This document shows, one piece after another, positions 1 through 64,000 of a DNA stretch of 64,000 nucleotides (positions are counted from its first letter, which is position 1; every line of letters begins with the position of its first letter). The notes below the pieces were generated by a model that saw only the letters and a program-made list of their open reading frames with translations, searched no databases and had not been told where the DNA came from. The position numbers were made by a program, and so were the translations under genes. The DNA is from a virus. The stretch lies in IMG/VR virus record IMGVR_UViG_3300025660_000003, positions 77,697-141,696 of that record, one strand, 5' to 3'.

Positions 1-1
1 C

Positions 2-3000
2 GGCACGAACGCGACGGTGAAGCGCACCGACATGATCTTCCTGGAGGTCTGGCGGGCGCTGGTGGCCCCCTCGCCCTTCGCCACAGGTGCGATCCAGGTC
101 AATGACAACGGGTCGGTGGCCCCAGGCGACTGGTTCCGCATCAATGGCATCTCCCTAACGGCGACGGCGGGTGTGCCTGCTCTCAACCAGTTCACCATCG
201 GGGCCACGGCCGACATCACAGCCGCGAACATCGCCGCCGCGCTCAACCTGGCCGCCAACTCGTTCGACACCATCCTCACGGCCAGAGCGACGACCAACGT
301 GGTCCTCCTGACTGCTGACCTGCCTGGTGCTGGCGATGTCATCAGCCAGACGGGCAACTTCATCACCTTGCTGGTCCTGGTGGCTACCCCGGGCTCGATG
401 GTCATTTCGGGAGCCACGCTGGTCGGTGGTGCTGACCGTCCGAACAAGCCGGAGAGCGAGCAGGACAAGATTTTCCGGCACGGCAACGTGCTGTCCCCGA
501 GTCCCGTGTGGCTCGATGACGAGCTGGTCGATCCCATCATCGCGGTCGAGAGCAGCCAGCGCATCCAGCTCCACTACCGCATCCGCACGACGAGCGATGC
601 GGAGGCCCTCAACTACAAGAAGCACCCGGACGGCTTCTCGAACCTCATCGCAGGTGGTGGCCCGAACGACGCGGCCATCTTCGCGCAGGGCAACCGCAGC
701 GTCCCGGTGTGGGCTGGCAACGGCGTGGACACCGTGTCCTACCCCTTCGTCCCCGCCGACAAGACGAAGACCTGGCTCCAGTCGTCCGCCGTGGCCTACG
801 GCTGGGAAGACGACGGCCTGTACGTCGCGGGCGACGGGTCGGCTACCGCAGCAGCGAACCTCGGAGCCCTCGACGGCTTCGTGTTCGCCATCCCCATCGC
901 CTTCGTCCACCGGCACAACAACGTCAGCGACATGCTGGCGGGCTTCAAGGGCTTCGACCCGGAGAGCAACGCCAACGGTGCCCCGAAGTACGGTCACACC
1001 GGCTACGTCGGCCCGCTGGGCAACATCCCGGCAGGTGACTCCGACCGCCCGGACGGCGAGTTCTGCAACGTCATCACGACCAACAACCTGCTGGACCTCC
1101 GCAGGCACGTCATCTTCCCCGGTGTGGATCTCGCGTCGGAGCTGAAGTATCAGGTCCAGAGCCTCATGGACGGCACCTTGCGGAGCTGGTCGGTGGACAC
1201 CGCCAGCAAGCAGACCCTCGGTGGTGACTCCGGGGATGTCTCGACCCGCTACCTCATCTGCAACGAGGTCGGCCGCACGGAGTCCGAAGGTGCGACGCCC
1301 CCTCTGGCGGGCGAGAACACGGAGCGGGGCGAGCTGATCCGCAGCTACGACCACATCTGCCGAAGGTTCGCTGACCAGCCGGTCATCGAGCGGGTGCTCA
1401 TCGCCTTCTGGCCGGGCGACCGCAATGGGGTCCCCGTGCTGCCCGGTACGGACAATCCCGGCAAGTACATCGTCAAGGACCCAGCAGACGCGGCCACCTG
1501 GTACGAGGGCGACGTGCTCAACCTCGATCTGGAGTTCCTGAACTCCACGACGCTCGGTGGTCTGTTCGACTCGCGGCCGGGTGCCGGGCTCAACGTGGGC
1601 TCCGGCACGGGCATCCCGGATCAGAACTTCCTCCAGTTCGCTCCGGCGGGCACGGTCATCACCGATGTCCTGAACGCCTGGCACGACGACGGCCACTACA
1701 ACCAGGTGACCAACCAGAACGTGCAGCTCGGCATCGTCAAGGGCCTGGGCACGACGCACCTCGAAGTCACCCTGGATGCCAACGACACGCTGACGACAGA
1801 GGGGCAGCCCATCGGTGTCGAGCACAAGATGGTCGGTTCCGGGGCGCTGGCCGGAGCTGAGACTTTCGGCTCTCCGAGGCGCATCTTCTTGGAGGTCGAG
1901 ATCACCTACCCCATCGGGGTGGGTACGACCGACACGCCCGACCACGAGATCACCCCGGACACCGATGTCTACACGGACAGCGTCCTGACGGTCACTGGCC
2001 CCGGTCCGCTCATCGAGAACGACGTGCTCCAGCGGCCTGCTGACTTCGAGAACCTCCTGGCAGCTCGCTACCGCAGCGGCTTCCGCGAGGTGCAGACGGA
2101 GTACGTGGCGAACGACACCATCAACATCGCGGCTCCCCTGGCAGGTACGGCCATCGGGGTCGCGACGGTCGAGCAGATCGTCTCGACCGACCGGAACACC
2201 CTCCGGTTCCCCCGCCGGGTCTACGGCGACAAGGTGGCAACGGGCCTGTACGTCAACGACGTGCCTGGTGGGGTCGTTCAGACGGTGAACCCGACCACCT
2301 CAGAGTTCGGCTCTTCCAGCCGCATCGTGGAGCTGGCCGGGGGCGGGGGCATTCCCCTCTCTGGGGTGGGCCACACGCTCTGCGACATCCGGTACTTCGC
2401 TCAGGACCCGATCCCGAACTACGGGGTCAACGGTGGCGGCTACCAGGTGGCCTACTACTTCCGATCGAACTCGCCCCAGACGGCGGGGACGAAGGAGGGC
2501 GACATCACCTCGACGGGCGACGGCACCTTGCCGACGAGCCTGCTGGTGGAAGCTCTGCTCGTCAGCCCGAGCATCTGGACCGGCCAGGTCGGGATGGGTG
2601 GTCACGAACTGGCCTTCCCTTACGAATCCCCCCTGGACCAGATCCCCATCAACGACGGGACGCTGGTTCCGGCGGGCTCGCAGCAGATCAGCGGGACGAC
2701 GGAGGAGTGGTACTTCGCAGCGACCGCAGAGGTGGCACTCGACCACTTCGATGCGGACACCGGGCTGCTCAACCTGCACGCCTTCGTCCAGATGGATGTC
2801 CAGGACGACTTGAGCTTCGGCGGGTCGGACAACGAGCACAAGCCTCGGAAGGACGCGGAGTTCCGGGCCTACTACCCGTTCGCGGACGACGAATCCTACC
2901 GGCCGACGCTCTTCGCGCAGCCGCTCTTCGGGGCGACGCGGCACAAGTCGTTCACCCCGTTCCTGGCGAGGGCCGTGGAAGACGTGCCCGGAGTCGCTGG

Positions 3001-3181
3001 TGGTCTGCTGTTCCGCAAGTCGGAGCTGCTGCTCATCGTGCTCTCCCGGTTCGCGGAGCTGGACGATGACAACAACGTGCGGTTCATCGACCCGCAGAGC
3101 AGCAACAGGACGCTGGCGGCGGTCTACCGCACCCGCAACCTTCTTCTGACCGTGGGAGATCGCACATGCCTCGGATCGTAA
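2..3181 (+). CDS. Large virion structural protein (baseplate/tail-associated), 5'-truncated; paralog of 13359..19043
   Basis: Frame open from the window edge. Shares ordered motifs with the 1894-aa protein (FLEVW, GNV, RxQxxYRIR, HPDGF, LGxxDGxxxAIPI, RPDG, LDLRR). G/T/D/N-rich composition. Confidence 0.7.
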   Translation, partial: GTNATVKRTDMIFLEVWRALVAPSPFATGAIQVNDNGSVAPGDWFRINGISLTATAGVPALNQFTIGATADITAANIAAALNLAANSFDTILTARATTNVVLLTADLPGAGDVISQTGNFITLLVLVATPGSMVISGATLVGGADRPNKPESEQDKIFRHGNVLSPSPVWLDDELVDPIIAVESSQRIQLHYRIRTTSDAEALNYKKHPDGFSNLIAGGGPNDAAIFAQGNRSVPVWAGNGVDTVSYPFVPADKTKTWLQSSAVAYGWEDDGLYVAGDGSATAAANLGALDGFVFAIPIAFVHRHNNVSDMLAGFKGFDPESNANGAPKYGHTGYVGPLGNIPAGDSDRPDGEFCNVITTNNLLDLRRHVIFPGVDLASELKYQVQSLMDGTLRSWSVDTASKQTLGGDSGDVSTRYLICNEVGRTESEGATPPLAGENTERGELIRSYDHICRRFADQPVIERVLIAFWPGDRNGVPVLPGTDNPGKYIVKDPADAATWYEGDVLNLDLEFLNSTTLGGLFDSRPGAGLNVGSGTGIPDQNFLQFAPAGTVITDVLNAWHDDGHYNQVTNQNVQLGIVKGLGTTHLEVTLDANDTLTTEGQPIGVEHKMVGSGALAGAETFGSPRRIFLEVEITYPIGVGTTDTPDHEITPDTDVYTDSVLTVTGPGPLIENDVLQRPADFENLLAARYRSGFREVQTEYVANDTINIAAPLAGTAIGVATVEQIVSTDRNTLRFPRRVYGDKVATGLYVNDVPGGVVQTVNPTTSEFGSSSRIVELAGGGGIPLSGVGHTLCDIRYFAQDPIPNYGVNGGGYQVAYYFRSNSPQTAGTKEGDITSTGDGTLPTSLLVEALLVSPSIWTGQVGMGGHELAFPYESPLDQIPINDGTLVPAGSQQISGTTEEWYFAATAEVALDHFDADTGLLNLHAFVQMDVQDDLSFGGSDNEHKPRKDAEFRAYYPFADDESYRPTLFAQPLFGATRHKSFTPFLARAVEDVPGVAGGLLFRKSELLLIVLSRFAELDDDNNVRFIDPQSSNRTLAAVYRTRNLLLTVGDRTCLGS

Positions 3182-6100
3182 ATCCCGGCACCCTGACGAC
3201 AGGGCACGGCAAGGCGGCTCCTGACGAGATCGCCAAGCGCCCAGAGCTGACCGGGGTGGCTGGCCCTGTGCCGAACATCGGGGAGATCGAACAGACGATC
3301 CCCTCGCTGCCTGGCCAGCTCGCCGTCCAGTCGGTCATCGCCCACATCGACGACCCCAAGGAGGCCCACACCGCCTCTGCCATCGAGCACGACGGTCACC
3401 CGGACATCCTGTGGTCCAGCAACGTCGAGGGAGCCCTGGACGAGCTGATCGGCACGGTGCTGAAGCGTCCGCCCATGCTCGGCGAGTGGTCGCCGGACAC
3501 GACCTTCTCGGGCATCGCGGACTGGGGCTTCCTCAAGCTCCGTGATGGTGGTCTGGAGAACTACACGGGCTCTGGCCTCACGTTCACCGACGCCACGGTG
3601 CAGAACGACGCGAACGTCTACCCCTACTTGCAGACCTTGACGGGACCGCCACGGGACACTGAGTTCGCCGTCCCGATGACCGACCCCCGGACCGACCACC
3701 TGTTCAACTGGGGCATGGAGTCGCTCGGTGAGCCCGGCATGGGCTACGGCCGGACTCACATCGGGGCCTACACCCGGACCGGCCACATCGCCGTCCCGAA
3801 TGCGGCCATCTTCCGCACTGCACGGCTCATTGCCCGTCCGGCAGCGGAGGCTGCGGGCACGGGACGCAACGAGCGTGTTCCGGTGACCATCTCCGGCACC
3901 ATCTTCCCGGCAGACCGGGGGGTGCTGGCCCTCATCCACTTCGTCGTGCCTCGCGGCGAAGACCCATCGGACGTGCCGATCTCGTTCCTGGCACAGCCGC
4001 TCGTCACCGATGAGACCAATTTCATGGCCACTCAGGGACGGGTGGTCGCGGCCATCCTCCTGGGCAACGGCATCATCGGCGACAAGTGCCAGGGGGTAGA
4101 CCCCTGTGACGATGCCCACCTCTGCGACGGCGACCCCGGCGGCATCTTCGGCCCCGGTGTGGATGCGAGTGGCAACTACGACCCCTTCCAGTTCCCCGGC
4201 AGGGCGAGCGGCCAGTACGACCTGCTGGAGCTGCACCTGGGCGTCAACTCCGATGGCGACGCCCTCAAGACTCCGTGGGACGACCTCGACGGTGACACGG
4301 TGGCAGGAGCGCAGCGGACGCCCACGGCGGTCATCCCGGCTCCCGGCCAGGTCCGCCTCGGCACCGACCCCGACGCAGCTCCCCTGCTCGCGGTGGTCCC
4401 GAACGGCATCCCCATCCTCGGTGGCACGGTGGACTGTTTCACGGTCCCGCCCATCGCACAGGTGGGCAGCCTGACCCTCCCGATCCACGGGGATGCCATC
4501 GTCCGATCCTCGAACTTCTTCCGCTACCGCCTGCCGGTACTGAAGGACTACTCGCCTGCGACCGGGTTGAAGTGGACTCCCAGAGGCGAACTTCCGACAT
4601 CCACCTTCGAGACGAGCAGGTTCTTCGACGTGGCGGCCCCCTCGTCAGCCACCTACGAGGACGGCACGGTTGTAGGCGCGAGCCTGCGGTCGGCAGGGGT
4701 CTACGACGACTTCGACGAGGACTACTGGGTCTGGCAGATCGCCCGCTACCGGCAGACGTTCCTGATGCCATCCCTCGCGCTCAAAGACACACGCGAAGAG
4801 GCGGGCACCTACATGCTCGTCCACTTCAAGCGGGAGACCGACTTCGAGTCCTTCGTGCGTGACGCCAGCTTCCCGTGGGACACACCGGCCCCCTACGAGG
4901 TCTACGGAGCGTCCATCGTGGATCGCCCAGAGTCGGTGGACAACCTGGCGAACGACTGGCCCGCAGCGACGGTCCCGGTGGCCCCGGACGGTCCGGCTCC
5001 GGCCTACGGCTACGCCGCGAACCCGTGGCACAACATCCGCAACCGCATCTACCTGGACCCCCTGGGCGCGGCCGTCCCAGCCCCAACCTCATCGGCCCTC
5101 ACGTGGACATCCGCATCAGCTCCGGGTGGGGCGACGGAAGAGGTCATCTGGGTGTCGGGCATCGCCTACTTCACCCCCCGTGACATCGCGACCGGGGCGT
5201 CCAGCGTCACGCTCACCGCCTGCGACATCGACCTGCCAGCGGGCTTCTGGACTTCGTACCGCACGGACTACGCCGACCTGGAGACATGGCCGACCACCGG
5301 CCCGGCTGTCGTGGCTTCGCAGAACCCGGCGATGGTGGCACTCGCTCAGTGGGGCTACGGCCCCGCTCCCGGTGGCCTGCCGCTGAGTTCCCTGACCGTC
5401 CCGGTGGGCGTTTCCCCCGGCGGCTTCATCCCGGCGACGACGTACCAGGAGCAGTTCCGAATCGAAATCCCGTTCACGCACTTGGGCACCGCTGGCGCTG
5501 GCCCGTTCAGCGACATCAATGCACCGCTGGAGATCGACCCGGCATTCTTCACCCTCACCGGAACCATCGTCCTGCTGGGCGATGACACGGACCCGTCCTT
5601 CTCCAGCAACGCGGTCGCGCGGGTTCACTTCCGCCGCCCGCTCAACCACACAGCCGTCGCCTCTGTGAACCTGCCGTACACGGCGGTAGACGGTCACGGG
5701 CAGCTCTTGACCCACACGACCCCCGGCCCGGTGCTGCTGCACACGACCCGGTGGTCCGCTGCGACCCTGGTGGGCGACTACGGCAACTTCCTGGTAGGCG
5801 GCCTAGGTGCGGTGGGGTTCAACACGGCCGCCAAGGACTACACAGAGAGGTTCCTGGACGAGGGCCACCGCTACGTCGCCCTTGCTCCAGGGGGCCTCAT
5901 CGGTCACGGCCCCTACACCGCAGCCACCCTCGTAGCTCTCGACGGCCCCGGCATGGGCGGCTGGGCCGGTGGCCCGGTGGAGACCCCGGTGCGGATCTCG
6001 CTGGCAGCAGCAGTAGATCAGTGGGATGCCTCATCGTGGCTGCTGCAAGGACACAACCTCCTCGACCTGTCCGGTCCGACCCCGAGCCACGACGCTCTCC

Positions 6101-6870
6101 AGGTGGCCGGGCTGCCTGACCGGAACCCGCAGATCAAGGACGTGAACACCGTCCCGTTCCCCTCGGCAGGGGTGCTCATCTACCCCCGGACCGACTACTT
6201 CGGGGACGGCTACTTCCCGGACAACACCTTCATCACGGCCAACCAGTTCGACTACAGCGCGGCGGCAGGGCAGCGCAGCTACATCCGCTGCTTCGATGCG
6301 GCCTTCTCCAACCACGCGACCCCTGTGGCCGTGGCAGGGAAGTCGGATCTGGTCATCCGCCTCGATGGCATCACCCTTGCCGACATCACCTACGCGGCTC
6401 CTGGCCCCGGTGGTCTGGCCGTCAACCGCCCCGCCGTGGCCATCAAGGTGCCCGGCCTGACGACGTGGATGGACGCAGGGCGACAGGATGGTGCTGGCCC
6501 GAGCAAACAGGACAACCTGCTGGACGGTGCTGGTTGCCTGGTGTTCGGGAGCGAGACCTACACGTTCACCGACCCGGTGACGGGCTACAAGGGCTGCTAC
6601 CTCAAGATCAACGTCGGCCCGGTGGCAGGCTTGTTCATCAACCCGGCCCTGTGGTCGAGCTACACCGTGGGTTCGCCTCTGGGCGAGGCTCCGGTGCTCG
6701 TCAAGGTGTCGATGGATGCCGGGGCGCTGTCCTACAACTTGGAGCACCGGGCCACTGGCGTCGGTACCTTCGAGGCCGGTGTGCGGCCCGGCGGCGAATC
6801 CGACCAGGTACGAGGTCTGTTCACCATGCGGCTGGTCCACCCCACCGACACCCTGATCGCGTCCGACTGA
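3166..6870 (+). CDS. Large virion structural protein (1234 aa)
   Basis: Long GC3-rich ORF in the structural operon. HIDDPKEAHTASAI...NVEGALDEL motif resembles tail/fibre proteins. Confidence 0.6.
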   Translation: MPRIVNPGTLTTGHGKAAPDEIAKRPELTGVAGPVPNIGEIEQTIPSLPGQLAVQSVIAHIDDPKEAHTASAIEHDGHPDILWSSNVEGALDELIGTVLKRPPMLGEWSPDTTFSGIADWGFLKLRDGGLENYTGSGLTFTDATVQNDANVYPYLQTLTGPPRDTEFAVPMTDPRTDHLFNWGMESLGEPGMGYGRTHIGAYTRTGHIAVPNAAIFRTARLIARPAAEAAGTGRNERVPVTISGTIFPADRGVLALIHFVVPRGEDPSDVPISFLAQPLVTDETNFMATQGRVVAAILLGNGIIGDKCQGVDPCDDAHLCDGDPGGIFGPGVDASGNYDPFQFPGRASGQYDLLELHLGVNSDGDALKTPWDDLDGDTVAGAQRTPTAVIPAPGQVRLGTDPDAAPLLAVVPNGIPILGGTVDCFTVPPIAQVGSLTLPIHGDAIVRSSNFFRYRLPVLKDYSPATGLKWTPRGELPTSTFETSRFFDVAAPSSATYEDGTVVGASLRSAGVYDDFDEDYWVWQIARYRQTFLMPSLALKDTREEAGTYMLVHFKRETDFESFVRDASFPWDTPAPYEVYGASIVDRPESVDNLANDWPAATVPVAPDGPAPAYGYAANPWHNIRNRIYLDPLGAAVPAPTSSALTWTSASAPGGATEEVIWVSGIAYFTPRDIATGASSVTLTACDIDLPAGFWTSYRTDYADLETWPTTGPAVVASQNPAMVALAQWGYGPAPGGLPLSSLTVPVGVSPGGFIPATTYQEQFRIEIPFTHLGTAGAGPFSDINAPLEIDPAFFTLTGTIVLLGDDTDPSFSSNAVARVHFRRPLNHTAVASVNLPYTAVDGHGQLLTHTTPGPVLLHTTRWSAATLVGDYGNFLVGGLGAVGFNTAAKDYTERFLDEGHRYVALAPGGLIGHGPYTAATLVALDGPGMGGWAGGPVETPVRISLAAAVDQWDASSWLLQGHNLLDLSGPTPSHDALQVAGLPDRNPQIKDVNTVPFPSAGVLIYPRTDYFGDGYFPDNTFITANQFDYSAAAGQRSYIRCFDAAFSNHATPVAVAGKSDLVIRLDGITLADITYAAPGPGGLAVNRPAVAIKVPGLTTWMDAGRQDGAGPSKQDNLLDGAGCLVFGSETYTFTDPVTGYKGCYLKINVGPVAGLFINPALWSSYTVGSPLGEAPVLVKVSMDAGALSYNLEHRATGVGTFEAGVRPGGESDQVRGLFTMRLVHPTDTLIASD

Positions 6871-6872
6871 TG

Positions 6873-6903
6873 CGGTGGGGAGCCTATAGCCACGCAGAGG
6901 CAG
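6873..6903 (+). promoter_or_regulatory. Class-L (putative late) promoter motif CGGT-N6-CCTAT-N11-GGCAG
   Basis: Same spacing at 25135, 54621, 55481 and 59940, each between or at the ends of genes. Confidence 0.6.
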
Positions 6904-6918
6904 ACGGAGTGAAGTCTG

Positions 6919-9900
6919 ATGGCTGATTACCCACTGACGAAGCTGGACAAGGCGCTCGCACGTCGAGCAGCCACGTCATCGTCGAGGACTGCCTGGCAAG
7001 AGCTGATGGAGCGGTACGACACCGTGCCGTCATCCAAGTCGATTCAGGCTCCTGATGCCATCACGGGCTTCAGCGGCTCGTGGGCGGCCAGCTACGACCT
7101 GGGCGGGGCGCTGCGGGACATGGCGATGGGCGAGAGCCCCGCGCAGATCCAGCGACGCACGAACTTGCTGGGCCAGCCCGGCATGGCCGAGATCAACTTC
7201 CGCCCCTACGACCACGGCACCAACCGGCACGGCAAGTACGGCCCCTCCCTCCTGGGCCACCCCATCTCCTTCCAGGTGGTCGGCCCGACCGCCAAGACTC
7301 GCGGCCTGGTCCACCAGTGGTGGATCTCCGAGGCGGGTGGCATCGACACGTTGAACCTCGACGTGAGTGCAGACATCAACTCGAACGGGGGCTCCCCCAG
7401 CACCCTTCCGGCGGGTGCGGACACCATCAATGAGATCTACGGCACCGGGAAGATCCCGGATGAGGGGCTCTACCTCGTCGTCTCGATGACGGGTGCTGAG
7501 GGCGTCGTCACCGACAACGCCGATGGCTTCGGTGGTACGGACGGCGGACTCGGTGATGGGTTCATCGGTACGAACCCAGGCGTACCCGGCGGGATGGCCG
7601 CTCGTCTGGCGGTCGTCCCCCGCACGGAGTCGGCGAAGTACGAGATCTTCCGCGTCACGGCAATGACGGCGACGACCCTGGTGCTCGACAACGCCAAGCG
7701 GCTGTCCACCTACTTCGACTACAACATCGGAGCGAACGCCCCGGTCATCCGGGCCATCACCCTCATCCGGCCCGCAGCGACTCGGCTGGTGGCGGTCCCC
7801 GGCTCCGGCAGCAAGCAGGGCAGCGAGCAGACATTCGCCTTCGTGCCCCCGGCGACGGCCCTCAACGCGGACTGGCAGCCGGTCTACTCAGAGATCACTG
7901 TCGCGGGCCTCGTTGACCCGTGGACCAGCGGCAAGAGCATGACCGCGAACCCCGCGTGGGGCTTTGCGGCAGATGCCAAGGACTACGACCAGGCGGTCGC
8001 ACTCCCGATCCCGGCCCCCGTCAACCGAGGCTCTGGACGGCTCCAGGGCATCAATGGGGAGACGCCACAGCAGCTCCCGCTCGGCCGATTCCGCCTCATC
8101 CTGGATGCGGCGAGCTACTTCGGCAGCACGCTCGATCTCGGCAAGATCATCCGCATCAACGACATCCGGCGGGTGCTGGGCGGCAACTGGGAGACCTTCG
8201 ACTCCGCTCCGGCGACTCATCGAGGCCACCCCCTCCTGGATCGGATGCTTGGGTACTTCGAGATCTACAACACAGGCAACGGCGATCAGGGCGTCGGGGC
8301 GAACAACTTCTACGACCTGAAGTTCGTCACACAGGTTGACCCCGACACGGGCGTCCCCTTCCTTGGTGGTGCCTCGACCTTCGTGATGGCGACGGGCAGC
8401 GGGGCCGGGGAAGAGGTCCGGTTCCAGTGGACGGTGCATGAGCCCATTTCGACTCTGTGGACTGGCACCTACCTGCACCCGACGCGGCTCGACTCGGCCC
8501 GGCTGAAGAACCTCATCGACCCCCGGTGGGTCAAGCCGACCTTGAAGGGCCGGGAACTCGACGACATGGCCGGTCACACGGCGTTGCCGGACCGGGCCAT
8601 CTTCGACACGAGTTCGAGCAACGACGGTGCTGCGGGCAGCAACGCGAATCCGGGCAACCTGATGGACCTCGGTTTCCGGGTGGTCCTGTTCCCCGGCAAG
8701 CTCAGCGATGCTCCCGGCAACGACGTGATCCCGGACTTCGACAACCCCATCGACGCGAACGAGGTCATCCTCGACCCGACGAAGCTGGATGAGAACCAGT
8801 TCATCGAGGTGGACTACTCCGCAGGGCTCGTCCACCTGTCCCACCCGCCTGTGGTGGGCAGCCAGCTCGTCCCGGTCGCAGGAATCCTGACGGCGGACAA
8901 CAACCCCCGTGGCGAGGCAGTGTTCTTCGCGGCCTGTGTCCCCTTCAGCCGCGAGCCCGGCCAGATGGGCGTGAACCCCCGCCTGACGGCGGGCCGGAGC
9001 CTTGACCGTGCGGGGAGCTTCTGCGGGCTGGACAGCCCGGAGCCCGTGGATGTCTACGGTGGCCGCATCTTCTGGCCGGGAGACACCGATCCCACACTCC
9101 CCAGTGGTCCCCAGGGCAAGATCCTGCTGAACGCGGAGCTGTCGCCCATCGACCTGCCCCTGACGGGCTTCGTGGACGTGCTGATCGGGGATCTCAACCC
9201 GGCGGGCGACCCCCTCTTCTCCAACAACGCAGAGGAACGGCTCTGCACCTTCGGCTACAGCACCGTCAACTACGCCGACGCGGGCCACGGTTTGCGGACG
9301 ACCCTGGAGGGGACGTTCGGCGGTGCCGACCCCACGGCGACCTATGCGGTCGTTCCGGGCATCACCCCGGTCACGGTGGTGCTCCGCAAGAACATCGTCA
9401 TCCCGAACACCCCGGACGGGCGTGCTGGGACCGACTACCAGTTCGACACGACCTACGGTCACGCCAAGCGGCCAGCGGCCCTGCGCTTCACGCATGGGGG
9501 CCTGACCCCTGAGCACGACGGCACGGTCAGCATCTCGACGAAGGACCCCCGCACGGACGCCCATGAGGCGCTGTTCAGCGAGCTGTTCTCGTCATGGTGC
9601 ATCAGCGGCGGCATCAACACGACGGGCTTGCCTATCGGCGGCGACACGCTGCACTTCAGCTCTGCGGTCGTGCTCATCCAGGGCATCCGTACCGTCATGC
9701 CCGAGCAGGATGTGACTCTCGCGGTGGCCCCGAACTCGCGGTACGTCTACATCGACGGCAGCACCCCGGCCTGCCCGGTCTGGGCCAGCACGGACTTCTT
9801 GCCCCTGCCCACCGACAACGACGTACTCATGGCGTCGTACACGCACGCAGGCGGGGGCATCCAGACGCTCATCGACCTTCGCGACCCGCTCGTGGACATC

Positions 9901-12507
9901 GACAAGCGGCTGGAAGTCACGGTCGGCAACCCGCAGGGCCACGGACAGCCGGGCGACGCCCACTTCAACGAGCTGGCCGATGCCGTCGCGTTCGTGACGG
10001 AGACCTACCGGGCCTTCCAGATCTCCGGTGCTCCCGGTGAAGAGGGTCGGGCTCGCCGCATCAAGGTCATCGGGCCGACGCGGGAGGACAACGCCAAGCT
10101 CCCCATCTCGCCTGCTGGGCTCAACGGGATCATCATCGAGGGTGCCGCCAGGGCTCCTGACGACACCGAGGCGAACCCTCTGTCGATCACCTGGGGAGGC
10201 GACGGAGCCCCTCCGCTGTTCGACCTCTCGGATGTCGCGGGCTGGACGTTCCGCGACCTGGCCTTCCGCTTTGTGCCGGACGGTTCTACTTCGGCGGTGG
10301 TGGCAGAACGCTGCCTGTTCATCACGCGGGATGGCTCGACCCGGAACTGCATCTTCGAGAACATCTACCTTCTCGGGAAGGCCCACGGCTTCTACTACTG
10401 CGACGACACGACGACCCCAGGTAGCTCGGCCTACGACAACCTGCTGTTCCGCAACTGCGACGCTGGTGAACTGACCGACTTCGCCCTCCGGGTCGAGGAC
10501 AACATCGACGCCAGCAACGCCGACGTGATGAAGGTCGAGGGCTGCGACTTCACGGTGTCCAAGCTGGGCTCCCGTGAGCTGGACGCGACGATCACCAATG
10601 GGGCCATCGTCCACATCGGGACGACCCACGCGGATCGGCTGACCCTCCGTGATTGCAGGCTCATCGGTGGCAACCTCGGCGTCTTCTCGGCTGGCGAAGG
10701 CAACGTCGTGGACGGCTGCCTCATCCAGAACACCGATCTCCCGGCGATCTGGGCGAAGTCGCACTTCTGGGAGATCAACAACAACGACATCGTGCTCGTC
10801 CACACTGAGCCAGCAGCGTCCGGGCCGTTGAACCCGGCGAAGGTGGCCGTCTACATCGAGGCAGCCGGGGCTGCGAGGAACGAGATCCACGTCATCAACA
10901 ACCGGATCGGACTCAGCGCAGGCGGTGGTCACGTTGACGACGCAGCCATCTACAGCACTGGCACATCGATCAACTGCATCTTCTCCGGCAACTTCGTTGA
11001 CTACAACATCGAGACTGCCACGGCCGTCCACGTCCTCGACAACGACATCGCGGTGGGCGATCTGAGGCCGGGTGCCGGTTGCACCGTCCGGGGCAACGCC
11101 GTGGTCGGCAACATGACCCCCACGGCGGGTCTGTCCAACATCAGCAACAACAACGTCGCTGGCCTGCTGCTGGGTGCTCTCGGCATCAACTGTCGGTACA
11201 GCAACAACTTGTTCCTCCAGGGCGACGACAACCGCCACATCACGGGAGCGGGCAGCACGTTCCACGGCGACTGGTTCGGAGACCCCACCGACGTATCCTC
11301 GGGTGGTCGGGTCTCTCGTTATGACGACAACACCTTCGTCGGTGTTCACTTCGCAGACGGGTTTGACGACGCTGATGCCACTCGGAAGGACCGCAACATC
11401 TTCGATGGCTGCGAGATCAACCTCTGGACCGACATCACGATCATCGGGAACTCCACCGTCTTCGTCGGCAACATCATCCAGGCCCAGGACGCCGATCAGG
11501 ACATCTACCTGAAGGGCAACGACAACTCGTTTGTCGGCAACCAGCTCACCATCGACACCCTGTTCCTGGAAGGTCTGGGGGGTGACCCGGACAGCATCAC
11601 GGTGGTCGGCAACCACTTCCACCAGAACCCGATCGACCCTGGTGGCCTCTACCTGCTAGCCGACCAGAGCACCGTCAGCGGCAACGTCATCGAGGGCTGG
11701 GAGACCCGCTCCGGCAACCCGAACAAGTTCTCCATCTTCGTGGAGGGCGACGGGAACGTGGTCACGGGGAACCGCTGCAACAAGGGCATGATGCTCTCGG
11801 GCAGCTCGAACATGGCTACCGGGAACCACGTCGTCACCAACCTGTATCTGGACATCAACGAGAACGCCACGGCGTTCAAGGCCAACACCGTCGATGGTAC
11901 GGTCACCATCAAGGGTGCGGCTGCGGTGCTGGAGTTCAACGACAACCACGTCGGCGGGGCCTTGGCCTACGACGCGGTGGGGAGCTACCTCAACGCCTCG
12001 ACCTTCTGTGGCAACCGCATGGGGTCCACCACGATCTTCGCCCCAGACGCGGGGCTCACCCCCTCGCTCAAGGACACGGTCGTCAACGGCAACCACTTCA
12101 ACGACTTCTCCGCTCAGGAGTCCTTGGACTGCACCTTCACGGGGAACCGCTGTCTCGGGAACGTGATCTTCACGAAGGCGGCCGGGCTGCTCTGCAACAA
12201 CAACCGCATCGGCACCAACGGTGCTGCGAGGAACCTCGGCGTCACCGACAGCGACGACTACGTTTGCAACGGCAACTACGTCACGGGCGACATCGTGGTG
12301 GACGACGCGGGCACGGTGGGCACTGGAGCGGGCATCCTGGTGGGCAACCGGGCGGAAGTCATCGCACAGGGCGGGGCTCCCCGCACGAGTCAGGTCGCCA
12401 TCGGCAACCGGACGACCGACGACATCAGCAACACCATCTTCAACACTGCACCGGGCACGGGCGAAAAGGGCATCGCCACACCCTCCAACCTGAACGTCGA
12501 GGTCTAG
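6919..12507 (+). CDS. Tail fibre/tailspike-like protein with C-terminal right-handed parallel beta-helix (1862 aa)
   Basis: C-terminal ~800 aa rich in GN/NN ladder repeats (VxGNx, NNxI), typical of pectin-lyase-like beta-helices. Confidence 0.75.
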   Translation: MADYPLTKLDKALARRAATSSSRTAWQELMERYDTVPSSKSIQAPDAITGFSGSWAASYDLGGALRDMAMGESPAQIQRRTNLLGQPGMAEINFRPYDHGTNRHGKYGPSLLGHPISFQVVGPTAKTRGLVHQWWISEAGGIDTLNLDVSADINSNGGSPSTLPAGADTINEIYGTGKIPDEGLYLVVSMTGAEGVVTDNADGFGGTDGGLGDGFIGTNPGVPGGMAARLAVVPRTESAKYEIFRVTAMTATTLVLDNAKRLSTYFDYNIGANAPVIRAITLIRPAATRLVAVPGSGSKQGSEQTFAFVPPATALNADWQPVYSEITVAGLVDPWTSGKSMTANPAWGFAADAKDYDQAVALPIPAPVNRGSGRLQGINGETPQQLPLGRFRLILDAASYFGSTLDLGKIIRINDIRRVLGGNWETFDSAPATHRGHPLLDRMLGYFEIYNTGNGDQGVGANNFYDLKFVTQVDPDTGVPFLGGASTFVMATGSGAGEEVRFQWTVHEPISTLWTGTYLHPTRLDSARLKNLIDPRWVKPTLKGRELDDMAGHTALPDRAIFDTSSSNDGAAGSNANPGNLMDLGFRVVLFPGKLSDAPGNDVIPDFDNPIDANEVILDPTKLDENQFIEVDYSAGLVHLSHPPVVGSQLVPVAGILTADNNPRGEAVFFAACVPFSREPGQMGVNPRLTAGRSLDRAGSFCGLDSPEPVDVYGGRIFWPGDTDPTLPSGPQGKILLNAELSPIDLPLTGFVDVLIGDLNPAGDPLFSNNAEERLCTFGYSTVNYADAGHGLRTTLEGTFGGADPTATYAVVPGITPVTVVLRKNIVIPNTPDGRAGTDYQFDTTYGHAKRPAALRFTHGGLTPEHDGTVSISTKDPRTDAHEALFSELFSSWCISGGINTTGLPIGGDTLHFSSAVVLIQGIRTVMPEQDVTLAVAPNSRYVYIDGSTPACPVWASTDFLPLPTDNDVLMASYTHAGGGIQTLIDLRDPLVDIDKRLEVTVGNPQGHGQPGDAHFNELADAVAFVTETYRAFQISGAPGEEGRARRIKVIGPTREDNAKLPISPAGLNGIIIEGAARAPDDTEANPLSITWGGDGAPPLFDLSDVAGWTFRDLAFRFVPDGSTSAVVAERCLFITRDGSTRNCIFENIYLLGKAHGFYYCDDTTTPGSSAYDNLLFRNCDAGELTDFALRVEDNIDASNADVMKVEGCDFTVSKLGSRELDATITNGAIVHIGTTHADRLTLRDCRLIGGNLGVFSAGEGNVVDGCLIQNTDLPAIWAKSHFWEINNNDIVLVHTEPAASGPLNPAKVAVYIEAAGAARNEIHVINNRIGLSAGGGHVDDAAIYSTGTSINCIFSGNFVDYNIETATAVHVLDNDIAVGDLRPGAGCTVRGNAVVGNMTPTAGLSNISNNNVAGLLLGALGINCRYSNNLFLQGDDNRHITGAGSTFHGDWFGDPTDVSSGGRVSRYDDNTFVGVHFADGFDDADATRKDRNIFDGCEINLWTDITIIGNSTVFVGNIIQAQDADQDIYLKGNDNSFVGNQLTIDTLFLEGLGGDPDSITVVGNHFHQNPIDPGGLYLLADQSTVSGNVIEGWETRSGNPNKFSIFVEGDGNVVTGNRCNKGMMLSGSSNMATGNHVVTNLYLDINENATAFKANTVDGTVTIKGAAAVLEFNDNHVGGALAYDAVGSYLNASTFCGNRMGSTTIFAPDAGLTPSLKDTVVNGNHFNDFSAQESLDCTFTGNRCLGNVIFTKAAGLLCNNNRIGTNGAARNLGVTDSDDYVCNGNYVTGDIVVDDAGTVGTGAGILVGNRAEVIAQGGAPRTSQVAIGNRTTDDISNTIFNTAPGTGEKGIATPSNLNVEV

Positions 12508-12511
12508 CCAA

Positions 12512-13348
12512 ATGAGAATCCTCGTTGACCTGCGCAGCCACCTGTCGGATGCACCGGAGATCATCCAGGTGCAGCGGGTTCCCGTGGAGGGCTCCACTGG
12601 TGGCGAGACCATCAACGGGAAGTACGCCATCCCGGTCCCGTTGAACATGGAGTTCCCCATCGACGGGACGAACTACATCCTGGACGGGGCTGGGGAGATC
12701 GACGGCGGGGACGTGGTGAGCATGAGCTACGCCCACCTCCTCGCCCTCTACCTGCCCTTCGAGAACGTCTACTTCAACCCGCTGCTGACCAGCGACCACG
12801 TAGGCGAGCTGGTCCTCGACCAGTCGTTCCACTTCACCGACCGCAGCGTCTCGCCCCCCGTCCAGTTCTTCCCCCGCTTCCAGACGGGACGGGAAGAGGG
12901 CGTCAGCGACGACGGGCAGATGCCCACGCACACGGCGATGATGCCCGCGAACGCGGCAATGACCCCGGAGCGGCCGGGGCTCATCATCACGGAGCCCATC
13001 GACATCGGGCCGTTCACGCTCGACTGCGACGACGTGGCGGTGGGTGCCGACGAGTTCATGGTCTTCTGGAAGCTCTACGACTTCACCATCGGGCACGACA
13101 TCGCTGGCAACGGGGGTGGGGCACACGCGGGCGTCAACACCCCGGCAGCTCGCCTGCTGGAGGAAACGGATCAGGAGCCCGACGACCTCTCTGTCTTCAT
13201 CAGCACCGACAACGGGGCCAACTGGTGTCAGGTCGGCCTGCTGGAGCCCATCGCCTTCTGCGACAAGACGACCACAGTGCGGCTGGCGTTTATGAACGAC
13301 TCCCTCACGGACAAGCTCTTCCTCGCCAGCTTCGCGCTGCTGTTCTGA
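12512..13348 (+). CDS. Virion structural protein, hypothetical (278 aa)
   Basis: Tightly packed in the structural operon; GC3 bias. Confidence 0.6.
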   Translation: MRILVDLRSHLSDAPEIIQVQRVPVEGSTGGETINGKYAIPVPLNMEFPIDGTNYILDGAGEIDGGDVVSMSYAHLLALYLPFENVYFNPLLTSDHVGELVLDQSFHFTDRSVSPPVQFFPRFQTGREEGVSDDGQMPTHTAMMPANAAMTPERPGLIITEPIDIGPFTLDCDDVAVGADEFMVFWKLYDFTIGHDIAGNGGGAHAGVNTPAARLLEETDQEPDDLSVFISTDNGANWCQVGLLEPIAFCDKTTTVRLAFMNDSLTDKLFLASFALLF

Positions 13349-13358
13349 AGGTAGGAAA

Positions 13359-16300
13359 ATGGCACTCGACCACGGAACCGGCGTCTCTCGGACCTTGAGC
13401 CCTCTCGACAGGGCCTACGCATCGGTCATCTGGCAGAAGGGCAAGCCGCCTCTCGATGCCGAGCTGAACCTCATGTCCTCGCTGGACCAGGAACGGCTGC
13501 GTGAGTACGTCGCGGGCCTGATGCCCTCCGGGTTCTTGATGGACCCGACGCGCTCTGAGTTCGACTTCAAGTTCGATCCGCTGTGGGTCAACCACTTCCA
13601 CCTGGGCGTGCCCCGGTCTGCCACCGGCAGCCTCGACGCAGACGAGACGCAGCCGGTCGTGTGGGCCAACGTCAACGGCTGGATGGTCCCGGTCGCTGGA
13701 ACGGACATCACTGGCACGGCTGATGTCCACAACGTCGTCAAGCTCTACCCCGCCCCCGGTTCCGATACCCGCGTGGACTTCGTGTTCCTGGAGGTCTGGA
13801 ACTCCCTGGTCCAGCCGAACCCCTCGACGCTGAACAAGCCCACGCTCTCGACCGTCTGGAAGTACGGCAACGTCCAGCACGGCGGCACGAACATCACGGA
13901 CGACCTCGAAGACCCGACCATCGGCTTCGAGACCAGCAAGCGAGTGCAGGTCCAGTACCGCATCCGTGTCTACGGCCAGGGCCTCGGCGGTGGAGCCAGC
14001 GTGAACCTCGCTGTCCACCCGGACGGCTTCGGTGACCCGAACATCCTCGGCCGTGGGGCCAACGTGTCCGCCCCGGTCGCCGGGATGCAGTGGGCCAACA
14101 TGCGGGAGCAGCTCGGTGACCCCTCCCTGTGGCGAGCAGGCGACGGCGACCCGAACAACGCCCTGGGCACCATCGACGGCTACACCTACGCCATCCCGAT
14201 CTGCGCGGTCTTCCGCCGGAGCCGCGAGACCTACGTGGCCGTCAAGACCAGCGGCAACCCCACGCAGAACGGAGCGACCCTCCGCACGCCTGGCGTCTAC
14301 CTGCTGGTCGATCCCCTGACGGGTGCTGTGCCCCTGCTCCAGGCGTCCCTTGGTGCGGCTCTGGGGCCGGACGACGGCAAGCTGGCCCCCTTCACCATCG
14401 CGGTAACGAACATCAACGGGTCGGGCCTCGAAGACACGGCCCACACGCTGTCGAGCATCTACCTCCAGATCGAGGATGAGATCGTCGGCATCTCGGCTGT
14501 GGACCTGGTGGGCAACACCATCACCATCCCGGCAGGTGGCCGTGGACGGTGGGGAACGGCTGCTGCGGGGCACGCGACGGCGACCCCCATCAACCAGTTC
14601 AACACCCGCCCGGACGGCCTGTACGCGGACGAGGTGGCCTCTCAGGACGTGCTGGACCTCCGCAGGGCGGTGAACCCGGGCGACTGGGACTACAACCGCA
14701 TCCTGTCCCACAACGTCGCAGCTCTGGCCAAGGGCACGCTGCGGACGGCGTGGAAGGAGAGCAACCCCGGTGACACCGAGGGTCCGGTCGTCCACGAAGT
14801 CGTGGACATGTACGCCGGGGACGAGACGCACCCGAACCACACCGACGCGGCGGACGGCTCTGACGGCGTCCGCACGGTCTGGTCGGACGGAGCCACCATC
14901 CAGCCGGATGTGACGCTCCTCCTCAAGCACGACGCCACCCGCGACGCGGACGGCATGGTCGGCTTCACGAACACCGGGTTCGATGCCCTGGTGGAGTGGG
15001 ATGTCGGTGCGAGCTTCAACCCCATCGGCTTCCTGAACACGGGCGGCGGGGCGACGGGTTGGTACAACGGCTCGTCGGTCCACCTGTTCATCGGCGGCAC
15101 CACGGGCGAGCTGGGTGCGCGGGCGACCTTCCGTGCCGCCAACGTGCGGGACGTGCGCTTCGTCACGCCGGGCGAATACTGGAAGACGGGCTATCCGGTC
15201 GTTGACCCGAACACCGGCAACCAGCACCCCGTCTCCCTCCGGTTCATTGCCGAGAAGAGCATGGTGGCCCCGCCGTCCTCCCTGGCCGCAGCCGACAAGC
15301 TCATCGCCCCCGGTCCGCAGTACCCGTGGCGGGAGGAGTCGTTCGAGCGACCCTTCATCGTGCTCGGTGGGCTGCTGCACAGCAACCTGCGGATCACGGC
15401 TCTCGATGTCAGCGCCCTGACCATGGCGGTCGATGCCTACGGCACGACCCGCTTCTACCTCGACCTGACGAGCAAGGGCTTCGACTTCGACGCGGCTGGC
15501 GGGTTCAACAACGCCAGCGGTGGTGTGTTCCCGAATGACCCGTCGCAGGTGGCGACTCCGTTCCTGCGGGGCCAGCGCACCTTCTTCGGGATGCTGACCG
15601 ATGACGGCCGGGACCAGACGGGAGCCTCTTCCGAGGTCTACCTGATGACCTTCGGTGACCCCACGGGCCGCAACAACAACGGTGCCTTCAAGGTCATCGG
15701 TGCTGGCACGGTGGGCTACACCAACGTCCCCGGCATCAACGCCGGAACGCTGGTGCTGGAGCCCCGGTCGGCGGACTTCGCTGGCTGGTCGGCCACTGGC
15801 TCCGGCAACGAGATCACGGTGGACTTCCGGTCGCAGTTCCACAACGCAGACGACATCAGCACCTACGCAGCTCGCATCGCCGACCTGGCCATCGTGCTGA
15901 CCGACATCGGTGGCGAGTCCGGTGACGGAACCCCGTGGGACCTGGCGAACGTGGGCGCGAATGCTCTGGCCCAGTCGGGCGGTGCGTACTACGCCCCGAG
16001 CAAGATGGTCCTCTCGACCACGCTGCTCTACCACCCCGGCCGTTCGGCAACGACGCGAGTGGCCGACGAGTTCGTGCGCTTCGCCATGCGTGGCGGTTCG
16101 GAAGAAACGCTCGGGACGTACCTGCGACGGTCGCCGTCGAGCATCGACACGACCTTCTCGGCCATCGGGACGGCAACGGACGAGACGTACTGGCCGACCA
16201 TCCACGTCGGCACCTGGAACCGGCTCTCCGGTCTCGGCTGGCACGCTCCCCTCGCCCCGGCCTACGGCGGCACTGTGGTGGGCTTCACCGAGCAGGACCG

Positions 16301-19043
16301 CGAGGCCGAGTGCTTCGTGGACCGTGGCAGCAAGACGGCCATCTTCCGGCCGTTCCGCAACCGGGACATGACGCTCCAGGCGCTGACCTGGCCGGACCCG
16401 GAGATCCCCGCAGGGAGCTGCCTGCTCGGTCCGTATGTGTACCCGGCCCCGGACTCGTCGGAGAAGGATGCTCTCCAGATCCTCACGGGCAACGACGGAG
16501 CCCCGCACGGCACGACGGGCAAGCGGATGGGCTTCATGGTCCCCCGCGAGTTCATGCCGCGCTTCGGTCGCCAGGACATCCCGTTCCGCCAGCTCAACCC
16601 CGGCACGGCCCCCACGGCTGCCGGGTTCATGCCGGGCATCAACCACCTGTTCACCGACGTGACCGACCTGACCAACCCGGTGTTCAACATCATCGGTGGT
16701 GAGCGGAACGCCGGAGGCGCGGAGGTCAACTCCCTGTTCATGGTGACGCGAGCCAGCGAGATCGTGTACGGCCACGGCAACAGCAGCTACGGCCCGAAGA
16801 ACATCGGTGCCTACGGTGCTCGCAAGACGACCGACATCAACCCGGCTCTCGGGCCGAACCCTGCTGCTGTCGTCGCTGCGCTCCGGGCGGTCAACTCGTC
16901 CGACCTGGGCCGTGGGCTCAAGGGCATCCAGCTCCCGCCCTACATGGGCATCGCCCGGCTGTACGGCGTCTACGAGTTCGCGGACTACACGGCCAAGGGC
17001 GGCACGGCGTTCAAGGTCAACCGCTACGAGATGGAAGCGGCTCCGGTGTCGATCAACCTCCTCCGCGAGGATGCCGACCAGCAGACGCTCTTCATCCTCC
17101 AGGACGGTGCGCTGGACCTCACGGGGGCCGTGGGTGACCACACCTACATCATCCCGTCGAACGTGCTCGACCTGTCTCGCATCCCGACCTACACCGCTGG
17201 GGACGCCTTCGAGGACTACGACTACGTCGTCGAGGCGACGGTCTTCTTCTTCGCCCGGGGCTTCATCAACGAGAACAACGTGGTCCTCGTGCGCAAGCGG
17301 GACGGCTCCTACGCCCTCAACACCGATGGGGACGACGCAGAGCTGGAGAACGTGCCGATGTGCATCCCGTCTCCGGCGGGCATCAACGACCGGCTCTACA
17401 GCGCCTACAACCGCACCGTGTACCAGGGCGACCCCTACATGACGCGGGACGGCTCGACGCGGCAGGAGGCCGACTACGAGAACCGCTACGGGCGGCTCAA
17501 GCCCTCGCAGGCGTGGCTGCTCCGCACGGCAGTCCAGCAGTTCGACTCGGCGGGCGACTTCGTCCCGCAGATGGACAACGAGCGTGGCTTTGAGGTGCTC
17601 GCCTCGATGGACTTCTACACGACGCTCGGCACGGGCAAGGTCGGCGGGATGCTGTTCCCCGGCACCCCGCTCGACGTGGGGCACATCTCCGACACGCTGC
17701 TGGCCTCCAGCCGGATGCCGCTGACGGAGACCGCAATCGACTGGCGGATCGACGTTCGGGCCTTCACCGAAGGTCAGAAGATGAACCCCAGCCGGGCAGC
17801 GGCCTCTGTGGAGATCCTGGACGCTGCGTCCATGGCAAACGCCAACGAGCACGGCCGTGCCTTCCGCGTTCGGGTGACCCACCTCGACGCCACGGAGACG
17901 ACCCTCTACGGCATCACCGCTGCACGGAACGGCGTGTTCGTGGCCAACCTCGTTCCGGCGGCGGACATCTTCGAGGTGGACGCCGGGGCCGATGAGCAGG
18001 CCACGGCGGACAACCTCGCCGTGCTCATCAACGACCACGTGGCCCTCTACCGCACGCTGACGGCAGCCGACGACGGCACCCCGAAGGTGACCCTCACGGC
18101 GATCCCGACCGGAGCAGAGGGCAACGGCATCCGGGTGACGGTGGATCTCGTGACCGTGGCTGGCGTAGGCGACCTGGTGCCTGGCCCCCCGGTCGAGACG
18201 CTGGTGCAGGAGACGCTCCGCATCGAGGTCCCGCACGACAACATGGTGGTCACTCCGCACGTCACCTCCAGTTTCTTGCTGGGCGGCATCGACGTGCCGG
18301 TGAACGCGGGCATCGGGACGAGCCAGATGGCTCTGACCGGCATGACCGAGCGCCTCCCGCTCGGCGTCCTGGTTCAGGACAGCGACTTCATGTGCGAGAA
18401 CCCGCTGGGGGACGAGGCTTCGGCCATGAACTCCAGCCCGGCTCCGCTGCGGCCCATCCAGACGCTCATGCCGCTCATCGGTGGCGAGGAGTACAGCCGA
18501 TTCATGGGCGCTCCCGGAGAGCTGCTGGCCCTGGCTGACGTGCAGATCGCCCCGTACTCCTGGGCGGCCTGGACCGACACGGCACCGGACGGTGCGACCC
18601 GCAAGTTCCGCATCTACCGGGGCGGTGCTGCCGCCTACGTGCTCTCCGGGGACAACCCCGGTGGCCCGGTGGACTGGGTGAGCGAGAGCTTCCCGAAGTC
18701 GGCACAGCCGGTCCTCAAGGGCGGCGTGCTGGCCTGCAAGGCGATGCTCGTCCGCAACTACTACGAGGAGGCGTTCGCTGGTGGGAGCCTCGCAGCCCCG
18801 AGCCAGGGCGACGAGATCCAGATGGTCATCCTGACCCACGCCCACCTCGGCGATGGCCTGACCGTGCTCAACGGGGTGACCCTCGACGGGATCATCAGCC
18901 CCAGCGGCTACGGCGAGGGCTACTCGGCAGCCGACCGCTACCGCTGCATGGGACGACCGATGTTCCGTGGGTACAGTCGCGTCATCCCGGACCCGGCCAC
19001 CGTCACTCTGGCGGTGTACCCGGAGGACCAGCGAGGCGTCTGA
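13359..19043 (+). CDS. Large virion structural protein (baseplate wedge/tail-associated, 1894 aa)
   Basis: AGGA RBS. N-terminal WQKGKPPLDAELN motif typical of large-phage baseplate proteins. Paralogous to the first ORF. Confidence 0.7.
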   Translation: MALDHGTGVSRTLSPLDRAYASVIWQKGKPPLDAELNLMSSLDQERLREYVAGLMPSGFLMDPTRSEFDFKFDPLWVNHFHLGVPRSATGSLDADETQPVVWANVNGWMVPVAGTDITGTADVHNVVKLYPAPGSDTRVDFVFLEVWNSLVQPNPSTLNKPTLSTVWKYGNVQHGGTNITDDLEDPTIGFETSKRVQVQYRIRVYGQGLGGGASVNLAVHPDGFGDPNILGRGANVSAPVAGMQWANMREQLGDPSLWRAGDGDPNNALGTIDGYTYAIPICAVFRRSRETYVAVKTSGNPTQNGATLRTPGVYLLVDPLTGAVPLLQASLGAALGPDDGKLAPFTIAVTNINGSGLEDTAHTLSSIYLQIEDEIVGISAVDLVGNTITIPAGGRGRWGTAAAGHATATPINQFNTRPDGLYADEVASQDVLDLRRAVNPGDWDYNRILSHNVAALAKGTLRTAWKESNPGDTEGPVVHEVVDMYAGDETHPNHTDAADGSDGVRTVWSDGATIQPDVTLLLKHDATRDADGMVGFTNTGFDALVEWDVGASFNPIGFLNTGGGATGWYNGSSVHLFIGGTTGELGARATFRAANVRDVRFVTPGEYWKTGYPVVDPNTGNQHPVSLRFIAEKSMVAPPSSLAAADKLIAPGPQYPWREESFERPFIVLGGLLHSNLRITALDVSALTMAVDAYGTTRFYLDLTSKGFDFDAAGGFNNASGGVFPNDPSQVATPFLRGQRTFFGMLTDDGRDQTGASSEVYLMTFGDPTGRNNNGAFKVIGAGTVGYTNVPGINAGTLVLEPRSADFAGWSATGSGNEITVDFRSQFHNADDISTYAARIADLAIVLTDIGGESGDGTPWDLANVGANALAQSGGAYYAPSKMVLSTTLLYHPGRSATTRVADEFVRFAMRGGSEETLGTYLRRSPSSIDTTFSAIGTATDETYWPTIHVGTWNRLSGLGWHAPLAPAYGGTVVGFTEQDREAECFVDRGSKTAIFRPFRNRDMTLQALTWPDPEIPAGSCLLGPYVYPAPDSSEKDALQILTGNDGAPHGTTGKRMGFMVPREFMPRFGRQDIPFRQLNPGTAPTAAGFMPGINHLFTDVTDLTNPVFNIIGGERNAGGAEVNSLFMVTRASEIVYGHGNSSYGPKNIGAYGARKTTDINPALGPNPAAVVAALRAVNSSDLGRGLKGIQLPPYMGIARLYGVYEFADYTAKGGTAFKVNRYEMEAAPVSINLLREDADQQTLFILQDGALDLTGAVGDHTYIIPSNVLDLSRIPTYTAGDAFEDYDYVVEATVFFFARGFINENNVVLVRKRDGSYALNTDGDDAELENVPMCIPSPAGINDRLYSAYNRTVYQGDPYMTRDGSTRQEADYENRYGRLKPSQAWLLRTAVQQFDSAGDFVPQMDNERGFEVLASMDFYTTLGTGKVGGMLFPGTPLDVGHISDTLLASSRMPLTETAIDWRIDVRAFTEGQKMNPSRAAASVEILDAASMANANEHGRAFRVRVTHLDATETTLYGITAARNGVFVANLVPAADIFEVDAGADEQATADNLAVLINDHVALYRTLTAADDGTPKVTLTAIPTGAEGNGIRVTVDLVTVAGVGDLVPGPPVETLVQETLRIEVPHDNMVVTPHVTSSFLLGGIDVPVNAGIGTSQMALTGMTERLPLGVLVQDSDFMCENPLGDEASAMNSSPAPLRPIQTLMPLIGGEEYSRFMGAPGELLALADVQIAPYSWAAWTDTAPDGATRKFRIYRGGAAAYVLSGDNPGGPVDWVSESFPKSAQPVLKGGVLACKAMLVRNYYEEAFAGGSLAAPSQGDEIQMVILTHAHLGDGLTVLNGVTLDGIISPSGYGEGYSAADRYRCMGRPMFRGYSRVIPDPATVTLAVYPEDQRGV

Positions 19044-19049
19044 TAGCCC

Positions 19050-19388
19050 ATGCCCTTCCTGAACCGACGAGACATCGCCCTCAAGACGAGGACACAGGCT
19101 GAGAAGGACTACCGGGTACAGCTCCGGGCGGCCCTCTCAACCCCTGGTCTGCCTGCTGAACAGCGGGTGGAGATCCAGCGTCGGCTGAAGAGCGTGGGGA
19201 AGCCCCGCGTGTACGACGCCAACTCGCCAGCCCCTCCTGGGGCCATCGAGTTCACTACCCCGGAGGTCGCCACGGAAGCGTCCCTGAAGGGTCTGACGAA
19301 AGCAGCTCTGGTTGCGCTCGCTGGAGGGCGGGGACTTCCCACCTCTGGCACAAAGGCCGTTCTGGTCGGGCGTCTGCTGGGTCGCTGA
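19050..19388 (+). CDS. SAP-domain protein
   Basis: C-terminal LKGLTKAALVALAGGRGLPTSGTKAVLVGRL matches the SAP pattern. Confidence 0.7.
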   Translation: MPFLNRRDIALKTRTQAEKDYRVQLRAALSTPGLPAEQRVEIQRRLKSVGKPRVYDANSPAPPGAIEFTTPEVATEASLKGLTKAALVALAGGRGLPTSGTKAVLVGRLLGR

Positions 19389-19403
19389 ACCAAGGAGGCA
19401 GCC

Positions 19404-19937
19404 ATGCGCTACCTGACACTGATCCTGCTTGCCCTGTCGCTGACCATCGCGGTCCCCGCATTCGCAGAGCCCACCGAACCCGCAGTCGCAGTCGAGCCCG
19501 CAGACGATGACGACTCGGCAGCCATCCCGGAGGCCCCGGAAGCCGACGACGACGATGCTGTCCCGACAGTCGATGACGACGACTCGGCAGTCGTCGCTGT
19601 CCCTGAGACCGACGAAGAGGCCATGCTGCTCATCAGCAAGCTCCTCGACGCGGCCAACAACGGGCACTGGACCGTCTTCGCGGGTCTCCTGATCCTGCTC
19701 ATGGTCTTCGGCATGAACCGCCTGGGCCTCGCAGCGAAGATCGGCGGCAAGTGGGTTCCCTGGGTCACCCTCGGAACGGGTGCTGCGGTCGCCATCGCAA
19801 TCGGCCTGGCCACGGGTGCTGGGGTGGGCGAGTCCATCGCAGCCGGGCTTCTCGAAGGCACCGTCGCCATCGCTCTGTGGGAGCTGCTCGCCAAGCACGC
19901 CACCACCAAGAAGGCGGACGGCACCGACCGCGCCTAG
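19404..19937 (+). CDS. Membrane protein with signal peptide, acidic linker and ~3 TM segments
   Basis: AAGGAGG RBS; signal peptide ending AFA; hydrophobic stretches. Confidence 0.7.
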   Translation: MRYLTLILLALSLTIAVPAFAEPTEPAVAVEPADDDDSAAIPEAPEADDDDAVPTVDDDDSAVVAVPETDEEAMLLISKLLDAANNGHWTVFAGLLILLMVFGMNRLGLAAKIGGKWVPWVTLGTGAAVAIAIGLATGAGVGESIAAGLLEGTVAIALWELLAKHATTKKADGTDRA

Positions 19938-19958
19938 CCCTGAACGTCTACTCGACTG

Positions 19959-19987
19959 GCAACGCCTCCCGAATCGGGAGGCGTTGC
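19959..19987. terminator. Hairpin between convergent transcription units (putative bidirectional terminator)
   Basis: GCAACGCCTCCCGA-A-TCGGGAGGCGTTGC perfect inverted repeat. Confidence 0.7.
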
Positions 19988-19996
19988 TGCTTGGGC

Positions 19997-20428
19997 TCAG
20001 ACGACGTTGTACCGCTGGACGAGGTCGACGACCCCGCCGACGCCACCAGCGAGGATACTGAACCAGCAGGCGTAGTAGAGGAGGTTGCTGAACAGGATGA
20101 TCCCGCCGGACTCGCTCACCACCTTGCGCTGGGCGTTGATGCGTCGGTCAGCTTCAGCGAACTGAGCATCGAACCCGCCACCGAAGAGACTGCCTCGTGA
20201 CGGGCCACCCCCAGCCGGGTAGACCCGGCGACCGATGACGACATTCTGGGTCCGGGGCGGGGGAGCCCCGGCTTCGGGCTTCGGGGGCCGGAGCGAGGCA
20301 GCGACCTTGCTCTGGATGATGGAGCCCGCGATGAGCTTGATGAGCAGCATCCCGATGATGCCGCCGACGAAGAGGCCGATGGAGAGGTAGAAGAGGTTCG
20401 GGTTCGCTCCGGTCAGCAGTTCGTTCAC
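19997..20428 (-). CDS. Membrane protein (2 TM)
   Basis: Two hydrophobic segments; GTGA overlap with the upstream gene. Confidence 0.6.
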   Translation of the reverse strand: MNELLTGANPNLFYLSIGLFVGGIIGMLLIKLIAGSIIQSKVAASLRPPKPEAGAPPPRTQNVVIGRRVYPAGGGPSRGSLFGGGFDAQFAEADRRINAQRKVVSESGGIILFSNLLYYACWFSILAGGVGGVVDLVQRYNVV

Positions 20429-20589
20429 GGTCGTTTCTCCTTCAGGACTTTGTCGTAGGCGGCTTCGGCCTGCTCTTGGGTGGTGGTGATGCCCTCGCGG
20501 GCCTGTATGGCGATGATGTTCCGCACCATCAGCCTCCGGCGAGTGACCGGGTTGGCGAGGATGGCCTTGATGTCCACGCGGCGTCTCAC
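20425..20589 (-). CDS. Small basic hypothetical protein (54 aa)
   Basis: GTG start overlapping the upstream stop; GC3-rich codons. Confidence 0.5.
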   Translation of the reverse strand: MRRRVDIKAILANPVTRRRLMVRNIIAIQAREGITTTQEQAEAAYDKVLKEKRP

Positions 20590-20834
20590 AGTCCCACCCC
20601 TTGCCGGACAGAGCGTTCCGTTTCGCGTCGAAGTCGCTGGGAGATGGCCTCCAACTCGAACATGGTGAGAGGCGTGTCGTTGTGGGGGACGAAGCGGGAC
20701 CTCCGGTCGGGGTGCCACTGGATCGACCCGATCTTCGTGGAGCTGCCGTCGATGACCCCGCCCTTGGCCGGGTTCTCCCGCATCACGTCACGGGCGTGGG
20801 GGTCAGCCGTCATGTGGAAGGCGAGCTTGGCCAT
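20586..20834 (-). CDS. Hypothetical protein (82 aa)
   Basis: Coupled stop/start in the minus-strand operon. Confidence 0.55.
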   Translation of the reverse strand: MAKLAFHMTADPHARDVMRENPAKGGVIDGSSTKIGSIQWHPDRRSRFVPHNDTPLTMFELEAISQRLRRETERSVRQGVGL

Positions 20835-22021
20835 CAGGTGCGGGCCAGGGTGGGATTGCTCGCCTCGACTTCCGCAGCACGCTTGGCGTCGTACTCCTTC
20901 GCCCGTGCCATGCCAGCGACGCGAGCGTCGTACTCAGCCTGCTGCTTGGCGAGGTAGGCGGCACGGGCGTCGCGGGCGACCTGGGGGTCGATCTCGAAGG
21001 ACCAGCCGTTCGCTTCGACCAGGGCCTGTGCGGTCTTGTTGATGGCCGGGCCACCGCCGCAGTCGAACTGGTTGTCCCGGTAGTGGTAGCCGCAGTTGCC
21101 GCAGCCGGTCGGCATGATGGAGTCACCGCAGAGTGCGCAGTAGGTGGTGGGGGCTCCGCTGATGCGGTCGTTGGCTCCCTTGACCTCGGCCCACAGGAGC
21201 CGCTGGCGGCTGTGGATGATGAGGTCGCAGTCGGCCTCCTCGGCTTCCCCGTTGCTGTGGGTCTGGCGGTCGTTCGGCCCCATGCCGACCTTGAACACGA
21301 AAGCGAGGGCGGCGACGTGGACGGGGCGACCGTCCTGCATCCCCTTCGCGACCGGCTTCGGGGCCGGGTCGGCTCCCGCCTTGACGGCGTAGTGGTCGGG
21401 CCGACGACGGCTAGGGTCCATGACACTGTTCGCGCAAAACCAGCCCCAGCGAGGCTGACGGAGACCGTGGCCCGCCGTGGGGTCGATGAGCTGAGGGTCC
21501 ACGGGCCAGGTGCCCGGGTCGATGTGCTCGCGCTGCCAGGCGTGGGCCTCGGCTCCGAAGTCGGGGACGGTCTTCTGGCCGATGCGGAGGTTCGAGCAGT
21601 AGTCGCCCGTCATCTTCGATCCGTGGTCGGCGGACCAGGACAGGTTGAAGTTGTAGACGGCCCCATCGACGTGAACGCCGGGGACGGCGAAGTACCAGCC
21701 GCGATGCTTGGTGTCCGAGATGGCCTTGCCGATGGCCCTGACCCGCGCCCGGATGTCGTCCGGGATGCTCGCGTCCAGCGTCCGGTACCCGTTGTCCTTC
21801 CAGAGCTGCTGGGCCTGGGCCTCCTGCTCGTCATCCAGGTCGGAGAGGATGGCAGCGACCCCTTCCGGGACGGGCGCGACCCCGTTGATGATCTCGTCGT
21901 ACTTCGCGGCGATCACGTCGTCCGGGATGTGCGGGGTCACTGCCTGCACCTGCTCCAGGGTCGGGTTCAGCACCTTGCGGGAGGCGATCAGGATGGCGAC
22001 GAAGGGATGGGGCTGGGTCAT
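20834..22021 (-). CDS. Hypothetical protein with Cys cluster (CALCG...CGNCG)
   Basis: 395-aa ORF; codon bias; operon packing. Confidence 0.6.
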   Translation of the reverse strand: MTQPHPFVAILIASRKVLNPTLEQVQAVTPHIPDDVIAAKYDEIINGVAPVPEGVAAILSDLDDEQEAQAQQLWKDNGYRTLDASIPDDIRARVRAIGKAISDTKHRGWYFAVPGVHVDGAVYNFNLSWSADHGSKMTGDYCSNLRIGQKTVPDFGAEAHAWQREHIDPGTWPVDPQLIDPTAGHGLRQPRWGWFCANSVMDPSRRRPDHYAVKAGADPAPKPVAKGMQDGRPVHVAALAFVFKVGMGPNDRQTHSNGEAEEADCDLIIHSRQRLLWAEVKGANDRISGAPTTYCALCGDSIMPTGCGNCGYHYRDNQFDCGGGPAINKTAQALVEANGWSFEIDPQVARDARAAYLAKQQAEYDARVAGMARAKEYDAKRAAEVEASNPTLART

Positions 22022-22025
22022 GGGA

Positions 22026-23174
22026 CTAGACGGCTCCGTTGAAGTGGGCGGCGACCAGCGTGACCAGTCGCGGCTGGAGGCTCATGGAGAAGACCGTCCA
22101 GCAGCCGTTCTCGCGGTTCCAGGTGCGGTTCCGACCGGGGACCAGGGCCTTCAGTTCGGCCACGAACTTGAAGTTGCGGCGCGGGGTGTAGAGGTCAATC
22201 ACGTCCATCTGACCGTTGTTCCGCACCCGGAGGATGGTGGCCTTCGGAGCGGCCTTCGAGGCGACCGGCTTCGGGTCGTAGGCGGCTCGGAACTCGTCGC
22301 GGACGTTGTACCAGGTGGCCGTGTCCATCTTGACGACGCGGCTGGGGTTGCCAGCGATCATGCCGGGGACCGTGACCCACTGGCCGCCGAAGTCCTCACC
22401 GAGGATGGCCCACACCAGGGACTTGCGGATGAGGGGGAAGCGCCAGCCGTAGGTGAAGCGACCCTCACGGGCGACCGTGGTGGCCTCCTTGACGTTCCGC
22501 ATGTTGCGGCGGACGTGGGCCTTGCTGCGGCAGCGGACGATGTAGAAGTTCGCGTCCGTGGGGTCGCGGCTGATGATCACGTCGGTGTTGCGCTCGCGGA
22601 GCCGGTCACCGAGACCGACGAAGCCGAGAGCGGTGACGATGCTCGCGCAGTCGAGGACGACCTGCGTGTTGTCGAGGTGGGCCGAGGACCACCAGATGAG
22701 GATGTTGCAGAGGTCGCGGGGCTTCGACTTGAGACCCTTGGCGGCGATCTTGACCAGCCGGTCCAGCTTGCTCGCCTGGAGCAGGCCGAGGGCCTCCTCG
22801 AACATCGCGGAGGTGATGTCGAAGTCGATCTCGTAGTGCTGGCGGGAGCAGTCCGGGCCGATGCCTCTGGACACGCTCACGGAGTCGCGCAGTGCGGTCC
22901 CGCAGCAGGTACAGCGGGTCGCGGTCAGCGTGAAGACCTTCTGCCACTCGCGGATGATGCCGAGTGCGTCAGCAGCCGAGTGGGCTGCGCTGGACGAGGT
23001 TCCCGTCCCGGCGGCGATGACCACCTTGGGGCTGCGGTTGGGGCCAAGGTCGGGGGCGTCCAGCAGGGCGTCCACGTTGGCGATCAAGCGGCCCGACGCG
23101 GGGTTCGCGCTCGCCGGGGGGGTGCTGGTGCCGAATGAGGCAAAGGCAGCTTCGATTTCGGGGTCGGTTCGCAT
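22026..23174 (-). CDS. DUF6011-like Zn-finger protein with C-terminal HARP-like segment
   Basis: CTCCGTALRDSVSVSRGIGPDC motif; C-terminal FVAELKALVPG..TWNRENGCW; GGAGA RBS. Confidence 0.6.
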   Translation of the reverse strand: MRTDPEIEAAFASFGTSTPPASANPASGRLIANVDALLDAPDLGPNRSPKVVIAAGTGTSSSAAHSAADALGIIREWQKVFTLTATRCTCCGTALRDSVSVSRGIGPDCSRQHYEIDFDITSAMFEEALGLLQASKLDRLVKIAAKGLKSKPRDLCNILIWWSSAHLDNTQVVLDCASIVTALGFVGLGDRLRERNTDVIISRDPTDANFYIVRCRSKAHVRRNMRNVKEATTVAREGRFTYGWRFPLIRKSLVWAILGEDFGGQWVTVPGMIAGNPSRVVKMDTATWYNVRDEFRAAYDPKPVASKAAPKATILRVRNNGQMDVIDLYTPRRNFKFVAELKALVPGRNRTWNRENGCWTVFSMSLQPRLVTLVAAHFNGAV

Positions 23175-23192
23175 CGTGTTCTCCAGTCGATC

Positions 23193-23222
23193 TGACTACT
23201 CGCCAGTCTGAGTTTCTGAGCC
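23193..23222 (-). promoter_or_regulatory. Class-E promoter motif GGCTCAG-N16-GTAGTCA
   Basis: One of 13 copies with an invariant 16-nt spacer. Confidence 0.7.
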
Positions 23223-23357
23223 CTAGAAGTTCCGGCAGAGAGCATGGCCGACACGGCGGCGGGCCTTGCTGGCACCTCGCTTGCCCTTGCCCTTGCGGGC
23301 ATGGCCGTAAGCCTTGGACTGCACCATCAGGCGTCGCATCGCGGTTCGGGTTTCCAT
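23223..23357 (-). CDS. Small highly basic peptide (44 aa, METRTAMRRLMVQSKAYGHARKGKGKRG...)
   Basis: Lies between two class-E motifs. Its RBS/start GGAGAACACGATG is identical to that of the 23174 gene. Below the ORF-track size cutoff. Confidence 0.6.
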   Translation of the reverse strand: METRTAMRRLMVQSKAYGHARKGKGKRGASKARRRVGHALCRNF

Positions 23358-23378
23358 CGTGTTCTCCATCCTTCACCC

Positions 23379-23408
23379 CTACTACGGGGCACGATGCGGT
23401 TCTGAGCC
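23379..23408 (-). promoter_or_regulatory. Class-E promoter motif GGCTCAG-N16-GTAGTAG
   Basis: Exact consensus. Confidence 0.8.
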
Positions 23409-23479
23409 CCCAATCGCAGGAATCGAAAACGCCTGCGTTTCCGCCCGCCTGGGGAAAAATCTGGATTTCTCAGAAAGGG

Positions 23480-23509
23480 GGCTCAGAACGTCGAGGCCAC
23501 CCGTAGTAG
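23480..23509 (+). promoter_or_regulatory. Class-E promoter motif
   Basis: Exact consensus; divergent from the 23379 copy. Confidence 0.8.
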
Positions 23510-23553
23510 GGGTGAGCGAGAGAACCCTGAACGACAGGTGGCCACGCCACCGG

Positions 23554-23583
23554 GGCTCAGACGACAAGCCCTTCCAGTAGTAG
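23554..23583 (+). promoter_or_regulatory. Class-E promoter motif (tandem)
   Basis: Exact consensus; 27 nt upstream of ATG 23611. Confidence 0.8.
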
Positions 23584-23610
23584 GAATGGACGCACGACGG
23601 AGAGATCATC

Positions 23611-24498
23611 ATGGCGAAACTGACACTGGCAGATGCCCGCAGGACGATGGGCAAGGGCCGACCCTGGACCTTCCGACTGGAGTTCTACGGGCAGACGGCC
23701 GCAGGCAACCCGAGCCAGAAGTTCTGGCTCTGCACGGGTCGAGCCCGCAACGAGCCGGTCGAGATCCACTACGGGGCCATCGGGGCGAAGTCGCAGATCC
23801 TCGTGAAGACCTGGGACTACGTCGAGAAGACCGCCCCGGAGAAGATCGCCAAGGGCTACGACTACGCGGACACCCCGTTCGTTCGCATCCGCAAGGCAGT
23901 CATCGACACCTTCGCCATCGGCGGCATGGTCGCTGCCATCGCCTACGGAGCGAAGACCCCCGCGAAGCCACGGCACACCGTCCAGAACACTCCCCGAAGG
24001 CCCGCCCAGGCACCAGTGCCTACCCCTGCCAAGCCCAGCCCAACGACCTGGCGATGCAACACGGGTGGGGTGTCGATGCGGATCAGAGGGTCGAACATCG
24101 AGATCACGTTCGACAAGTTCCCCGCCGACTGGCAGGGGGCCGTCTTCGGCACCTTCAAGGGTGAACTGGCCGACTTCTGCACGAAGCAGATGGGACGCAC
24201 CATCAGCATCTACTGGGGCATCGGCAGCGAGAACTTCGCCGTCCAGAACTGCCCGGACAAGGGCTTGTTCCAGGCGCTCGTGAAGTGGCTCCAGAGCCAG
24301 ATCGGAGCCGCTGCGACGCCGCTGGTGCCCCCCACGAAGCTGACCGGCCCCTACGCCTCCATCGTCATCGTCAAGCCGATGGGCAAGGGCGTGTGGGCTG
24401 CTCTCAACGGACTGGGCAGCAAGGTGCTGGACCTGACCGCCAAGGGTGCCCGAGACCTCGTGGCCGACTACCCGAGCATCAAGGTGGCCGGACTGTGA
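23611..24498 (+). CDS. WGR-like domain protein
   Basis: SQKFW...IHYGAIG...EKIAKGY resembles the WGR domain pattern. Confidence 0.55.
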   Translation: MAKLTLADARRTMGKGRPWTFRLEFYGQTAAGNPSQKFWLCTGRARNEPVEIHYGAIGAKSQILVKTWDYVEKTAPEKIAKGYDYADTPFVRIRKAVIDTFAIGGMVAAIAYGAKTPAKPRHTVQNTPRRPAQAPVPTPAKPSPTTWRCNTGGVSMRIRGSNIEITFDKFPADWQGAVFGTFKGELADFCTKQMGRTISIYWGIGSENFAVQNCPDKGLFQALVKWLQSQIGAAATPLVPPTKLTGPYASIVIVKPMGKGVWAALNGLGSKVLDLTAKGARDLVADYPSIKVAGL

Positions 24499-24710
24499 GC
24501 GTCTACATCATCGTCCTCTGCCAGATCGACGACTTCTACTACTACATCCTCGACGAGCCCAACTGGGACGCACTAGGCGACGGGCCGCTCTGCGAGAGCA
24601 CCCACAAGGTCGAGCTGCTGCACGAGCCGGACACCCTCAAGGAGGCCTTCGATCTCGTGGACATTCACGGATACGAGGTCGAGGGAACCGGCCAGGGAGT
24701 CATGTACTGA
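24495..24710 (+). CDS. Small acidic hypothetical protein (71 aa)
   Basis: GTGA overlap; coupled to the next gene. Confidence 0.55.
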   Translation: MSVYIIVLCQIDDFYYYILDEPNWDALGDGPLCESTHKVELLHEPDTLKEAFDLVDIHGYEVEGTGQGVMY

Positions 24711-25132
24711 TGGACCTCGACGCACAAGTAGCCTTTGCCGACGCCGTGCGGGCGCTCTTCGAGGGCGTGCCGAACAACGAGGGCAAGGAGCCCGAGATCA
24801 TCGCCCTGATGGACAAACACCTCGGAGGCCGCATCAAGGCCGCCGGGCTCATCGACGACCTCTGGCCGTTCCTCGGCATCGTCAACGACTACGAGAGCCT
24901 GCGGACGCGAGCCCACGTCGAGGAGATGGAGGCCCGGCAGGTGGAGTGGCAGGCCGAAGTCGCCGCCCGCAAGGGTGAGGTGGACCCCCTGGAGGACGCC
25001 TTCCGAACGGGCTGGCAGCGTGGCCGGACCTACGCCAGGGACCAGGACGGTGACGCCGAGGACGACGAGTGGTCCGCGATGGAGCTGGACGGCCACGTCC
25101 TCGAATGGAAGGCAGGAGAGCAGGGCGACTGA
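24710..25132 (+). CDS. Hypothetical protein (140 aa)
   Basis: TGATG coupling; codon bias. Confidence 0.6.
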   Translation: MDLDAQVAFADAVRALFEGVPNNEGKEPEIIALMDKHLGGRIKAAGLIDDLWPFLGIVNDYESLRTRAHVEEMEARQVEWQAEVAARKGEVDPLEDAFRTGWQRGRTYARDQDGDAEDDEWSAMELDGHVLEWKAGEQGD

Positions 25133-25134
25133 TG

Positions 25135-25165
25135 CGGTAGCGTGCCTATGAACCCGAAGGGGTGG
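25135..25165 (+). promoter_or_regulatory. Class-L promoter motif CGGT-N6-CCTAT-N11-GGTGG
   Basis: Intergenic; same spacing as the other four copies. Confidence 0.6.
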
Positions 25166-25172
25166 AGGCACG

Positions 25173-25919
25173 ATGCACCGGATTCGCCTGACCACGCACC
25201 ACGGCCTGATCGTCGCCCCCGACGTTGCAGACGCCATGCGTGCGCTGGAAGTGGCAGCCAGCAACAACGGCAAGTGGCGAGTCCGCTTCACCGCCCCCGA
25301 CCCCCAGCCCTACAGCCCCACCTCCCTCCTCCCCGCTGGCCGTGAGGTCACCTTCGTCTTCGAGAAGGACGGCGTAGACCCGCTGGCGGCTCTGCACGCG
25401 GCCTGGGGTGCGGCCATCCCGCTGGGGTTCACCCCCCGGCTCCGCGACCCCCTCATCGAGCCCGGCTGCACGGTCTTCAGATTCTTCGGTCCCTGGCAGT
25501 CCCTCTACGGGAAGCTCCTGGCCGAAGGTCGTGGGCACCTGGCATGGCCATCCGTCTGTGCGGCTGCACAGGTGGACGTGGGCGAGTGGAAGGGCGACAA
25601 GGAGGAGCCCCGCTTCGTCCAGGCCCAGCTCCACCGCATCGGCAGGAACCCCGGCCCCATCGACGGCATCATCGGTCAGCGGACGGCGGCGGCCATCGAG
25701 AGCCTGACCGTGCCCCGTGGGTCGCTGACCATCGTGGCGGACCACCTGCGGACGGCCGAGGGCCACAAGAATCTGGACAAGGTGACGCGGGGTCACCTGC
25801 ACATCCCCGGACAGCAGCTCGTGGTCGAAGGCTACGGAGGGGTCAAGGCATGGCCGATGGACAACGGGGCGGGCTTCGAGGTGACCGGACCGGGTCGCAT
25901 CGTGGTGGACGTGCGCTGA
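25173..25919 (+). CDS. Peptidoglycan-binding domain protein
   Basis: VQAQLHRIGRNPGPIDGIIGQRTAAAI matches PG_binding_1; no catalytic domain recognised. Confidence 0.65.
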   Translation: MHRIRLTTHHGLIVAPDVADAMRALEVAASNNGKWRVRFTAPDPQPYSPTSLLPAGREVTFVFEKDGVDPLAALHAAWGAAIPLGFTPRLRDPLIEPGCTVFRFFGPWQSLYGKLLAEGRGHLAWPSVCAAAQVDVGEWKGDKEEPRFVQAQLHRIGRNPGPIDGIIGQRTAAAIESLTVPRGSLTIVADHLRTAEGHKNLDKVTRGHLHIPGQQLVVEGYGGVKAWPMDNGAGFEVTGPGRIVVDVR

Positions 25920-26485
25920 TGCGGAAGCTCAAGACCAGCTCCAGAGCTGAGAACGCTCTGATGGAAGGGGTCGGCAAGGCCCTGGACTCCAAGCTCACCG
26001 ACATCGGCCATGCGGCTGTGCGGGAGATCGTCACGCAGGGCAACCACCTGTCGGTCAACCCCAAGCACCTGCCCTACGTCTTCTGGGCCCTGGCCAACAA
26101 CGCGGGGCTCCCCCGGCTCGGGCAGAAGGAGCAGAAGGCGTTCGACTTGATGATCAGCATCATGGCCCGCACTGGGACGATGCCGCCGTACCAGGGCAGC
26201 TTCCAGCCTGGCTCCGATGACGCCACGGACTCCGCTATCGACGCCACCGCTACCTACATGGGCCGCTGGGCCATGCGAACCATGTTCCCCGCGCTCCTGA
26301 CGGCCTACAAGGCAGCTCTCACCTCGCAGGTGCGGGACGTGCCCAGGGCCACGAACGGCCAGGTGTCGCAGGCCAAAGCCTTCGACTTCCTGCGCTTCGC
26401 CTTCCGCTCGACCGTGGACATCTCATCGAGCATGTTCCGCGATGGCGAGCTGCTGCGTAGGGTCGTCCGCGTTCTCCCGATCTAG
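25919..26485 (+). CDS. Hypothetical protein (188 aa)
   Basis: TGATG coupling; codon bias. Confidence 0.6.
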   Translation: MRKLKTSSRAENALMEGVGKALDSKLTDIGHAAVREIVTQGNHLSVNPKHLPYVFWALANNAGLPRLGQKEQKAFDLMISIMARTGTMPPYQGSFQPGSDDATDSAIDATATYMGRWAMRTMFPALLTAYKAALTSQVRDVPRATNGQVSQAKAFDFLRFAFRSTVDISSSMFRDGELLRRVVRVLPI

Positions 26486-26506
26486 GGGACTCATCGTCAG
26501 CTTGAT

Positions 26507-26513
26507 CGGGTAG
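26507..26513 (+). promoter_or_regulatory. Class-M motif CGGGTAG upstream of the replication operon
   Basis: Recurs in short gaps before the primase, polymerase and exonuclease genes. Confidence 0.4.
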
Positions 26514-26539
26514 TCCGGGGGCATCCCTGCGGAGACGGC

Positions 26540-28156
26540 ATGGCAGACGATCGAGTAGCGCGAGTCGCGGCAAAGCTGAAGGCCATCCGATCGCGGGAGG
26601 ACCTGAAGCTCAAGCCGACGCCCCACCTCAAGACGACCTTCACGGACTTCTCCGGCAACGAGAAGGAGCTGAAGATCCGCTACTACCAGGTGCAGGGAAT
26701 CCTCCACCTGATCTTTATGAAGCGGTTCCTGCTGGGCGATGACACCGGCCTCGGCAAGACGCTGGAGAGCATCGCAGCCCTTTGCTACATCTGGGAGAAG
26801 GACCCGGGCCGCAAGGTCATCGTCCTGACCACGAAGTCGGCAACCCCACAGTGGGCCAAGGAGTTCGCGAAGTTCACCAAGGGCGTCCGGGTCATCATCG
26901 CCTCTGGCACTCGCAAGCACCGCGAAGCGGCCTACGCGACGTGGCGGAAGGGCTCGATGCCGACCGTCATGGTCATGGGCTACCGCTCTGCCGTGAACGA
27001 CATTCGCAAGCTCCAGAGGGACGAGGGCTACATCCTCATCTGCGACGAGGCGACGGCGTTCAAGAACCCGAAGACCCAGGTGCATCAGGCCATCCGGCAC
27101 ATGAGCGAGATGGCGGACCGGACGTGGGCTCTGACGGCCACCCTCATCAAGAATCACCTGATGGAAGGCCACGGCATCTACCAGGTCGTCGTCCCCGGCC
27201 TGTTCGGGACGGCCAACAACTTCATGTACTACTACTGCATCGTCGAGATGATGCAGATCGGCAGGGGTCGCAAGGTCCCCCGCGTCGTCGGCTACTACCC
27301 CGAGAAGGTGGCCGAGTTCCGCAAGCACATCGAGCCGTACTACTACGGACGCCCCAAGCACGAAGTCGCCAAGGAGCTGCCCACCCTGACCCGTGAGCTG
27401 TTCGAGGTCAGCCTCACACCGGCCCAGGAGAGCAAGTACAACGAGGCCCTGACCGGGTTCCTTGAAGTGGGGGAGAAGCGAGCAGAGGGGCCGGAGGAGA
27501 AGGAGGTCACCAAGCTCACGGCGATCTCCTACTGCCAGCAGATCGTCAACCACCCGTCGCTCATCGAGTGCCCCGGCGGCTCCGGCAAGCTGGAAGCCCT
27601 GCTGGAGATGCTGACAGAGGGGGACCTGGCGGGCGAGAAGGTCATCATCTTCAGCCGGTTCAAGAAGATGGTGAACCTGCTGATGCCCGCCCTGAAGGCC
27701 AAGAAGATCATCGCGGTCAGGGTCACCGGGGACGAGAACGAGAATCAGCGGCAGGCGGCACAGGACGCCTTCCAGAACCCGGAGGACGACACACGGGTCA
27801 TCTGCATCACGTCGGCAGGTGGGGAGGCCATCAACCTCCAGGCGGCGAAGGCCATCATCTTCTTCGACACCCCATGGTCGGCGGGCGAGTACCTCCAGAT
27901 CCTCGGTCGGATGATCCGCATCGGGTCAGCGCACGCGGCGGTCCTGGCCATCCACCTGGTCACCAAGCTCAAGACCGGCAAGCCCACCATCGACCAGCGG
28001 GTCATGGACGTGATCGGCAGCAAGATGAAGCTCATCGAGGCGGTCCTTGGGGAACGCCTCAAGGGTACTGAGAAGGTGAAGGGCAAGAAGATCGAGGTCC
28101 GCAGCGAGATCAACGACATCTTCGATGCCTTGCGGGAGGATGCGAAGCCCAAATGA
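26540..28156 (+). CDS. SNF2-family (SF2) helicase/ATPase
   Basis: GDDTGLGKT Walker A, ICDEA Walker B, LTAT, KVIIFS, AGGEAINLQ, QILGRMIRIG motifs. Confidence 0.9.
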   Translation: MADDRVARVAAKLKAIRSREDLKLKPTPHLKTTFTDFSGNEKELKIRYYQVQGILHLIFMKRFLLGDDTGLGKTLESIAALCYIWEKDPGRKVIVLTTKSATPQWAKEFAKFTKGVRVIIASGTRKHREAAYATWRKGSMPTVMVMGYRSAVNDIRKLQRDEGYILICDEATAFKNPKTQVHQAIRHMSEMADRTWALTATLIKNHLMEGHGIYQVVVPGLFGTANNFMYYYCIVEMMQIGRGRKVPRVVGYYPEKVAEFRKHIEPYYYGRPKHEVAKELPTLTRELFEVSLTPAQESKYNEALTGFLEVGEKRAEGPEEKEVTKLTAISYCQQIVNHPSLIECPGGSGKLEALLEMLTEGDLAGEKVIIFSRFKKMVNLLMPALKAKKIIAVRVTGDENENQRQAAQDAFQNPEDDTRVICITSAGGEAINLQAAKAIIFFDTPWSAGEYLQILGRMIRIGSAHAAVLAIHLVTKLKTGKPTIDQRVMDVIGSKMKLIEAVLGERLKGTEKVKGKKIEVRSEINDIFDALREDAKPK

Positions 28157-29388
28157 GCAACAAGAAGGACAACCGCCCGGACATCAACCAGGACCACCCC
28201 CTGCTTGACTTCCCCCAGGGCAACGGCGACCCCGATTGCCCCAACTGCAAGGGCCGGGGCGTCGTCCCGGTCATGGTGGACCTCGGCGGCGGGAAGATGT
28301 GGCCCGGCGGTGGCACGCAGAACTGCGACTGCATGTTCAAGCGGGACCTCATCGCCAACGTCAAGCGGGTCTGGAAGGTGCTGCTCAACGTCGAGTCGGC
28401 GGAGGAGTCCGAACTGCTCGGCATGACCAACCAGAACCTCTGGATCACGGCGTCGAACTACGACATCCGGCGGCACCTCCGCTACGTCGCCTTCCGCATG
28501 GGAACCCGGTGGGACGCACGGGTCATCGCTGATGCCACCCTGGTCACCGCATGGCTCTCCAGCGTCAAGGACGTGTACGACGCCGACGTGCTGCTCGAAC
28601 GCGACGGGTTCAACCGGGAGCGGCCATCGGAGCACTACTTCACCCTGGTCGATCTGGCCGTGCCCTTCGACCTGCTCATCATCCGTCTGGGCGTGAAGGC
28701 AGCGAAGAATCGCGAGATGCCGAACGTGCTGGCAGAGGCCGTCAACGAGCGGGAGCAGCAGGGCAAGCCGACGTGGATCGTGGACTCCCCCATCAAGCCG
28801 CTGGCTCCGGGGCACATTTGCTACAACGATGCCGTCGTGGAGATGCTCGATGGCTTTCGCCGGGTCATCCTCTCGGACGGGGTACACGTCCCCGCTGGCG
28901 TGAAGACAGCAGCACAGCAGTACAAGGCCCCCAGGACCGCCAGAGCGACCGCAGGGGCGGCTAGTGCGGCTCCTGCCTCGCCGTACACCCGCCGCAAGGC
29001 AGGGATGGCCCAGGCGGCTCCTACGACCGCTCCGGCAACCCCACCACCGGAGCCAGTGGGCAACATGCCGATGGACGACTACGAGGGGGACCCCTCAGAG
29101 GTCTCGCTGGCGGACGATGACGAGTTCAGCGTGGACTCCCTGCTATCAGACGCCCACACCCCGCACCTCACGGATGGCGGTGAGGGCTTGCTGCCAGAGG
29201 ATGAGGTCAACGTGGAGGAGCTGTTGTCGGACTTCCCGACCGCTGGTGAGCTGGGCGGCAACGCGAGGGAGCTGCCCTCGTTCCTGCGTGGTCCGCTGAC
29301 GAAGGAGGACCGACAGGCCAAGGAGAAGGCGGCGAAGCGGCAGAAGCGGCGGGACAAGAAGTTCGGCCCGAAGGGGGGTGGACGATGA
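28153..29388 (+). CDS. DnaC/IstB-like helicase loader, apparently degenerate ATPase, with N-terminal Zn finger and acidic tail
   Basis: CPNCKGRG...CDC; DLLII and 'NER...KPTWI' segments; no intact Walker A; directly upstream of the helicase. Confidence 0.5.
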   Translation: MSNKKDNRPDINQDHPLLDFPQGNGDPDCPNCKGRGVVPVMVDLGGGKMWPGGGTQNCDCMFKRDLIANVKRVWKVLLNVESAEESELLGMTNQNLWITASNYDIRRHLRYVAFRMGTRWDARVIADATLVTAWLSSVKDVYDADVLLERDGFNRERPSEHYFTLVDLAVPFDLLIIRLGVKAAKNREMPNVLAEAVNEREQQGKPTWIVDSPIKPLAPGHICYNDAVVEMLDGFRRVILSDGVHVPAGVKTAAQQYKAPRTARATAGAASAAPASPYTRRKAGMAQAAPTTAPATPPPEPVGNMPMDDYEGDPSEVSLADDDEFSVDSLLSDAHTPHLTDGGEGLLPEDEVNVEELLSDFPTAGELGGNARELPSFLRGPLTKEDRQAKEKAAKRQKRRDKKFGPKGGGR

Positions 29389-30941
29389 AGTCCCTACTGC
29401 GGTCCCTGTTCATCGGTGACGCTGGCGACAACGGGCAACTGCTTCTGAACAACTACCAGTTGTTCAACGGGTCGGGGCTTGGGTTCGACGTGCCCGAGTA
29501 CAACGCGATCTGGAAGTACATCCAGGAGTTCGTGCGGACGCACAACCACGTCCCGGCCATCCTGACCATCCGGTCGCACTTCGAGTACAGCAAAGAGGAC
29601 AGCGTCCTCGACCAGCTCAAGGCCCTGGAGGGGCTGAAGGCCCGAACGAAGGGTGACTTCCAGGGCGTCCTCGAAGACAGGGCGAACGACCGCCGCCAGC
29701 GGTTGTGGTCGGAGGCTCTCAAGGAGGCGTCGATCATCACCTCGACCGGCATGGAAGTGCAGGAGGGCCGGGAGAAGAAGCTGCTCATCGGGCCGGTGAT
29801 GTCGGCCCGGTACCTGATGGACAAGGCCCACGACGTAGTGGCTCCGACCATCGGTGGTCGGCTCTCCGGCGAGGTGACCAAGGACGGGGTGGCGGTCAGG
29901 GAGGAGTACGAGCGGGTGGAGTCTGACCCGCTGGCAGGCATCGGGCAGTTCTCGTTCCTGAAGCAGATGGACGATGCCCTGGGTGGGGCGAAGCGGCATG
30001 AGCTGTGGATTCACGCGGCCTTCACGGGCGGCATGAAGTCCACCCTGATGCTGAACTGGGCCTACAACCAGGCCGTCCTGTACGGCCACAACGCCCTGAT
30101 CTTCTCGCTGGAGATGCCGTACAGCCAGTGCCGTCGCATCCTCTACGCCATCCACTCGATTCACCCGAAGTTCCGTGAGATTCGGATGCGGTTGGGGCTC
30201 CAGCAGGACTTGGAGTCGGACGTGGGGCTGGCGTACACGGAGATCCGTGACGGCAAGCTGAGTGGCCCGGCCAAGCGGTTCTACTTCGACTTCGTGATCC
30301 CGGACTTCAACGGGACCGACGTGGTCAAGCACCCGTACATGGACTGCGACTACGGGAAGATCCACATCGAGGTAGCCGATCCCGACAAGGACGACTTCAC
30401 GATGCACGATCTCCGGTCGATGGCCGAGATCATCTACTCCAAGGAACCGTTCTCGATGATCTTCGTGGACCACTGCGGGCTGATGAGCCCCCGGCGGCAC
30501 CGCAACAGCACCACCGAGAACTTGAACGAGGTCATCCGGGACCTCAAGAAGCTGGCCCTGGGGTTCAACCGGGGCATGGGCATCGCCGTCGTGGGCCTCT
30601 TCCAGATCAGCCGCGAGGGGTACAAGAGCGCCCTCAAGGCCAAGGAGAAGACGGGCAAGGCGGGCTACAACCTGACCCACCTGTCCTACGCCAACGAGGC
30701 AGAGCGGTCTGCCGACGTGGTGACGACGACGTGGCTCGACGACGACCTGAAGAACCAGAGCAGGGTGCAGTTGAACTGCCTCAAGTCGCGCGACCAGGCT
30801 CCGTTCGACCCCTTCATCGCGCGGGTAGAGTGGCCCTGTCGTCGCCTGTTCTCCTGCTTCGAGGTGGCACGGACCCCGGAGGAGAACGCCAAGATGGGGG
30901 CCGAGATCGACAAGGCAGGCAAGGAGCTGGACGACGACTGA
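29385..30941 (+). CDS. dnaB: DnaB-like (SF4) replicative helicase
   Basis: AFTGGMKST Walker A, FSLEM, IFVDH, QISR, ERSADVV, LKSRD. Confidence 0.85.
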   Translation: MKSLLRSLFIGDAGDNGQLLLNNYQLFNGSGLGFDVPEYNAIWKYIQEFVRTHNHVPAILTIRSHFEYSKEDSVLDQLKALEGLKARTKGDFQGVLEDRANDRRQRLWSEALKEASIITSTGMEVQEGREKKLLIGPVMSARYLMDKAHDVVAPTIGGRLSGEVTKDGVAVREEYERVESDPLAGIGQFSFLKQMDDALGGAKRHELWIHAAFTGGMKSTLMLNWAYNQAVLYGHNALIFSLEMPYSQCRRILYAIHSIHPKFREIRMRLGLQQDLESDVGLAYTEIRDGKLSGPAKRFYFDFVIPDFNGTDVVKHPYMDCDYGKIHIEVADPDKDDFTMHDLRSMAEIIYSKEPFSMIFVDHCGLMSPRRHRNSTTENLNEVIRDLKKLALGFNRGMGIAVVGLFQISREGYKSALKAKEKTGKAGYNLTHLSYANEAERSADVVTTTWLDDDLKNQSRVQLNCLKSRDQAPFDPFIARVEWPCRRLFSCFEVARTPEENAKMGAEIDKAGKELDDD

Positions 30942-32956
30942 TGCCGGCCCTGACCACCATCCACGTCGCCCGTAAGCCCCTCGACGGGACGGTGGCAGAG
31001 AACGCCATCAAGCACGGCACTGGCTCCCTCAACATCAAGGAGACCCGGGTCGGCTACCAAAACGAAGCGGACATGCGCCTGGAGACACGGGGGGTCCATG
31101 TCGGTGGTGCCTATGAACATCCAGAAGGCACTGCGTTCAAGAAGGAAGTCAACCGCGTAGCACCCCCTGATACGGGGGGCCGCTGGCCCGCCAACGTCAT
31201 CCTCCAGCACCTGGCCGGCTGTGAGCGGGTGGGTGAGCGGGAAGTGACCTCCGGCAACGGTGCCGACACCATGACCCCCACCACGCACGAGGGGCCGGCG
31301 AAGTTCGGATACAGCCCGGAGCGGCACCAGTTCAACTACGGCAAGGAGACGGTCGATCACTGGGACTGTGCAGACGGCTGCCCTGTGGCCGATGTCGATG
31401 AGCAGAGCGGGGTGTCGAAGGGGACTGGGGGCACTATCTCCGGGCAGACGGCTTTCGGACAGAACCTGGGCTGGAACCCCCACCAGAACCGACCCACACC
31501 TATCGTCCGGCAGAACGACGAAGGCGGGGCCTCTCGATTCTTCAAGCAGGTCACCACAGATGAGGATCTCGACATGCCGGCTTTGAGCACCGTCCACATG
31601 GCCAGGAAGCCCCTCGAAGGGACGGTGGCCGCCAACGCCCTGAAGTACGGCACCGGCTCCCTCAACATCGGGGCGACCCGCATCGGCAGCTCCGGGGGGA
31701 CCAAGCGAGTCGGACAGGCCACCACACCGACACCTCAGGGGTGGGCCAACATGGGCGGCCACGACATCGCATCGCTGCCTGATGGCCGCTGGCCGGCGAA
31801 CGTCATCCTCGAACACCTGCCTGACTGCCAGTGCGACGGGACACGGAAGGTGAAGGGCGTCAAGGGTGGGTTCACCCCCGGGAGCACGGGGGCCTTCGGC
31901 CACAACTCGACCTACGGCCTCGCAGAGGGGGTCGAGGGCGACCCTGCTGAGGGCACCGGGTACACCGACGCAGAGGGCAACGAGGAGATTGACCACTGGG
32001 TGTGTGCCCCTGGCTGCCCCATCGCTGACATCGACGAGCAGAGCGGGGTCACGGTCGCCAAGAAGTCCATGCGTGGAGTGGGCTACTCCGACAGCGATGT
32101 CTACGGTCAAGGTGACGGGGAGTTCGACACCGTTCGGGGGTTCGACGACCAGGGGGGAGCCTCCCGCTACTTCAAGCAGTCGCAGTACGACCTGATCGAG
32201 TACCTCCGGGCGATGATCTCGACCCCGACCCACCGGGCCTTCGTCATCGACATGGAGACCTACCCCCTCTGGCCCGGGGACCAGCTTCTCGCGAAGCCGG
32301 GCTCGGTGGTCGGCCTGGTGGTCCGGGGAGCCATCGAGCAGGAGCACGTTGACGAGTTCATGCGCCTCCTGCCTCCCGGCGGCCACGTCCTTCTCATCGC
32401 TCCCGACTCGCAGCCCACCGGACACACGGGGGCGATTCTTCTGGAAGATGGCGGCTTCGAGATCCGGGACGCCATCCTTGTCGTTCGAGGCCCGGGACGA
32501 GCGCACTACGTCGCGAAGGCCGGGCGAAGGGAGCGGGAGGCCGGCTGCGGGCACCTCAAGGGCAAGGCCGGGCACGAGGCCGTGGAGCGCAAGGAAGGCT
32601 CCGCTGGGGTGGACAACCCCAGGGCAGGAGCTGGGCGGACGGCAGAGCACGTCAAGAACTTCCATCCGACCGTCAAGCCCATCGCGGTGATGGAACGACT
32701 GCTCGCTGATGTCCCCGAGGGTGTGACGGTGCTCGACCCCTTCCTCGGCTCCGGGACGACGGGGATCGCCTGCTCGAAGACCGGACACAGCTTCATCGGC
32801 ATCGAGCGGGAGGCGGAGTACCTGGAGATCGCGGACGCCAGGGTGAGGCACTGGGACCGAGCCCACGTCGGCTGGCAGGGGGCGGACATCGAGTCGGACC
32901 ACAAGGTGCCGGAGGTCGAAGTGGAGCCGATGGACCTGATGGACCTCTTCGGATGA
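30941..32956 (+). CDS. DNA amino-methyltransferase C-terminal half (SAM-binding) with duplicated ~210-aa module; lacks DPPY
   Basis: ARKPLxGTVAxNA..GTGSLNI..GRWPANVIL..GASRxFKQ twice, then HPTVKP and VLDPFLGSGTTG. Confidence 0.85.
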   Translation: MPALTTIHVARKPLDGTVAENAIKHGTGSLNIKETRVGYQNEADMRLETRGVHVGGAYEHPEGTAFKKEVNRVAPPDTGGRWPANVILQHLAGCERVGEREVTSGNGADTMTPTTHEGPAKFGYSPERHQFNYGKETVDHWDCADGCPVADVDEQSGVSKGTGGTISGQTAFGQNLGWNPHQNRPTPIVRQNDEGGASRFFKQVTTDEDLDMPALSTVHMARKPLEGTVAANALKYGTGSLNIGATRIGSSGGTKRVGQATTPTPQGWANMGGHDIASLPDGRWPANVILEHLPDCQCDGTRKVKGVKGGFTPGSTGAFGHNSTYGLAEGVEGDPAEGTGYTDAEGNEEIDHWVCAPGCPIADIDEQSGVTVAKKSMRGVGYSDSDVYGQGDGEFDTVRGFDDQGGASRYFKQSQYDLIEYLRAMISTPTHRAFVIDMETYPLWPGDQLLAKPGSVVGLVVRGAIEQEHVDEFMRLLPPGGHVLLIAPDSQPTGHTGAILLEDGGFEIRDAILVVRGPGRAHYVAKAGRREREAGCGHLKGKAGHEAVERKEGSAGVDNPRAGAGRTAEHVKNFHPTVKPIAVMERLLADVPEGVTVLDPFLGSGTTGIACSKTGHSFIGIEREAEYLEIADARVRHWDRAHVGWQGADIESDHKVPEVEVEPMDLMDLFG

Positions 32957-32962
32957 CAAGGG

Positions 32963-33745
32963 TCAGCGACCCAGGGCCATTCTCACTGATTTCTCGGGGT
33001 CGGCTTTGAAGTCTATTTCCCACACTTCCACTACAGGGACACCTTGAGCAGCGAGGAACGCGAGCTTTCTTTTGTACCTGGAGGCGGTGCGCTTCTGCGA
33101 AGAGTATTTGGGGCCGTTGGGGTAAGCGCGGGGGTCGGCGTGCCAGAAGGTCCCGTTGAACTCCAGGGCGGTGTTGATGATGGGCAGGTAGTAGTCCACC
33201 ACAGCCGCGAATCGTCCGTGATCCCCCCTCATCCGATGCTGTGCCTGGTACGTGACGCCGAGCTGGTCGAGAATGGGGGCAACCTGCTGTTCCAGCTTGG
33301 ACACGCGAGGGATGCGGCCCTCGCTGATAGCTCTGGCGACGGACAAGGAGATTTTGGCCTTGGTCTCCTCTGTGTGGGCATAGCGGCCCTCGGCTTTCCT
33401 CCGGGTGTTTTGCCTGATCATCCGCAAACCCTGAGCTTGTCGGGTGGCCTCTGGGACGACATAGGGCTTGGTGACGACTCGCTGCACCAGCCCAGTCGAT
33501 CGGGCCTTGTAGGCGCAATCGGGGGAACACAGCAAGACATCGGTCTTCGACCTGGCCACCCGGGATGGCGGGCGGGTCACAGGAACTCCACAGACTCCAC
33601 ACGGTTCAGTAGATGAGGTGGACTTGTTGGAGGCCCGTAGCGAGTAAGAGCAGGTACGAGAGCAAGTCGTCTGCCGGCCATGTTTGAGGCGGGTAGGGTC
33701 GGCTTCGTAGGGCGTCCCGCAGACGGGACATCGACGTTTAACCAA
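32963..33745 (-). mobile_element. Free-standing Vsr/DUF559-like homing endonuclease with Cys repeats and NUMOD3-like motif (start uncertain)
   Basis: CPVCG..CSRTC, HTEETKAKIS, SKLEQ..VDYYL..LEFNGTFWH..VWE; inverted orientation; atypical codon usage. Confidence 0.75.
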
Positions 33746-33755
33746 GGAGCACCCC

Positions 33756-33884
33756 GTGGGTGAAGGAGAACACAGCCGTAGGGCGCAGGTGATCCGGCTC
33801 CGACTCGGAGATTGCATCAGGGTGCTTCGTCACCTCGATGCAGAGTCGGTTGATGCCGTGGTCACTGATCCGCCCTACGGTTGA
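33756..33884 (+). CDS. Methyltransferase extreme N-terminal fragment ending in the catalytic DPPYG (42 aa)
   Basis: AAGGAG RBS + GTG; reads ...LRLGDCIRVLRHLDAESVDAVVTDPPYG-TGA; not in the ORF track. Confidence 0.8.
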   Translation: MGEGEHSRRAQVIRLRLGDCIRVLRHLDAESVDAVVTDPPYG

Positions 33885-35641
33885 CCATACCTGGACTGGA
33901 GTTCATGGGGAAGGACTGGGACGCCCCCTGGAAGCTCGGGGCCGGGATGATGAAGCCTGGCATCGGCGACCGGGACATCCCCTGGCCTGCCTACGGAGCC
34001 CAGAAGTTCGGGGGCTCGAACCCCACCTGTCAGACCTGCGGCGGTCGGGCGAGGGGCAGCAACAGGTGTTCCTGCGAGGAGCCTGACTGGCACGTCAGCG
34101 GGAAGCCCCTGTCTGACGACGTGAACGACTCTGCCAGCCCGGTAGTTCAGCGACAGCGGTTCCAGGCCTGGTGCGTCCTCTGGCTGGTGGAGGTCTACCG
34201 GGTGCTCAAGCCTGGTGGGGTCATCAAGGTCTTCGGAGCGACCCGGATGTTCCACCGGATGGCGGCGGCGATGGAGGAGGCGGGGTTCTTCCTCCCGCCT
34301 GAGCACAGCCTGGAAGCCTGGATGTATGGGTGCCTGTCTGAGGACACTGAGGTATTGACCGAGGACGGGTGGGCTCCCTACCATAGAGCCACGGTTGGAA
34401 CGCTGGTGATGGGGTTCGACCCTGTGACGGAGCGGTTCATCCAGCAGCCTGTGGAGGAGACCTTTGAGTACCCCTACGACCGAGAGGCTTTCCGAATCCA
34501 CGGAGACGGAACTGACCAGATCGTTTCCGTCAAGCACCGCTGTCTCGTCGGGCGAGACGGTAAGTGGGAGGTCGTCGTCTCGGGCGACCTGGCGGAAACT
34601 GAGACAATGCCCTGCCTGCAAAGCGGAGTTCATTCCGAAGGCGTCGGGTCAGAAGGCATGTGGGCGCTCCTGCTCGAACCGGCTGCGGGTCTACAAGAAG
34701 AAGCCCTTGTCCGAGCGGAAGGGCCGGATGGTGGCCTGCTCGGTCTGCGGGACCGAGAAGTGGTACGCGGAGGCGTGGCTGCGGAAGGGCATCAAGCAGC
34801 CGACGTGTTCCAGGAGGTGCAACGGAGTGCATCGGGGGCAGGACTGGGCGAAGCACGGGCACAAGGGAGCGGAAGCCAGAACACCAGAGAGCTACCAGCG
34901 TGCCGCCCAGAAGATGACCGGCTCGAAGAACCCGGCATGGAAGGGCGGGGTGACGTACGTGTCCCACAGAGGGAACTACAAGCGGACCAAATGCGTCCGT
35001 TGTCCGCCGGAGTATCGGTCGATGGCTCGGTCGAACGGGTACGTCGCAGAGCACAGGCTCCTGGTGGCGAGGGAACTGGGCCGAATGTTGACGAGGACCG
35101 AAGTGGTTCATCATGTGAACCACGACTCTCAGGACAATCGGCTGGTGAACCTGATGCTGTTCGCCTCGAATCGGGATCACAAGCTGTTCGAGCACCACGG
35201 AGCACCAGCCCCGATCTGGTGCGGGTCAGCGCACGAGTCGAGCGTATCCACTACACCGGCACCGTCTGGTGCGTGAGGGTGCCTACCGGGGCTTTCGTGG
35301 TCCGCCGCAAGGGCATGGCATTCGTCACTGGCAACAGCGGCTTTCCGAAGTACCTCAACACCAGCAAGGCCATCGACAAGGCGGCTCGTGGGGTGCCACA
35401 AGGAGGACCCGACGAGACCAGCCCGAACCACGGCAAGTACAAGACACAGGCCACTGAGGGTTCCCGTGGGTCGGCTGATGTGGGTCAGGGGTACGGTGCC
35501 GGTCCAGGGGCCTTCATGCGTGAGGCCGGGACTCTGGTGGACCTCCCGTTGACGACGCCCGATGCAGAAAAGTTCGACGGATGGGCCACGGCTCTGAAAC
35601 CAGGGTGGGAGCCATTTCTGGTAGGAGTGAAAGCAGAATGA
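33881..35641 (+). CDS. Methyltransferase N-terminal/central portion containing an intein
   Basis: GLEFMGKDWD, YRVLKPGG, FGATRMFHRM, WMYG|SGFPK, GWATALKPGWEP; in the -1 frame relative to the DPPYG fragment. Confidence 0.85.
   Translation: MTIPGLEFMGKDWDAPWKLGAGMMKPGIGDRDIPWPAYGAQKFGGSNPTCQTCGGRARGSNRCSCEEPDWHVSGKPLSDDVNDSASPVVQRQRFQAWCVLWLVEVYRVLKPGGVIKVFGATRMFHRMAAAMEEAGFFLPPEHSLEAWMYGCLSEDTEVLTEDGWAPYHRATVGTLVMGFDPVTERFIQQPVEETFEYPYDREAFRIHGDGTDQIVSVKHRCLVGRDGKWEVVVSGDLAETETMPCLQSGVHSEGVGSEGMWALLLEPAAGLQEEALVRAEGPDGGLLGLRDREVVRGGVAAEGHQAADVFQEVQRSASGAGLGEARAQGSGSQNTRELPACRPEDDRLEEPGMEGRGDVRVPQRELQADQMRPLSAGVSVDGSVERVRRRAQAPGGEGTGPNVDEDRSGSSCEPRLSGQSAGEPDAVRLESGSQAVRAPRSTSPDLVRVSARVERIHYTGTVWCVRVPTGAFVVRRKGMAFVTGNSGFPKYLNTSKAIDKAARGVPQGGPDETSPNHGKYKTQATEGSRGSADVGQGYGAGPGAFMREAGTLVDLPLTTPDAEKFDGWATALKPGWEPFLVGVKAE
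34331..35335 (+). mobile_element. Intein (335 aa) at WMYG|SGFPK
   Basis: Begins CLSEDTEVLTEDGW, block B VSVKHRCLV, ends YTGTVWCVRVPTGAFVVRRKGMAFVTGN; +1 residue Ser. Confidence 0.9.
34464..35276 (+). CDS. HNH homing endonuclease overprinted in the +1 frame inside the intein
   Basis: CPACK..CGRSC, CSVCG..CSRRC, GSKNPAWKGG, YVAEHRL..VVHHVNHDSQDNRLVNL; GGAGG 6 nt upstream of the TTG. Confidence 0.85.
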   Translation: MSTPTTERLSESTETELTRSFPSSTAVSSGETVSGRSSSRATWRKLRQCPACKAEFIPKASGQKACGRSCSNRLRVYKKKPLSERKGRMVACSVCGTEKWYAEAWLRKGIKQPTCSRRCNGVHRGQDWAKHGHKGAEARTPESYQRAAQKMTGSKNPAWKGGVTYVSHRGNYKRTKCVRCPPEYRSMARSNGYVAEHRLLVARELGRMLTRTEVVHHVNHDSQDNRLVNLMLFASNRDHKLFEHHGAPAPIWCGSAHESSVSTTPAPSGA

Positions 35642-35991
35642 GCGACGAGAACAAGCCGAACGACATGGACCACCTCTGCCCTGGCATCGAGAAGACGGTC
35701 CACTGGCTCCAGAGCCACGGGTTCAAGACCACCGACTCCGGTGATGGGGTGAGCAACGAGGGGATGGAGTGCGCCATCGACTTCCCGAACGTCTTCATGG
35801 TCACGGAGCCCCAGCACCTCATCCCCGAGTGCAAGAGGCTGATGAAGGTGCTCGCCGAGAAGGGCATCCAGTGTGGGGGCATGACGATGGACGGGGCACC
35901 GAAGCCGCACATCGAGGGCTCCTACGACCCCTCGGACGGCAACGCCATCATCAGCCTGTTCTATGTGGACGACAAGAAGCTGTTCGGGTAG
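35638..35991 (+). CDS. Hypothetical protein (117 aa)
   Basis: ATGA overlap; GFKTTDSGDG motif. Confidence 0.6.
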   Translation: MSDENKPNDMDHLCPGIEKTVHWLQSHGFKTTDSGDGVSNEGMECAIDFPNVFMVTEPQHLIPECKRLMKVLAEKGIQCGGMTMDGAPKPHIEGSYDPSDGNAIISLFYVDDKKLFG

Positions 35992-36023
35992 GCACAATCC
36001 CCGTCCACAGCACTGAGGAGCCC

Positions 36024-36374
36024 ATGCGTCTACGTCCTGATGAACAGCCTGTGTGGAACGATGACGGCACCTGGTCGTGTCGCCGTCACATCCCGCAGCA
36101 TCGCTACCACGCGACCGCACCCCGCTGCCTGATGGGCTGTCCCATCGAGCGACCGGAGCGGCCTGGGGCGAAGCTCACGGTGGTCCCGGAGCCGGTGGAA
36201 CTACCCTGGCAGGACTTCGACCAGCTCGACGCAGATGCCCTGGCGACCTACGACATCCATCGGCTGCGGAAGTACGCGGCGAACGTGCTGCTCATCCGGG
36301 GTGCATCGAAGATCAGGGGCGGCAAGCCCGTCCTGATCGCTCGCATTCTGAAGCACCGCAGGGCTGTGGCCTAG
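36024..36374 (+). CDS. Hypothetical protein with C-terminal HeH/Rho-N-like helices
   Basis: GAGGAG RBS; LRKYAANVLLIRGASKIRGGKPVLIARIL. Confidence 0.55.
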   Translation: MRLRPDEQPVWNDDGTWSCRRHIPQHRYHATAPRCLMGCPIERPERPGAKLTVVPEPVELPWQDFDQLDADALATYDIHRLRKYAANVLLIRGASKIRGGKPVLIARILKHRRAVA

Positions 36375-37245
36375 AGCCAGTCGAGCGTCACACCATGCAG
36401 GCGGATTCCGTCGCCTCTGCACCACAGGATCTTCTCTTTCCGCCAGCCGTCCGGCATGACGACCTCTCCGTGGAGCCGGGTCAGAGCCTTGGAGCCGGTC
36501 GAGAGGATGCCGAAGTGGTCCCACCCGTGCTTGATCTGCTCGGCCCACATCCGGTCGAAGCGGGCTTGCGGGGTGCTCGGCCCGTTGTGGCGGACGCCCA
36601 TCCAGACCGTCTTGATCTTGCCGTCCACCCTGGCCCGCCCGAGGTAGATCCTCTGCTCGTTCGATCCGAAGACCTTGAACTGGTAGACCCCACCGACCAC
36701 CAGATCCTTGACGCGGATGGTGACCACCTTGGGCTTCGCGGCCCTCTCCTTGGCCTTCACCTTGGTCACTTCGTCCGCCGGGGTGTAGAGCGCATGGGCC
36801 TTCGACCCGACCTGCTCCAGCCGGAGCTGTGAGCCGTTCTGGCACCACTGGAATGAGGCCGGGATGATGCCGCTCTTCGGGAGCCCCTTCGCCAGCAGGA
36901 TGGGCAGGAACACGTCTTCCCGCAGGTCCACAAGGTAGCCCTCGGGGCTGACGACCTTCCAGGCCCGACCACCCTCGCCCCGCTGCTCGGCGTCCACGAT
37001 GCGGTAGCCCTTCTTGGGGGTGTTCTCGACCTCGACGCCCTGCACCTGGGCCAGCTTCCGCTGGTTGCCACTGGGATACCAGTGGATGCCGGAGGACCAG
37101 CTCCTCGCCTTCAGCAACGTCTTGCTCTTCGGGTTCCCGGCCACGCGGTCAGACAGGGGAAGGCGGGGGTGAACGTGCCATAGGCCGGGGTGGTCTGAGT
37201 TCGCCCACAGAAGACGACGACCTTGTTCGGGATGTAGCCCTTCAT
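36371..37245 (-). CDS. Hypothetical protein with an apparent -1 frame break near 37156
   Basis: ATG at 37245 (ATGA overlap) reads MKGYIPNKVVVF..TPAFP in GC3-rich codons; the body continues in the -1 frame after TTCCCCTG. Confidence 0.55.
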
Positions 37246-38015
37246 CCGGCCTCCTCGTCATCCGGCTGGACGATGACCTTGCCGATGGGTGCCGGGGCCT
37301 CGTAGCCCTCCGGCTTTTTCAGGTACGCGGCCACCAGGAAATCAGGGACCAGGAGGCAGTGCTCGATCAGGTTGAGGTTGCGACGGATGTACCCCTGCCG
37401 CTGCTCATCCGTGAGCCACGGGCAGCGTCGTGCGAGCCGGTGGCAGTCGCGGAGGAGCCGGTCGATGGCGGCGTGACGGTCGCGGCTCTCGTGGGGGCTG
37501 GAGTGCCACATCTGCTCGGTGGCCTCCTTCAAGGCGACCTTGTCGAAGCCCTTGGAGCCGTTGCACGCGATGAGGCGGCACCACATCTCGCCGTAGTCGT
37601 GGGTCGAGTCGTCGATGATGATGAACGGGGTGCCGATCAGGTCGTTCTCGATGAGGTACTCACGGATGGGGTGGCCCCCGCCGCGAGTGCTGCTGGTCTG
37701 GCCCACCAGACACTCCGGGTTTTTGAAGCCCGCCGCCGTGAACATCACCTTCATCTCGTCCAGCGTGTTCGTGTTCCATGCCGTGTTGAATACGATCCGG
37801 GTGTCGAAGCGATGCCGCTGGATGAGGCGTCCGATGTGCCCCACGAGATCCGGGTTCAGCTTCCCGTGGTGCGGGCCACCGTGCTTGTTGCACACCCCGT
37901 CGATGTCGAGGAACACCAGCACCTTCGTCGCCCCGTAGCGGTGGTGGTGCGGCGGCTGCCAGGTGGTGAACCCTTGGGCGGGGGTGCCGGGTGGGGGGGT
38001 GATGATGGGGCTCAC
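37242..38015 (-). CDS. HAD-family phosphatase (HAD_SAK_2-like)
   Basis: VFLDIDGVCN, IVFNTAW, FIIIDD motifs. Confidence 0.75.
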   Translation of the reverse strand: MSPIITPPPGTPAQGFTTWQPPHHHRYGATKVLVFLDIDGVCNKHGGPHHGKLNPDLVGHIGRLIQRHRFDTRIVFNTAWNTNTLDEMKVMFTAAGFKNPECLVGQTSSTRGGGHPIREYLIENDLIGTPFIIIDDSTHDYGEMWCRLIACNGSKGFDKVALKEATEQMWHSSPHESRDRHAAIDRLLRDCHRLARRCPWLTDEQRQGYIRRNLNLIEHCLLVPDFLVAAYLKKPEGYEAPAPIGKVIVQPDDEEAG

Positions 38016-38527
38016 AGAGCGTCCTCTGGACCGAGGCAGAGGGAGCCTCGGAGATCGAAGTTGGCGTAGAACTCAGCATCCGGCGAGCAGGAGACGTAGC
38101 CGGGCTTGAGTCCGGTGCTCTGCAAGCCATACGCCCCCAGGGTGCCCAGCAAGGCCCCCTCGTTGCGCTTCAGCCAGGCGATGACCAGCGGGACCGTGAA
38201 GTCCTTGTGGGTCAGGACGCGGAGGGCCGCGAACAGGCGGTCGAGCTTGATGGTCTTGAAGGGCGGGTCGAAGACGATGAGCTTCGGCTTGTAGGACAGC
38301 GGCTCCGGGTGGTGGATGTCCCACACCTTGAACCACGGGGCTCCCTCGAACCGGGTGTCGATGTCGAGCACGGTCGGGGGGCGGACCTTCCGCTCCTCGG
38401 CCATGTACTCGCCGAGGCGGGGGCAGCAGAGGGCGACGGCATGGTCGTACTGCCAGACGAGCTGCCCGAGGCGGGCCAGGGTCGGCTCATCGAACCAGTA
38501 TTGCTCTCGCTGGTGGTTCTCTTCCAT
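38012..38527 (-). CDS. EEF1AKMT1/N6AMT2-like SAM-dependent methyltransferase
   Basis: EQYWF..CCPRL..LDIDTRF..IVFDPPF pattern. Confidence 0.6.
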   Translation of the reverse strand: MEENHQREQYWFDEPTLARLGQLVWQYDHAVALCCPRLGEYMAEERKVRPPTVLDIDTRFEGAPWFKVWDIHHPEPLSYKPKLIVFDPPFKTIKLDRLFAALRVLTHKDFTVPLVIAWLKRNEGALLGTLGAYGLQSTGLKPGYVSCSPDAEFYANFDLRGSLCLGPEDAL

Positions 38528-39009
38528 CAGGCCACCAGCCGGAGAGGCTTCAGACAGTGCTGGAAGTAGTCGCGGTACTTCTCACGGCGGGCCTTGGCGG
38601 CGGTAGTCGTTACGTCGTGGACGACGTACCAGGCCCTGTAGGTCATCTCACAGAGGGTGGCTCCGAACACCGCCTCCGTGGTCCAGACAGGGTTTTTGTC
38701 GTGGAACCCACTGGTGAGCCCGGGAACCCGCCTTCGGATTTGGACGACTTCACCGGAGCCGGTCTCCAGGGTGACAGCTTGACCCTCCAGGGAGACCCAG
38801 GCGTCCGGGCCGACCTTGCTCCAAACCGCCATCGTGGAGCCTCTGGAGGAACTCCAGCCGTCGAAGACCTGGAGCGAACTGCCTACGGGCAGCGCACGGA
38901 GACGGTCGGGCATGGTGTCGGCCAGGTGGATGCGGTCTTCCGTGCAGGAGGGGCAGCCCTCGCTCGGGTCGTCAGTCTCGTGGTCGCAGTTGCGGCAGAT
39001 CCAGCCCAT
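38527..39009 (-). CDS. Hypothetical protein with N-terminal Zn ribbon
   Basis: MGWICRNC..CPSC. Confidence 0.55.
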   Translation of the reverse strand: MGWICRNCDHETDDPSEGCPSCTEDRIHLADTMPDRLRALPVGSSLQVFDGWSSSRGSTMAVWSKVGPDAWVSLEGQAVTLETGSGEVVQIRRRVPGLTSGFHDKNPVWTTEAVFGATLCEMTYRAWYVVHDVTTTAAKARREKYRDYFQHCLKPLRLVA

Positions 39010-39011
39010 GA

Positions 39012-39440
39012 CTATCCCAGGACGATCAGTGGTTCGTGCGTGGGCATCGTGTCGCCGTTCGACATCACCTCGATGATGGAGTCGTGGACTCCCTCGCCGG
39101 GCTCGCACTTGAAGTTCGGGCTGGTCGATCTCATCAGCCGCATGGCCAGGTCTTCGTCGGTGGCCCAGACGATGCCCAGACTGGGCGTGCCGAAGATGGT
39201 CCCGTGCAAGGCGTAGAGCGTCATCGGCAGGGCGACTTGCTCGGCGTTGCGGACCCAGCGGTCCCACGTCAGGGGGGAGCAGTTGCCGAAGTCGGGGCCT
39301 CGCAGCTTGTCCATCCGCTGCCACCGGACGGAGAGGATGGTGAACTTGCCGTCGATGTCCATGAAGTCGATGGACTTCACCCGGCGGATGCTGCCGTCTA
39401 GGCGCTTCCACACCTGTCCTGTTCGGGGGTCAGGCCTCAT
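39012..39440 (-). CDS. Hypothetical protein, paralog of 39430..39654
   Basis: MRPDP..GQVWK..DG..WQRMD..TWDRW.RNAE shared with the neighbour. Confidence 0.65.
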   Translation of the reverse strand: MRPDPRTGQVWKRLDGSIRRVKSIDFMDIDGKFTILSVRWQRMDKLRGPDFGNCSPLTWDRWVRNAEQVALPMTLYALHGTIFGTPSLGIVWATDEDLAMRLMRSTSPNFKCEPGEGVHDSIIEVMSNGDTMPTHEPLIVLG

Positions 39441-39654
39441 CGGGGGCCTCCGGGGGGACGATTTCGGCGTTGCGAGCCCAGCGATCCCACGTCTTGATGG
39501 AGCACTCGCCGAAGCCAGGGCCGGGGAGGATGTCCATGCGCTGCCAGTGGAGGTCGGGCCATGATGGGCTGCGAGTCTCTGACATCCGCAGCACCTTGCG
39601 GATGGTGCCGTCCTTGTGCTTCCACACCTGTCCGACTGTGGGGTCTGGTCTCAT
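39430..39654 (-). CDS. Hypothetical protein (74 aa), tandem paralog
   Basis: Shares the MRPDP..GQVWK..TWDRW motifs with 39012..39440. Confidence 0.65.
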   Translation of the reverse strand: MRPDPTVGQVWKHKDGTIRKVLRMSETRSPSWPDLHWQRMDILPGPGFGECSIKTWDRWARNAEIVPPEAPDEA

Positions 39655-39655
39655 G

Positions 39656-39964
39656 TCAGCCCCCCAGGAAACCGAGGATGGTGATGGCGGCAACCGTGCA
39701 GACGACGGCTACGCCTGCGACGGCGAAGATGATGTCGGCCATGCCGCTCATGCCGCCCGTGCCGCTGCCGCCGCCTGTCGGCTGGCAGATGAACCACACG
39801 ACGACGGCGATCACGATGGTGATGACCACTCCGAGAGCCGGGAAGGCGAAGGCTGCACAGAGGCTTCCCAGAATCGCGGCGACAACAGCGATCCTTGGGA
39901 ACCACTTGCGAAGCCTTCGGAGCCCACGCTGCTCGACCGTATCGAACTCGGTGTTTCTCGCCAT
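39656..39964 (-). CDS. Small membrane protein (3 TM)
   Basis: Hydrophobic segments; TGATG coupling. Confidence 0.6.
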   Translation of the reverse strand: MARNTEFDTVEQRGLRRLRKWFPRIAVVAAILGSLCAAFAFPALGVVITIVIAVVVWFICQPTGGGSGTGGMSGMADIIFAVAGVAVVCTVAAITILGFLGG

Positions 39965-40383
39965 CAGTGGCCCGCCAGGGCAGCGGCTTCGGCGGCTTCG
40001 CCGATGGCCTGTGCGTGGCCCGAAAGCTGGTCGGAGAGCCAGAGCATCGTGAGGTGGTTGAACACCTCGGCGATGGTGTCGTGGGTGACTCCCAGCACGT
40101 CGGGGGAGGCAAGGTGGTCGTTGCTGGTGCGGTTGTCGGTCGTGATGTGGAGCATCCACTCGACCACTTCGACGGGTCCGACGATGCTCGGACGGGAGCC
40201 GAGGATGGGGATGGCCTCGAATGAGCCACCGTCGATGACGAGGTACTCATTGCCGAACATCTCGAAGTCGCCGTCGAAGTCCTGCTCCCGGACCTCGATG
40301 GTCGGGGGCGTGACGAGCACCAGGGCGAGAAGCGCCGTGTACTCGGCTGCGGTCTTCGACAGGGGGTCCATGCGAGGGCTCAT
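39964..40383 (-). CDS. Hypothetical acidic protein
   Basis: Downstream of the class-E motif at 40405. Confidence 0.55.
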   Translation of the reverse strand: MSPRMDPLSKTAAEYTALLALVLVTPPTIEVREQDFDGDFEMFGNEYLVIDGGSFEAIPILGSRPSIVGPVEVVEWMLHITTDNRTSNDHLASPDVLGVTHDTIAEVFNHLTMLWLSDQLSGHAQAIGEAAEAAALAGH

Positions 40384-40724
40384 CGGTGCTCCATTCGTCC
40401 GTGCGTACTACTGGTGGGTGGCGTCGTCTGAGCCCTGTACGCCCGGATCATGGCGGCCATGTGGTCTCTGGTGACGGTGTAGGCAGCCACGCTCCTGCTG
40501 CCCATGACGTTCCCGTAGGCACGGCTGACGATGTTGATCGTCTTGGTCGTCGGCTCGATGCGATTCCAGCCATTGTCCGTGTCGAACACCTTGTCGGCGG
40601 TCCTGCGGACCTTGGCGGGGGACCAGCTCAGGGCGGCTGAGATCTCCTTGATGGACATCGCTTCACCCTTGGCGATGAAGTGCTCGACAATCGCTTCCAC
40701 GGCTCTGTCTGAATCGCTAGGCAT
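40380..40724 (-). CDS. Putative HTH DNA-binding protein
   Basis: MSIKEISAALSWSPAKVRR helix-turn-helix pattern; GAGGAG RBS. Confidence 0.55.
   Translation of the reverse strand: MPSDSDRAVEAIVEHFIAKGEAMSIKEISAALSWSPAKVRRTADKVFDTDNGWNRIEPTTKTINIVSRAYGNVMGSRSVAAYTVTRDHMAAMIRAYRAQTTPPTSSTHGRMEHR
40405..40434 (-). promoter_or_regulatory. Class-E promoter motif (GTAGTAC variant) embedded in a gene 3' end
   Basis: GGCTCAG-N16-GTAGTAC. Confidence 0.7.
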
Positions 40725-40746
40725 GGCCCTGTCTCCTCGTTCACCC

Positions 40747-40817
40747 CTACTACTGATGAGCACGACGTTCTGAGCCCCAAAGATCGGGGCTCAGAACCGG
40801 GCAGGCGTCCGTAGTAG
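40747..40817. promoter_or_regulatory. Back-to-back divergent class-E promoter pair
   Basis: Minus copy 40747-40776 and plus copy 40788-40817, both exact. Confidence 0.85.
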
Positions 40818-40849
40818 GGGTGCAAGAGAACAAAGCGACGGAGACGACG

Positions 40850-41164
40850 ATGGGCTACCCCGACACGCAGCAGGTACAGGCGACAGCAACGGACGGCACG
40901 GTGGTGAACCTCACGGTCCCCAAGTACGTCCCGGTGAGCGACGAGCGAGTCGAGCTGTTCCGCGAGCTGTACCGCAAGCACGTCAAGACGGTGAAGCCGG
41001 ACGAGTCCTGGAAGGGTGCCTGCTACGCCATCGTCCCTGCGGCTCTGGTCGCTGACATGACGGCATCCATGGACTTCATGGGCAGCATCGTGGACGAAGA
41101 GGAGCCCGTCGAAGGCGGCATGGTGCGGCTGGAGAGCGACGGCTACTGGGCGCACGGCTTCTAG
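40850..41164 (+). CDS. Hypothetical protein (104 aa)
   Basis: GGAG RBS after the class-E motif. Confidence 0.6.
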   Translation: MGYPDTQQVQATATDGTVVNLTVPKYVPVSDERVELFRELYRKHVKTVKPDESWKGACYAIVPAALVADMTASMDFMGSIVDEEEPVEGGMVRLESDGYWAHGF

Positions 41165-41194
41165 GGCTCAGGACGACAGACGGCCCCGTAGTGG
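41165..41194 (+). promoter_or_regulatory. Class-E promoter motif (GTAGTGG variant)
   Basis: Starts right after the stop codon; 16-nt spacer. Confidence 0.75.
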
Positions 41195-41212
41195 CCCCGG
41201 ACGGAGACGACG

Positions 41213-41395
41213 ATGAGCACGAAGACTATCCACATCTCCTTCGAGGTCCCCGAGACGCTGGACACTCCCAGCGAGGTGCTGGCCTCTGCAAAGGAACTCC
41301 TGATCGAAGCCCTCCGACAGCACGCAGAGAACGAGAACTACGACTTCACCGATGAGCAGCGGGCGATCATGGCCGCGCTGCTGACGGAGAGCTAG
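41213..41395 (+). CDS. Hypothetical protein (60 aa)
   Basis: GGACGGAG RBS. Confidence 0.6.
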   Translation: MSTKTIHISFEVPETLDTPSEVLASAKELLIEALRQHAENENYDFTDEQRAIMAALLTES

Positions 41396-41917
41396 ATGAG
41401 CCAGTCCCACCGCGACCTTGAGGCCCTGTTCGACTCAGAGGCCCTGTGCGGTGCCAAGCAGCAGGCTCTCGCCCGGCTGCTGGCGTCTCTCCTGACGACC
41501 GACATGAACGGTCGTCCCTTCATCATGTCCCCCGGCGAACTTCGATCAGCCATCCGCATCGCGGAGAAGGCCGCTGATCTGCCGCAGGGCGACGGGGTGC
41601 TCAACCACAGGCACGCCCTCCTGCCCGACCCGGTCGTTTCCTGTGCCTCCGAGGACCAGCTCCTCATGCACCTGGAGCATCGGTTCCCCCGCGAGAAGCA
41701 TGTGGTGGTCTTCGACGGGTTCGACACCCCGGAGCAGGCCCGTCACTTCGCGGGCTGGTACTCCGGCTCCGGCGAGCAGCAGTCGGACATCTGGATGGAA
41801 GAGCACGCAGGCCTGTCCTTCGTGGGCACGAACGGCATCAAGCCCGGTCCCAGGCAGGAGGTCGTGGTCACGCTGCGGCTGACGTACCCAGGCTCAGATG
41901 AGCCTTCAAGCGAGTAG
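41396..41917 (+). CDS. Hypothetical protein (173 aa)
   Basis: Abuts the previous stop; codon bias. Confidence 0.6.
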   Translation: MSQSHRDLEALFDSEALCGAKQQALARLLASLLTTDMNGRPFIMSPGELRSAIRIAEKAADLPQGDGVLNHRHALLPDPVVSCASEDQLLMHLEHRFPREKHVVVFDGFDTPEQARHFAGWYSGSGEQQSDIWMEEHAGLSFVGTNGIKPGPRQEVVVTLRLTYPGSDEPSSE

Positions 41918-41920
41918 TAG
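41891..41920 (+). promoter_or_regulatory. Class-E promoter motif overlapping a gene end
   Basis: Exact consensus; 7 nt before ATG 41928. Confidence 0.75.
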
Positions 41921-41927
41921 GAGCACG

Positions 41928-42134
41928 ATGACCCGCCCCCACCACAGCACCGTCGCCGGACAGAAGGACATGCTGCGGACCGCCACAGAGCGGACCGCTG
42001 ATGTCTGCCGGACCTTCAACGAGATCCAGACCGGGCCGAACCCCATCACGCCCGTCGAGATCCGAGCCCTCATCACGAAGCGTCCGGGCGTCTATGGCGT
42101 CCTGGAAGCCCACGCATCCCCCAGGAGCCTCTGA
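41928..42134 (+). CDS. Hypothetical protein (68 aa)
   Basis: AGGAG RBS. Confidence 0.55.
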   Translation: MTRPHHSTVAGQKDMLRTATERTADVCRTFNEIQTGPNPITPVEIRALITKRPGVYGVLEAHASPRSL

Positions 42135-42346
42135 TGCTCGCAGTCCTCAGCTACCTGCTCCCCAAGCCCCTCTCGGGTAACGAGTACCTCTCCCCCAAGG
42201 GCGAGAGGCTCACGGTGAAGACCATCCTGACCACGACGCGGGGCGTCTTCGTCGCCGTCTCCGGTCGAGGGCTCAACTCGTACAACATCCCCCTGGTGAA
42301 GTTCACGCTCCGCTACGGCCGCGTCATCTCGGACCGGACCGTCTGA
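42134..42346 (+). CDS. Hypothetical protein (70 aa)
   Basis: TGATG coupling. Confidence 0.55.
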   Translation: MLAVLSYLLPKPLSGNEYLSPKGERLTVKTILTTTRGVFVAVSGRGLNSYNIPLVKFTLRYGRVISDRTV

Positions 42347-42711
42347 TGATCGTCCGGTGTACCTACTGCCAGGGCAAGTTCGAGTCCAAGGAGGCTCTCA
42401 AGGCCCACAACCCCGGAGTGATGGCCTGCAAGGACTCCCTCGGCCCCATCACCGATGACCGCGAGGTCACGATGACCTACGGCGAGTTGCGCGAGCTGAC
42501 CCGTCTGATTCAGGAACGCAACGAGGTGAAGCGCGTCGAGGGCCATGCCGACTTCGGGACGCCCACGGTGTCGGCCGACATCGGAGGCGAGCAGGTCGAG
42601 ATCCCCGCTCAGATCGTCTCGCAGTACATGGGACAGCGGCGGATGGCCCTGGACGACAAGATCCGCCTCTTCGGCGTCGAGCCGCAGACCTTCTGGAGAA
42701 ACGAACGATGA
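42346..42711 (+). CDS. Hypothetical protein with N-terminal Zn-finger-like motif
   Basis: CTYCQGKFESKEALKAH. Confidence 0.6.
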   Translation: MIVRCTYCQGKFESKEALKAHNPGVMACKDSLGPITDDREVTMTYGELRELTRLIQERNEVKRVEGHADFGTPTVSADIGGEQVEIPAQIVSQYMGQRRMALDDKIRLFGVEPQTFWRNER

Positions 42712-43175
42712 CCACCCCCATCCTCGCCTTCCTCGGTGGTTCCGGGCTCGACAACGCGGGCCGCACCTGGGCCAGCTACTTCGACTTCGATGACGCCGCG
42801 TGGGAGGAGTGCCACCAGCACATCCAGTGGATGTTCCCGCTGCCCGAAGCATCGAAGATGCAGCCGTCCAGCCCCATCGCCACCCAGGCCGACTACGACG
42901 AGATCGCCGGGAGCCCCATCCTGCGAGCCAAGATGGTGATGAGCCTCTGTCGCTACCTCCTGTTCCTGCACCGGACCTCGCAGTGGCGGGTGGCTCGCGA
43001 CCACAACCACCTCCGCATCACCCGCGTCATCCGCTGCCTGTCGTGGTGCGGGCTGAACGATCAGGCCATCGACTTCTGTGACTACGTGGTCGGCCAGGTC
43101 GGGGACATCGTCGGCAAGCGGACGGTCTGGTACTGGGAAGAGGCCCTCAAGCGCGACCCGGCGTGGCTGGACTGA
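42708..43175 (+). CDS. OGFr_N (opioid growth factor receptor conserved region) domain protein
   Basis: WEECHQHIQWMFPLPEAS and DHNHLRITRVIRCL signature motifs. Confidence 0.75.
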   Translation: MTTPILAFLGGSGLDNAGRTWASYFDFDDAAWEECHQHIQWMFPLPEASKMQPSSPIATQADYDEIAGSPILRAKMVMSLCRYLLFLHRTSQWRVARDHNHLRITRVIRCLSWCGLNDQAIDFCDYVVGQVGDIVGKRTVWYWEEALKRDPAWLD

Positions 43176-43690
43176 TGGAGCCCCGTCGCATCAAGGTCCA
43201 CGAACTTCGCACGGGGGACACCTTCCGGTTCGACCCGGAGCCCTGGTACGGCTCCGGTGTGCTCCGTGAGCCAGTCAGCATCCGCTACGAAGAGAACCCG
43301 GCGGACCCGACCGGACCGACGATCCCCGTGGCTCCGACCCGCCTGAAGGACATCCATCATCCGGGCGTCCCCCACGGCTGGGTTCAGAAGGCCGACCTGG
43401 TGAAAGTCGAGTTCGACAACCTCAAGGTCGTCAACCCGCCCGGCGTCAACTACATGCGCTGCGACATCGAGGTGGTCCTCCTGGACCGGCCCCCCATGAC
43501 GCAGGAACAGTGGCTCAGAGCGTTCCCCGCCCGCGTAGTGACTGAGAAGCCGGTGGACCCGCTGGCCTTTGCCAGCGACCAGTGGACCGTCGAGCAGGCC
43601 AAGGACCATCGAGAGCAAGAGAGCGAGCACGGCGGCATGGAAGTCGTCAGGTTCGAGGACACGTACTACCTGGTGTGGAGCGACGAATGA
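43175..43690 (+). CDS. Hypothetical protein (171 aa)
   Basis: Coupled start/stop. Confidence 0.55.
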   Translation: MEPRRIKVHELRTGDTFRFDPEPWYGSGVLREPVSIRYEENPADPTGPTIPVAPTRLKDIHHPGVPHGWVQKADLVKVEFDNLKVVNPPGVNYMRCDIEVVLLDRPPMTQEQWLRAFPARVVTEKPVDPLAFASDQWTVEQAKDHREQESEHGGMEVVRFEDTYYLVWSDE

Positions 43691-44670
43691 GCAGCCCGAC
43701 CCCCGAGATCGTCATCACCGTGGGCTACCCCGGCTCCGGCAAGGGCACCTACGTCAAGCCGCTGCTCGCAGCGGGCTACCAGTGCTTCAACCGCGACACG
43801 GTGGGAGGCTCGACCAGCAAGACCGACAGCCTCATCTACCGGGCTGCCCGAGCAGCCCACGCCGCCGGGTGCCGCCAGTTCGTGTTCGACAACACCTACG
43901 GCACCATCGCCTCCCGCGAGCCCGTCATCGCGCTCGGCAAGGAGCTGGGAATCCCCGTCAGCGTGCTCTGGCTCCAGACGACCCTGGAGCAGGCACAGGT
44001 CTTCGCCTCGCGTCGGCAGGTCCAGCAGACCGGCGGACTGCTCCGCAAGGCCGAGTACAAGGCCCACCGTGGCAACCCCAACATGTTCCCGCCCGGAGCG
44101 CAGTACGCCTACCGCAAGCGGTTCGAGCAGCCGACCCTGGCCGAGGGCTTCGCCGTCATCACGGCGGTCGAGATCGAAACCGTCTGGGGGCCGGAGTACA
44201 CGAACCGGGCCGTCATCCTCGACCTCGACGGCACCGTCCGGGTGGTCCCGGACGAGAAGGTCTGCCCGTGGCCCCGCACCACCGCAGAGGTCACCATCCT
44301 CGACGGCTGTGGGGCGCTCCTCCAGCGCAAGCAGCGCGAGGGGTTCCTGATCCTCGGTGCGACCAACCAGAGTGGTGCGAGCCGCAAGCCGGACGACGAG
44401 AAGTACGTCAGCGAGGCGAACATCGAGGCGTGCATCCAGGCCACCAGCGACGGCCTGGGGGTGGACATCGACTGCCTGTACTCGACCGACCGGGGTGGCC
44501 CGCCGTCGAGCTTCTGGCGGAAGCCCTGTCCCGGCATGGGCGTCGTGCTCATCGAGAAGTACAAGCTCGACCCGAGCAAGTGCATCTACGTCGGTGACAT
44601 GACCAGCGACAAGACCTTCGCCGAGCGGTGCGGCTTCCAGTTCGCCTGGGCCGCCGACTACTTCCGATAG
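43687..44670 (+). CDS. Polynucleotide kinase-phosphatase (P-loop kinase + HAD)
   Basis: GYPGSGKGT, FDNT, then LDLDGT, TNQSG, RKPCPGM, YVGD. Confidence 0.85.
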   Translation: MSSPTPEIVITVGYPGSGKGTYVKPLLAAGYQCFNRDTVGGSTSKTDSLIYRAARAAHAAGCRQFVFDNTYGTIASREPVIALGKELGIPVSVLWLQTTLEQAQVFASRRQVQQTGGLLRKAEYKAHRGNPNMFPPGAQYAYRKRFEQPTLAEGFAVITAVEIETVWGPEYTNRAVILDLDGTVRVVPDEKVCPWPRTTAEVTILDGCGALLQRKQREGFLILGATNQSGASRKPDDEKYVSEANIEACIQATSDGLGVDIDCLYSTDRGGPPSSFWRKPCPGMGVVLIEKYKLDPSKCIYVGDMTSDKTFAERCGFQFAWAADYFR

Positions 44671-44673
44671 CCG

Positions 44674-44925
44674 ATGGGGGAGCGCACCTACTTCTGCAAC
44701 AGCAAGGACGGCGGGCTGACCCTCCCGGCGAATGCCGAGTCGGTCCGCCTGATCGAGCACACGCGGGGGATGCTCGCGCAAGCGGCTGAAGCCCGCGACC
44801 GTGCCAACACCGTCATCACCGAGTACACGGCTGGGTGCAAGCACCCGTTCTTCTACGACGAGCCCGGCCACCCCCACGACATCCGCCACTGTGCCGCGTG
44901 CAACGCCATCATCGGGACCATCTGA
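44674..44925 (+). CDS. Hypothetical protein (83 aa)
   Basis: C/H motif CKH..CAAC. Confidence 0.55.
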   Translation: MGERTYFCNSKDGGLTLPANAESVRLIEHTRGMLAQAAEARDRANTVITEYTAGCKHPFFYDEPGHPHDIRHCAACNAIIGTI

Positions 44926-45077
44926 TGCTCCGGGAGCTGGCCATCATCGGAGGCGTCTGTGCCCTAGGAGTGGTGCTGATGCTGCTAGGGCTCCCCCAGG
45001 ACTGGTGGGTCTTCATCGTCGTCGCCGTCGTGGTCTGGCAAGTGGTCCGGGCCATCCGACAGAATCGAGACACCTGA
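44925..45077 (+). CDS. Small membrane protein (50 aa)
   Basis: Two hydrophobic helices; TGATG coupling. Confidence 0.5.
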   Translation: MLRELAIIGGVCALGVVLMLLGLPQDWWVFIVVAVVVWQVVRAIRQNRDT

Positions 45078-45448
45078 TGCCGCAGATCACAGTCCTTCGA
45101 CGCGACGGCAAGCTCTACGTCCGGCTCGGCCTCGTGACGGGGCCGCACGACGGCGAGAACTTCTCCCCGGAGCTGATGGCGACCTTCCGCGAGGTCAACC
45201 ACCTGGAGAAGGGCATCTGCCCCTCCGTCAACGGCGACTGGTTCACGAAGGACTGGCCGTTCCTCCCCGGCAAGCCCCAGGAGCCCGGTGCCTACTGGAT
45301 TCTGTTCAGCCACGGCTGGCGTCTGGCTGAGGTTTTCGAGGCGCAGGGGAGCCTCTGGTACTCGAAGACCGGCCATGGTCGCCCCGCCCCGCTCCGGGGC
45401 ACCATCATCCGGGGCTACCTCCCCATCGAGACGCCCGAGGACTGCTGA
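45077..45448 (+). CDS. Hypothetical protein (123 aa)
   Basis: TGATG coupling. Confidence 0.55.
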   Translation: MPQITVLRRDGKLYVRLGLVTGPHDGENFSPELMATFREVNHLEKGICPSVNGDWFTKDWPFLPGKPQEPGAYWILFSHGWRLAEVFEAQGSLWYSKTGHGRPAPLRGTIIRGYLPIETPEDC

Positions 45449-45627
45449 TGGCAGGTACGACCCTCCGGGCTGGTGACTGCTGGACCTGTGATCGGAGCAG
45501 GCCCCCGATCCCCATCGGGTCGCCGCCGGAGTCCTGCAAGACCCAGGAGCCCACGCGGGAGTGGCTGCGGTGCTTCCGCAAGAATCGCCAGCAGAACAAG
45601 CCCTGCCCCGACTGGAGACGTGAGTGA
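45448..45627 (+). CDS. Small Cys-rich protein (59 aa)
   Basis: Fills the gap with TGATG coupling at both ends; CWTC..C..C..CPDW. Confidence 0.5.
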   Translation: MAGTTLRAGDCWTCDRSRPPIPIGSPPESCKTQEPTREWLRCFRKNRQQNKPCPDWRRE

Positions 45628-45860
45628 TGGATGAGCCCGAAGAGGTGAATACCCTCCCTGCTGACGCGACGCATATTGTTCTCGTCTACTACCCGGACCC
45701 CCCAGGCTGGATGGATTGCAGCGGCCCCATCACGCTCGTACACGCGAGGGCCGAGTTCCAGTCCCACACCGACAATGGGAAGGCCCTCACAACCCCCGAG
45801 GAAGGCACCTACTTCAAGGTCTGGGACATCTCAGACCCAGACCTGCCGGAGTACACCTGA
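45627..45860 (+). CDS. Hypothetical protein (77 aa)
   Basis: Coupled; weak similarity to the 46616 product (GWMD..P). Confidence 0.5.
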   Translation: MDEPEEVNTLPADATHIVLVYYPDPPGWMDCSGPITLVHARAEFQSHTDNGKALTTPEEGTYFKVWDISDPDLPEYT

Positions 45861-46069
45861 TGGCTGGTGAGCCCGCACCACCCCTCCGCATAGGCGACAA
45901 CCTCGTGGGCTACTGCGCTGGTGTCTTCGGACGTGACGCCTACGGCGAGAAGCGCGTCGAGGCCATCGGCTGCGACTGGGTCATCGCCCGGGAGCCTGAT
46001 GGTCAGATCCGCATGTACGAGGGACCGCCCGAGTACCTGTGTCAGTTCGTGGTGAAGGGGAAGCGGTGA
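45860..46069 (+). CDS. Hypothetical protein (69 aa)
   Basis: GYCAGVFGRDAYGEKRVEAIGCDWVIARE. Confidence 0.55.
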   Translation: MAGEPAPPLRIGDNLVGYCAGVFGRDAYGEKRVEAIGCDWVIAREPDGQIRMYEGPPEYLCQFVVKGKR

Positions 46070-46623
46070 GAAAGCTGGTCCTCATCGACATGGACGAGGT
46101 GCTGGTGGAGTTCGTGCGCCCCTGGATGCTGGAGTACCGCCCGACCCTGCCCTACGCCGCGTTCCTGCTAGACGACTGGAAGGGGGCACGCAACGTCCAG
46201 GACCGCCTGGGGATGCCCCAGGACGAGTGGTGGGCTCTGTGCAGCGCCCTGACCGTCGAGTGGTGGGCGGACCTCCCCTGGACGACCTGGGGCCGCGACC
46301 TGCTGGATCTCGTGGAGGGCTTCGGGGTGGAGTGGGCTCTGCTCTCGGCTCCGGGCCTCTGCCCGAACTCCGCGACCGGCAAGGTGCTGTGGGTCGAGAA
46401 GAACCTGGGCGACCAGTCGAAGCTCATCCTGGCGAACCGGAAGGAGCTGCTGGCCCGACCCGGTGTGCTCCTCATCGACGACATGCACCACAACGTCGAT
46501 CGGTTCCGTGCGAATGGCGGTCAGGCCACCCTGGTCCCGCAACCCTGGAACGACGAAACCCGCGACCCACTGGAGTGCGTTCGCGTTGCTCTGTGGCAGC
46601 TCATGGAGGCCCCCTGTGGCTGA
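46066..46623 (+). CDS. 5'(3')-deoxyribonucleotidase-like HAD protein
   Basis: LIDMDEVLVEF, GKVLWV, LLIDD, VPQPWN. Confidence 0.8.
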   Translation: MRKLVLIDMDEVLVEFVRPWMLEYRPTLPYAAFLLDDWKGARNVQDRLGMPQDEWWALCSALTVEWWADLPWTTWGRDLLDLVEGFGVEWALLSAPGLCPNSATGKVLWVEKNLGDQSKLILANRKELLARPGVLLIDDMHHNVDRFRANGGQATLVPQPWNDETRDPLECVRVALWQLMEAPCG

Positions 46624-46858
46624 CGAGCCCCTTGACGTAGAAGCAACCACCCACCCGCAGTTCATCGTTCGGCTCTACGACATGTTCGATGGCTGGATGG
46701 ACATCAGCAAGCCGATCCCGAAGGAGGAGGCCGACGAGCTGCTGGCCGAGAAGACCAAGAACGGCACGCAGAACACGAAGTACGCGGACGGCGACTACTA
46801 CGCGATCTTCCCGGCCGACACGAAGATGCTCCACACGCCGGAGTTCAGAGGCCGCTGA
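46616..46858 (+). CDS. Hypothetical protein (80 aa)
   Basis: GGAGG RBS; VRLYDMFDGWMDI. Confidence 0.55.
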   Translation: MADEPLDVEATTHPQFIVRLYDMFDGWMDISKPIPKEEADELLAEKTKNGTQNTKYADGDYYAIFPADTKMLHTPEFRGR

Positions 46859-46864
46859 TTCGAG

Positions 46865-46894
46865 GGATCAGAATCCCGAAGTTGTCCGTAGTAG
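46865..46894 (+). promoter_or_regulatory. Class-E promoter motif (GGATCAG variant)
   Basis: GGATCAG-N16-GTAGTAG, intergenic. Confidence 0.75.
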
Positions 46895-46915
46895 GCATGA
46901 AGGGACGACGAGACC

Positions 46916-47593
46916 ATGACCATCCGCATCGCACACGCCAGTGACACCCACAACCAGCCGAGCATCGTTCGGCAGGTCGCGGACCTGGATGTCGATGTGC
47001 TGCTCCTGACGGGCGACATGATGGGCAACAAGGTCAACCGGATGTACGGCGAGACCGTGGACGCCATCACCGAGCGGGCGTACCAGACCGGCTGGTTCCG
47101 CAAGCACGCAAAGAAGTGGGCGCAGGACCTCAACGGTCGGCCCGTCATCAGCGTCCCCGGCAACCACGACTTCATCAGCATCACCACATGGCTCCGGCAC
47201 TACGGCGTCACGGTCCTGGAGATCACGGACGAGAACCCGATGGTCGAGTTCATGGGCGTCCGGTTCGCTGGCTTCCGGCAGGTCGAGTACCTGGCGGGTG
47301 AGTGGGTCGGCGAGGTCCGGGACTTCGACGGCATCATCGACCGGGTCTTCAACTGCAACCCTCGGGTGCTGGTGGGGCACTCGCCTCCGGCGGGCATCCT
47401 GGAGTACGGCGACAACGAGCAGGACCGGCGAGGCATCGGGGCGCTCAACACGGCCCTGTTCCGCACGCGGGACCACAACGTCACGGACCACTTTTTCGGC
47501 CACGCCCACGAGTCCGGTGGGCAGTCGGTGACCCTCGGGGGCATCAACTTCCACAACGGGGCCGGACACATCAAGGTCCACACGATCGGCTAG
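46916..47593 (+). CDS. Calcineurin-like metallophosphoesterase
   Basis: SDTH, TGD, PGNHD, HSPP, FGHAH motifs. Confidence 0.85.
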   Translation: MTIRIAHASDTHNQPSIVRQVADLDVDVLLLTGDMMGNKVNRMYGETVDAITERAYQTGWFRKHAKKWAQDLNGRPVISVPGNHDFISITTWLRHYGVTVLEITDENPMVEFMGVRFAGFRQVEYLAGEWVGEVRDFDGIIDRVFNCNPRVLVGHSPPAGILEYGDNEQDRRGIGALNTALFRTRDHNVTDHFFGHAHESGGQSVTLGGINFHNGAGHIKVHTIG

Positions 47594-47597
47594 ATGC

Positions 47598-47624
47598 TCC
47601 CACCCGTAGCAGTACGGGTGGGGG
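47598..47624 (+). terminator. Hairpin after the early operon
   Basis: CCCACCCGTA-GCAG-TACGGGTGGG. Confidence 0.5.
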
Positions 47625-47656
47625 TAGCCCGACCCCCCAGCGGGTAGCCTTGGGGC

Positions 47657-48274
47657 ATGAGCAAGCGCCTCAAGGACAGCGTCAAGCGGATCAACGAGAC
47701 GGTATCCATCGTCCAGATCCTCTCGACGTTGGGCTTCGACGTGCGCGAAGACGCGGGCGACCGCGAGCAGCAGTTCCGCTGCGACCTCCACGGCTCCGGC
47801 CATGACGACACCCCCTCTGCCCGCGTCTACCCCGACTCGAACTCCTGGTACTGCTTCGGCTGCGGGGTGACCCGTGACGCCATCGAGACGTTGCAGGTCA
47901 AGCAGGGCGTGGCCTTCTGGGCTGCCATCAAGATGCTGGAGGCTGCTCACGGGCTCGACCCCCTCCCCATCGACTACGACGCGGACGAGCAGGGGCAGGG
48001 GGCTCTCGCAGAGGTCCGGGACAACCTCGCCAGCTACACGACGTTCGCGGACGAAGAGACCCGCACCAGGGCTTCCCTGGAGGCCATGACCAGCGACCGG
48101 GAGCTACCGCTCGACCGCCTGCTCTCCTTCTGGGAGGGGTTCGACAAGGCCGTCTTCATGGTCAGAGGCCCCCGTGGTGATGGCGGGGTGTGGGGCGAGA
48201 CGAAGGGCCGGAAGGTGCTCGCAGGGCTCCGTGACCGCATGGCAGAGGTGCTGCTGGAACATCGCCGGTCGTGA
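47657..48274 (+). CDS. Stand-alone CHC2 zinc-finger (DnaG N-terminal) protein
   Basis: CDLH..DDTPS..WYCFGC..DAI; no TOPRIM domain. Confidence 0.75.
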   Translation: MSKRLKDSVKRINETVSIVQILSTLGFDVREDAGDREQQFRCDLHGSGHDDTPSARVYPDSNSWYCFGCGVTRDAIETLQVKQGVAFWAAIKMLEAAHGLDPLPIDYDADEQGQGALAEVRDNLASYTTFADEETRTRASLEAMTSDRELPLDRLLSFWEGFDKAVFMVRGPRGDGGVWGETKGRKVLAGLRDRMAEVLLEHRRS

Positions 48275-48738
48275 AGCTCCAGCGGTTCACCATCTACGCG
48301 GGCTCCCTCGGCGGGACCGTGCAGGTCCTCAAGCCGACCCCCAGTGAGACACGCGACGGCGACACGCTGACCATTGACCCGTGGGGTGACCTGGCTCCTC
48401 TGCGGGAGGTGCCGGAGTTCGCCACCCTCATCCCGGTGGTGAGTGGGCCGACGATGAGCCATGCCCTGCACGGGCACATGAGGCCGCTGATGGAGCAGAT
48501 TGGCCCAGAGCCGAAGCACCAGCTCATCCGCATCCCGGCCCCCTACGACGTGTGCAGCATGGCAGGCGAGTGCGTGATGTACGACGCGAAGCGGTGCCAC
48601 CCTCGCAGCAAGAAACTGCCGGAGTGCTGGTGGCCTGACGCGGAGGAGGGTGTCCGGCGAGCGATGGCGGTCGTGACCCTGGCCTGGGCTGAGAACCGCT
48701 ACGTCGTCGTGGTGGAGGGGGACGAGTTCGTGGTCTGA
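48271..48738 (+). CDS. Hypothetical Cys-containing protein (155 aa)
   Basis: GTGA overlap. Confidence 0.6.
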   Translation: MKLQRFTIYAGSLGGTVQVLKPTPSETRDGDTLTIDPWGDLAPLREVPEFATLIPVVSGPTMSHALHGHMRPLMEQIGPEPKHQLIRIPAPYDVCSMAGECVMYDAKRCHPRSKKLPECWWPDAEEGVRRAMAVVTLAWAENRYVVVVEGDEFVV

Positions 48739-48779
48739 CGGGTAGTGGTGTCAGAACCCCTGGACGGAGCGACTGGTTG

Positions 48780-51773
48780 ATGCAAGGACTGTTCGACATC
48801 CTCGATGACCGGAAGCAGATCGAGTTCCAGCCCTGGATGGAATCGGGGGACTTCAACTTCATCCTGGTGACCCCCGAGAACATCGGGGAGTGCATCGACG
48901 CCTGCATCAACGGGGTGAACGGGCGCTTCGCCCTCGACCTGGAGACGACGGGCATCGACAACCGGGTGGACCGGGCCACCAAGTCCACCAAGGACAAGAT
49001 CGTCGGCGTCTGCCTCTCCGGGGACGGGATCACGGGCTGGTACATCCCGCTGTTCCACAAGGTAGGCGAGGAGCACAACGTCCCGTGGTCGGTCTTCGAG
49101 CCAGAGTTCCGGCGGCTGATGGCTGCGGTGGACGCCAACGAGGCCGTGGCGATCTTCCACAACGGCAAGTTCGACATGGAGTTCCTGGAGTTCCATGGCG
49201 GCGAGCCCTTCGGCAAGTGGGACGGCGTGGCCCGCTGGGAGGACACGCTCATCCTCGCCTACCTGCGGCACAGCCGGTCCCGCCGCAAGGGGCTGAAGCC
49301 GCTCTCAGAGGCCCCGACCGACGCGGACAACTCCCACGCCTGCGGTGGCCCCGGTCTCGGCATGAAGATGCTGGAGCTGAAGGACCTCTTCCCAGATGAC
49401 CACCCCAAGTCGAAGTACGACTACTCGCTGGTGGACCCCTCGGCGAAGGGGCCGCTCATCTACGGCTGCTCCGACGCGATCTGCACCTACCTGCTGTGCG
49501 ACCTGCTGCTGCCGGAGATCGTCAGCCCGAAGGACGGCTTCAGCCAGCTCCAGATCTACCGCGTCGAGAAGGCGTGCGTGATCTCCTGTCGCTGGATGGA
49601 GCGCAACCTCATCCCGACGAGCCCCGAGAAGGTCATGGAGCTGATCAAGCTCGGCCAGCAGGAGTGGTTCGACTCGATCATGGAGGTCTACCGGGCCGCC
49701 AGTGAGATCCTCGACCGTGACGTGATGCCCGGCTACTACAAGGTGCTGCGGGACAACTGGGTCCACGACGACCCGCTCAACCTGCTGCCTGATCAGGTGC
49801 TCCGGGCCAAGAGCCTTCAGGACCGCTTCTACCCGAACCCGGTCGGCAAGGCGGACACGCGGGGCGAGGTGTGGCCTCTCATCTACGACGTGAACGCCCC
49901 CCAGAAGCTCGGGATGATGTTCGATGAGATGGGCGTCCCGAACCTGGTCCGCACGGAGAAGTCCGGCCAGGTGAAGACCAGCAAGGACGTGCTGGAAGGG
50001 GTCATCAAGAGCGCAGAGGGCCGGTTCCCGTTCATGGGGCTCATCAAGCGGTTCCGCGAGACCAACAAGGCCCTGACGAACTACCTGTTCCCGATGCTGG
50101 AAGACGTTGACCCCAACGACTTCACGATGCGGATCAACTTCAACGGCCACAAGGTAGACACCGGCCGCTTCTCGACACCGGCAAAGGGTCGGGAGCTGGC
50201 GTCGGCCCGGACGAAGCGCATCGCGGGCTGGCCCGCCATCAACCTCCAGTCGATGCCCGCCACCTACGACCCCCGCCGCCCGGCCTGCATGACCCGGCTC
50301 CGGGAGTGCATCGTCGCCCGCCCCGGCTACAAGCTGGTCGCCATCGACTTCGCGGGTGAAGAGCTGCGGCTCGTCACCAACCTGTCCCGCGAGCCCCTGT
50401 GGCTGACGGAGTTCTTCCGCTGTTCCGGCTGCACCCGTGCCTTCCCGCGAGGCGACGGCAGCAAGACCCCATCCCCGCCCCCGACCCGCTGCCCGAACTG
50501 TGGCTCCGACAAGATCGGTGACCTGCACACCCTGACGGCTCTCTCCATCTACGGGAACGACGCCTTGTCCCGCCCGGAGTGGAAGCAGCTCCGAGGCAAC
50601 GCCAAGGGCGTGAACTTCGCTCTCTGCTACGGCGGCGGCGGGAACGCTGTGGTCCGGGCCTGCAAGGTGGACAAGAACGAAGGCTGGCGGATCAAGAACC
50701 AGTTCGACGGGACGTACACCGGCCTGAAGCAGTGGTGGACCGGCCAGCACCGCTTCGCGAACGAGCACGGCTTCGTGCTGACGGCCTTCGGCCGCAAGTA
50801 CCCCGTGCCCGACATCTGGTCAGCGGACGGCGGGTTCCGCAGCAAGGCCGAGCGCAACTCGGTGAATGGCCCCATCCAGGGCTCCGGTGCCGACGTGATC
50901 AAGATCGCGATGGCCCTGGTCTACAAGCTCTGCAAGAAGAAGGGCTGGCTCGACATCTGCCGGATGATCGCGTCGATGCACGATGAGCTGGTCTTCGAGA
51001 TCCGCGACGACATCATCGAGGAGGCAATCAGCCTCATCGTCCCGCTGATGACGAGCAACAAGTTCGTGATGGCGAAGCGGTGGCCCGTCCCGCTGACCTG
51101 CGACACGGAGATCGGCCAGGACTGGACCGTCAAGTGGGATCTCAACGAGATGCTCAACCGCGAGATTCGGTTCGACGGCGACAAGAAGGTCAAGGAGCCC
51201 CGGAAGCCTGCGCTCAAGGACTTCGACTCCCCCGCTGAGTTCAAGGATGCAGTCGTGGCCTTCGAGCAGAAGGCGGCGGACTGGGAGGCGATGCCCCACA
51301 CCTTCCCGGCCAGCTTGCGCAAGGTGTTCAAGAGCCTGCACGCAGACGGCCACCTGGATGCCCCGGAGCCGGATGAGGGCACCCCTGAGCCGGAGCCTGA
51401 GCCGGAGCCTGCACCGGAGACCCCGGAGCCGGAGACCGCAGAGCCGGAGCGGGAGGCCGCACCGGATGAGCCCCTGGTGGCCGAGAGGGTCGTAGAGGCC
51501 CCGGCTGTGGAGCTGCCAGCGGCCGAGATGCCGACGTTCAACCCTCCGAAGGGGAACACGCCTGGCGGCTTCTACGACTTCACGTTGCGGGCTTCATTGA
51601 CCACCATCACGTGCGTCAAGCTGGCCAAGGTCATCGTCGCCTGTCGCAATGGGGGCACACGGAAGCTACGTTTGCTGCTGCCGGACGGTACGGTCCTTGG
51701 CGGGTGGTCGGACGAGGAGCTAATCGTCAACGATCAGATGTTCTACTGGATGGCCCAGCAGCAGGGCTTGTGA
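48780..51773 (+). CDS. polA: Family A DNA polymerase with 3'-5' exonuclease
   Basis: ALDLETTG, HNGKFD, YGCSDA; TGRFS, NLQ, DFAGEELR (motif A), RGNAKGVNFALCYG (B), MHDEL (C). Confidence 0.92.
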   Translation: MQGLFDILDDRKQIEFQPWMESGDFNFILVTPENIGECIDACINGVNGRFALDLETTGIDNRVDRATKSTKDKIVGVCLSGDGITGWYIPLFHKVGEEHNVPWSVFEPEFRRLMAAVDANEAVAIFHNGKFDMEFLEFHGGEPFGKWDGVARWEDTLILAYLRHSRSRRKGLKPLSEAPTDADNSHACGGPGLGMKMLELKDLFPDDHPKSKYDYSLVDPSAKGPLIYGCSDAICTYLLCDLLLPEIVSPKDGFSQLQIYRVEKACVISCRWMERNLIPTSPEKVMELIKLGQQEWFDSIMEVYRAASEILDRDVMPGYYKVLRDNWVHDDPLNLLPDQVLRAKSLQDRFYPNPVGKADTRGEVWPLIYDVNAPQKLGMMFDEMGVPNLVRTEKSGQVKTSKDVLEGVIKSAEGRFPFMGLIKRFRETNKALTNYLFPMLEDVDPNDFTMRINFNGHKVDTGRFSTPAKGRELASARTKRIAGWPAINLQSMPATYDPRRPACMTRLRECIVARPGYKLVAIDFAGEELRLVTNLSREPLWLTEFFRCSGCTRAFPRGDGSKTPSPPPTRCPNCGSDKIGDLHTLTALSIYGNDALSRPEWKQLRGNAKGVNFALCYGGGGNAVVRACKVDKNEGWRIKNQFDGTYTGLKQWWTGQHRFANEHGFVLTAFGRKYPVPDIWSADGGFRSKAERNSVNGPIQGSGADVIKIAMALVYKLCKKKGWLDICRMIASMHDELVFEIRDDIIEEAISLIVPLMTSNKFVMAKRWPVPLTCDTEIGQDWTVKWDLNEMLNREIRFDGDKKVKEPRKPALKDFDSPAEFKDAVVAFEQKAADWEAMPHTFPASLRKVFKSLHADGHLDAPEPDEGTPEPEPEPEPAPETPEPETAEPEREAAPDEPLVAERVVEAPAVELPAAEMPTFNPPKGNTPGGFYDFTLRASLTTITCVKLAKVIVACRNGGTRKLRLLLPDGTVLGGWSDEELIVNDQMFYWMAQQQGL

Positions 51774-51815
51774 CGCGGGTACGGTGCGACCGTCTTGCAT
51801 GACGAGGTGTAGCGG

Positions 51816-52223
51816 ATGAGGGCTCTAAAAGTAGGCGAAGGCAAAGACCAGAAGACGTTCATTTGCGTCCACTGGAAGACGTTTCCGCCGCCAGGTGCGG
51901 GTGGGAGTGTCGAGCACCTTCGTGCCAACGGCGTCATCGACAGCGGCCAGTACACCCGGTTGAAGACCTGGGAGTCCATGTGCGGTTTGATGGCCATGGA
52001 GCCAAAGAAGTGCCTGACCTGCCCGCATCGGCGGATGGTCGGCTGGGCGACGAGGGGTCCGTACCTGCTCTCCCCCGATGGCACCGAGACGCCTGTGATC
52101 GACTCTGCACAGAGCGAGGCGTCTCCCCGCAACCGGCACATGGCAGGCATCTTCCGTCGCCCCGGCACCGCTGGTTCGCACCAGACGGCGGCGTGGGCGA
52201 AGGACACCGAAGAGGATGAGTGA
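51816..52223 (+). CDS. Hypothetical protein (135 aa)
   Basis: GAGG RBS; CLTC motif. Confidence 0.55.
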   Translation: MRALKVGEGKDQKTFICVHWKTFPPPGAGGSVEHLRANGVIDSGQYTRLKTWESMCGLMAMEPKKCLTCPHRRMVGWATRGPYLLSPDGTETPVIDSAQSEASPRNRHMAGIFRRPGTAGSHQTAAWAKDTEEDE

Positions 52224-52974
52224 CCACCTCTCTGAGTGCAACAGCGGCGACTTGCGGATCGACCCCAAGACGTTCACGACGACCTGGTGCGACCGCTGCT
52301 CGCAGCGTGGCTGTGACCTAGCGGGCTACGCCAACAACGACCCGATGGCGGTCCGCAACGCCACATGGCGGGAGCGTTTCTTCAACGCAGAGCAGGCGGA
52401 CCTGGGCATCCCGAAGTTCGCGCAAATCGCGAAGCTCGACTTCCCCAACCTCCTCCAGAAGGCGATGAAGCTGGAGATCAGCTCGCGACGAGGCGACTGG
52501 TCAGTCCCCGAGATCGCTATCACCGATGGCCGCATCGTTCGGACGGATCAGGACACGGCGGATCAGGTAGAGGATGCCGTCCGGGCTCTCAGCCACCAGC
52601 TCGACCCACCACAAGAGCTGGTTCCTGCACCGGAGGAGGTAGAGACGCCAACCGAGGCGGATCGCCCAGAACCCCCCTCTGACCCTCCCCCGCCGCCGGT
52701 TAGCCAAACACCAGTAACGACGGGGCCTTCAGAGGTATCCACAGAGGGTCAGCCGCCGTCAGGAAACGCCCAGCAGGATCGGCCCCGGAGCCGGAACACA
52801 CCTGATCGTGGCGATGTGATGATCGGCGGTGCTCCGGCGGTGAGCGGGAGGGCTCAGCCCGCTCCTGAGACCGACCCGTGGGCACCACCCCCGAAAGCGA
52901 AGCATCGGGTGGTCAAGGCCGGAGCGACCGTCCAGTTTGGGGCTGGTGGTACAGCGGAGGTGCTCGATGACTGA
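52216..52974 (+). CDS. Hypothetical protein, Cys-rich N-terminus and Pro-rich C-terminus
   Basis: EC..WCDRC..C; low-complexity tail. Confidence 0.6.
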   Translation: MSDHLSECNSGDLRIDPKTFTTTWCDRCSQRGCDLAGYANNDPMAVRNATWRERFFNAEQADLGIPKFAQIAKLDFPNLLQKAMKLEISSRRGDWSVPEIAITDGRIVRTDQDTADQVEDAVRALSHQLDPPQELVPAPEEVETPTEADRPEPPSDPPPPPVSQTPVTTGPSEVSTEGQPPSGNAQQDRPRSRNTPDRGDVMIGGAPAVSGRAQPAPETDPWAPPPKAKHRVVKAGATVQFGAGGTAEVLDD

Positions 52975-54034
52975 CCCGACCCAGGTGTTCCAGCAGTTCG
53001 CCGAGCAGGTGGCCGACGAGTTCCCGGAGCTACGGAAGATCCTCGACCAGGCCAAGAACGGCAGGATCAGCGAGACCGACGCCATGCGAGACCTGGCAGA
53101 GGTCATGCAGGGCAGCCCGGAGCTGAGCACCCGATTCCAGAAGGTCGCCATGGAGGCCCTGGCTCCTCTGCGGCCGGAGGACGAGCCACAGCCCCTCGAC
53201 CACGACGGTCTGATCATGCACAAGGAGCGGGGCCTCCCCCGGCTCAACCCGCTGGTCGAGGCCGCCCTGATCGAGCGTGCGCAGTTCGACAACGACATGC
53301 CGGAGCTGCGGACTGGTGGGTTGCCTCGCGGGGTAGCTCCTGCGGTGGCCGTGGACACGGACGTTCGTGACCCGGTGGCCCTGGGCCGGATGCTGACCGA
53401 CGCCTCTGACGAGGTGGCCGGGAAGATCGAGGCCAACGAGCCTGCCCGCCAGAAGCTCATCGGGGATGCCGCGACCTTGTCGCTGGTCGCGGCTGCGGGG
53501 ACAGCTCTGACGAAGCAGGCAGAGCGGGATCTGCTGTTCGACGGCAAGGACGACCAGGCGGATGTCCCGGTGTACCGCAGGGGGGCCGTACCAGCCCCTC
53601 TGGTGGTCGTGCAGCCCTCCGGCGCTGCCCTGCTGGCCCTGACGCCGGAGGAGCGCAAGCAGAGCGCCTGGACGTTCCTATCGACCACCCAGGGGCGTCG
53701 CTCTGCCGTCACTGGTCTGGTCCAGCTCATCGAGGCGAAGCTGACGGGCGAGGGCTTCGCCGTGACGGTGGAGAAGTTCGACCCCAAGGGTCAGGGCATC
53801 CTGGCGTACCACGAGTGGTCGGTGGGCATCGACGGGCCGGGTGCGATGCAGCCAGCCTTCAGCCTCATCGACATCGCGGCGGTGAGCATCGCCAAGGGGT
53901 TGACCCGGACGATGGGTGACCGGCGGGGTCGGGTGACCCTGGATGTCACGCCCATCAACACGGTGGACATCCGGTCGGTCGGCTGGGCGGGTCGGTTGCG
54001 GTCGGGGGACCCGATTCTTCCGGCGGCGGGGTAG
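52967..54034 (+). CDS. Hypothetical protein (355 aa)
   Basis: GGAGG RBS; codon bias. Confidence 0.65.
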   Translation: MTDPTQVFQQFAEQVADEFPELRKILDQAKNGRISETDAMRDLAEVMQGSPELSTRFQKVAMEALAPLRPEDEPQPLDHDGLIMHKERGLPRLNPLVEAALIERAQFDNDMPELRTGGLPRGVAPAVAVDTDVRDPVALGRMLTDASDEVAGKIEANEPARQKLIGDAATLSLVAAAGTALTKQAERDLLFDGKDDQADVPVYRRGAVPAPLVVVQPSGAALLALTPEERKQSAWTFLSTTQGRRSAVTGLVQLIEAKLTGEGFAVTVEKFDPKGQGILAYHEWSVGIDGPGAMQPAFSLIDIAAVSIAKGLTRTMGDRRGRVTLDVTPINTVDIRSVGWAGRLRSGDPILPAAG

Positions 54035-54041
54035 ACCAGGC

Positions 54042-54362
54042 ATGATCGACGACTTCATGTACGCCCGTGACTACGCCGAGGACAAGCAGGCGTGGGTCGT
54101 TGTTGTGGTCCCGCCTGAGGCGCTCAAGGACGCACAGAACGCGCTGGTGGCTGTGGCCAACGGGCACCAATTCAGCGGTCGGACACTCCGACTCCCCCGT
54201 GGGGGCTGCGTGTCCCTGGTCCCGGTGACCAACCAGAGCTTCCTGCCTGACGACCAGCCCTTCCACGTCATGTTCGCGGGGTGGGGTGGGAAGACGACCC
54301 AGGCACAGGAGATGGCACGGTGGCGGACAGCAGCAAGCAGGACGGTAAGCCGGGCCGCGTAA
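54042..54362 (+). CDS. Hypothetical protein (106 aa)
   Basis: Operon packing. Confidence 0.55.
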   Translation: MIDDFMYARDYAEDKQAWVVVVVPPEALKDAQNALVAVANGHQFSGRTLRLPRGGCVSLVPVTNQSFLPDDQPFHVMFAGWGGKTTQAQEMARWRTAASRTVSRAA

Positions 54363-54610
54363 GCGTCTGGACGTTCCTTATCCGGGGCGGTGAGCCCTTC
54401 GACCTCAAGATCAAGAACAACCTGAGCCCAGCCCTGAACCACGATGGTCGGATGACCCTCTGGAAGATGGTGGGTACTGATGATGAGGCCGCCAGCGTCG
54501 AGGCATGGGTCAAGGGACCCCTGATCGGTGCTCGGGTCGAACGTCACACAGAGGTCGAGGACGCAGAGATGCTGGCCATCCGAAATGAGCGTCTCGGTCG
54601 GGAGAGCTGA
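54320..54610 (+). CDS. Hypothetical protein (start uncertain)
   Basis: GC3-rich frame; AGGAG upstream of GTG 54320. Confidence 0.45.
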   Translation: MADSSKQDGKPGRVSVWTFLIRGGEPFDLKIKNNLSPALNHDGRMTLWKMVGTDDEAASVEAWVKGPLIGARVERHTEVEDAEMLAIRNERLGRES

Positions 54611-54620
54611 TGCCCATCTA

Positions 54621-54651
54621 CGATAACCCGCTTATGGGTCCCTCTGGGTAT
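54621..54651 (+). promoter_or_regulatory. Class-L motif CGAT-N6-CTTAT-N11-GGTAT at the GIY-YIG insertion junction
   Basis: Same spacing as the other copies; ends at the GIY-YIG ATG. Confidence 0.5.
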
Positions 54652-55243
54652 GGGCACTTGCGGAATCTATGAGATCAGGAACACCCGGACAGGCATGTCG
54701 TACCTCGGGTCCTCTCAAAACATCACCAAGCGATGGTGGAGGCACCGTAGGGACTTGAGGTTGGGGGTCCACCACAACCACCACCTCCAAAGGTCCTGGG
54801 AGAAGCATGGGGCTCAGTGCTTCACCTTCTCGGTGCTGCTGCCATGTCCGCCCGACTGCCTGCTAGCCAGGGAACAGGAGCTTCTCGACCAGGCCCCAGC
54901 GGGCAGCCTCTACAACCTGGCGTTTTTGGCTCAGGGGGGTACGAGGCTGGGTCATCGGAATACCCCAGAGCACAATGCTGCGATCAGTCGCGGGAACAAG
55001 GGGAAGCCTGCCTGGAACAAGGGGGGCAAAAACACCTGGGCGCAGGCGGCTGCGAGTTCACGGGTGGCCAGGTACTCGAACCAGATCGTTGCAGAGCACC
55101 TGGACGGTAGGGTGTTGAGCTTTTCCCACGCAGCCCAGGCTGCCCGAGAGATGGGCCTGGGAAGAACTTCGGTCAAGAATATCCTCAAGGGGTACAGCCA
55201 GAGAACTCGTTCGGGTTGGACCTTCCGGTACGAAGCGAGATAG
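54650..55243 (+). mobile_element. Free-standing GIY-YIG homing endonuclease
   Basis: CGIYEIRN..YLGSS..RW..H..HN..LQRSW.KHG..REQ..YN; NUMOD3-like and HTH C-terminus. Confidence 0.85.
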
Positions 55244-55252
55244 GAGATCCCC

Positions 55253-55486
55253 ATTCCAATTTACGAGTTCAAGTGCGACGACTGCGGGCACCGATTCGAG
55301 AAGATCCAGGGGCACACTCGCCCGAACCCACCGTGCCCCAACCCCTCAGGATCGCAGCCCCCCGAAGCCGTCCAGGTCCTCTTCGATGAGCCTCCGACGG
55401 CCTGCGGTGGCCCGTCTGAGAAGGTCATCAGCCAGAGCACGTTCCACCTCAAGGGCTCTGGCTGGGCGTCGGACGGCTACCAATAG
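55253..55486 (+). CDS. FmdB-family zinc-ribbon protein with ATT start codon (77 aa)
   Basis: AGGAG RBS then ATT CCA ATT TAC GAG TTC AAG TGC..: (M)PIYEFKCDDCGHRFE..CP..CGG..KVISQSTFHLKGSGWASDGY; missed by the ORF track. Confidence 0.8.
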   Translation: MPIYEFKCDDCGHRFEKIQGHTRPNPPCPNPSGSQPPEAVQVLFDEPPTACGGPSEKVISQSTFHLKGSGWASDGYQ

Positions 55487-55511
55487 CTCATCTATACGGC
55501 CCCACAGGTAC
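55481..55511 (+). promoter_or_regulatory. Class-L motif CAAT-N6-TCTAT-N11-GGTAC
   Basis: Same spacing; upstream of 55550. Confidence 0.5.
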
Positions 55512-55549
55512 CAGGGGAGATCCCCCTTACAACCTGTGGAGACACCACG

Positions 55550-56587
55550 ATGAGCACTCGAACGGCAGCACAGACGAAGAAGGGCCTGCGGAAGAAGCTG
55601 ATCCGCCTGGCACACGACCACCCTGAGAAGCGGGCCTCCGTCTTCCCCATGCTGACGAAGCTGGGCGTGGACGTGAGCAAGCTGGCCGCTCCCAAGACCG
55701 CTGCTGCTGCGCGGGTCGCCGCCATGCTGGAGAAGCTGGCCGCCGACGAGAGCGATCCCAAGAAGGCCGCGAAGCTGCTCGCCCGGCTGGCGAAGGGCGA
55801 CAAGATGCCGCCGGAGCTGCTGGAGAAGTTCGAGAAGAAGGACGACAAGAAGGCCAGCGTCGGCAAGGTCGCCGTCAAGCCGGAGACAGAGGACTTCACG
55901 AAGTGGGTGATGTCCACGCAGTCGCCGATGTCCGCGAGCGAGGTCGAGAGCTTCGTGAGCCGGACGCTGGGCATCAAGACCAGCCCCCCGCAGAAGGGCC
56001 GGAGTGGTCCGCGCTTCCAGAAGGGCGACCAGGTCCTCGTCTGCGCCGCCAAGCACAAGGGCTCCGGCCTGGGCACCTACAAGCTGTACGACCAGAAGGT
56101 CGGCACCTGTGTCGGTGCTGAGGGCGACGACCTCATGCTGGCCATCAAGGGCGAGCCCGCCCCCATCCGGTTCGAGCAGGGCATGAAGGCCCGTGGCGTC
56201 GGCGTCTACAAGTACAGCGCGGCCTACGCCATCAAGGGCTCGGCCAAGGTCGAGATGATCTACCACGCGGGCGGCAAGCCCACGAAGGATGCGATCATCG
56301 TCGTGGACGCCTACCTCGGTCGCGGACGCGGCACCGAGAAGCGGCAGGGGACCTACTACACCGGCCACGTCGTCATGGCTTCGGTCGGCAAGAATGGCTA
56401 CTACTTCCGGGGCTACCCCCAGCAGCGGATGGACATCGACGCCAAGACCTGTGCGGGCGATGGCTTCCGCCCCCGCACGTTCAACCCGAAGGTGGGCAAG
56501 GTCTTCTACATGGGCGTGCTCGGACACCGCCCGAGGAACTGGAAGGACGACCTGGAGAAGCTCTCGGCGGCTTCAGAGGCAAGCTGA
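55550..56587 (+). CDS. Basic hypothetical protein (345 aa), possibly virion-associated
   Basis: GGAG RBS; preceded by a class-L motif and followed by a terminator hairpin. Confidence 0.65.
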   Translation: MSTRTAAQTKKGLRKKLIRLAHDHPEKRASVFPMLTKLGVDVSKLAAPKTAAAARVAAMLEKLAADESDPKKAAKLLARLAKGDKMPPELLEKFEKKDDKKASVGKVAVKPETEDFTKWVMSTQSPMSASEVESFVSRTLGIKTSPPQKGRSGPRFQKGDQVLVCAAKHKGSGLGTYKLYDQKVGTCVGAEGDDLMLAIKGEPAPIRFEQGMKARGVGVYKYSAAYAIKGSAKVEMIYHAGGKPTKDAIIVVDAYLGRGRGTEKRQGTYYTGHVVMASVGKNGYYFRGYPQQRMDIDAKTCAGDGFRPRTFNPKVGKVFYMGVLGHRPRNWKDDLEKLSAASEAS

Positions 56588-56607
56588 CCCGACCCTGACT
56601 CAGAACG

Positions 56608-56645
56608 AACGAAGCCCGCTCCTGTCGCCAGGGGCGGGCTTCGTT
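56608..56645. terminator. Hairpin between convergent units
   Basis: AACGAAGCCCGCTCCTG-TCGC-CAGGGGCGGGCTTCGTT. Confidence 0.7.
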
Positions 56646-56656
56646 GCGTGAAGGGA

Positions 56657-56767
56657 ACGCAGGGGAGGGAATCGAATCCTCCAAGGGCGGGGGCTCCCGG
56701 TGGGGTCTGGGGTGTGCTCCCCTCTCCCGGTGTCGGCCACACATCCCGCCAGCTTCCAAACCTGCGT
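56657..56767 (-). ncRNA. tRNA-like structured RNA (acceptor stem + T-arm, no canonical anticodon arm)
   Basis: ACGCAGG/CCTGCGT stem; GGAGGA-TTCGATT-CCCTCC T-arm; GGCGGG/CCCGCC helix. Confidence 0.55.
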
Positions 56768-56771
56768 CAGG

Positions 56772-57101
56772 TCAGCAGTAGATGAGTCGGTCCGCCGTGC
56801 GCTGTCGCTCTCGGTACTCGGCTCGCTCTCGGTCCTGCTGCGCGATGTCCTCTTTGATGTGCCTGCGAATCACGGCCCGGTAGGCGTGGTCACCGGCCTG
56901 ATCCACGGCATCCCGCTTCATCTTCGCCGTGTGCCAGTGCTCCCAGCCCTCTGATTCGCGTGCCGTTCGTGCTGCGTCTCGCGCTGCTCGTGCTTCGGCG
57001 TACATCGCCTCCTGCACGATTGCTGCCGCGTCACTGATCGCCTGGCACTGGGCGACGATGCGGTCCAACCACTCCTGTTCCTTTGCCGTCGCCTTGATCA
57101 T
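56772..57101 (-). CDS. Helical hypothetical protein (109 aa)
   Basis: AGGAGG RBS; MIKATAKEQEW... Confidence 0.6.
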   Translation of the reverse strand: MIKATAKEQEWLDRIVAQCQAISDAAAIVQEAMYAEARAARDAARTARESEGWEHWHTAKMKRDAVDQAGDHAYRAVIRRHIKEDIAQQDRERAEYRERQRTADRLIYC

Positions 57102-57119
57102 CGCGTCCTCCTGTTCGCC

Positions 57120-57234
57120 GTGCTGCCTTGAAGTTGAACCCGGTGAGGTTTCCCTACCTCCACCCCATCGTCCTGTTGATGTCCGGGGGCTCTGGTTTTG
57201 ACCGGCGACTCCGGGTTCAACATCAAGGCAGCAC
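57120..57234 (-). ncRNA. Intergenic structured element closed by a 24-bp inverted repeat
   Basis: GTGCTGCCTTGAAGTTGAACCCGG ... CCGGGTTCAACATCAAGGCAGCAC (1 mismatch) with internal hairpins. Confidence 0.5.
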
Positions 57235-57241
57235 AGCCGTC

Positions 57242-57451
57242 CTAGTACCCCACCGTTCGCAGGAGGGTCGTTGCGTGTTCCGCGTCGGCAGCCTCGAAGC
57301 AGGCTTCCCACGTATCCGTCTGGCTGCACTCGCCCGCCGCCATGAGCACTCGGTCCTTGGGGCCGACGTACTGGTCGAACCAGTAGAAGGTGCTCCCGCC
57401 GATGGAGAGGATGATGAGGGCGATCCAGATCCAGTCGTATCGCTTGTCCAT
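57242..57451 (-). CDS. Small membrane protein (69 aa)
   Basis: AGGAG RBS; N-terminal TM. Confidence 0.6.
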   Translation of the reverse strand: MDKRYDWIWIALIILSIGGSTFYWFDQYVGPKDRVLMAAGECSQTDTWEACFEAADAEHATTLLRTVGY

Positions 57452-57461
57452 GCCGCCGCTC

Positions 57462-57767
57462 CTAGAAGTAGGTGATGGTGATGTTGCCCGACGCCACGTT
57501 CTCCAGCGCCTCCTGGGCCAGCTCTTCCGAAGCGTACTGGAGCGGCATGTCGTCAGCCCACATCTCCGGCTCGCCCCACTCAGAGCAGTCCGGCTCCGGC
57601 TTGTGCTCATCGAGGTACTGCGGGCAGACCTCGATGTAGACCCCGTCCTTGTTGCGGGCCACTCGGCCCCACACGCCTTGCTGGTCGATCTGCACGATGT
57701 CCGTGCTCACGTCCAGCGGGTAGGGGGTGCCAAGGCCGGTGGTGGTCATCGTCGGTCGCTCTGCCAT
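57462..57767 (-). CDS. Acidic hypothetical protein (101 aa)
   Basis: First gene after the class-E motif. Confidence 0.6.
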   Translation of the reverse strand: MAERPTMTTTGLGTPYPLDVSTDIVQIDQQGVWGRVARNKDGVYIEVCPQYLDEHKPEPDCSEWGEPEMWADDMPLQYASEELAQEALENVASGNITITYF

Positions 57768-57789
57768 GTTCGGTATCCGTCCTTCACAC

Positions 57790-57858
57790 CTACTACTGAC
57801 CCCACGGCCATTCTGAGCCCCCATTTTAGGCTCAGAACACGAATCTCCTCCGTAGTAG
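57790..57858. promoter_or_regulatory. Back-to-back divergent class-E promoter pair
   Basis: Minus copy 57790-57819 and plus copy 57829-57858; shared leader TGTGAAGGACGGA. Confidence 0.85.
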
Positions 57859-57875
57859 ATGTGAAGGACGGAAGC

Positions 57876-58259
57876 ATGACCCGACGACGACAACTGGCTG
57901 GCCTGACCATCGCGGAGTACCTCGACGACGAGGCCGAGCAGGCAGCCGCCCGCACCCGCAAGGAGCAGGAGGAGGCCCGAGTAGCCGCCTGCCTGTTCAC
58001 GCTGGAGGAGATCCCCGAGGGTGGTCTGTTCCGCGTCGAGTCCGGCGACAAGTGGGAGCCCTGCACGGTGCTGATCACCAGCAGCCGCCAGAACGCCTTC
58101 GATGCCGCGAACGGGTCGATGGTCGATACGCTGCGCGAAGACCGGGTGACGATCCAGGTCTACGAGTCCAAGGGCGATGACTTCGCCCACCTCGCCTTCG
58201 TGCGGAAGCCGGGAGCCCGCCGGGCGTTCATGGACCGACACGGGAACACGGCAGCCTGA
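57876..58259 (+). CDS. Hypothetical protein (127 aa)
   Basis: Follows the class-E motif. Confidence 0.6.
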   Translation: MTRRRQLAGLTIAEYLDDEAEQAAARTRKEQEEARVAACLFTLEEIPEGGLFRVESGDKWEPCTVLITSSRQNAFDAANGSMVDTLREDRVTIQVYESKGDDFAHLAFVRKPGARRAFMDRHGNTAA

Positions 58260-58302
58260 CTGTGCGGGTAGGGTGTCCGACCCTTCATCCTGGAGCACCC
58301 GC

Positions 58303-58953
58303 ATGGCCTTCACTCCCATCTACCTCAAGCCCTTCACCTGGTTGGACACCGAGACGACCGGACTCGACGAGAACGAGAACGACATCATCGAGATCGCAGC
58401 CGTCCGGCTGAACCTGGACGGGACCGAGTCGGTGAGTGAGTCCAAGGTCAAGATGGAGCGGCCCGACAACGCCCACCCGAAGGCGCTGGAGGTCAACGGC
58501 TACACGGAGGAGGCGTGGAAGGACGCGGAGGACCCGGCGGTCTTCTGGCAGAAGGTCGCCGACAGCGGAATGCTCTCCGACTGCATCGTGGCCGGGCAGA
58601 ACGTGAAGTTCGACACGGGGTTCCTCAACGCGACGTTCAAGCGGCATGGCGTCACGGTCAAGGGCAAGCCCTACCGCGTGGACTACCACGTCTACGACAC
58701 CTGCACGCTGGCCATCGAGCACCTCTACCCGTGGCTCTCCAGCGTCTCCCTGACGCCCGTGTGCGTCGCCCTGGGCATCCCGGTGAACAACGCCCACACG
58801 GCACTGGCCGACGTGCGGCTGGCGATGGCTGTGGACAAGGAGCTGAAGCGAGCCACCAACGCACAGCAGGCAGAGTGGGCCAGGGTCATCCCGGCCCGGC
58901 TGGAGGCGTGGGTGATGGCAGACAAGCCGAAAGTCTGGCCGCCGGTCAACTGA
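58303..58953 (+). CDS. DEDDh 3'-5' exonuclease (DnaQ-like)
   Basis: LDTETTGL, IIEIA, GQNVKFD, YDT, AHTALAD. Confidence 0.85.
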   Translation: MAFTPIYLKPFTWLDTETTGLDENENDIIEIAAVRLNLDGTESVSESKVKMERPDNAHPKALEVNGYTEEAWKDAEDPAVFWQKVADSGMLSDCIVAGQNVKFDTGFLNATFKRHGVTVKGKPYRVDYHVYDTCTLAIEHLYPWLSSVSLTPVCVALGIPVNNAHTALADVRLAMAVDKELKRATNAQQAEWARVIPARLEAWVMADKPKVWPPVN

Positions 58954-59046
58954 CGTTTTTTCCGGTTACGAACGATTCTCCGGGTCGGGGGTTCACCTCT
59001 AGGTGCGTGGGGTAGAGGTTCTGACTACAGACTGGCAGGGACGACA

Positions 59047-59934
59047 GTGAAGAAAAATCCTCGCGTTCACAGAGAAATGCTCCCCGCCGACCTGGCAGCG
59101 GCTCTCCTGAACGTGCCCTTCGATGCCGAGGTTGCTTCACAGCCGGAGTTCCACCAGAGCATCGGCCAGAGGTTGACCGCCGCGAAAGCAGAGCTGGAGG
59201 CCGCCACGGTCGCGGCGAACCAGGTGCTGTCCTCGAACCCTCTGATGGAGATCATCGCGGAGCACGCAGCCCGTCTCGTGGGCCGTCGTGGGCGACCCAC
59301 GGTGGTCGTCGCCAGCTCCGGCGACGTGATGCTGGAGATTCACTACCTCGCGGCGGGTGACCCCTTGCCGCCTGCGGTGCCGTCCAAGCCCAAGAAGACG
59401 AAGATGCCGCCCATCAGCGAGATCCGCCGCGAAGCGGTCCTTCTCGGCATCGACCCGACCCCCTACGGAAAGAACAAGACCCGGCTCATCGCAGCCGTCG
59501 ATGCGGCCAAGGCGGTCGTCTCTCCTCCTGCGGCTCCGAAGCCATCAGCCCCGAAGCAGAAGCGGATGAAGACGGCCCCGGCCATCACCCCGGCGGTGCC
59601 CGTCGAGCTGGTAGGCCGCAAGGTCATCCCGCTGGATGTCGATGACGACGACGACGATCTGTCGTCCTTGTTCGCAGACGACCCCCCGAAGGCCCCCGCT
59701 CCGAAGCCACCAGCCCCGGAACCCCCCGCCCCGAAGTCGAAGTCGAAGCCGAAGCCGCTCTCGAAGCCCCGCCCGACCCCTGCGTCCCCGAAGCGGGGCA
59801 CCCCCGCCGTGAAGGCCGCCGCTCCGAAGCGGATGGGTCGGTCGCTGTCGGCCATCGCCCAGAACGCCGAGAACGAGGTGGACATCGACGCCATCCTCGC
59901 CAAGCCCGCTCCGAAGATCCCCCGCGAGGACTAG
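59047..59934 (+). CDS. Pro/Lys-rich protein with central HeH-like motif
   Basis: ISEIRREAVLLGIDPTPYGKNKTRLIAAV; PK repeats. Confidence 0.55.
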   Translation: MKKNPRVHREMLPADLAAALLNVPFDAEVASQPEFHQSIGQRLTAAKAELEAATVAANQVLSSNPLMEIIAEHAARLVGRRGRPTVVVASSGDVMLEIHYLAAGDPLPPAVPSKPKKTKMPPISEIRREAVLLGIDPTPYGKNKTRLIAAVDAAKAVVSPPAAPKPSAPKQKRMKTAPAITPAVPVELVGRKVIPLDVDDDDDDLSSLFADDPPKAPAPKPPAPEPPAPKSKSKPKPLSKPRPTPASPKRGTPAVKAAAPKRMGRSLSAIAQNAENEVDIDAILAKPAPKIPRED

Positions 59935-59939
59935 TTCTC

Positions 59940-59970
59940 CGGTGTTGAGCCTATACGCCTCGGGAGGTAG
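59940..59970 (+). promoter_or_regulatory. Class-L motif CGGT-N6-CCTAT-N11-GGTAG
   Basis: Intergenic, upstream of the membrane/lipoprotein operon. Confidence 0.6.
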
Positions 59971-59994
59971 AGCATTGCGCTCCGCATCCCAGAG

Positions 59995-60321
59995 GTGTTC
60001 GTGTCTTCATGGTGGGTCAACAACAGCGGTCTGAATCTGCTGAAGGGTGTGAACGACGACACCGACAACCCCATCCGGTTGTCGGACGACTACATCCTCT
60101 CGTTCCTCCGCATGATCCCCGCTGCACGCGCCTCCTTCGAGGCACTCGTCCCGAACATGCTCCCTGACGAGCAGGACCGCCTACGGGCGCTGGCTACGTC
60201 GGCCGAGTTTCTATCGGTGGACCTCAAGGCCAAGGAAGACCAGTTCCAGTCGGTCTTGAACAAGGCCGGAGTCCGTACCTCGGGCCGCTACGGCGGGACC
60301 CGCAGAGGAGGGAACAACTGA
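59995..60321 (+). CDS. Hypothetical protein (~108 aa)
   Basis: Coupled to the next gene. Confidence 0.55.
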   Translation: MFVSSWWVNNSGLNLLKGVNDDTDNPIRLSDDYILSFLRMIPAARASFEALVPNMLPDEQDRLRALATSAEFLSVDLKAKEDQFQSVLNKAGVRTSGRYGGTRRGGNN

Positions 60322-60716
60322 TGGGCGTGCCGAACGGTCTGACCGAGAAGTCCCCACTCCAGAGCAAGAAGTTCGTGGCGTTCCTGGTCGGCGAGATGAC
60401 CTGGAAGGTGGTCCTGCTGACCCTCCTGATCGTGGGGATCAAGGAAGCGAAGATCGACTTGTTCATCGGCAGCATCGCGCTGGCCATCGTCATCATCGCC
60501 GGAGCCATCGAGGCGCTCTACATCGGCGGACAGGCGGGGCTGGACAAGTACACCCGCATCGCCCAGATCGCGGCCAGCGCGGGCCAGAACTTCCAGATTG
60601 GCGACATCGCCAGCACCAACGGACAGCACCCGAAGCTCCCGGCAGTTCCGCCGGAGGCCGTACCCGCACCCGAAGTTCCCGTCGAGTCTGATGAAGACGA
60701 CGAGGAGGACGGGTAG
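60321..60716 (+). CDS. Two-TM membrane protein (holin-like candidate)
   Basis: SKKF motif followed by two hydrophobic helices; charged tail. Confidence 0.5.
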   Translation: MGVPNGLTEKSPLQSKKFVAFLVGEMTWKVVLLTLLIVGIKEAKIDLFIGSIALAIVIIAGAIEALYIGGQAGLDKYTRIAQIAASAGQNFQIGDIASTNGQHPKLPAVPPEAVPAPEVPVESDEDDEEDG

Positions 60717-60753
60717 TGTCTTGCCGTTCAAGCCAGATCCCTTGGAGGACACC

Positions 60754-61185
60754 GTGAAGCGTCTGATCCTGCTGTTGGTCTCCCTCGCCTTCGTGACCGC
60801 CCTGGTGGGCTGTCCGAAGCAGTACGTCGTCCGCGACTCCACGGTCTACCAGACCGAGCTGAACCAGTACGACGCCTGGGCCGTCAACCAGGCCGCTCTG
60901 CTCAAGGGCTTCATGGAGTCGGGCTGCCTCTGCGACGACGCTCAGGTCTTCGAGACCAAGGAGTGCCGTGACTCTGCTGACTACGTCCTGACCATCGGAG
61001 CACGCGCTCCGTGGCACAAGGCGATGGCGCTCTACAACGCGAGCATCACGACAGAGCGCCCGCCGGAAGTCCCGCCGGAGATCCCGCCCAGCAGCTCCCT
61101 CTGCCCGGAGCTTCCCCCGACCATGGTTCCGGTGGCGGCTCCCGTCCCCGACCTGACCCCGACGACCCCCGAAGGCGGTGAGTGA
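60754..61185 (+). CDS. Lipoprotein
   Basis: GGAGG RBS; MKRLILLLVSLAFVTALVGC lipobox; Pro-rich tail. Confidence 0.7.
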   Translation: MKRLILLLVSLAFVTALVGCPKQYVVRDSTVYQTELNQYDAWAVNQAALLKGFMESGCLCDDAQVFETKECRDSADYVLTIGARAPWHKAMALYNASITTERPPEVPPEIPPSSSLCPELPPTMVPVAAPVPDLTPTTPEGGE

Positions 61186-61568
61186 TGGACTTCAAGAGCA
61201 TTCTCGACGGTCTCGTTGACACCCTCGGCCAGGCCGGTGTCGATGCCCTCTCCGACAAGTTCGACGACCTGGCCGGTGACGCCGACCAGCCGTGGAAGGC
61301 GACGGCTCTCGCCCTGCTCGGTGATGCCGTGGACGCACACGGGATGGAGGGGATCGACATGGCTCGCAAGGCCATCGACTCCCTCATCAACAACGAGGTG
61401 CCGGACATCGACTTCGCCAGCCCCCGTACCGCTTCCGACTTCGTAGCGAAGCTCCAGAACGCCGAGGCCGACGACAAGATCGCGGCTCGTGACTTCGCCG
61501 TGAAGGTCGGTGACACGTTCGGTCAGGTCTTCGCGGGGCTCATCAAGGGCCTCATCGCCAACGCCTGA
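61185..61568 (+). CDS. Helical hypothetical protein (127 aa)
   Basis: Coupled start. Confidence 0.6.
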   Translation: MDFKSILDGLVDTLGQAGVDALSDKFDDLAGDADQPWKATALALLGDAVDAHGMEGIDMARKAIDSLINNEVPDIDFASPRTASDFVAKLQNAEADDKIAARDFAVKVGDTFGQVFAGLIKGLIANA

Positions 61569-61581
61569 ACAGGAGAACACC

Positions 61582-62280
61582 ATGTCGTACAAGCCCCCCG
61601 CCTCTCGTATGCGCCAGATCAAGGCAAACGCCCCCGCGCCCATCCCCAATCCCAAACATGCCGTGAACGTCATGCAGGCCATCGAGCAGGCCGCCATCGC
61701 GCAGGCTGAAGCAGTCGAGGCTGAAGTTCCCGTCGAGGTGGCCGAAGAAATCCACGTCCCCGTGGGGATCGTGGAGGTCGTCATCAAGCCGGGTGATGAC
61801 GGGCTGTTCGGCACCGAAGACGACGACGTGAGCATCGGTGCTCGCGACGGCAAGCACGACGGCAAGCACACGGGCCGGGAGCACGGCAAGGACCACGACC
61901 ACGAGGACCACGGCGAGCCCGAAGTGGACGACGACGAGCCCCTGGTGGCCGAAGCGCCCTCCGTCGAGGACACGCTCGACGTGGAGCCCGTGGACGAGCC
62001 CGAAGTCGAGGACGAGCCGGAGGCCAAGGCAGATGTCGAAGCCGAGCCGGAGGTCGAAGAGGACGTGTCGGACGACACCGACGCGGACGAGCCCGCCCCG
62101 TTCGATGACGACTCCGACGATGAGGGTGTGGCTGCCGACGAGGTGTCGGAGAAGCCCACCTACGACATGGGCATGACCAAGAAGACCCTGCTCGCTGTCG
62201 CCGATGCCCACGATGTCGAGATCGTCGGCAGCAAGTCGAAGCGGAGCATCATCGCCGCCCTCGACGCGCACTTCGCCTAG
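61582..62280 (+). CDS. Highly acidic protein with C-terminal HeH/LEM-like motif
   Basis: AGGAG RBS; D/E-rich; MTKKTLLAVADAHDVEIVGSKSKRSIIAAL. Confidence 0.6.
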   Translation: MSYKPPASRMRQIKANAPAPIPNPKHAVNVMQAIEQAAIAQAEAVEAEVPVEVAEEIHVPVGIVEVVIKPGDDGLFGTEDDDVSIGARDGKHDGKHTGREHGKDHDHEDHGEPEVDDDEPLVAEAPSVEDTLDVEPVDEPEVEDEPEAKADVEAEPEVEEDVSDDTDADEPAPFDDDSDDEGVAADEVSEKPTYDMGMTKKTLLAVADAHDVEIVGSKSKRSIIAALDAHFA

Positions 62281-62294
62281 CCCTCTGGAGACCC

Positions 62295-62780
62295 GTGCCC
62301 CACTCCCGGATGCGGGTTCTCAAGTACATCCCCGAGAAGCTGTACGGCTTCTTGCGGGATGACTCTGGCTTCGAGGTCTTTTTCCACCTGGCCACCTTCC
62401 AGTCCGGCAGCGATGTCGAGATTGCTCGATGCGAGGGCTGCCCCGGCTCCCCTCGCTGCGGCATCACGGGGGACCCGCCCCCGCCGATTCTTGGCGAGCT
62501 GGTGGATGTCGAGTACCCGGCGGGTGAGCCTGGCGGGAAGGCCCCACGGGCTGACCGGGTGGAACGGGTGACCGCTCCGGTGATGCTTGTCGGAGAAGTT
62601 GAGTCGTTCGACACGCAACGTCGGTACGGTTTCATCATGGGAAGCGACCGCGTGAGCTATCACCTCCACGAGAGCGAGGTCGTCGATGGACGGCTCCCGA
62701 TCTCTGGCAAGCGGGTCATCTTCTTCCCTGGCCTGCGGGAAGGCCGTCCCCGCGCATGTCACGTCCAGGTGTGTCGATGA
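62295..62780 (+). CDS. Tandem cold-shock-domain protein with Cys insert
   Basis: KLYGFL..EVFFH and RRYGFI..YHLH RNP-like motifs; CEGC..C between them. Confidence 0.7.
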   Translation: MPHSRMRVLKYIPEKLYGFLRDDSGFEVFFHLATFQSGSDVEIARCEGCPGSPRCGITGDPPPPILGELVDVEYPAGEPGGKAPRADRVERVTAPVMLVGEVESFDTQRRYGFIMGSDRVSYHLHESEVVDGRLPISGKRVIFFPGLREGRPRACHVQVCR

Positions 62781-63430
62781 GTGATGACAAGAAGATCGGC
62801 AAGCACGGTGGGGTCAACGTCTTCGGCGGCAAGAATCGCCGAGGGCTGTACGTCCCCATGTCGGAAGACGAGCAGGAGGTCATCCACCGGCTCGTAGAGG
62901 CCGAGGACATCCAGCTCATCATCCACGGGTGGGGCACGCTGGACAGGCCCCGGTTCCTTGTGGGCGACCACCGGATCGGCGTCCAGTTCAAGCTGACGTT
63001 CAACCGGCCCGCCGCCCCCATGCCGCTGTACTTCCTGGACCTGGAGCTGATCACCCGGACGGGCATCAGCCTGGTCAAGGAACGGCTCCCGACCATCCTC
63101 AACGGCCAGCCGGTGAACGTCTGTGCTGGCGTGTTCCTGGACCTTCAGTGGGACATCGCCATGCACAGCATGGACCCCCGCCTGGTGAAGCTGCTCAAGC
63201 CCGGAACCCTGGGGCTCACTTCCCGTCGTCAGGACAAGGACACGGGCGAGATGACGGCACGGGGCAACATGAAGCTCGATGCCAAGCAGCGGAAGGCCCT
63301 CCAGGAACTGGAGACGGCTCAGGCTGCGAACCGGGCCGAGGATGTGCGGAGGATCGTCAAGGTGACGAAGGACGCAGGCTACGAGGTCAAGAAGACCGAC
63401 AAGGGGTTCGAGGCTCCCGACCTGGACTAG
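62777..63430 (+). CDS. Hypothetical protein (217 aa)
   Basis: ATGA overlap. Confidence 0.6.
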   Translation: MSDDKKIGKHGGVNVFGGKNRRGLYVPMSEDEQEVIHRLVEAEDIQLIIHGWGTLDRPRFLVGDHRIGVQFKLTFNRPAAPMPLYFLDLELITRTGISLVKERLPTILNGQPVNVCAGVFLDLQWDIAMHSMDPRLVKLLKPGTLGLTSRRQDKDTGEMTARGNMKLDAKQRKALQELETAQAANRAEDVRRIVKVTKDAGYEVKKTDKGFEAPDLD

Positions 63431-63687
63431 GTCCGTACCCGAACCCACCGGCAGCAGTCGTCGTACTTGATGAGCCCCGCTCGCTTGAGGATGTCCCGAG
63501 CCCGCTGGGCTCTACGACCGTTGCCGGTGTCCTTGACGGAGACCGCCAGCCCCTCATGGATGCGGTGGTAGCCCGTCACAACCTGTTCGCCGGTCAGGGG
63601 CTCCCCGTCCACGGTCCATGTCTTGTGCCAGAGCCGCACCAGGAGGGCGTTGAACTCCTTGCCGGACATGGCCGTCACATCAGGCAT
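63427..63687 (-). CDS. Hypothetical protein (86 aa)
   Basis: Overlaps the upstream stop. Confidence 0.5.
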   Translation of the reverse strand: MPDVTAMSGKEFNALLVRLWHKTWTVDGEPLTGEQVVTGYHRIHEGLAVSVKDTGNGRRAQRARDILKRAGLIKYDDCCRWVRVRT

Positions 63688-63940
63688 GAGCGTCCATCCA
63701 GCCGTCGATGGACCAGCCGTTCGCGGTGTAGCCACGGTTCAAGGCGAAGACGTGTCCCGCCTCGGCTCGTGCCTGCATCCAGTCGGTGTAGGCCGCGTCG
63801 AACTCGACGTTGATGGGGGTGCTGTTGTTGGCGGTGCTGGTCCGCCGGGCGGAACCGAAGGGGAGCTTGGCGTTGGCCATGAGAGCGGCATACGCCTTGT
63901 CGAGACGTGCCTTCGTGGTGTTCACTCTGAGCGTGGCCAT
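63680..63940 (-). CDS. Hypothetical protein (86 aa)
   Basis: GGACGGAG RBS after the class-E motif. Confidence 0.6.
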   Translation of the reverse strand: MATLRVNTTKARLDKAYAALMANAKLPFGSARRTSTANNSTPINVEFDAAYTDWMQARAEAGHVFALNRGYTANGWSIDGWMDAHA

Positions 63941-63961
63941 CTTGTACTCCGTCCTTCACAT

Positions 63962-63991
63962 CTACTACGCAGCGGGCGGGGCACCTGAGCC
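63962..63991 (-). promoter_or_regulatory. Class-E promoter motif
   Basis: Exact consensus with the same leader as the 57829 copy. Confidence 0.8.
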
Positions 63992-64000
63992 CGCTAGTCC

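Follow-up and report, generated by a model that had tools for sequence, protein, structure and literature searches.

A predicted DNA methylase of huge phages is encoded as two separate halves that are conserved in many phages

How is a DNA methyltransferase put together when its motifs lie on three reading frames in permuted order? A viral locus raised this question in a stretch of 64,000 nucleotides (positions 77,697 to 141,696 of IMG/VR record IMGVR_UViG_3300025660_000003; hereafter the window), for which an original prediction, made from the letters alone, had proposed an enzyme of three subunits. The three ORFs (30941-32956, 33756-33884 and 33881-35641) and the motifs spread over them were found in the sequence as described. 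With moderate confidence, we interpret the locus as a two-subunit beta-class DNA amino-methyltransferase whose gene for the catalytic half, N, was hit by two selfish elements and whose coding gap is probably bypassed. The huge-phage methylase would then consist of two separately encoded halves, an arrangement conserved in many phages; its methylase activity is predicted.

Results

Anatomy of the locus

The locus consists of two genes (30941-32956 and 33756-35641), not of three pieces, and a homing-endonuclease-like gene on the minus strand separates them (Table 1). The beta-class motif order IV to I is present on two polypeptides, with DPPYG at 33867-33881 and DPFLGSGTT within the C module. 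The ATG of the upstream gene overlaps the stop codon of DnaB. A C-before-N order, originally expected to be a conserved trait of homologous loci, did not hold up: N stands before or after the other gene among relatives, and the "permutation" is therefore without meaning.

Table 1. Coordinates, strand and supporting evidence of the features of the methylase locus in the window
Feature	Position	Strand	Evidence
Gene for non-catalytic subunit T1-T2-N'-C, 671 aa	30941-32956	+	ORF, own HMMs, family alignment A1, PF01555
T1, first target-recognition-type module	30950-31555	+	Tfam HMM, 190.8 bits
T2, second, divergent target-recognition-type module	31583-32185	+	Tfam HMM, 207.4 bits
N', dead paralogue of the catalytic half	32186-32557	+	Nprime HMM, 161.7 bits
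C, SAM-binding half (HYVAKA, NFHPTVKP, DPFLGSGTT, IGIE)	32561-32917	+	Cmod HMM, 200.1 bits; PF01555
Free-standing homing-endonuclease-like gene	32963-33817	-	phrog_3339, phrog_559
N 5' segment: GTG start, motif III GDC, motif IV DPPYG	33756-33881	+	Nmod HMM positions 3-32
Coding gap: TGA + CCATACCT	33882-33892	+	Sequence; same architecture in about 40 contigs
N-extein of N, G-LEFMGKDWD .. LKPGG .. EAWMYG	33893-34330	+	Nmod HMM positions 32-142
Intein, 335 aa, CLSEDTEVLTEDGW to VWCVRVPTGAF..VTGN, +1 Ser	34331-35335	+	Hint-N profile A6
HNH homing endonuclease ORF, +1 frame of intein	34464-35276	+	PF13392, HNH PHROGs
C-extein of N, SGFPKYLN .. GWATALKPGWEPFLVGVKAE then stop	35336-35641	+	Nmod HMM positions 143-223

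The non-catalytic subunit T1-T2-N'-C

PF01555 matched residues 569-631 of the upstream product with 62.5 bits (cut-off 26.7). This ORF begins at ARKPL, as had been noted, but two divergent ARKPL modules and N' precede C. The motifs of T1 read ARKPL..GTGSLNI..GRWPAN..CxxGCP..GGASRFF; T1 and T2 are 49% identical, and both are ARKPL..GRWPAN..ASRFF modules within one ORF. N' opens with a motif X/I remnant, LIEYLRAMISTP..VID; the rest is a paralogue of the catalytic half in which, in the window, RGAI takes the place of DPPY and LLPPGG, PTGH and EDGGFEIRD are kept. The columns of the three latter motifs are invariant across the family, and the DPPY position is degenerate in all members, reading RGAI, RGEP, RSPA, GGTP or YGQV. 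The degenerate second LLPPGG..EDGGFEIRD segment pointed out earlier is thus real and a conserved feature of a large protein family. DPPY itself was absent from all aligned T-N'-C family members. The SAM motifs were invariant in a 31-member alignment and nearly so in a 53-member one.

Strong conservation of N' (PTGH, EDxGFEIRD), its position next to C in the chain and the confident AF2 model of family member P0049 (pLDDT 80) would fit a T1-T2-N'-C protein that is a complete methylase by itself, with N' catalytic via a non-DPPY motif and N an unrelated leftover or a regulator. We consider this very improbable, given the variable DPPY position of N', the presence of an N gene with every T-N'-C gene examined and the structural models: in a model of T-N'-C alone, C is the only part that matches beta-class enzymes (Z about 6, 75-88 residues), with N' leaving the fold incomplete, and in the fusion model described below the fold is completed by N, not by N'. 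The C part of a homologue model aligned to the C-terminal part of RsrI, CcrM and BceJIV. The roles of N' and of the second T module are guesswork.

N and T-N'-C as proposed parts of one enzyme

The split between N and T-N'-C was found in every relative examined. Both families are large, the T-N'-C type giving more than 7,900 scored matches and stand-alone N 910 clusters, and they co-occur in phage contigs. The same two genes are kept in L005 (64% identity), L193, L194 and the P0006 contig, and no contig examined had a T-N'-C gene without one or more N genes; in L099 the N gene is P0224, on the same 53.8-kb contig. A natural fusion, N-T-N'-C, is encoded at L107:9461-11152.

In comparison with L193, N' and C gave dN/dS values of 0.23 and 0.14, and the three segments of N gave 0.30, 0.35 and 0.54, the first of these three being that of the 5' segment 33756-33881. 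Judged from these sequence comparisons, both genes are under purifying selection. The expectation of a conserved split with dN/dS below 1 was borne out in part: it applies to N versus T-N'-C (0.14-0.54), whereas the break at DPPYG is absent from the closest relatives L193 and L005. A contiguous gene in relatives together with relaxed selection on the pieces is not what was found for the N versus T-N'-C split.

Structure predictions were made on proteins of relatives, L097 for the complex and L107 for the fusion, rather than on those of the window. Against 0.00 for the best control, the cognate N/T-N'-C pair of L097 gave an ipSAE of 0.88; 58 of 80 solved complexes attained that mark, as did 2 of 110 mismatched pairs. 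Partner pLDDT was at least 72 and runs shared at least 68% of contacts. In this model, the strand at the N terminus of N is placed alongside IGIE of C, and DPFxGSG of C and the DPP strand of N both contribute to the interface. The AF2 model of the L107 fusion matched CcrM (Z 22.8, 225 aligned residues), M.BceJIV (Z 22.5, 209 of 248 aligned) and M.RsrI (Z 22.4) over model residues 1 to about 540, using N and C together. In two structure predictions, N and C thus rebuild the canonical beta-class fold; this fold has been solved for single-chain enzymes, and the high scores may therefore reflect likeness rather than binding.

Taken together, the relatives, the L107 fusion, the dN/dS values and the models support the proposal that the catalytic (DPPY) and SAM-binding (FxGxG) motifs are provided by separate polypeptides that come together. 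N (33756-35641) would supply motifs III-VIII including the catalytic DPPY, and T1-T2-N'-C two recognition modules, the dead N paralogue and the SAM-binding motifs X, I and II. Strands of N would flank two strands of C to give one canonical catalytic domain in trans, with the first T module docking on the C-terminal hairpin of N and with N' packed onto N as a second protomer would be in a dimer.

The coding gap after DPPYG

The GTG start of N is preceded by AAGGAG (33744-33749). In the window, the gap after DPPYG amounts to 11 nt, the stop TGA (33882-33884) and the 8 nt CCATACCT, between a take-off Gly codon GGT (33879-33881) and a landing Gly codon GGA (33893-33895). Relative to uninterrupted homologues, the junction of the two ORFs is a 14-nt insertion (GGT, TGA CCATACCT, GGA), and removal of 14 nt restores DPPYG-LEFMGKDWD. 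PF01555 scored 22.2 bits on ORF 33881-35641, below the cut-off of 26.7; N relatives carry the PF01555 tag in the database.

About 40 independent contigs share the order Gly codon, stop, spacer of 2-18 nt, Gly codon, then LEFMGK, and all three frame relations occur among them. A stop, a spacer and a GGN codon were found at 39 DPPYG sites, with gaps of 5, 7, 8, 9, 11, 13 or 21 nt; a true stop was present at 39 of the 39 and TGG at none, and the L260 gap holds two in-frame stops. A Gly to Gly pair occurs at every site, and the canonical sequence resumes directly after the landing codon. Searches that did not demand a landing codon returned GGN followed by (L/I/Y)(E/S)F at 8 of 8 sites. The two Gly codons are identical at many sites (GGC to GGC in most 5-nt gaps) and only synonymous in the window.

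Since the cassette mirrors that of T4 mobA and gene 60, translational bypass is the best reading of the window gap, which would then be decoded through. Ribosomes would carry the peptidyl-tRNA-Gly from GGT (33879) over the 11-nt gap to GGA (33893) and, as in T4 gene 60, yield a normal DPPYG-LEFMGK chain. GGT and GGA are synonymous and not identical, so that a wobble mismatch would arise on re-pairing. Folding of 8 sites revealed neither a take-off stem-loop nor any other significant or shared RNA structure (Z-scores -1.3 to +1.9), and a search for a phage tRNA found none. Synthetic stop-hops are inefficient, at about 1%, and the yield of N could therefore be very low.

The three-subunit enzyme of the original prediction would instead release a 42-aa peptide at the stop after DPPYG, make the rest of N separately, starting either at the TTG at 33881 or, through re-initiation, at the FMGK Met, and assemble three chains. 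The TTG of the window does overlap the stop (TTGA), CTGGAG, immediately ahead of the FMGK ATG, might serve as a weak Shine-Dalgarno sequence, conservation of both gap flanks is predicted here as well, and the family tolerates being split (N, T, T-N'-C). We nevertheless regard this version as unlikely. The approximately 40 sites have no common start codon; the 9-, 12- and 21-nt classes, which keep the frame, have nothing ahead of the FMGK Met; and 8 of 8 sites place Gly and (L/I/Y)(E/S)F in frame where the uninterrupted protein resumes. Re-initiation at Met would lose the preceding Phe, which is invariant in the N family, and the chain would be cut within the loop of catalytic motif IV. Most likely the first break is decoded through and forms part of a homing-endonuclease cassette.

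Alternatively, N could be dead in this phage, as collateral damage of that cassette, with a dispensable methylase and ORFs whose intactness is a matter of time. The absence of the gap from L193 and L005 fits this, phage methylases have been argued to be often dispensable (PMC11855218), and L189 and L134 have degraded N genes beside such sites. We judge loss of N to be improbable. Although the interrupted genes differ from one another by 40-60% at the protein level, 38 of the 39 keep an open downstream ORF that spans 160-620 codons or reaches the end of the contig; the sole exception is L189, where N is a deleted remnant of 29 codons. In the window, 582 codons are intact, both intein ends included; the segments on either side of the gap have dN/dS values of 0.30-0.54; and a true stop always directly follows the Gly codon, with a Gly codon always restarting the sequence.

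The homing-endonuclease cassette

The product of the minus-strand gene 32963-33817 has zinc ribbons, a NUMOD3-like motif and a C-terminal EVWExDF nuclease-type domain (Vsr-like), and its conserved part begins near an in-frame TTG at 33745. Homologues occupy the same place and orientation beside interrupted N genes in 9 other loci. The window belongs to the class of 9-, 11- and 13-nt gaps; in 10 of the 15 loci of this class, a homologue is encoded on the opposite strand at a distance of 60-135 nt upstream. The endonuclease gene has a GC3 of 0.53 and the 42 codons before the gap one of 0.60; the value is 0.87 just after the gap and 0.84-0.92 in the neighboring genes. In L238, L228 and L201, the 5' fragments are 77-86% identical and the downstream parts 41-53%. 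The first 42 codons of N thus probably came in with the endonuclease. The cassette would comprise the minus-strand gene, replacement codons for the start of N and the stop with 8 nt after DPPYG, and this last insertion may destroy the endonuclease's own target. No adjacent endonuclease was found for the 5-, 7- and 8-nt gap class, and target-site immunity is therefore not a general account.

An intein with an out-of-frame HNH gene

The original prediction treated ORF 33881-35641 as a plain piece of the methylase. Its motifs are present, but residues 151-485 are an intein that holds a further ORF. The intein is marked by C at 34331, SVKH (block B) and a terminal ..VTGN with S next at 35336; Gly takes the place of His as its penultimate residue. 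It interrupts the conserved YG|SGFPK motif, which is therefore contiguous only after protein splicing, and many N proteins have no intein. Against the PDB, Hint-N profile A6 gave 6zgq (AceL NrdHF intein) as best match at 4.5e-9, followed by PolII, RecA and DnaX inteins at 0.002-0.012, with PI-MtuI among the matches; Pfam Hint models did not match the intein. L005 and L017 have LAGLIDADG-type inteins at the same site.

The middle of the intein lacks conserved protein sequence in the host frame. In the +1 frame, the ORF at 34464-35276 matched PF13392 (4.6e-7) and starts with TTG after the Shine-Dalgarno sequence GGAGGAG; its first approximately 48 codons overlap the Hint-domain coding sequence. 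dN/dS was 0.27 in the HNH frame versus 1.49 in the frame of the host gene. At 9 loci this host frame is open, whereas at most 0.3% of 2,000 codon shuffles per locus left it so. The intein at YG|SGFPK would have to splice out, and the HNH endonuclease would be translated separately from the +1 frame.

Discussion

The closest comparison for the predicted enzyme is with the single-chain beta-class PF01555 enzymes (CcrM, M.BceJIV, M.RsrI and Mycobacterium phage Oogway gp58), which have the same motifs in the same order if N, T and C are read serially; M.BceJIV is 40-44% identical to the C module over the aligned part. Here, the chain is instead cut between strand beta7 and the recognition module, with both pieces keeping that strand, the dead N' is inserted before motif X, and the recognition modules are duplicated or, in relatives, free-standing. 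An active unit paired with a homologous dead unit is also known from METTL3-METTL14 and from beta-class dimers with one working protomer. METTL3-METTL14 chains were among the structural matches of the fusion model (Z about 11-12); the likeness is an analogy and implies no common descent, the dead unit here being no more than a half-domain, joined to the half of the active unit that binds SAM.

M.AquI and M.EcoHK31I are reportedly C5-class DNA methyltransferases naturally split into two polypeptides, and likewise form one methyltransferase fold from two separately translated chains. They belong to another enzyme class, are cut at another point and have neither a dead paralogue domain nor multiple catalytic or recognition modules nor a link to homing elements. 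Fragment complementation is documented for M.SssI (PMC3404938).

For the gap, the model is T4 gene 60 with its MobA homing endonuclease cassette (PMC5009743; bioRxiv 10.1101/2022.08.31.505936). If the N gap is bypassed, both have a Gly take-off codon with the stop directly 3' and a Gly landing codon after which reading continues with the next codon; in both, a highly conserved part of the gene is interrupted, about 40-46 codons from its start; a homing endonuclease gene is immediately upstream; and the 5' gene segment belongs to the insert and differs from the resident one. The T4 gap is 50 nt long, as compared with 5-21 nt in N genes, and has a take-off stem-loop, for which the folded N sites gave no sign; short hops in synthetic constructs need none (PMC5009743). 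Take-off and landing codons of the N sites, where bypass is the presumed mechanism, are often only synonymous. MobA, an HNH enzyme, is unrelated to the product of 32963-33817, and the host gene encodes a topoisomerase subunit in T4 and a methylase half here. Descent from the T4 MobA element was rejected on the basis of the phrog_3339/559 match, the Vsr-like C-terminus, the opposite strand and the methylase host.

Finally, the HNH gene within the intein resembles the ShiLan domain, a hidden out-of-frame HNH endonuclease in actinophage methylase genes (PMC11855218); an out-of-frame endonuclease in a cyanobacterial dnaX intein is described in a preprint (bioRxiv 10.64898/2026.09.14.751524). L005:6257-7030 is a ShiLan-like, intein-less case within a T module. 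In ShiLan and in the window alike, an HNH ORF occupies an alternative frame of an insertion with an open host frame, and the gene that hosts it encodes a phage DNA methylase from one broad family; ShiLan gp65 likewise contains an intein. The hidden HNH gene of the window differs in sitting within a bona fide intein and in having a clear Shine-Dalgarno sequence and TTG start, from which about 48 codons overlap the Hint coding region.

Organization of the methylase region

The methylase locus lies just downstream of genes for an SNF2 helicase, a protein of unknown function and a DnaB-type helicase, an arrangement common to the relatives. The window forms the right-hand 64 kb of a 141.7-kb record with a GC content of about 65%, for which CheckV gave a completeness of 27%; at that length the value points to a huge phage as the source. 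Megablast of the 5-kb region against deposited phages gave no match, and ARAGORN found no tRNA or tmRNA gene, and with it no phage suppressor tRNA, in the 141.7 kb. The original prediction had described one beta-class methyltransferase encoded as three ORFs in permuted order. All three ORFs and their motifs are present, but the region (30941-35641) holds more ORFs than these; the prediction made no mention of the duplicated T module, the endonuclease cassette, the intein or the HNH ORF within it.

Features of the methylase region, in window coordinates
Feature	Position	Strand	Description
T1-T2-N'-C gene	30941-32956	+	671 aa; divided by module HMMs built from relatives
T1	30950-31555		ARKPL..GRWPAN..GGASRFF module
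T2	31583-32185		ARKPL..GRWPAN..GGASRFF module
N'	32186-32557		motif X/I remnant, then paralogue of the catalytic half
C	32561-32917		HYVAKA, NFHPTVKP, DPFLGSGTT, IGIE; portion recognised by Pfam PF01555
C-terminal tail	32930-32953		(S/D)LxDLFG(W/F)
Homing-endonuclease-like gene	32963-33817	-	phrog_3339, phrog_559
N, 5' segment	33756-33881	+	good ribosome-binding site, GTG start; 42 residues ending DPPYG, then TGA
Gap	33882-33892		stop codon and spacer between two Gly codons
N, downstream ORF	33881-35641	+	open in -1 frame; four extra codons, then G-LEFMGKDWD
Intein	34331-35335	+	residues 151-485 of ORF 33881-35641
HNH endonuclease ORF	34464-35276	+	+1 frame inside the intein; 270 codons; PF13392 and several HNH PHROGs

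The catalytic half, N, is thus encoded apart from a second subunit that joins two target-recognition-type modules (T1 and T2, 49% identical), a dead paralogue of the catalytic half (N') and the SAM-binding half (C). N' retains LLPPGG, PTGH and EDGGFEIRD, and RGAI stands at the DPPY position. Nearly all aligned T-N'-C members end in the conserved acidic/hydrophobic tail, which resembles the C-terminal sliding-clamp-binding tails of the T4-type polymerase and gp33/gp55; it could tether the methylase to the replisome.

Conservation of the split in relatives

When residues 400-671 of the upstream protein were used as query, 7,948 of the 8,000 candidates scored matched at E <= 0.001, and the majority of the 120 matches listed covered more than 90% of the N'-C stretch at 41-82% identity. 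Of the T-N'-C members inspected as sequences or in alignments, almost all start with the strand hTIhVARKPL, and the DPPY position is degenerate. LxPGG, the G of PTGH, EDxGFEIRD, HYVxKA, NxHPTxKP and DPFxGSG are invariant in an alignment of 31 members and invariant or at least 90% conserved in one of 53. Stand-alone N proteins of 170-300 aa (910 clusters found by search) span GDC..DPPYG to TALKPxWEPxxxGxKP, after which a stop follows. Genes for N and T-N'-C co-occur on every contig examined, and one locus, L107:9461-11152, is a natural N-T-N'-C fusion. Canonical single-chain N-T-C enzymes such as Oogway gp58 and that of L113 contain a single EPIVVARKPL strand. Split forms have this type of strand twice, with one copy closing N and the other opening T.

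The order of the two genes varies. T-N'-C precedes N in L005, L193, L194, L187, the P0006 contig and the window's own clade; N comes first in L109, L110 and part of L097, and in L099 the two lie more than 8 kb apart. Since N occurs on either side of T-N'-C, we rejected the permuted order as a feature, and the meaning originally attached to it falls away.

The closest comparison was with L193, a related phage locus with nearly identical flanks. Segments N', C and N all have low dN/dS, and the methylase pieces are therefore constrained. Their dS of about 0.5-1.3, against about 0.07 in the flanks, identifies the locus as a recombination mosaic, a hot spot between near-identical phages. Over the region compared (26540-35641), the T-module content also differs between the two in spite of the near-identical SNF2 and DnaB genes. 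L193 (16049-16564) and L194 (17911-18426) also carry a second, small adenine methylase of the PF10237 family, encoded on the other strand a few kb further downstream.

Divergence between the window and L193
Segment	Amino acid identity	dS	dN/dS
DnaB, SNF2 flanks	99-100%	0.065-0.076	0.013-0.043
N'	82%	0.47	0.23
C	82%	0.88	0.14
N, start to DPPYG	64%	1.21	0.30
N, remaining N-extein	56%	1.35	0.35
N, C-extein	53%	0.96	0.54

The N versus T-N'-C split is old, widespread and selected. The proposal of an enzyme assembled from separately encoded parts was thus largely correct, with the evidence favouring two subunits instead of three; across homologous loci the split is conserved, the pieces have a dN/dS of 0.14-0.54 against L193, and the C-before-N order is not fixed.

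Structure models of the proposed assembly

How the pieces may fit together was modelled on relatives in place of the window's own proteins. The complex was predicted for the cognate pair of L097, whose N gene (7357-8001) has a stop overlapping the start of T-N'-C (P0049), with alignments of 64 and 53 rows. Three runs gave ipSAE values of 0.89, 0.87 and 0.88, versus 0.00 in 3/3 controls; the ipSAE mark used is one that 58 of 80 solved complexes reach, as do 2 of 110 mismatched pairs. The partners had a pLDDT of at least 72, and at least 68% of the contacts were common to the runs. In the model, the strand that precedes GDC in N (residues 4-6, motif III) packs against YIGI of C (motif II), and the interface holds the DPP strand of N (21-30) together with DPFNGSG of C (364-372, motif I). 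The N hairpin GYGTALKPAWEP contacts three parts of T, namely its first strand and its LNID and GRWPAN loops, and His107 of N lies against His264 in the PTGH helix of N'. The model has N and C interdigitating into one canonical domain, with N' beside N.

We also considered whether N' and C form one canonical domain by themselves. This was rejected, as the Foldseek matches of the T-N'-C monomer to beta-class enzymes had an rmsd of about 20 Å and with VIA-align only C aligned; in the AF2 model of T-N'-C alone (pLDDT 80), the part aligning to beta-class enzymes was C (residues 291-424, Z 5-6, 75-88 residues). The AF2 model of the L107 fusion (pLDDT 82, pTM 0.82) aligned over residues 1 to about 540 with CcrM (Z 22.8, 225 residues), M.BceJIV (Z 22.5, 209/248 residues, rmsd 2.1) and M.RsrI (Z 22.4). 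This independent method agrees with the predicted L097 complex, and from both models we propose how the pieces could fit. Because this fold is solved in single-chain enzymes and N and C each represent one half of it, the high scores may reflect likeness to known structures rather than chain binding.

A possible modular set of subunits

Several relatives encode more than one catalytic half. L097:6591-14129 holds one T-N'-C gene together with five genes each for N and for free-standing T, and L108:9539-18698 has six N and six T genes around a single SAM-binding gene; in these huge-phage sets there is a 4-nt overlap between N stop and T start codons. T modules outnumber N genes by one in the window, L109 and L110 (2/1 each), L194 (3/2) and L097 (6/5), which would fit one T per N-like unit with N' included; L005 and L017 depart from this rule. 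In the arrangement that we propose, one SAM-binding subunit would be shared by a range of interchangeable catalytic halves and of free recognition modules, with up to six of each per phage.

An interruption after DPPYG

In the window, a 14-nt deletion (TTGACCATACCTGG) restores GAT CCG CCC TAC GGA CTG GAG TTC ATG, that is DPPYG-LEFM. The same type of junction, GGT TAG CATACCAC GGA, was found in L017, a relative with about 43% protein identity. Pattern scans of IMG/VR and JGI metagenomes yielded 39 sites in DPPYG context including the window, with gaps of 5 nt (17 sites, net shift +2), 7 nt (three, +1), 8 nt (two, +2), 9 nt (seven, 0), 11 nt (eight, +2), 13 nt (one, +1) and 21 nt (one, 0). The codon after the first Gly was TGA, TAG or TAA at all sites and never TGG, though the pattern permitted TGG. 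The ORFs 3' of the gap were open for 160-620 codons or to the contig end with the sole exception of L189. There (555-853) the interrupted N is a 29-codon remnant in which DPPYG..LEFMGKKWD is joined directly to GWGTALKP.

Because the main pattern itself required GGN and LEF at the landing side, the scan was redone with two looser patterns that dropped this requirement. In these, 8/8 DPPYG sites had GGN and then (L/I/Y)(E/S)F at the very position where the uninterrupted sequence continues; among them were a 10-nt gap (L272) and a 12-nt gap with two in-frame stops (L260).

Frameshifting by -1 or +1 and stop readthrough were rejected as a general mechanism, as net shifts of 0, +1 and +2 are all required, one site has two in-frame stops and none has a slippery sequence. 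Translational bypass is one mechanism that would cover all three shifts and yield the canonical protein: peptidyl-tRNA-Gly would quit the take-off codon with a stop in the A site and re-pair at the next Gly codon. Folding of eight take-off sites gave no significant or shared RNA structure. On the sequence evidence we lean towards real bypass for the gap family. The 42-residue segment could also be made as a separate peptide, with a second chain restarting downstream; with the canonical sequence resuming at the second Gly codon, we find this unlikely. Inactivation of N in this phage appears very unlikely to us; the N segments on both sides of the gap are constrained. We continue with bypass as the preferred reading.

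An endonuclease cassette at the gap

Homologues of the window's homing-endonuclease-like gene, in most loci 46-66% identical over their full length, lay on the opposite strand, upstream of the interrupted N, their 5' end 60-135 nt from the gap (247 nt in one partial match). They were present in 10/15 loci of the 9/11/13-nt class, whose spacers have a common TACCA-like core, and in 0/22 loci with 5/7/8-nt gaps. A search of the endonuclease against solved structures by sequence found nothing.

The window shows a sharp GC3 difference across the gap, with 0.53 in the endonuclease gene and 0.60 in the 42 codons upstream of the gap, and 0.87 in N directly after it; GC3 is 0.84 in the T1-T2-N'-C gene and 0.92 in DnaB. 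An ATGA at 32953 is a still visible remnant of the former coupled N start, and its counterpart in L193, which lacks the endonuclease, is the actual N start. In L238, L228 and L201 the 5' fragments are 77-86% identical and the downstream parts 41-53%. The GC3 contrast, the ATGA remnant and the alike 5' fragments together define a cassette of endonuclease gene, replacement 5' segment of N and gap. We infer a nuclease directed at the conserved DPPYG-LEFMGK DNA and an immunity conferred by the gap. The nuclease-less short-gap class could be immune alleles or cassettes after gene loss.

In the degraded-looking L134:3564-5534, the same endonuclease adjoins a methylase without the DPPY segment. In L017, a 435-kb relative, the place that the endonuclease takes up in the window, between T-N'-C and the interrupted N, is occupied by an additional methyltransferase of 374 aa (4736-5857); its N-terminus bears a motif of the PF01555 C-terminal type, and class-I methyltransferase matches follow.

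An intein with a hidden HNH gene

The intein splits the conserved YG|SGFPK motif; it begins CLSEDTEVLTEDGW, has SVKH as block B and ends VWCVRVPTGAF..VTGN, followed by Ser. Pfam Hint models gave no match on it, and a profile built on the N-terminal 100 residues of 12 inteins of this kind matched solved inteins in the PDB (best E 4.5e-9). LAGLIDADG-type inteins occupy exactly the same site in L005 and L017. Between the window and L193 the intein is 78-89% alike and the exteins 53-64%, a difference to be expected of a mobile element.

The HNH ORF inside the intein starts with TTG preceded by GGAGGAG. At nine loci (the window, L193, L075, L107, L148, L167, L116, L094 and an insertion in L005 that lies in a T module and not in an intein) the host frame runs through the HNH gene without a stop, and the third frame has 5-18. 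Chance openness was rejected, as the host frame was open in at most 0.3% of 2,000 codon shuffles per locus. A group I intron as carrier was likewise rejected, with too little non-ORF sequence and a host frame open beyond chance. In the comparison with L193, dN/dS is 0.27 for the HNH frame and 1.49 for the host frame over the same bases; openness is therefore kept and the host-frame sequence is not conserved.

The arrangement is already known in kind. It was published in 2025 as the 'ShiLan domain' of actinophage methylases, where no intron was found (PMC11855218), and a 2026 preprint reports it for a cyanobacterial dnaX intein (bioRxiv 10.64898/2026.09.14.751524). The L005 insertion (6001-8166, in a 64% relative) is of ShiLan type at a new site: about 290 codons without intein motifs break the single T module right after GRWPANVILQH, with the host frame open and an HNH ORF (6257-7030) in the +1 frame. 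P0007 suggests that in another relative the part downstream of the insertion was called as a gene of its own.

Discussion

At this locus one gene is shaped by selfish elements of three kinds, namely an intein, an HNH gene hidden out of frame and the cassette with its free-standing endonuclease. From it we tentatively advance two linked claims, namely about 40 natural short-range bypass sites born of endonuclease target-site immunity, and a modular multi-subunit methylase kit. If the second holds, one phage could have several methylation specificities and a natural split-enzyme scaffold would be at hand; a conserved, trans-assembled beta-class methylase with a dead paralogue and free modules suggests a way in which huge phages could diversify methylation specificity against host restriction systems.

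For the first claim, an endonuclease would attack the DPPYG-LEFMGK coding sequence, and gaps of 5-21 nt, in-frame 'stop-hops' included, would be hopped in translation. If true, this would be a second, larger and more varied bypass family in bacterial viruses, with short gaps in three frame relations and a clear evolutionary rationale, immunity to the adjoining homing endonuclease. The recoding field would gain a natural series to define minimal hopping requirements, and gene callers would be systematically breaking bypass genes. Apart from T4 gene 60 and its homologues, the few natural cases listed in a 2016 review were inserts in yeast mitochondria and a small number of candidates awaiting confirmation; the review described synthetic 'stop-hops' and knew of no natural in-frame case (PMC5009743). 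The phage methylase gaps resemble T4 gene 60 in the stop right behind the take-off codon and in the passage from Gly to Gly; the two Gly codons are identical at many sites and only synonymous in the window (GGT and GGA). The T4 MobA insert brings its own homologous region and reaches to the landing codon or just past it, and its gap shields the carrier from its own nuclease (bioRxiv 10.1101/2022.08.31.505936); the methylase cassette has the same layout. If the gaps are bypassed, the T4 mobA/gene 60 arrangement would have been invented a second time, independently, in the methylase cassette.

Follow-up and report, generated by a model that had tools for sequence, protein, structure and literature searches.

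How an intein acquires and keeps a homing endonuclease is an old question, and in most inteins the outcome alone is visible, a LAGLIDADG domain fused in-frame. The question is raised in another form by a locus in the window, i.e. the whole stretch of 64,000 nt of viral DNA that was analysed, in which a preliminary description had seen an intein in one reading frame and an HNH nuclease in the next: are these two genes, are both of them under selection, and how would they act together? In our best explanation, which we hold with good confidence, the locus is a selfish element of two genes, which occupy two reading frames of the same stretch of DNA. The general design is already published, as hidden HNH genes in 2025 and as out-of-frame intein endonucleases in preprints of 2025–2026. 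The present family shows splicing and mobility as two separate genes on the same bases.

Frame A is the frame of the host gene. ORF A (33881-35641, 586 aa) reads ..LEAWMYG/CLSEDTEVLT..IVSVKHRCLV..VWCVRVPTGAFVVRRKGMAFVTGN/SGFPKYL.., with slashes at the splice junctions, and the intein is therefore delimited to 34331-35335 (335 aa). The placement after WMYG, with splicing blocks in the host frame, had been proposed in the preliminary description and is borne out by this reading and by the invariant residues given below. The features of frame A are:

33881-34330, plus strand: N-extein, module for the N-terminal half of an N6/N4 DNA methylase (RVLKPGG .. EEAGF .. LEAWMYG)
34331-35335, plus strand: class-1 intein, Cys1 to Asn335, 335 aa, with Ser as the +1 residue
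34331-34630, plus strand: N-terminal splicing (Hint) domain, intein residues 1-100, from AF2, Foldseek and frame-A wobble
34631-35215, plus strand: filler linker, intein residues ~101-295 (~195 residues), from pLDDT, entropy and stop depletion
35216-35335, plus strand: C-terminal splicing domain (..YTGTVWCVRVPTGAFVVRRKGMAFVTGN), the last 40 intein residues, from pLDDT 94-97 and entropy
35336-35641, plus strand: C-extein, SGFPKYLNTSKAIDKAA .. ALKPGWEPFLVGVKAE, with the stop just before the ARKP motif

Ten residues are invariant in 40 relatives, namely C1, H69, R70, W313, C314, P318, G320, T333, G334 and N335. Among these are the block A nucleophile Cys1 (CLSEDTEV), His69 and Arg70 of block B (S-V-K-H) and the C-terminal end ..FVTGN/S, where Asn335 is followed by Ser as the +1 nucleophile. 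The penultimate block G residue is Gly334 and not His, as had been noticed from the sequence, and T-G-N turned out to be invariant across the family, Gly being present in all members including the canonical actinophage intein at the same site. The penultimate His is absent in a minority of active inteins, and its absence is not disqualifying. AF2 gave pLDDT values of 94-97 for the beta-rich residues 1-90 and of at least 94 for residues 300-335, and every top match in a Foldseek search with the intein model was to an intein or a Hint domain, with a probability of 1.00 (6zgq, for instance, at E 2.7e-6). The middle, previously described as ~200 disordered residues, comprises ~195 residues of low confidence (pLDDT 41-56), with secondary structure absent from residue 115 on. 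In the models, the ends of the intein thus fold as a Hint domain, and the residues between them are predicted to be unstructured filler, which is read through and is not selected as protein. Profile HMMs detect the intein poorly: the window gave no Pfam match, its relative L004 matched Intein_splicing at E 0.038, and NCBIfam rSAM_Rv_intein matched residues 1-98 of the window intein at E 0.038, below significance.

Frame B is offset by +1 from ORF A ((34464-33881) mod 3 = 1), and it holds an ORF whose 813 nt are all open in both frames, in line with the more than 800 nt first noted. Its features are:

34464-35276, plus strand: ORF B, homing-endonuclease candidate of 270 aa, with leader, two zinc ribbons, NPAWKGG and HNH_3
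34608-34820, plus strand: two CxxC..C(S)xxC zinc ribbons, ORF B residues 49-119, with C49, C52, C115, S116 and C119 at least 90% conserved
34929-35198, plus strand: NPAWKGG and HNH catalytic core, ORF B residues 156-245, from invariant residues

The complete zinc-ribbon, NPAWKGG and HNH protein that the preliminary description had placed in the +1 frame is thus present. Pfam HNH_3 (PF13392) matched ORF B residues 197-233 with 29.8 bits at a gathering score of 24.8 (E 4.6e-7), so that the HMM search proposed for both frames recovered the nuclease in frame B and returned no significant intein profile in frame A. An alignment of 64 ORF B relatives with 35-52% identity contains 21 invariant columns, including N156, W159, K160, G161, G162, G192, Y193, H197, R198, H216, H217, N225, N236, H239, K240 and E243; the catalytic His and the Asn/His metal ligands (H197, H216, H217, N225, N236, H239) are all among them. 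AF2 models ORF B with a mean pLDDT of 82.4 and a confident stretch from residue 45 to 255. In the VIA structure search, the top match was I-HmuI (1u3e, Z 5.4), followed by I-PpoI (Z 3.9), with Z scores that are modest, and then by McrA, GVE2 HNH, Gme HNH and IscB HNH at Z 2.5-3.0, mixed with unrelated chains. I-HmuI, which is an HNH homing endonuclease from Bacillus phage SPO1, superimposes on the ORF B core with an rmsd of 3.8 over 73 residues; it differs in being intron-encoded and shares 12% identity, and ORF B adds two N-terminal zinc ribbons and NPAWKGG. Foldseek with the whole multi-domain ORF B model found no PDB match at E ≤0.001, and a PDB sequence-profile search with the 64 relatives returned chance-level zinc-finger matches only. 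The zinc ribbons are probably the DNA-binding part of ORF B. Zinc-ribbon-like modules were additionally observed in a neighbouring ORF for a Vsr-like endonuclease (BLASTP E 3e-5).

Both frames bear the marks of selection, each in its own segment. When the synonymous codons of the HNH core were shuffled in 20,000 trials and frame A was checked for stops, frame A of the window remained open in merely 0.235% of shuffles despite a GC content of 63%, with 0 stops observed and a mean of 4.9 expected, and the double openness is therefore beyond chance. For L001, L004 and L005, where 9-12 stops are expected, frame A was open in 0 of 20,000 shuffles, and stop avoidance in frame A reaches p < 1e-4 in AT-rich members. 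Two free-standing homologues (L048, L051) carry 20 and 31 stops in the frame equivalent to A. Codon-position entropies, given for positions 1/2/3, follow the same division. In frame-A numbering, they are 0.99/0.82/1.29 in the N-terminal splicing domain, where the wobble position is the most variable, and 0.60/0.42/1.63 in the C-terminal splicing domain; the filler between them gives 1.40/0.76/0.54, so that the variable position there is the frame-B wobble, and the HNH core counted in frame B gives 0.82/0.61/1.43. The selected frame consequently switches from intein to HNH and back to intein, with purifying selection acting on each frame in its own segment. With stop avoidance and a switch from A to B to A, the evidence for selection is unusually clean.

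The arrangement is widespread. We fetched 121 related loci, 95 from phages and metagenomes (the metagenome part being the best 80 of more than 300 matches) and 26 from a genome collection, and scored their layout by tblastn of the N-intein, the HNH core and the C-intein against each locus. Roughly 95 of the 121 loci, which are phage, metagenome and prophage sequences, keep the layout (~81 of those from phages and metagenomes, 14 of those from the genome collection), with the intein blocks in one frame with 0 stops, the HNH in the +1 frame and 2-20 stops in the third frame. Their GC content ranges from 30 to 68%, and insertion site and +1 offset are common to all of them. Stops in the +1 frame or lost HNH residues in homologues, which the preliminary description had named as evidence against its reading, are thus not what these ~95 loci show, and an in-frame version of the HNH intein was found in none of the 121 fetched loci. 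When the locus was compared with 50,697 phage records by megablast, no match was obtained; by tblastn, the layout was recovered in a single uncultured giant phage, all other matches being distant HNH genes. The same HNH family also occurs hidden in an intein-free form, in the +1 frame of methylase loops (L045, L046, L056, L068, L082, L084, L114 and others), and in a quick tree, for which support is by SH-aLRT only, two free-standing HNH copies are nested inside the intein clade.

From these observations we propose the following model. Frame A holds a class-1 mini-intein, which interrupts a phage N6/N4 DNA-methylase module at the conserved ..W.YG/SGFPKS.. motif. Ribosomes on the host gene would read straight across the middle of the intein, through ~195 stop-free filler residues, and the Hint halves would then fold together, excise the intein and join WMYG to SGFPK, a splicing activity that we infer from the conserved blocks. 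Frame B holds a complete gene of the free-standing type for a homing-endonuclease candidate, with two zinc ribbons, NPAWKGG and an I-HmuI-like HNH_3 site; its start (GGAGG, TTG 34464) is embedded in intein codons 41-46 and would be used by internal initiation on the same mRNA. In a co-infection, the predicted targets of the nuclease are methylase alleles that lack the intein, which it would cleave or nick close to the insertion site; with the intein-bearing copy as template for repair, both genes would spread as a pair. Homing of the nuclease at WMYG/SGFPK is a prediction that sequence comparison supports well, though indirectly: a single insertion site is common to all members, identity is higher in the HNH core (61%) than in the splicing domain (50%) and the exteins (50%), and the divergence of the element is uncorrelated with that of the exteins (r = 0.04), to which partial saturation could contribute.

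The host of the element is a marine giant phage with a DNA-methylase gene fragment that carries the intein. The N-extein matches Pfam N6_N4_Mtase at E 1.6e-4, and in tblastn with the extein of Awesomesauce gp76, taken without its intein, residues 40-177 match 33893-34330 (E 1e-20) and residues 169-255 match 35306-35632. Upon removal of the intein, the exteins rejoin to the uninterrupted ..AWLYGSGFPKS.. / ..YGSGFPKS.. of the intein-less Mantra gp64. Upstream, one further feature has to be considered:

33789-33898, plus strand: DPPY-encoding methylase start in another frame, running into TGA 33882-33884, with a 14-nt insert before frame A

This raises the possibility that the element is a relic in this phage, i.e. 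that the methylase fragment is a pseudogene and that intein and HNH are no longer selected. In the window alone, DPPY is followed by a stop and a 14-nt insert, the motif being in frame in the 50 relatives with enough upstream sequence, and the window ORF ends before the ARKP-to-motif-I half. We nevertheless consider decay unlikely, since both ORFs retain every family-invariant residue and frame A is free of the stops expected by chance. The short N-half format is moreover intact in another giant phage (L089), which has two such ORFs and in which the short format ends ..EPVCVGYKRV*, and an identical sequence is found in seawater metagenomes of several studies. An independent 2019 seawater run yielded a 1519-nt contig that spans 33836-35354 and has neither a difference nor a gap, two other studies contributed pieces that are likewise identical to the window, and the out-of-frame DPPY start recurs in independent assemblies. 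Given these identical assemblies the locus is not an assembly artefact, and the compensating indel errors that could have placed the HNH in-frame are seen in none of them. An intein-less allele of the phage was found in none of the contigs of four runs, a result of little weight because contigs drop rare variants.

In the proposed two-gene element, ORF B needs a start of its own, for which the window offers a single candidate:

34453-34466, plus strand: ORF B translation-initiation region, GGAGG 34453-34457, 6-nt spacer, TTG 34464

The ribosome-binding motif and its spacing are those first pointed out in the preliminary description, and TTG 34464 is the sole ATG, GTG or TTG in the open part of frame B before the first zinc ribbon. 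Counted from Cys1, a start codon at +133 or +139 is present in 40 of 65 members, and the remaining 25 must use other upstream starts. ATG at +139 occurs in 29 of the 65 members at a background of 2.8% (~16-fold enriched), and SD-like 5-mers number 20 across the family at 5.3 expected (~4-fold). One alternative is that the HNH is reached by +1 ribosomal frameshifting from the intein frame, which would give a fusion of N-extein, N-intein and HNH ending at the frame-B stop. It would fit with frame B of the window being open from +97 onward, with the ~165 nt that ORF B shares with the folded N-terminal splicing domain before the zinc ribbons, and with the 25 of 65 relatives that have a start at neither +133 nor +139, and the authors of the ShiLan study also found the translation route unclear (PMC11855218). 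Against it, at least one ATG, GTG or TTG lies in open frame B before the first zinc ribbon in all full-data relatives except L100, which starts further downstream, in most loci the start is separated from Cys1 by frame-B stops, ATG at +139 and SD-like motifs are enriched, and the GGAGG of the window is ideally spaced. We regard frameshifting as improbable. A separate transcript for ORF B is not proposed, because the one sigma-70-like site within the window intein is weak (34355-34384, 9/12 matches) and the hexamer at that place shows no conservation among the relatives. A look for RNA runs containing the stretch found none. Judging from the start signals, internal initiation at TTG 34464, on the mRNA that also carries frame A, is the most likely route to the ORF B protein.

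Our model further requires that the intein splices. The insert could instead persist as a tolerated methylase loop of the ShiLan kind, with the HNH alone being active, and it should be noted that the same HNH family does hide in the +1 frame of intein-free methylase loops, that the penultimate His is absent and that profile HMMs barely see the intein. The chance of this is slim, as Cys1, the block-B His and T-G-N/S are invariant, the splicing segments vary at the frame-A wobble position across 40 relatives, AF2 models a confident Hint fold, and the site lies inside the conserved W.YG-SGFPKS motif and not in a variable loop. Of similarly low probability is a domesticated HNH, serving the phage as methylase partner, in packaging or in anti-defence. 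HNH proteins have several phage roles (PMC11855218, discussion), and the 61% core identity marks a highly conserved nuclease; however, its relatives lie almost exclusively in this one intein or, hidden, in genes of the same methylase family, both free-standing copies fall within the intein clade, element and extein divergence are uncorrelated, and zinc ribbons with an I-HmuI-like HNH_3 site are a homing-endonuclease architecture. A group I or II intron with an HNH ORF, or a sequencing frameshift, is highly improbable: phage group I introns often carry HNH genes, but an intron would not need the strongly stop-depleted frame A with conserved intein blocks at both ends, an Rfam search of the stretch gave no intron family at E ≤1 (and two chance-level small-RNA matches), and a sequencing frameshift disagrees with identical independent assemblies and with a +1 offset common to ~95 loci. 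Two programmed frameshifts yielding one in-frame HNH intein were rejected as well, since in that case frame A would be free to contain stops across the HNH.

In cluster F mycobacteriophages (Awesomesauce gp76, ShiLan gp65), the same methylase site is occupied by a canonical LAGLIDADG intein, reportedly described by Kelley et al. in mBio in 2016. The window intein shares with the Awesomesauce type the insertion point (..LYG/C....TGN/SGFPKS), homologous splicing blocks and the unusual T-G-N end. It differs from that type, which carries an in-frame LAGLIDADG-like domain (LAGLIDADG_3, E 0.0095), and overall identity between the two is 21%.

Other relatives of the design keep the nuclease out of frame. 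Arsenault et al. (Genes 2025, PMC11855218) found a hidden out-of-frame HNH in the ShiLan domain and the Pacc40 insertion of mycobacteriophage DNA methylases, so that the alternate-frame insertions in actinophage methylases mentioned in the preliminary description are real. The window has in common with the ShiLan type the host gene family, an HNH in another frame, a stop-free host frame and a disordered in-frame product, and relatives of the window HNH also lie intein-free and hidden near the same methylase site. In contrast, the ShiLan domain is without a splicing domain, is retained in the protein and sits at an EPxVVARKP site, whereas the window HNH lies inside a bona fide intein, whose splicing should take the filler out. 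Mantra gp64 shows the layout of the ShiLan type (L002, 1929-2618), whose HNH shares 31% identity with ORF B over part of its length. Through one nuclease lineage, the family of the window links the hidden HNH genes of methylases with the out-of-frame intein endonucleases, both described only recently.

Related as well are the non-canonical actinobacteriophage inteins of Gosselin, Arsenault and Gogarten (bioRxiv 10.1101/2025.01.02.630785), in which the endonuclease occupies a separate reading frame, and with which the first judgement of the arrangement as rare rather than certainly new agrees. As in the window, the host frame encodes the splicing domain, a same-strand nuclease ORF in another frame lies between the splicing blocks, and the in-frame middle is unstructured. 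Their endonucleases are of the endonuclease VII-like type in 'frame 3', in DNA polymerase, minor capsid, terminase and thymidylate synthase genes, unlike the zinc-ribbon HNH_3 in the +1 frame of a DNA methylase with a ~165-nt Hint overlap described here. These authors regard such architectures as rare to extremely rare and as possibly drifting in-frame, and interpret them as free-standing endonuclease genes that reside within inteins. With ~95 sampled members over a GC range of 30-68% and none in-frame among the fetched loci, we argue that the arrangement is stable, and not rare and transient as this 2025 preprint supposed. A more far-reaching reading, which we offer tentatively as possible but not as the probable one, is that of an old, abundant and stable dual-coded unit instead of a transitional stage, with the start built into intein codons and a stop-free shadow frame of the HNH that is portable between intein, methylase loop and free-standing form. 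If the free-standing copies do descend from intein-nested ancestors, as the quick tree has it, this would be the opposite of the usual view, in which a free endonuclease gene invades an intein.

Two further systems are comparable. In the fractured genes of Dassa et al. (NAR 2009, PMC2677866), split inteins reportedly have a free-standing endonuclease gene between their halves, which resembles the gene of free-standing type, probably translated separately, between the intein halves of the window; the host gene there is in two ORFs and splicing is in trans, whereas the intein frame of the window is open and splicing in cis is possible. A cyanobacterial dnaX intein (bioRxiv 10.64898/2026.09.14.751524) reportedly has an out-of-frame homing endonuclease as well, in a different host gene and in different organisms.

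For annotation, overlapping genes of this kind mean that gene callers will miss one of the two. A copy of the element is also carried by a cultured bacterium, Plastorhodobacter daqingensis CGMCC 1.12750 (L106), in which splicing, internal initiation and homing are testable.

In this study, we followed up a methylase locus in which an intein is read in the host frame and an HNH homing-endonuclease candidate in the +1 frame. The methylase of ORF A is broken after ..LEAWMYG by an insert which opens with CLSEDTEVLT, holds ..TDQIVSVKHRCLV.. and closes with ..VWCVRVPTGAFVVRRKGMAFVTGN, whereupon the host methylase reading picks up again at SGFPKYLNTSKAIDKAA.

33881-35641, + strand: ORF A (frame A), 586 aa, N6/N4 DNA methylase, N-terminal-half module
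34331-35335: intein in frame A, 335 aa from Cys1
34453-34457: GGAGG, followed by a 6-nt spacer and the TTG start of ORF B
34464-35276, +1 frame: ORF B (frame B), 270 aa, two CxxC..CSxxC zinc ribbons, NPAWKGG and an HNH motif

Splicing blocks in the host frame, a complete zinc-finger, NPAWKGG and HNH nuclease in the +1 frame and GGAGG 6 nt ahead of a TTG had all been proposed in the preliminary description, and all were found. A search against Pfam placed HNH_3 in frame B (29.8 bits against a gathering threshold of 24.8, E 4.6e-7), while ORF A returned a weak N6_N4_Mtase match and nothing else. In an AlphaFold2 model built from an alignment of 40 relatives, intein residues 1-90 and 300-335 form a beta-rich domain with pLDDT of at least 94, which Foldseek matches to solved inteins and Hint domains (AceL NrdHF, gp41-1, DnaE, DnaB, Hedgehog) at probability 1.00. 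Residues from about 101 to 295 reach pLDDT of only 41-56, with no secondary structure beyond residue 115, in line with the earlier reading of the intein middle as disordered shadow text. The ORF B model (64 relatives) has a mean pLDDT of 82.4, residues 45-255 being confident and 1-40 poor. Its top match in the whole PDB is the HNH homing endonuclease I-HmuI (Z 5.4) and the next is I-PpoI; McrA and further HNH nucleases score lower, interspersed with unrelated chains. Modest as they are, these Z scores agree with the Pfam result.

The parent IMG/VR record comprises 141,696 bp at a CheckV completeness of 27%, which makes it a piece of a very large phage. The stretch 33750-35700 is present in marine and seawater metagenomes of several studies. 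A 1519-nt contig from an independent 2019 run spans 33836-35354 with 0 differences and 0 gaps, and sequence pieces from two further studies are identical to the locus. These identical independent assemblies exclude compensating sequencing indels.

A tblastn search of cultured and uncultured phage records yielded an HNH protein 39% identical in LR756508.1 (locus L001), an uncultured 484-kb phage. A methylase ORF of this phage has an intein in the identical position, again with the HNH in +1, at a GC content of only 41%. By pattern scanning, 121 related loci were retrieved from viral, metagenome and genome collections; these were searched by tblastn with three queries (N-terminal intein part, HNH core, C-terminal intein part). 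The full layout, with both intein parts in one frame and the HNH +1 to it, is kept in about 81 of 95 phage and metagenome loci and in 14 of 26 genome-collection loci. These full-layout loci show 0 stops in the intein frame across the HNH and 2-20 in the third frame. By the same search, an in-frame HNH was found in none of the 121 loci, the metagenome share being the best 80 of 306 relatives. In the full-layout loci the insertion site is always W.YG|CLSEDTE ... TGN|SGFPKS, and the 65 distinct sequences range from 30 to 68% GC. One copy (L106) resides on a 355-kb contig of a cultured bacterium, Plastorhodobacter daqingensis CGMCC 1.12750. Nearly identical HNH cores were also seen in bins of different phyla (L108/L109, L119/L120, L102/L103), e.g. 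Pseudomonadota/Acidobacteriota and Bacteroidota/Woesearchaeota. This reflects either mis-binned phage contigs or recent spread, and hosts assigned on the basis of such bins are not to be relied on.

Stop avoidance was assessed by shuffling synonymous codons of the HNH core over 20,000 trials, keeping the protein and its own codon set. For the window, frame A stayed open in 0.235% of the shuffles, with 4.9 stops expected; for L001 and two further relatives, L004 and L005, it did so in 0 of 20,000, with 9-12 expected. The two free-standing homologues, L048 and L051 (GC 41-42%), serve as a natural control: their equivalent frame holds 20 and 31 stops, respectively. Variability by codon position was distributed as follows.

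Codon-position entropy among relatives (positions 1/2/3)
N-terminal splicing part, frame A: 0.99/0.82/1.29
Intein middle, frame A: 1.40/0.76/0.54
HNH core, frame B numbering: 0.82/0.61/1.43
C-terminal splicing part, frame A: 0.60/0.42/1.63

The intein middle varies most at frame A position 1, the wobble position of frame B, while in the ORF B leader, overlapping the N-terminal splicing domain, the frame-A wobble is the variable position. This pattern indicates that protein-level selection acts, along the element, on frame A, then on B and then on A again. Both frames are thus selected, each within its own segment, and the sole constraint on frame A in the intein middle is the absence of stops.

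Upstream of the zinc ribbons, open frame B offers no canonical start other than TTG 34464, whose spacing from GGAGG is ideal. Among the 65 distinct relatives, 40 have a start codon at +133 or +139 from Cys1; ATG stands at +139 in 29, compared to a background of 2.8% per frame-B codon (raw counts, relatedness ignored), and SD-like 5-mers upstream of the start were seen in 20 with 5.3 expected, again ignoring relatedness. Codons of the intein thus make up the start region (..EE.., and Tyr with a G after its codon). The remaining 25 relatives start elsewhere upstream, so this position is common and not universal. A search for a promoter inside the intein gave one weak promoter-like site in the window, which is not conserved in relatives. 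ORF B would therefore most plausibly be translated by initiation within the host mRNA; production by a +1 frameshift out of the intein frame we consider very unlikely. Splicing, ORF B translation and homing are all steps which we infer.

Over 1039 pairs of relatives, mean identity is 61% for the HNH core and 50% for both splicing domain and exteins. Extein divergence is uncorrelated with that of the HNH (r = 0.04) or the splicing domain (r = 0.00), and between HNH and splicing domain r is 0.37. This would fit an element moving among methylase alleles, to which saturation may contribute. At least 13 loci lack an intein and hide an HNH of the same lineage directly in the methylase, in its +1 frame. 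The site is 10-15 residues past SGFPKS, and in the methylase frame CxC ... CxxC flanks the insert, as though the two ends of the filler loop were held together by a zinc knuckle.

Loci with the HNH hidden in the methylase, without intein
L046, 1108-1641
L056, 946-1485
L068, L082, L084, L114, L116, L117, L119-L122 and L124
Free-standing full-length ORF B homologues, between unrelated small genes
L048, 2234-3049
L051, 1440-2240

In a quick tree, the intein-less loci form one clade (SH-aLRT 98), and the two free-standing copies fall within the intein-nested group (nodes 95-96). Both free-standing copies keep an N-terminal ..LN.LE...YPYWKVC stretch, resembling the frame-B text over the end of the N-terminal splicing domain in nested copies, e.g. 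L004. L005 carries a second HNH ORF of 206 aa (3892-4512, - strand), antisense and further downstream in the same 895-aa methylase ORF, whose frame stays open across it.

Out-of-frame HNH genes in this DNA-methylase family without intein are known from work on the ShiLan domain (PMC11855218). Mantra gp64 (L002 1030-3354) is of this type, with no intein around its HNH, which lies at 1929-2618 between duplicated EPVVVARKP and EPIVVARKP; its N-terminal part holds an in-frame LAGLIDADG-like segment (..YWLAGLIDGEGCF..) without visible intein blocks. In the giant phage L089, a free-standing ShiLan-type HNH gene (3588-4292; CxxC ribbons, NHPQWKGG, HNH) separates an N-half methylase ORF from the methylase gene that follows, and it starts in overlap with the stop of the intein-bearing ORF. 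Actinophage inteins with the endonuclease in another frame or on the opposite strand were described in 2025; those out of frame have an endonuclease VII-like nuclease in frame 3 and sit in other host genes. Such architectures were called rare to extremely rare, with the suggestion that they may shift in-frame (bioRxiv 10.1101/2025.01.02.630785). An out-of-frame endonuclease in a cyanobacterial dnaX intein is reported in a 2026 preprint (bioRxiv 10.64898/2026.09.14.751524). The design has been in the literature since 2025, and the window holds a clean, well-supported example; the initial interpretation is supported. In comparison to the 2025 inteins, it differs in nuclease family, frame offset and host gene, its HNH gene partly overlaps the folded splicing domain, and it belongs to a large, widespread and apparently stable family. 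At the same site, cluster F mycobacteriophages (Awesomesauce gp76) have a homologous intein whose LAGLIDADG-like domain is in frame, so one splicing scaffold has been paired with different nucleases.

The host methylase is in pieces and in permuted order (30731-32956 and 35581-35641). Its DPPY motif (33789-33881) lies outside frame A, DPPYG being followed by TGA at 33882-33884, and a 14-nt insert, also present in independent seawater assemblies, separates the DPPY part from ..LEFMGKDW of frame A (33789-33898); DPPY is in frame in 50 of 51 relatives with enough upstream sequence. ORF A ends in ..ALKPGWEPFLVGVKAE, immediately ahead of the ARKP-to-motif-I half, which matches upstream at 30920-32860, and the end of this N-half ORF reads EPFLVGVKAE (35581-35641). 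In the upstream ORF, ARKP..GGASRFFK occurs as two tandem modules, accompanied by an N-half-like segment lacking DPPY and by the HPTVKP..DPFLGSGTT end. The short N-half format is intact in L089, where two ORFs (1112-1705 and 1702-3612) end in EP..GYK, and both window ORFs retain every family-invariant residue. Between the methylase pieces, an ORF at 32963-33817 (- strand) contains a pair of CxxC..CSxxC zinc ribbons similar to the ORF B pair (BLASTP E 3e-5); by eye, its C-terminal region resembles a Vsr/DUF559-type nuclease, Pfam gives weak sub-threshold matches only (NUMOD3, E 0.029), and it looks like a second homing-endonuclease gene.

Follow-up and report, generated by a model that had tools for sequence, protein, structure and literature searches.

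An endonuclease insertion at the start of a phage gene

The locus described here illustrates how a homing endonuclease gene can persist within a coding sequence in the absence of an intron or intein. Its source is a large uncultured phage, represented by a virus contig of 141.7 kb, of which a stretch of 64,000 nucleotides (hereinafter the window) contains the locus; all the features given below are on the plus strand of the window. The upstream neighbor is a 109-aa gene recovered in the ORF list (54281..54610), homologs of which adjoin the 5' side of a gene for an FmdB-type zinc-ribbon protein in all syntenic relatives. Within the 3' end of this neighbor lies the GGAG once used by the original FmdB start; the TGA of the neighbor (54608-54610) overlaps the ATG at 54610, in agreement with the TGATG coupling proposed in a first-pass annotation of the sequence. 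The ATG heads an orphaned original FmdB start, ATGCCCATCTACGA (54610..54623), which is identical to the opening 14 bases of the uninterrupted gene in the endonuclease-free relative L006; the same orphan is also present in L005, L021, L023, L049 and L037. In the window, the orphan ATG has become the start of an upstream ORF of 20 codons (54610-54672), which overlaps the endonuclease ATG in a different frame.

Comparison with L006 and another endonuclease-free relative, L007, delineates a 643-bp insertion (54624..55266) located after base 14 of the FmdB gene and made up of a 26-nt leader, the GIY-YIG endonuclease gene, a spacer with a Shine-Dalgarno (SD) sequence and 14 rebuilt nucleotides; because of the repeat, its boundaries may equally be drawn at 54610-55252. 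The SD for the rebuilt start, AGGAG (55242..55246), overlaps the endonuclease stop codon TAG (55241-43) and is followed after a 6-nt spacer by the ATT initiation codon at 55253, which heads the rebuilt gene start ATTCCAATTTACGA (55253..55266). The orphan and the rebuilt copy are identical at 11 of 14 bases with all three differences at third codon positions, and the rebuilt copy likewise matches L006 at 11 of 14 bases. This likeness is not a matter of chance, since the orphan is at the exact start position of the gene in endonuclease-free relatives and agrees with L006 at 14 of 14 bases. Nor is the ATT a sequencing error, as ATT or ATC occurs at the same codon in independent assemblies. A check of the sequence recovered every element that the first-pass annotation had listed at its place, including the new AGGAG and the recoded codons from 55253 that lead into the FmdB frame.

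In the window, the endonuclease ORF and the FmdB gene are in the same frame, with only the TAG and three codons between them. Beyond the FmdB gene, a TCTATA-N10-GGTA element (55491..55510), conserved in L005, L006, L007, L021 and L033, precedes the next gene, which codes for 345 aa (55550-56587); this element is a neighbor of the cassette and no part of it.

The predicted endonuclease and its leader

Based on Pfam, PDB and Foldseek searches, the 197-aa product of the inserted gene (54650..55243) is a predicted free-standing GIY-YIG homing endonuclease of the I-TevI type, in which a disordered linker connects an I-TevI-like catalytic domain to a NUMOD-like DNA-binding domain at the C-terminus. 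The catalytic domain has the conserved Tyr, Tyr, Arg, His, Glu and Asn, with Y7, Y18, R28, H32, H41, E75 and N89 being invariant in 8 clade members, and is recovered by the Pfam GIY-YIG profile (PF01541; E 2.8e-6, 28 bits versus a cut-off of 22.6), by a PDB match to I-TevI (1MK0; E 3.6e-12) and by Foldseek (1LN0; E 9e-7, TM 0.77 by target). A separate DNA-binding domain on a flexible linker is likewise present. The structure model is of low confidence over residues ~92-132 and of high confidence over 144-196; Foldseek also retrieved I-HmuI (1U3E; E 4.5e-4), and the Pfam match to the I-HmuI NUMOD-like domain at residues 153-193 scores 19.8 bits, below the curated cut-off of 27. With a dN/dS of 0.15 relative to L005, the endonuclease is intact and under constraint. 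A megablast search of the region against GenBank phages returned no match, and the corresponding protein search with the endonuclease found only relatives of at most 41% identity; therefore, no cultured phage carries this endonuclease clade.

The 26-nt leader (54624..54649) has a TAT box, CTTAT (54631-35), placed 14 nt 5' of the endonuclease ATG and at an equal distance in L005, L021, L049, L037 and L071. It has no SD, in keeping with the earlier remark that the endonuclease ATG lacks an obvious ribosome-binding site. From these sequence features, the leader may be a putative promoter giving a very short leader. The class-L motif that had been proposed to form across the left junction is indeed present as CGAT-N6-CTTAT-N11-GGTA at 54621-50, although its statistical backing is modest, with 5 matches in the window versus 1.6 expected and 2 of 100 shuffles reaching 5. 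RNA folding around the starts of the endonuclease and of the rebuilt gene yielded z-scores between +0.6 and -1.3 and no conserved hairpin.

The FmdB gene behind the rebuilt start

Pfam searches and an alignment with 18 relatives identify the gene that follows (55253..55486) as a 77-codon FmdB-type zinc-ribbon (Zn_ribbon_8) gene. The match to PF09723 scores 43.5 bits versus a cut-off of 34.4, with profile positions 2-31 corresponding to residues 2-30. The frame was described in the first-pass annotation as intact, and we indeed found it open to the TAG at 55484-55486, with the four Cys and the conserved C-terminus retained. The small size, the MPxYxYxCxxCG N-terminus and the second Cys pair are all typical of the family, the only departure being the ATT initiation codon. 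The window's FmdB frame has not a single ATG, GTG or TTG and, more generally, no carrier has a canonical start upstream or 5' of the first CxxC. Gene callers skip or truncate FmdB in every carrier genome examined; thus, such genes are under-annotated, and non-canonical starts beside endonuclease genes merit re-inspection. A scan of the window for other SDs followed by ATY (ATT or ATC) or CTG starts gave 21 candidates, mostly noise in this 65% GC DNA.

Between the window and L005, the body of the FmdB gene has diverged to an unusual extent (50-62% nucleotide identity), and the alignable blocks show a moderately low dN/dS of 0.38 over few sites. An SD is found at 4-11 nt from the start in 11 of the 12 carrier alleles. 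The longest SD match is 6.2 nt in carriers versus 4.8 nt in empty alleles (p 0.017), with equal duplex energy. This pairing of a strong SD with a weak start looks more like compensation than down-tuning. Judging by these sequence features, FmdB appears to remain a working gene in the carriers.

Empty sites, start codons and mobility

Endonuclease-free relatives have one contiguous FmdB gene with an ATG or GTG start, directly 3' of the 109-aa gene and in the same synteny as in the carriers. The contiguous allele predicted in the first-pass annotation exists, as ATGCCCATCTACGAGTACAAG in L006 and GTGCCCATCTACGAGTTCCGG in L007, both of which are free of the endonuclease; these two alleles support the proposal of a splice-free endonuclease element that rebuilds the host gene's 5' end. 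Across lineages, the start codons split cleanly: the 12 carrier lineages have ATT (4), ATC (5) or TTG (3), whereas the 11 empty lineages have ATG (4) or GTG (7), a difference with a nominal Fisher p of 7e-7, which overstates independence as the lineages are phylogenetically related. This strict link between the cassette and ATT, ATC or TTG provides a handle on whether nuclease self-immunity drives start-codon choice. A few other phages (L175, L193 and L244) have an ATT- or ATC-start FmdB gene with no adjoining endonuclease; empty alleles of the L175 type, in which a weak start would go with remnants of an orphan, may be scars of cassette loss or resistant forms.

The arrangement of orphan, endonuclease, SD and weak start recurs in relatives with endonucleases 43-89% identical to that of the window, and is also found in different genomic contexts (L025, L050/51 and L069-71). 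Variations on this theme include a different junction, after codon 6, in L071, where the start is still ATC; lineages in which the original start heads the endonuclease ORF itself; and carriers in which the orphan has decayed (L023) or is absent (L050/51) while FmdB is intact. At the wobble position of codon 2 all four bases are found among carriers; at position 3 of the start no ATY lineage has the G of ATG, and three lineages have TTG. The close relatives L050 and L051 have ATC and TTG, respectively; an interchange between these by point changes passes via ATG or a non-start codon, and ATG is unseen.

FmdB starts in several unrelated phage contexts are occupied by members of the endonuclease clade, one copy of which is decaying. 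In trees of the flanking genes, the carriers do not form one clade (AU p 0.0026) and at least three carrier/empty changes are seen. For instance, the flanks of L049 are sister to those of the empty L036 (99/99), whereas its endonuclease groups with that of the distant L021 (100/99), the AU test rejecting a host-like grouping (p 0.007). Moreover, genomes with 26-44% identity in their flanking genes have endonucleases that are 63-68% identical. There is thus both a presence/absence polymorphism at one site and a conflict of the endonuclease tree with that of the flanking genes; hence, the endonuclease moves.

A model for the cassette and the alternatives to it

Taken together, we consider it likely that the locus houses a splice-free cassette of the I-TevI type, the weak start of which would most plausibly serve to keep the rebuilt copy uncuttable. 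Such a cassette would target the conserved first codons of phage FmdB-type zinc-ribbon genes, making an intron or intein unnecessary. It would sever the gene after base 14, and it brings its own replacement for the lost part: an SD that forms part of the end of the endonuclease gene, a new initiation codon and duplicates of the codons next to it. The old start stays upstream as an orphan heading a short ORF into the endonuclease start, while FmdB would be translated from the ATT at 55253, probably aided by ribosomes terminating 10 nt upstream. In effect, the cassette would hijack the translation start of the gene for its own side of the junction and give the gene a spare. Horizontal spread could then occur by the cutting of empty FmdB starts and the copying in of the cassette during repair.

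In the Seg family of phage endonucleases, the immunity of carriers comes from sequence differences at the target. The first-pass annotation had sought such a difference in the recoded third positions. In that form the idea finds no support: the change in the CCC and ATC codons is not constant, L021 keeping CCC ATC, and these wobble positions also vary among empty alleles. What differs in every case is the start codon alone; therefore, self-immunity, if any, most likely resides there. The rebuilt start is never ATG or GTG, most likely because a copy with either codon would recreate the target of the enzyme. As TTG shares its TG with ATG and GTG, the immunity model needs an enzyme that reads both position 1 and position 3 of the codon. 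The initiation codon might be the sole codon changeable in the DNA without a change in the protein, leaving the carrier allele uncuttable. A more specific form of this idea, which we advance as a tentative possibility, is that the recognition site includes the target's initiation codon; with methionine having a single codon, only an initiator other than ATG or GTG would make the rebuilt start uncuttable with the protein unchanged. Were this so, a selfish element would dictate the start-codon choice of its host gene, and rare ATT, ATC or TTG starts near, or left by, homing endonucleases might represent a general footprint of conflict. An I-TevI-like CNNNG nick motif (CTACG at codons 3-5) occurs in 7 of the 11 empty alleles and is missing from 8 of the 12 carriers; its loss from rebuilt copies is suggestive, although the pattern is not a clean one, and serves as a lead.

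Two other readings accept the weak start and account for it differently. It might have been selected to lower or gate FmdB translation behind the endonuclease, including by IF3-sensitive control, with no relation to the nuclease target. ATT, ATC and TTG are weak initiators and ATG and GTG strong ones (PMC3592434), with AUG and GUG giving 6-8 times the expression of UUG and AUU in E. coli reporters (PMC3592434). The carrier/empty split follows exactly that line, and the same data are thus also compatible with selection for low expression. Nevertheless, we find this unlikely, as the SDs of carriers are strong and no weaker than those of empty alleles, where a weaker SD would have been the simpler route, and there is no apparent reason for less FmdB only when the endonuclease is present. 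The same good SDs leave the earlier suggestion of IF3-type control as for infC without support, and as nothing connects the FmdB product with initiation factors, there is no basis for infC-type feedback. Somewhat less probable still is a frozen accident, in which an ancestral cassette happened to have an ATY start that, being 4-11 nt away from the endonuclease gene, travels with it by co-conversion and has been good enough to persist. The start codon does physically adjoin the cassette, and the codons after the ATC of L049 resemble those of its empty sister L036, as if the start alone had arrived with the cassette. However, the wobble position of codon 2 has cycled through four bases among carriers while the start has never become ATG or GTG; a single change to ATG should be favored if expression alone mattered; three lineages have TTG; and the L071 type, with its different junction and its own native-like copy, still has ATC.

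The remaining readings deny a restarted gene altogether. That FmdB is dead in carriers, the ATT being the scar of a lost start, could draw on the want of a canonical start, the failures of gene callers and the fast divergence in the central part of the gene. We hold it to be very improbable and reject it: all 10 carrier lineages with FmdB complete on the contig have an open frame, all the Cys ligands and the conserved C-terminus despite deep divergence, 11 of 12 have a good SD at the right distance, and the central loop is equally variable among empty alleles. It is scarcely credible that an intron, intein or ribosomal bypass eliminates the insert from the RNA or protein and joins the orphan ATG to the gene body. 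While the orphan start is intact and well placed in the window, with the old GGAG before it, FmdB remains intact where the orphan has decayed or is absent. Consistent with the first-pass view that there is no room for an intron core, 594 of the 643 nt belong to the endonuclease ORF, leaving 49 nt outside it. An Rfam search of 53500-56500 found no ribozyme at E values up to 1, and thus no P3-P9 core of a group I intron; Pfam detected no Hint domain; and RNA folding revealed no significant structure, the folds being no better than those of shuffles. Splicing in any of these forms is accordingly rejected. Equally remote is the prospect of one endonuclease-FmdB protein made by TAG read-through, for which the shared frame of the two, 603 nt apart, in the window, L005 and L021 might be adduced. 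The stop between them is TAG, TGA or TAA depending on the lineage, the frames differ in L023 and the ORFs overlap in L050; TAG is a genuine stop in this phage, with FmdB ending in TAG where relatives end in TGA or TAA; and the FmdB family motif is strictly N-terminal (profile positions 2-31). These comparative data lead us to reject such a fusion.

Relationship to known systems

The splice-free cassette has counterparts in several known systems. In the literature searched, reports of such a design concern the 3' ends of fungal and yeast genes, with none found for phage gene 5' ends. The closest enzymes are I-TevI and the Seg endonucleases of T4-like phages, which belong to the same family and are likewise built from an I-TevI-like catalytic domain joined by a linker to a NUMOD-type DNA-binding domain. 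As in the 'intronless homing' of Seg genes, the cassette needs no intron, occurs sporadically among related phages and presumably spreads by double-strand-break repair. In the known phage cases, the immunity of the carrier genome also comes from target sequence differences (PMC2988022). The known Seg and Mob genes are either intergenic or divide a gene into two functional parts, as in nrdA of Aeh1 (PMC2988022). The cassette of the window differs from these in being inside a coding sequence, with a replacement translation start and first codons, and in that carrier alleles of its type differ systematically in the initiation codon.

A closer parallel in design is offered by the fungal mitochondrial mORFs with a foreign gene end, known from atp6 of Allomyces macrogynus and from atp6, atp9, cox2 and nad3 of Glomus (PMC3630166). 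In both cases, an endonuclease ORF within a coding sequence comes with a diverged duplicate of the severed gene end, and the native end is orphaned while still matching endonuclease-free relatives. The phage cassette is the mirror image of this arrangement: mORFs replace the 3' end, often with the endonuclease in phase with the host gene, whereas the window cassette replaces the 5' end and must therefore also supply an SD and a start codon. Further, its duplicate is of only 14-18 nt and its host is a phage. The WHO elements of Torulaspora and Lachancea yeasts are homing elements that replace one end of their target gene, FBA1, at each integration, are free of splicing and show allele-specific cleavage (PMC7282813). 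They differ in acting on the 3' end and in using an intein-derived nuclear endonuclease, and their allele specificity was shown experimentally, whereas that of the window cassette is something we infer.

The hidden HNH insertions of the ShiLan type in mycobacteriophage methylase genes (PMC11855218) likewise lie in a phage coding sequence and are neither introns nor inteins. In those, however, the insert is an in-frame extra loop with the nuclease out of frame, whereas the gene in the window is cut and restarted. On the side of translation, the cassette resembles E. coli infC and pcnB, in which an AUU start stands behind an SD near the stop of the preceding cistron (PMC3592434). The comparison with infC extends to the AUU codon alone, with no sequence feature for feedback. 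No autoregulatory logic applies to the cassette; across lineages, the codon varies between ATT, ATC and TTG and follows the presence of a selfish element rather than the function of the gene.

Structure of the insertion locus

The phage (65% GC) is represented by a source virus contig of 141.7 kb (G000:C1:77697-141696) rated 27% complete by CheckV, and is thus a large, uncultured phage. Upon re-reading the window, every sequence element described in the first-pass annotation proved correct in detail and position. The TGA of a gene for a 109-aa protein (54281-54610) overlaps the ATG of an orphaned FmdB start, ATGCCCATCTACGA (54610-54623), with the MPIY- opening typical of FmdB-type zinc ribbons. 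Its frame enters unrelated sequence after 54623 and ends at a stop at 54672. A GIY-YIG endonuclease ORF of 197 codons starts at 54650 (Pfam, E=2.8e-6, with a weaker C-terminal I-HmuI NUMOD-like match). Its TAG stop (55241-55243) overlaps an AGGAG (55242-55246), six bases after which the rebuilt start ATT CCA ATT TAC GAG opens a 77-codon frame. This frame matches the Pfam Zn_ribbon_8/FmdB profile from position 2 (43.5 bits) and, when scanned in its entirety, contains no in-frame ATG, GTG or TTG.

Using homologues of the neighboring 345-aa protein, we reached related virus contigs (L numbers hereinafter) that lack the endonuclease; we term these empty, as opposed to carriers. They share with the window the gene order 365-aa gene, 109-aa gene, FmdB and 345-aa gene, and their FmdB gene is contiguous and begins directly after the upstream gene, e.g., ATGCCCATCTACGAGTAC... 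in L006 and GTGCCCATCTACGAGTTC... in L007, as had been predicted for endonuclease-free relatives. Relative to these, the window has a 643-bp insertion after base 14 of FmdB, comprising a 26-nt leader, the 594-nt endonuclease ORF, a 9-nt spacer with the Shine-Dalgarno (SD) sequence and a 14-nt copy of the gene start. The orphan is identical to the L006 start at 14/14 bases, while the rebuilt copy differs at three, all third positions. An Rfam search found no ribozyme at the insertion, where merely 49 nt lie outside the endonuclease ORF. The empty-site comparison and this result support the original proposal of a splice-free insertion that regenerates the 5' end of FmdB.

A mobile endonuclease tied to FmdB starts

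The I-TevI catalytic domain (1MK0) aligns to the endonuclease with E=3.6e-12. In an AlphaFold model built from 8 clade members, Foldseek matched the confident N-terminal domain to I-TevI (1LN0, E=9e-7) and the confident C-terminal domain to the DNA-binding region of I-HmuI (E=4.5e-4), with a low-confidence linker. Y7, Y18, R28, H32, H41, E75 and N89 are invariant across the clade, and dN/dS is 0.15 between the window endonuclease and its 89%-identical L005 copy. By these features it is an intact homing endonuclease, an ordinary member of the I-TevI/Seg type.

Its phylogeny conflicts with that of its surroundings. A tree of the 365-aa flank gene nests the window and L005 (94/94) within a set of nine endonuclease-free phages that leaves the other carriers outside, and carrier monophyly is rejected (AU test, p=0.0026); three concatenated flank genes from 18 phages require at least three changes of carrier state. 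The carrier L049 is sister to the empty L036 (99/99) in the concatenated tree; however, its endonuclease groups with the copy from distant L021 (100/99), a host-like grouping being rejected (AU test, p=0.007). Likewise, endonucleases share 63-68% identity in genome pairs with only 26-44% identity in their flanking proteins. Taken together, these sequence comparisons show that the endonuclease is mobile. The L049 copy (2507-2936; fragment L041) shows an internal deletion plus frameshift past about residue 100 and is decaying, as happens in the course of the usual homing cycle; the FmdB gene behind it still begins ATC.

Full-length relatives (43-52% identity) also occur in non-syntenic phage contexts (L025/26, L050, L051/52, L069, L070 and L071/72), and in every such case an FmdB-like gene lies within a few bases 3' of the endonuclease stop. 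In L071 the orphan, ATG CCG ATC TAC ACC TAC with a stop two codons further on, and the rebuilt ATC CCG ACC TAC ACC TAC place the junction after codon 6; the design is shared, but the insertion point is not. In L069, L070 and L025 the captured FmdB start itself seems to serve as the beginning of the endonuclease ORF. Among the inspected GIY-YIG genes of greater distance, related through the catalytic domain alone, none had an FmdB neighbor. The predicted target must consequently be sought within the conserved 5' coding region of FmdB rather than in the upstream context.

Two contigs of this clade have additional features. L037 (2030-2100) has two tandem orphan-like starts before the endonuclease, GTGCCGATGTACGAG followed by TAG and then ATGCCACTGTACGG, which may record two invasions in succession. 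On L025 (1-1427), a 43%-identical endonuclease is accompanied by a gene for a Volactin-family protein that has weak Hint/intein matches, suggesting another selfish element in that genome.

Origin of the duplication and expression of the endonuclease

The duplication may have arisen by one-ended copying. Should the enzyme cut near TACGA|G, a newly invaded context would offer homology to the donor on the FmdB side alone; the donor gene start, SD, endonuclease and leader would be copied from there, and illegitimate joining to the left broken end would then produce the orphan together with a donor-derived rebuilt start. Once established, two-sided homing among syntenic phages would carry the whole unit.

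The endonuclease ATG lacks an SD, as the first-pass annotation had remarked. Its expression could be served by the original FmdB translation start, from which a 20-codon ORF extends across this ATG. So could it by a TAT box located 14 nt before the ATG, a spacing shared with L005, L021, L049, L037 and L071 (TATAAT in the last), which would give a near-leaderless transcript; the promoter-like motif has modest statistics in the window. Folding revealed no conserved RNA structure.

Before the 345-aa gene lies TCTATA-N10-GGTA (window 55491-55510; L005 ~7570, L006 ~3920, L007 ~1980, L033 ~1935). Kept in all relatives inspected, it makes a good candidate for a promoter used by this phage group. A looser form of the motif has five copies in the window, all on the + strand. 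In L033 (1900-3000) FmdB and the 345-aa gene are separated by an additional gene of about 1 kb, and L034 (3204-3475) and L036 (1333-1820) have a 270-490 nt insert between the N- and C-terminal parts of the 345-aa homologue.

Start codons divide carriers from empty sites

At the FmdB start the 12 carrier lineages have ATT (window, L005, L023/68, L069), ATC (L021, L049/41, L025, L050, L071) or TTG (L037, L051, L070), whereas the 11 empty lineages use ATG (L006, L027, L032, L034) or GTG (L007, L028, L029, L033, L036, L038, L043); the nominal Fisher p of 7e-7 is overstated, as the lineages are not fully independent. In six carriers checked, no canonical in-frame start occurs upstream or before the first CxxC knuckle. 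Since the alignment shows that carriers keep the frame, the four cysteines and the C-terminal F-LKG-GW-DGY motif, they probably still use the gene. TAG terminates translation in this phage, as judged from FmdB, which closes with TAG at the point where its relatives have TGA or TAA. Different lineages separate endonuclease and FmdB by different stops (TAG, TGA, TAA) and in different frame relations (out of frame in L023, overlapping in L050), which excludes a read-through fusion. FmdB was left uncalled in L021 (3597-3928) and called from an internal ATG in L023 (3534-3956), losing the first zinc knuckle; hence, host genes behind such cassettes are systematically mis-annotated.

The center of FmdB (window 55275-55453 versus L005 7338-7516) shows only 50-62% DNA identity against 85-95% in its surroundings, including the endonuclease; this may reflect exchange or rapid evolution of the loop that joins the two zinc knuckles, or a recombination/co-conversion tract beside the endonuclease. 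In the AT-rich phage contig L175 (5480-5630; same in L227) an ATT-start FmdB lacks an adjoining endonuclease, and a broken FmdB-like start ~110 nt upstream (ATGCCACTACTTGA then TACGAGTTTAAGTGT) could be a scar of cassette loss. Endonuclease-free FmdB genes with an ATC or ATT start also occur in L193 and L244.

Possible reasons for the weak start codon

The first-pass annotation had located self-immunity in the wobble recoding, but this is no constant feature: CCC ATC is retained in L021, and empty alleles differ among themselves at these positions. The only consistent difference between carriers and empty sites is the initiation codon. The rebuilt copy and the downstream gene would together recreate the whole conserved 5' coding sequence, so that the carrier allele would be a target unless some recognized base differs; only at the initiation codon can the DNA change while the protein stays the same, and through this codon the rebuilt start could escape its own enzyme. 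Consistent with this, the observed changes are all purine-to-pyrimidine, at position 3 (ATT, ATC) or position 1 (TTG), and GTG, though a strong start found in empty alleles, is never used in carriers. In the close pair L050 (ATC) and L051 (TTG), point changes could connect the codons only via ATG or a non-start codon, and ATG was not retained. We tentatively favor self-immunity through the start codon, at a likelihood approaching even.

The split also tracks start-codon strength, AUG and GUG giving 6-8 times the expression of UUG and AUU in E. coli reporters (PMC3592434), and hence some weight goes to other readings. Selection of the weak start for low FmdB output seems unlikely: the carrier SD is as strong as or stronger than that of empty alleles, which suggests compensation for a weak codon imposed on the gene, as the self-immunity reading would have it, rather than down-tuning. 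That the weak start is a co-converted historical accident we consider rather improbable. Nothing was found in support of the earlier suggestion that the ATT places FmdB under IF3-type control or feedback, as for infC.

Comparison with known systems

Endonucleases carrying a spare gene end have been published for gene 3' ends, namely the fungal mitochondrial mORFs (PMC3630166) and the yeast WHO elements, for which allele-specific cleavage has been demonstrated (PMC7282813). A different intron-free solution is seen in the mycobacteriophage methylases (PMC11855218). Our literature search recovered no description of a phage endonuclease rebuilding a gene 5' end, or of any association between carrying the endonuclease and the choice of start codon. 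The mORFs and WHO elements replace the 3' end of a gene, whereas the window cassette rebuilds the 5' end. The division of start codons by endonuclease carriage offers one clean, testable new regularity.
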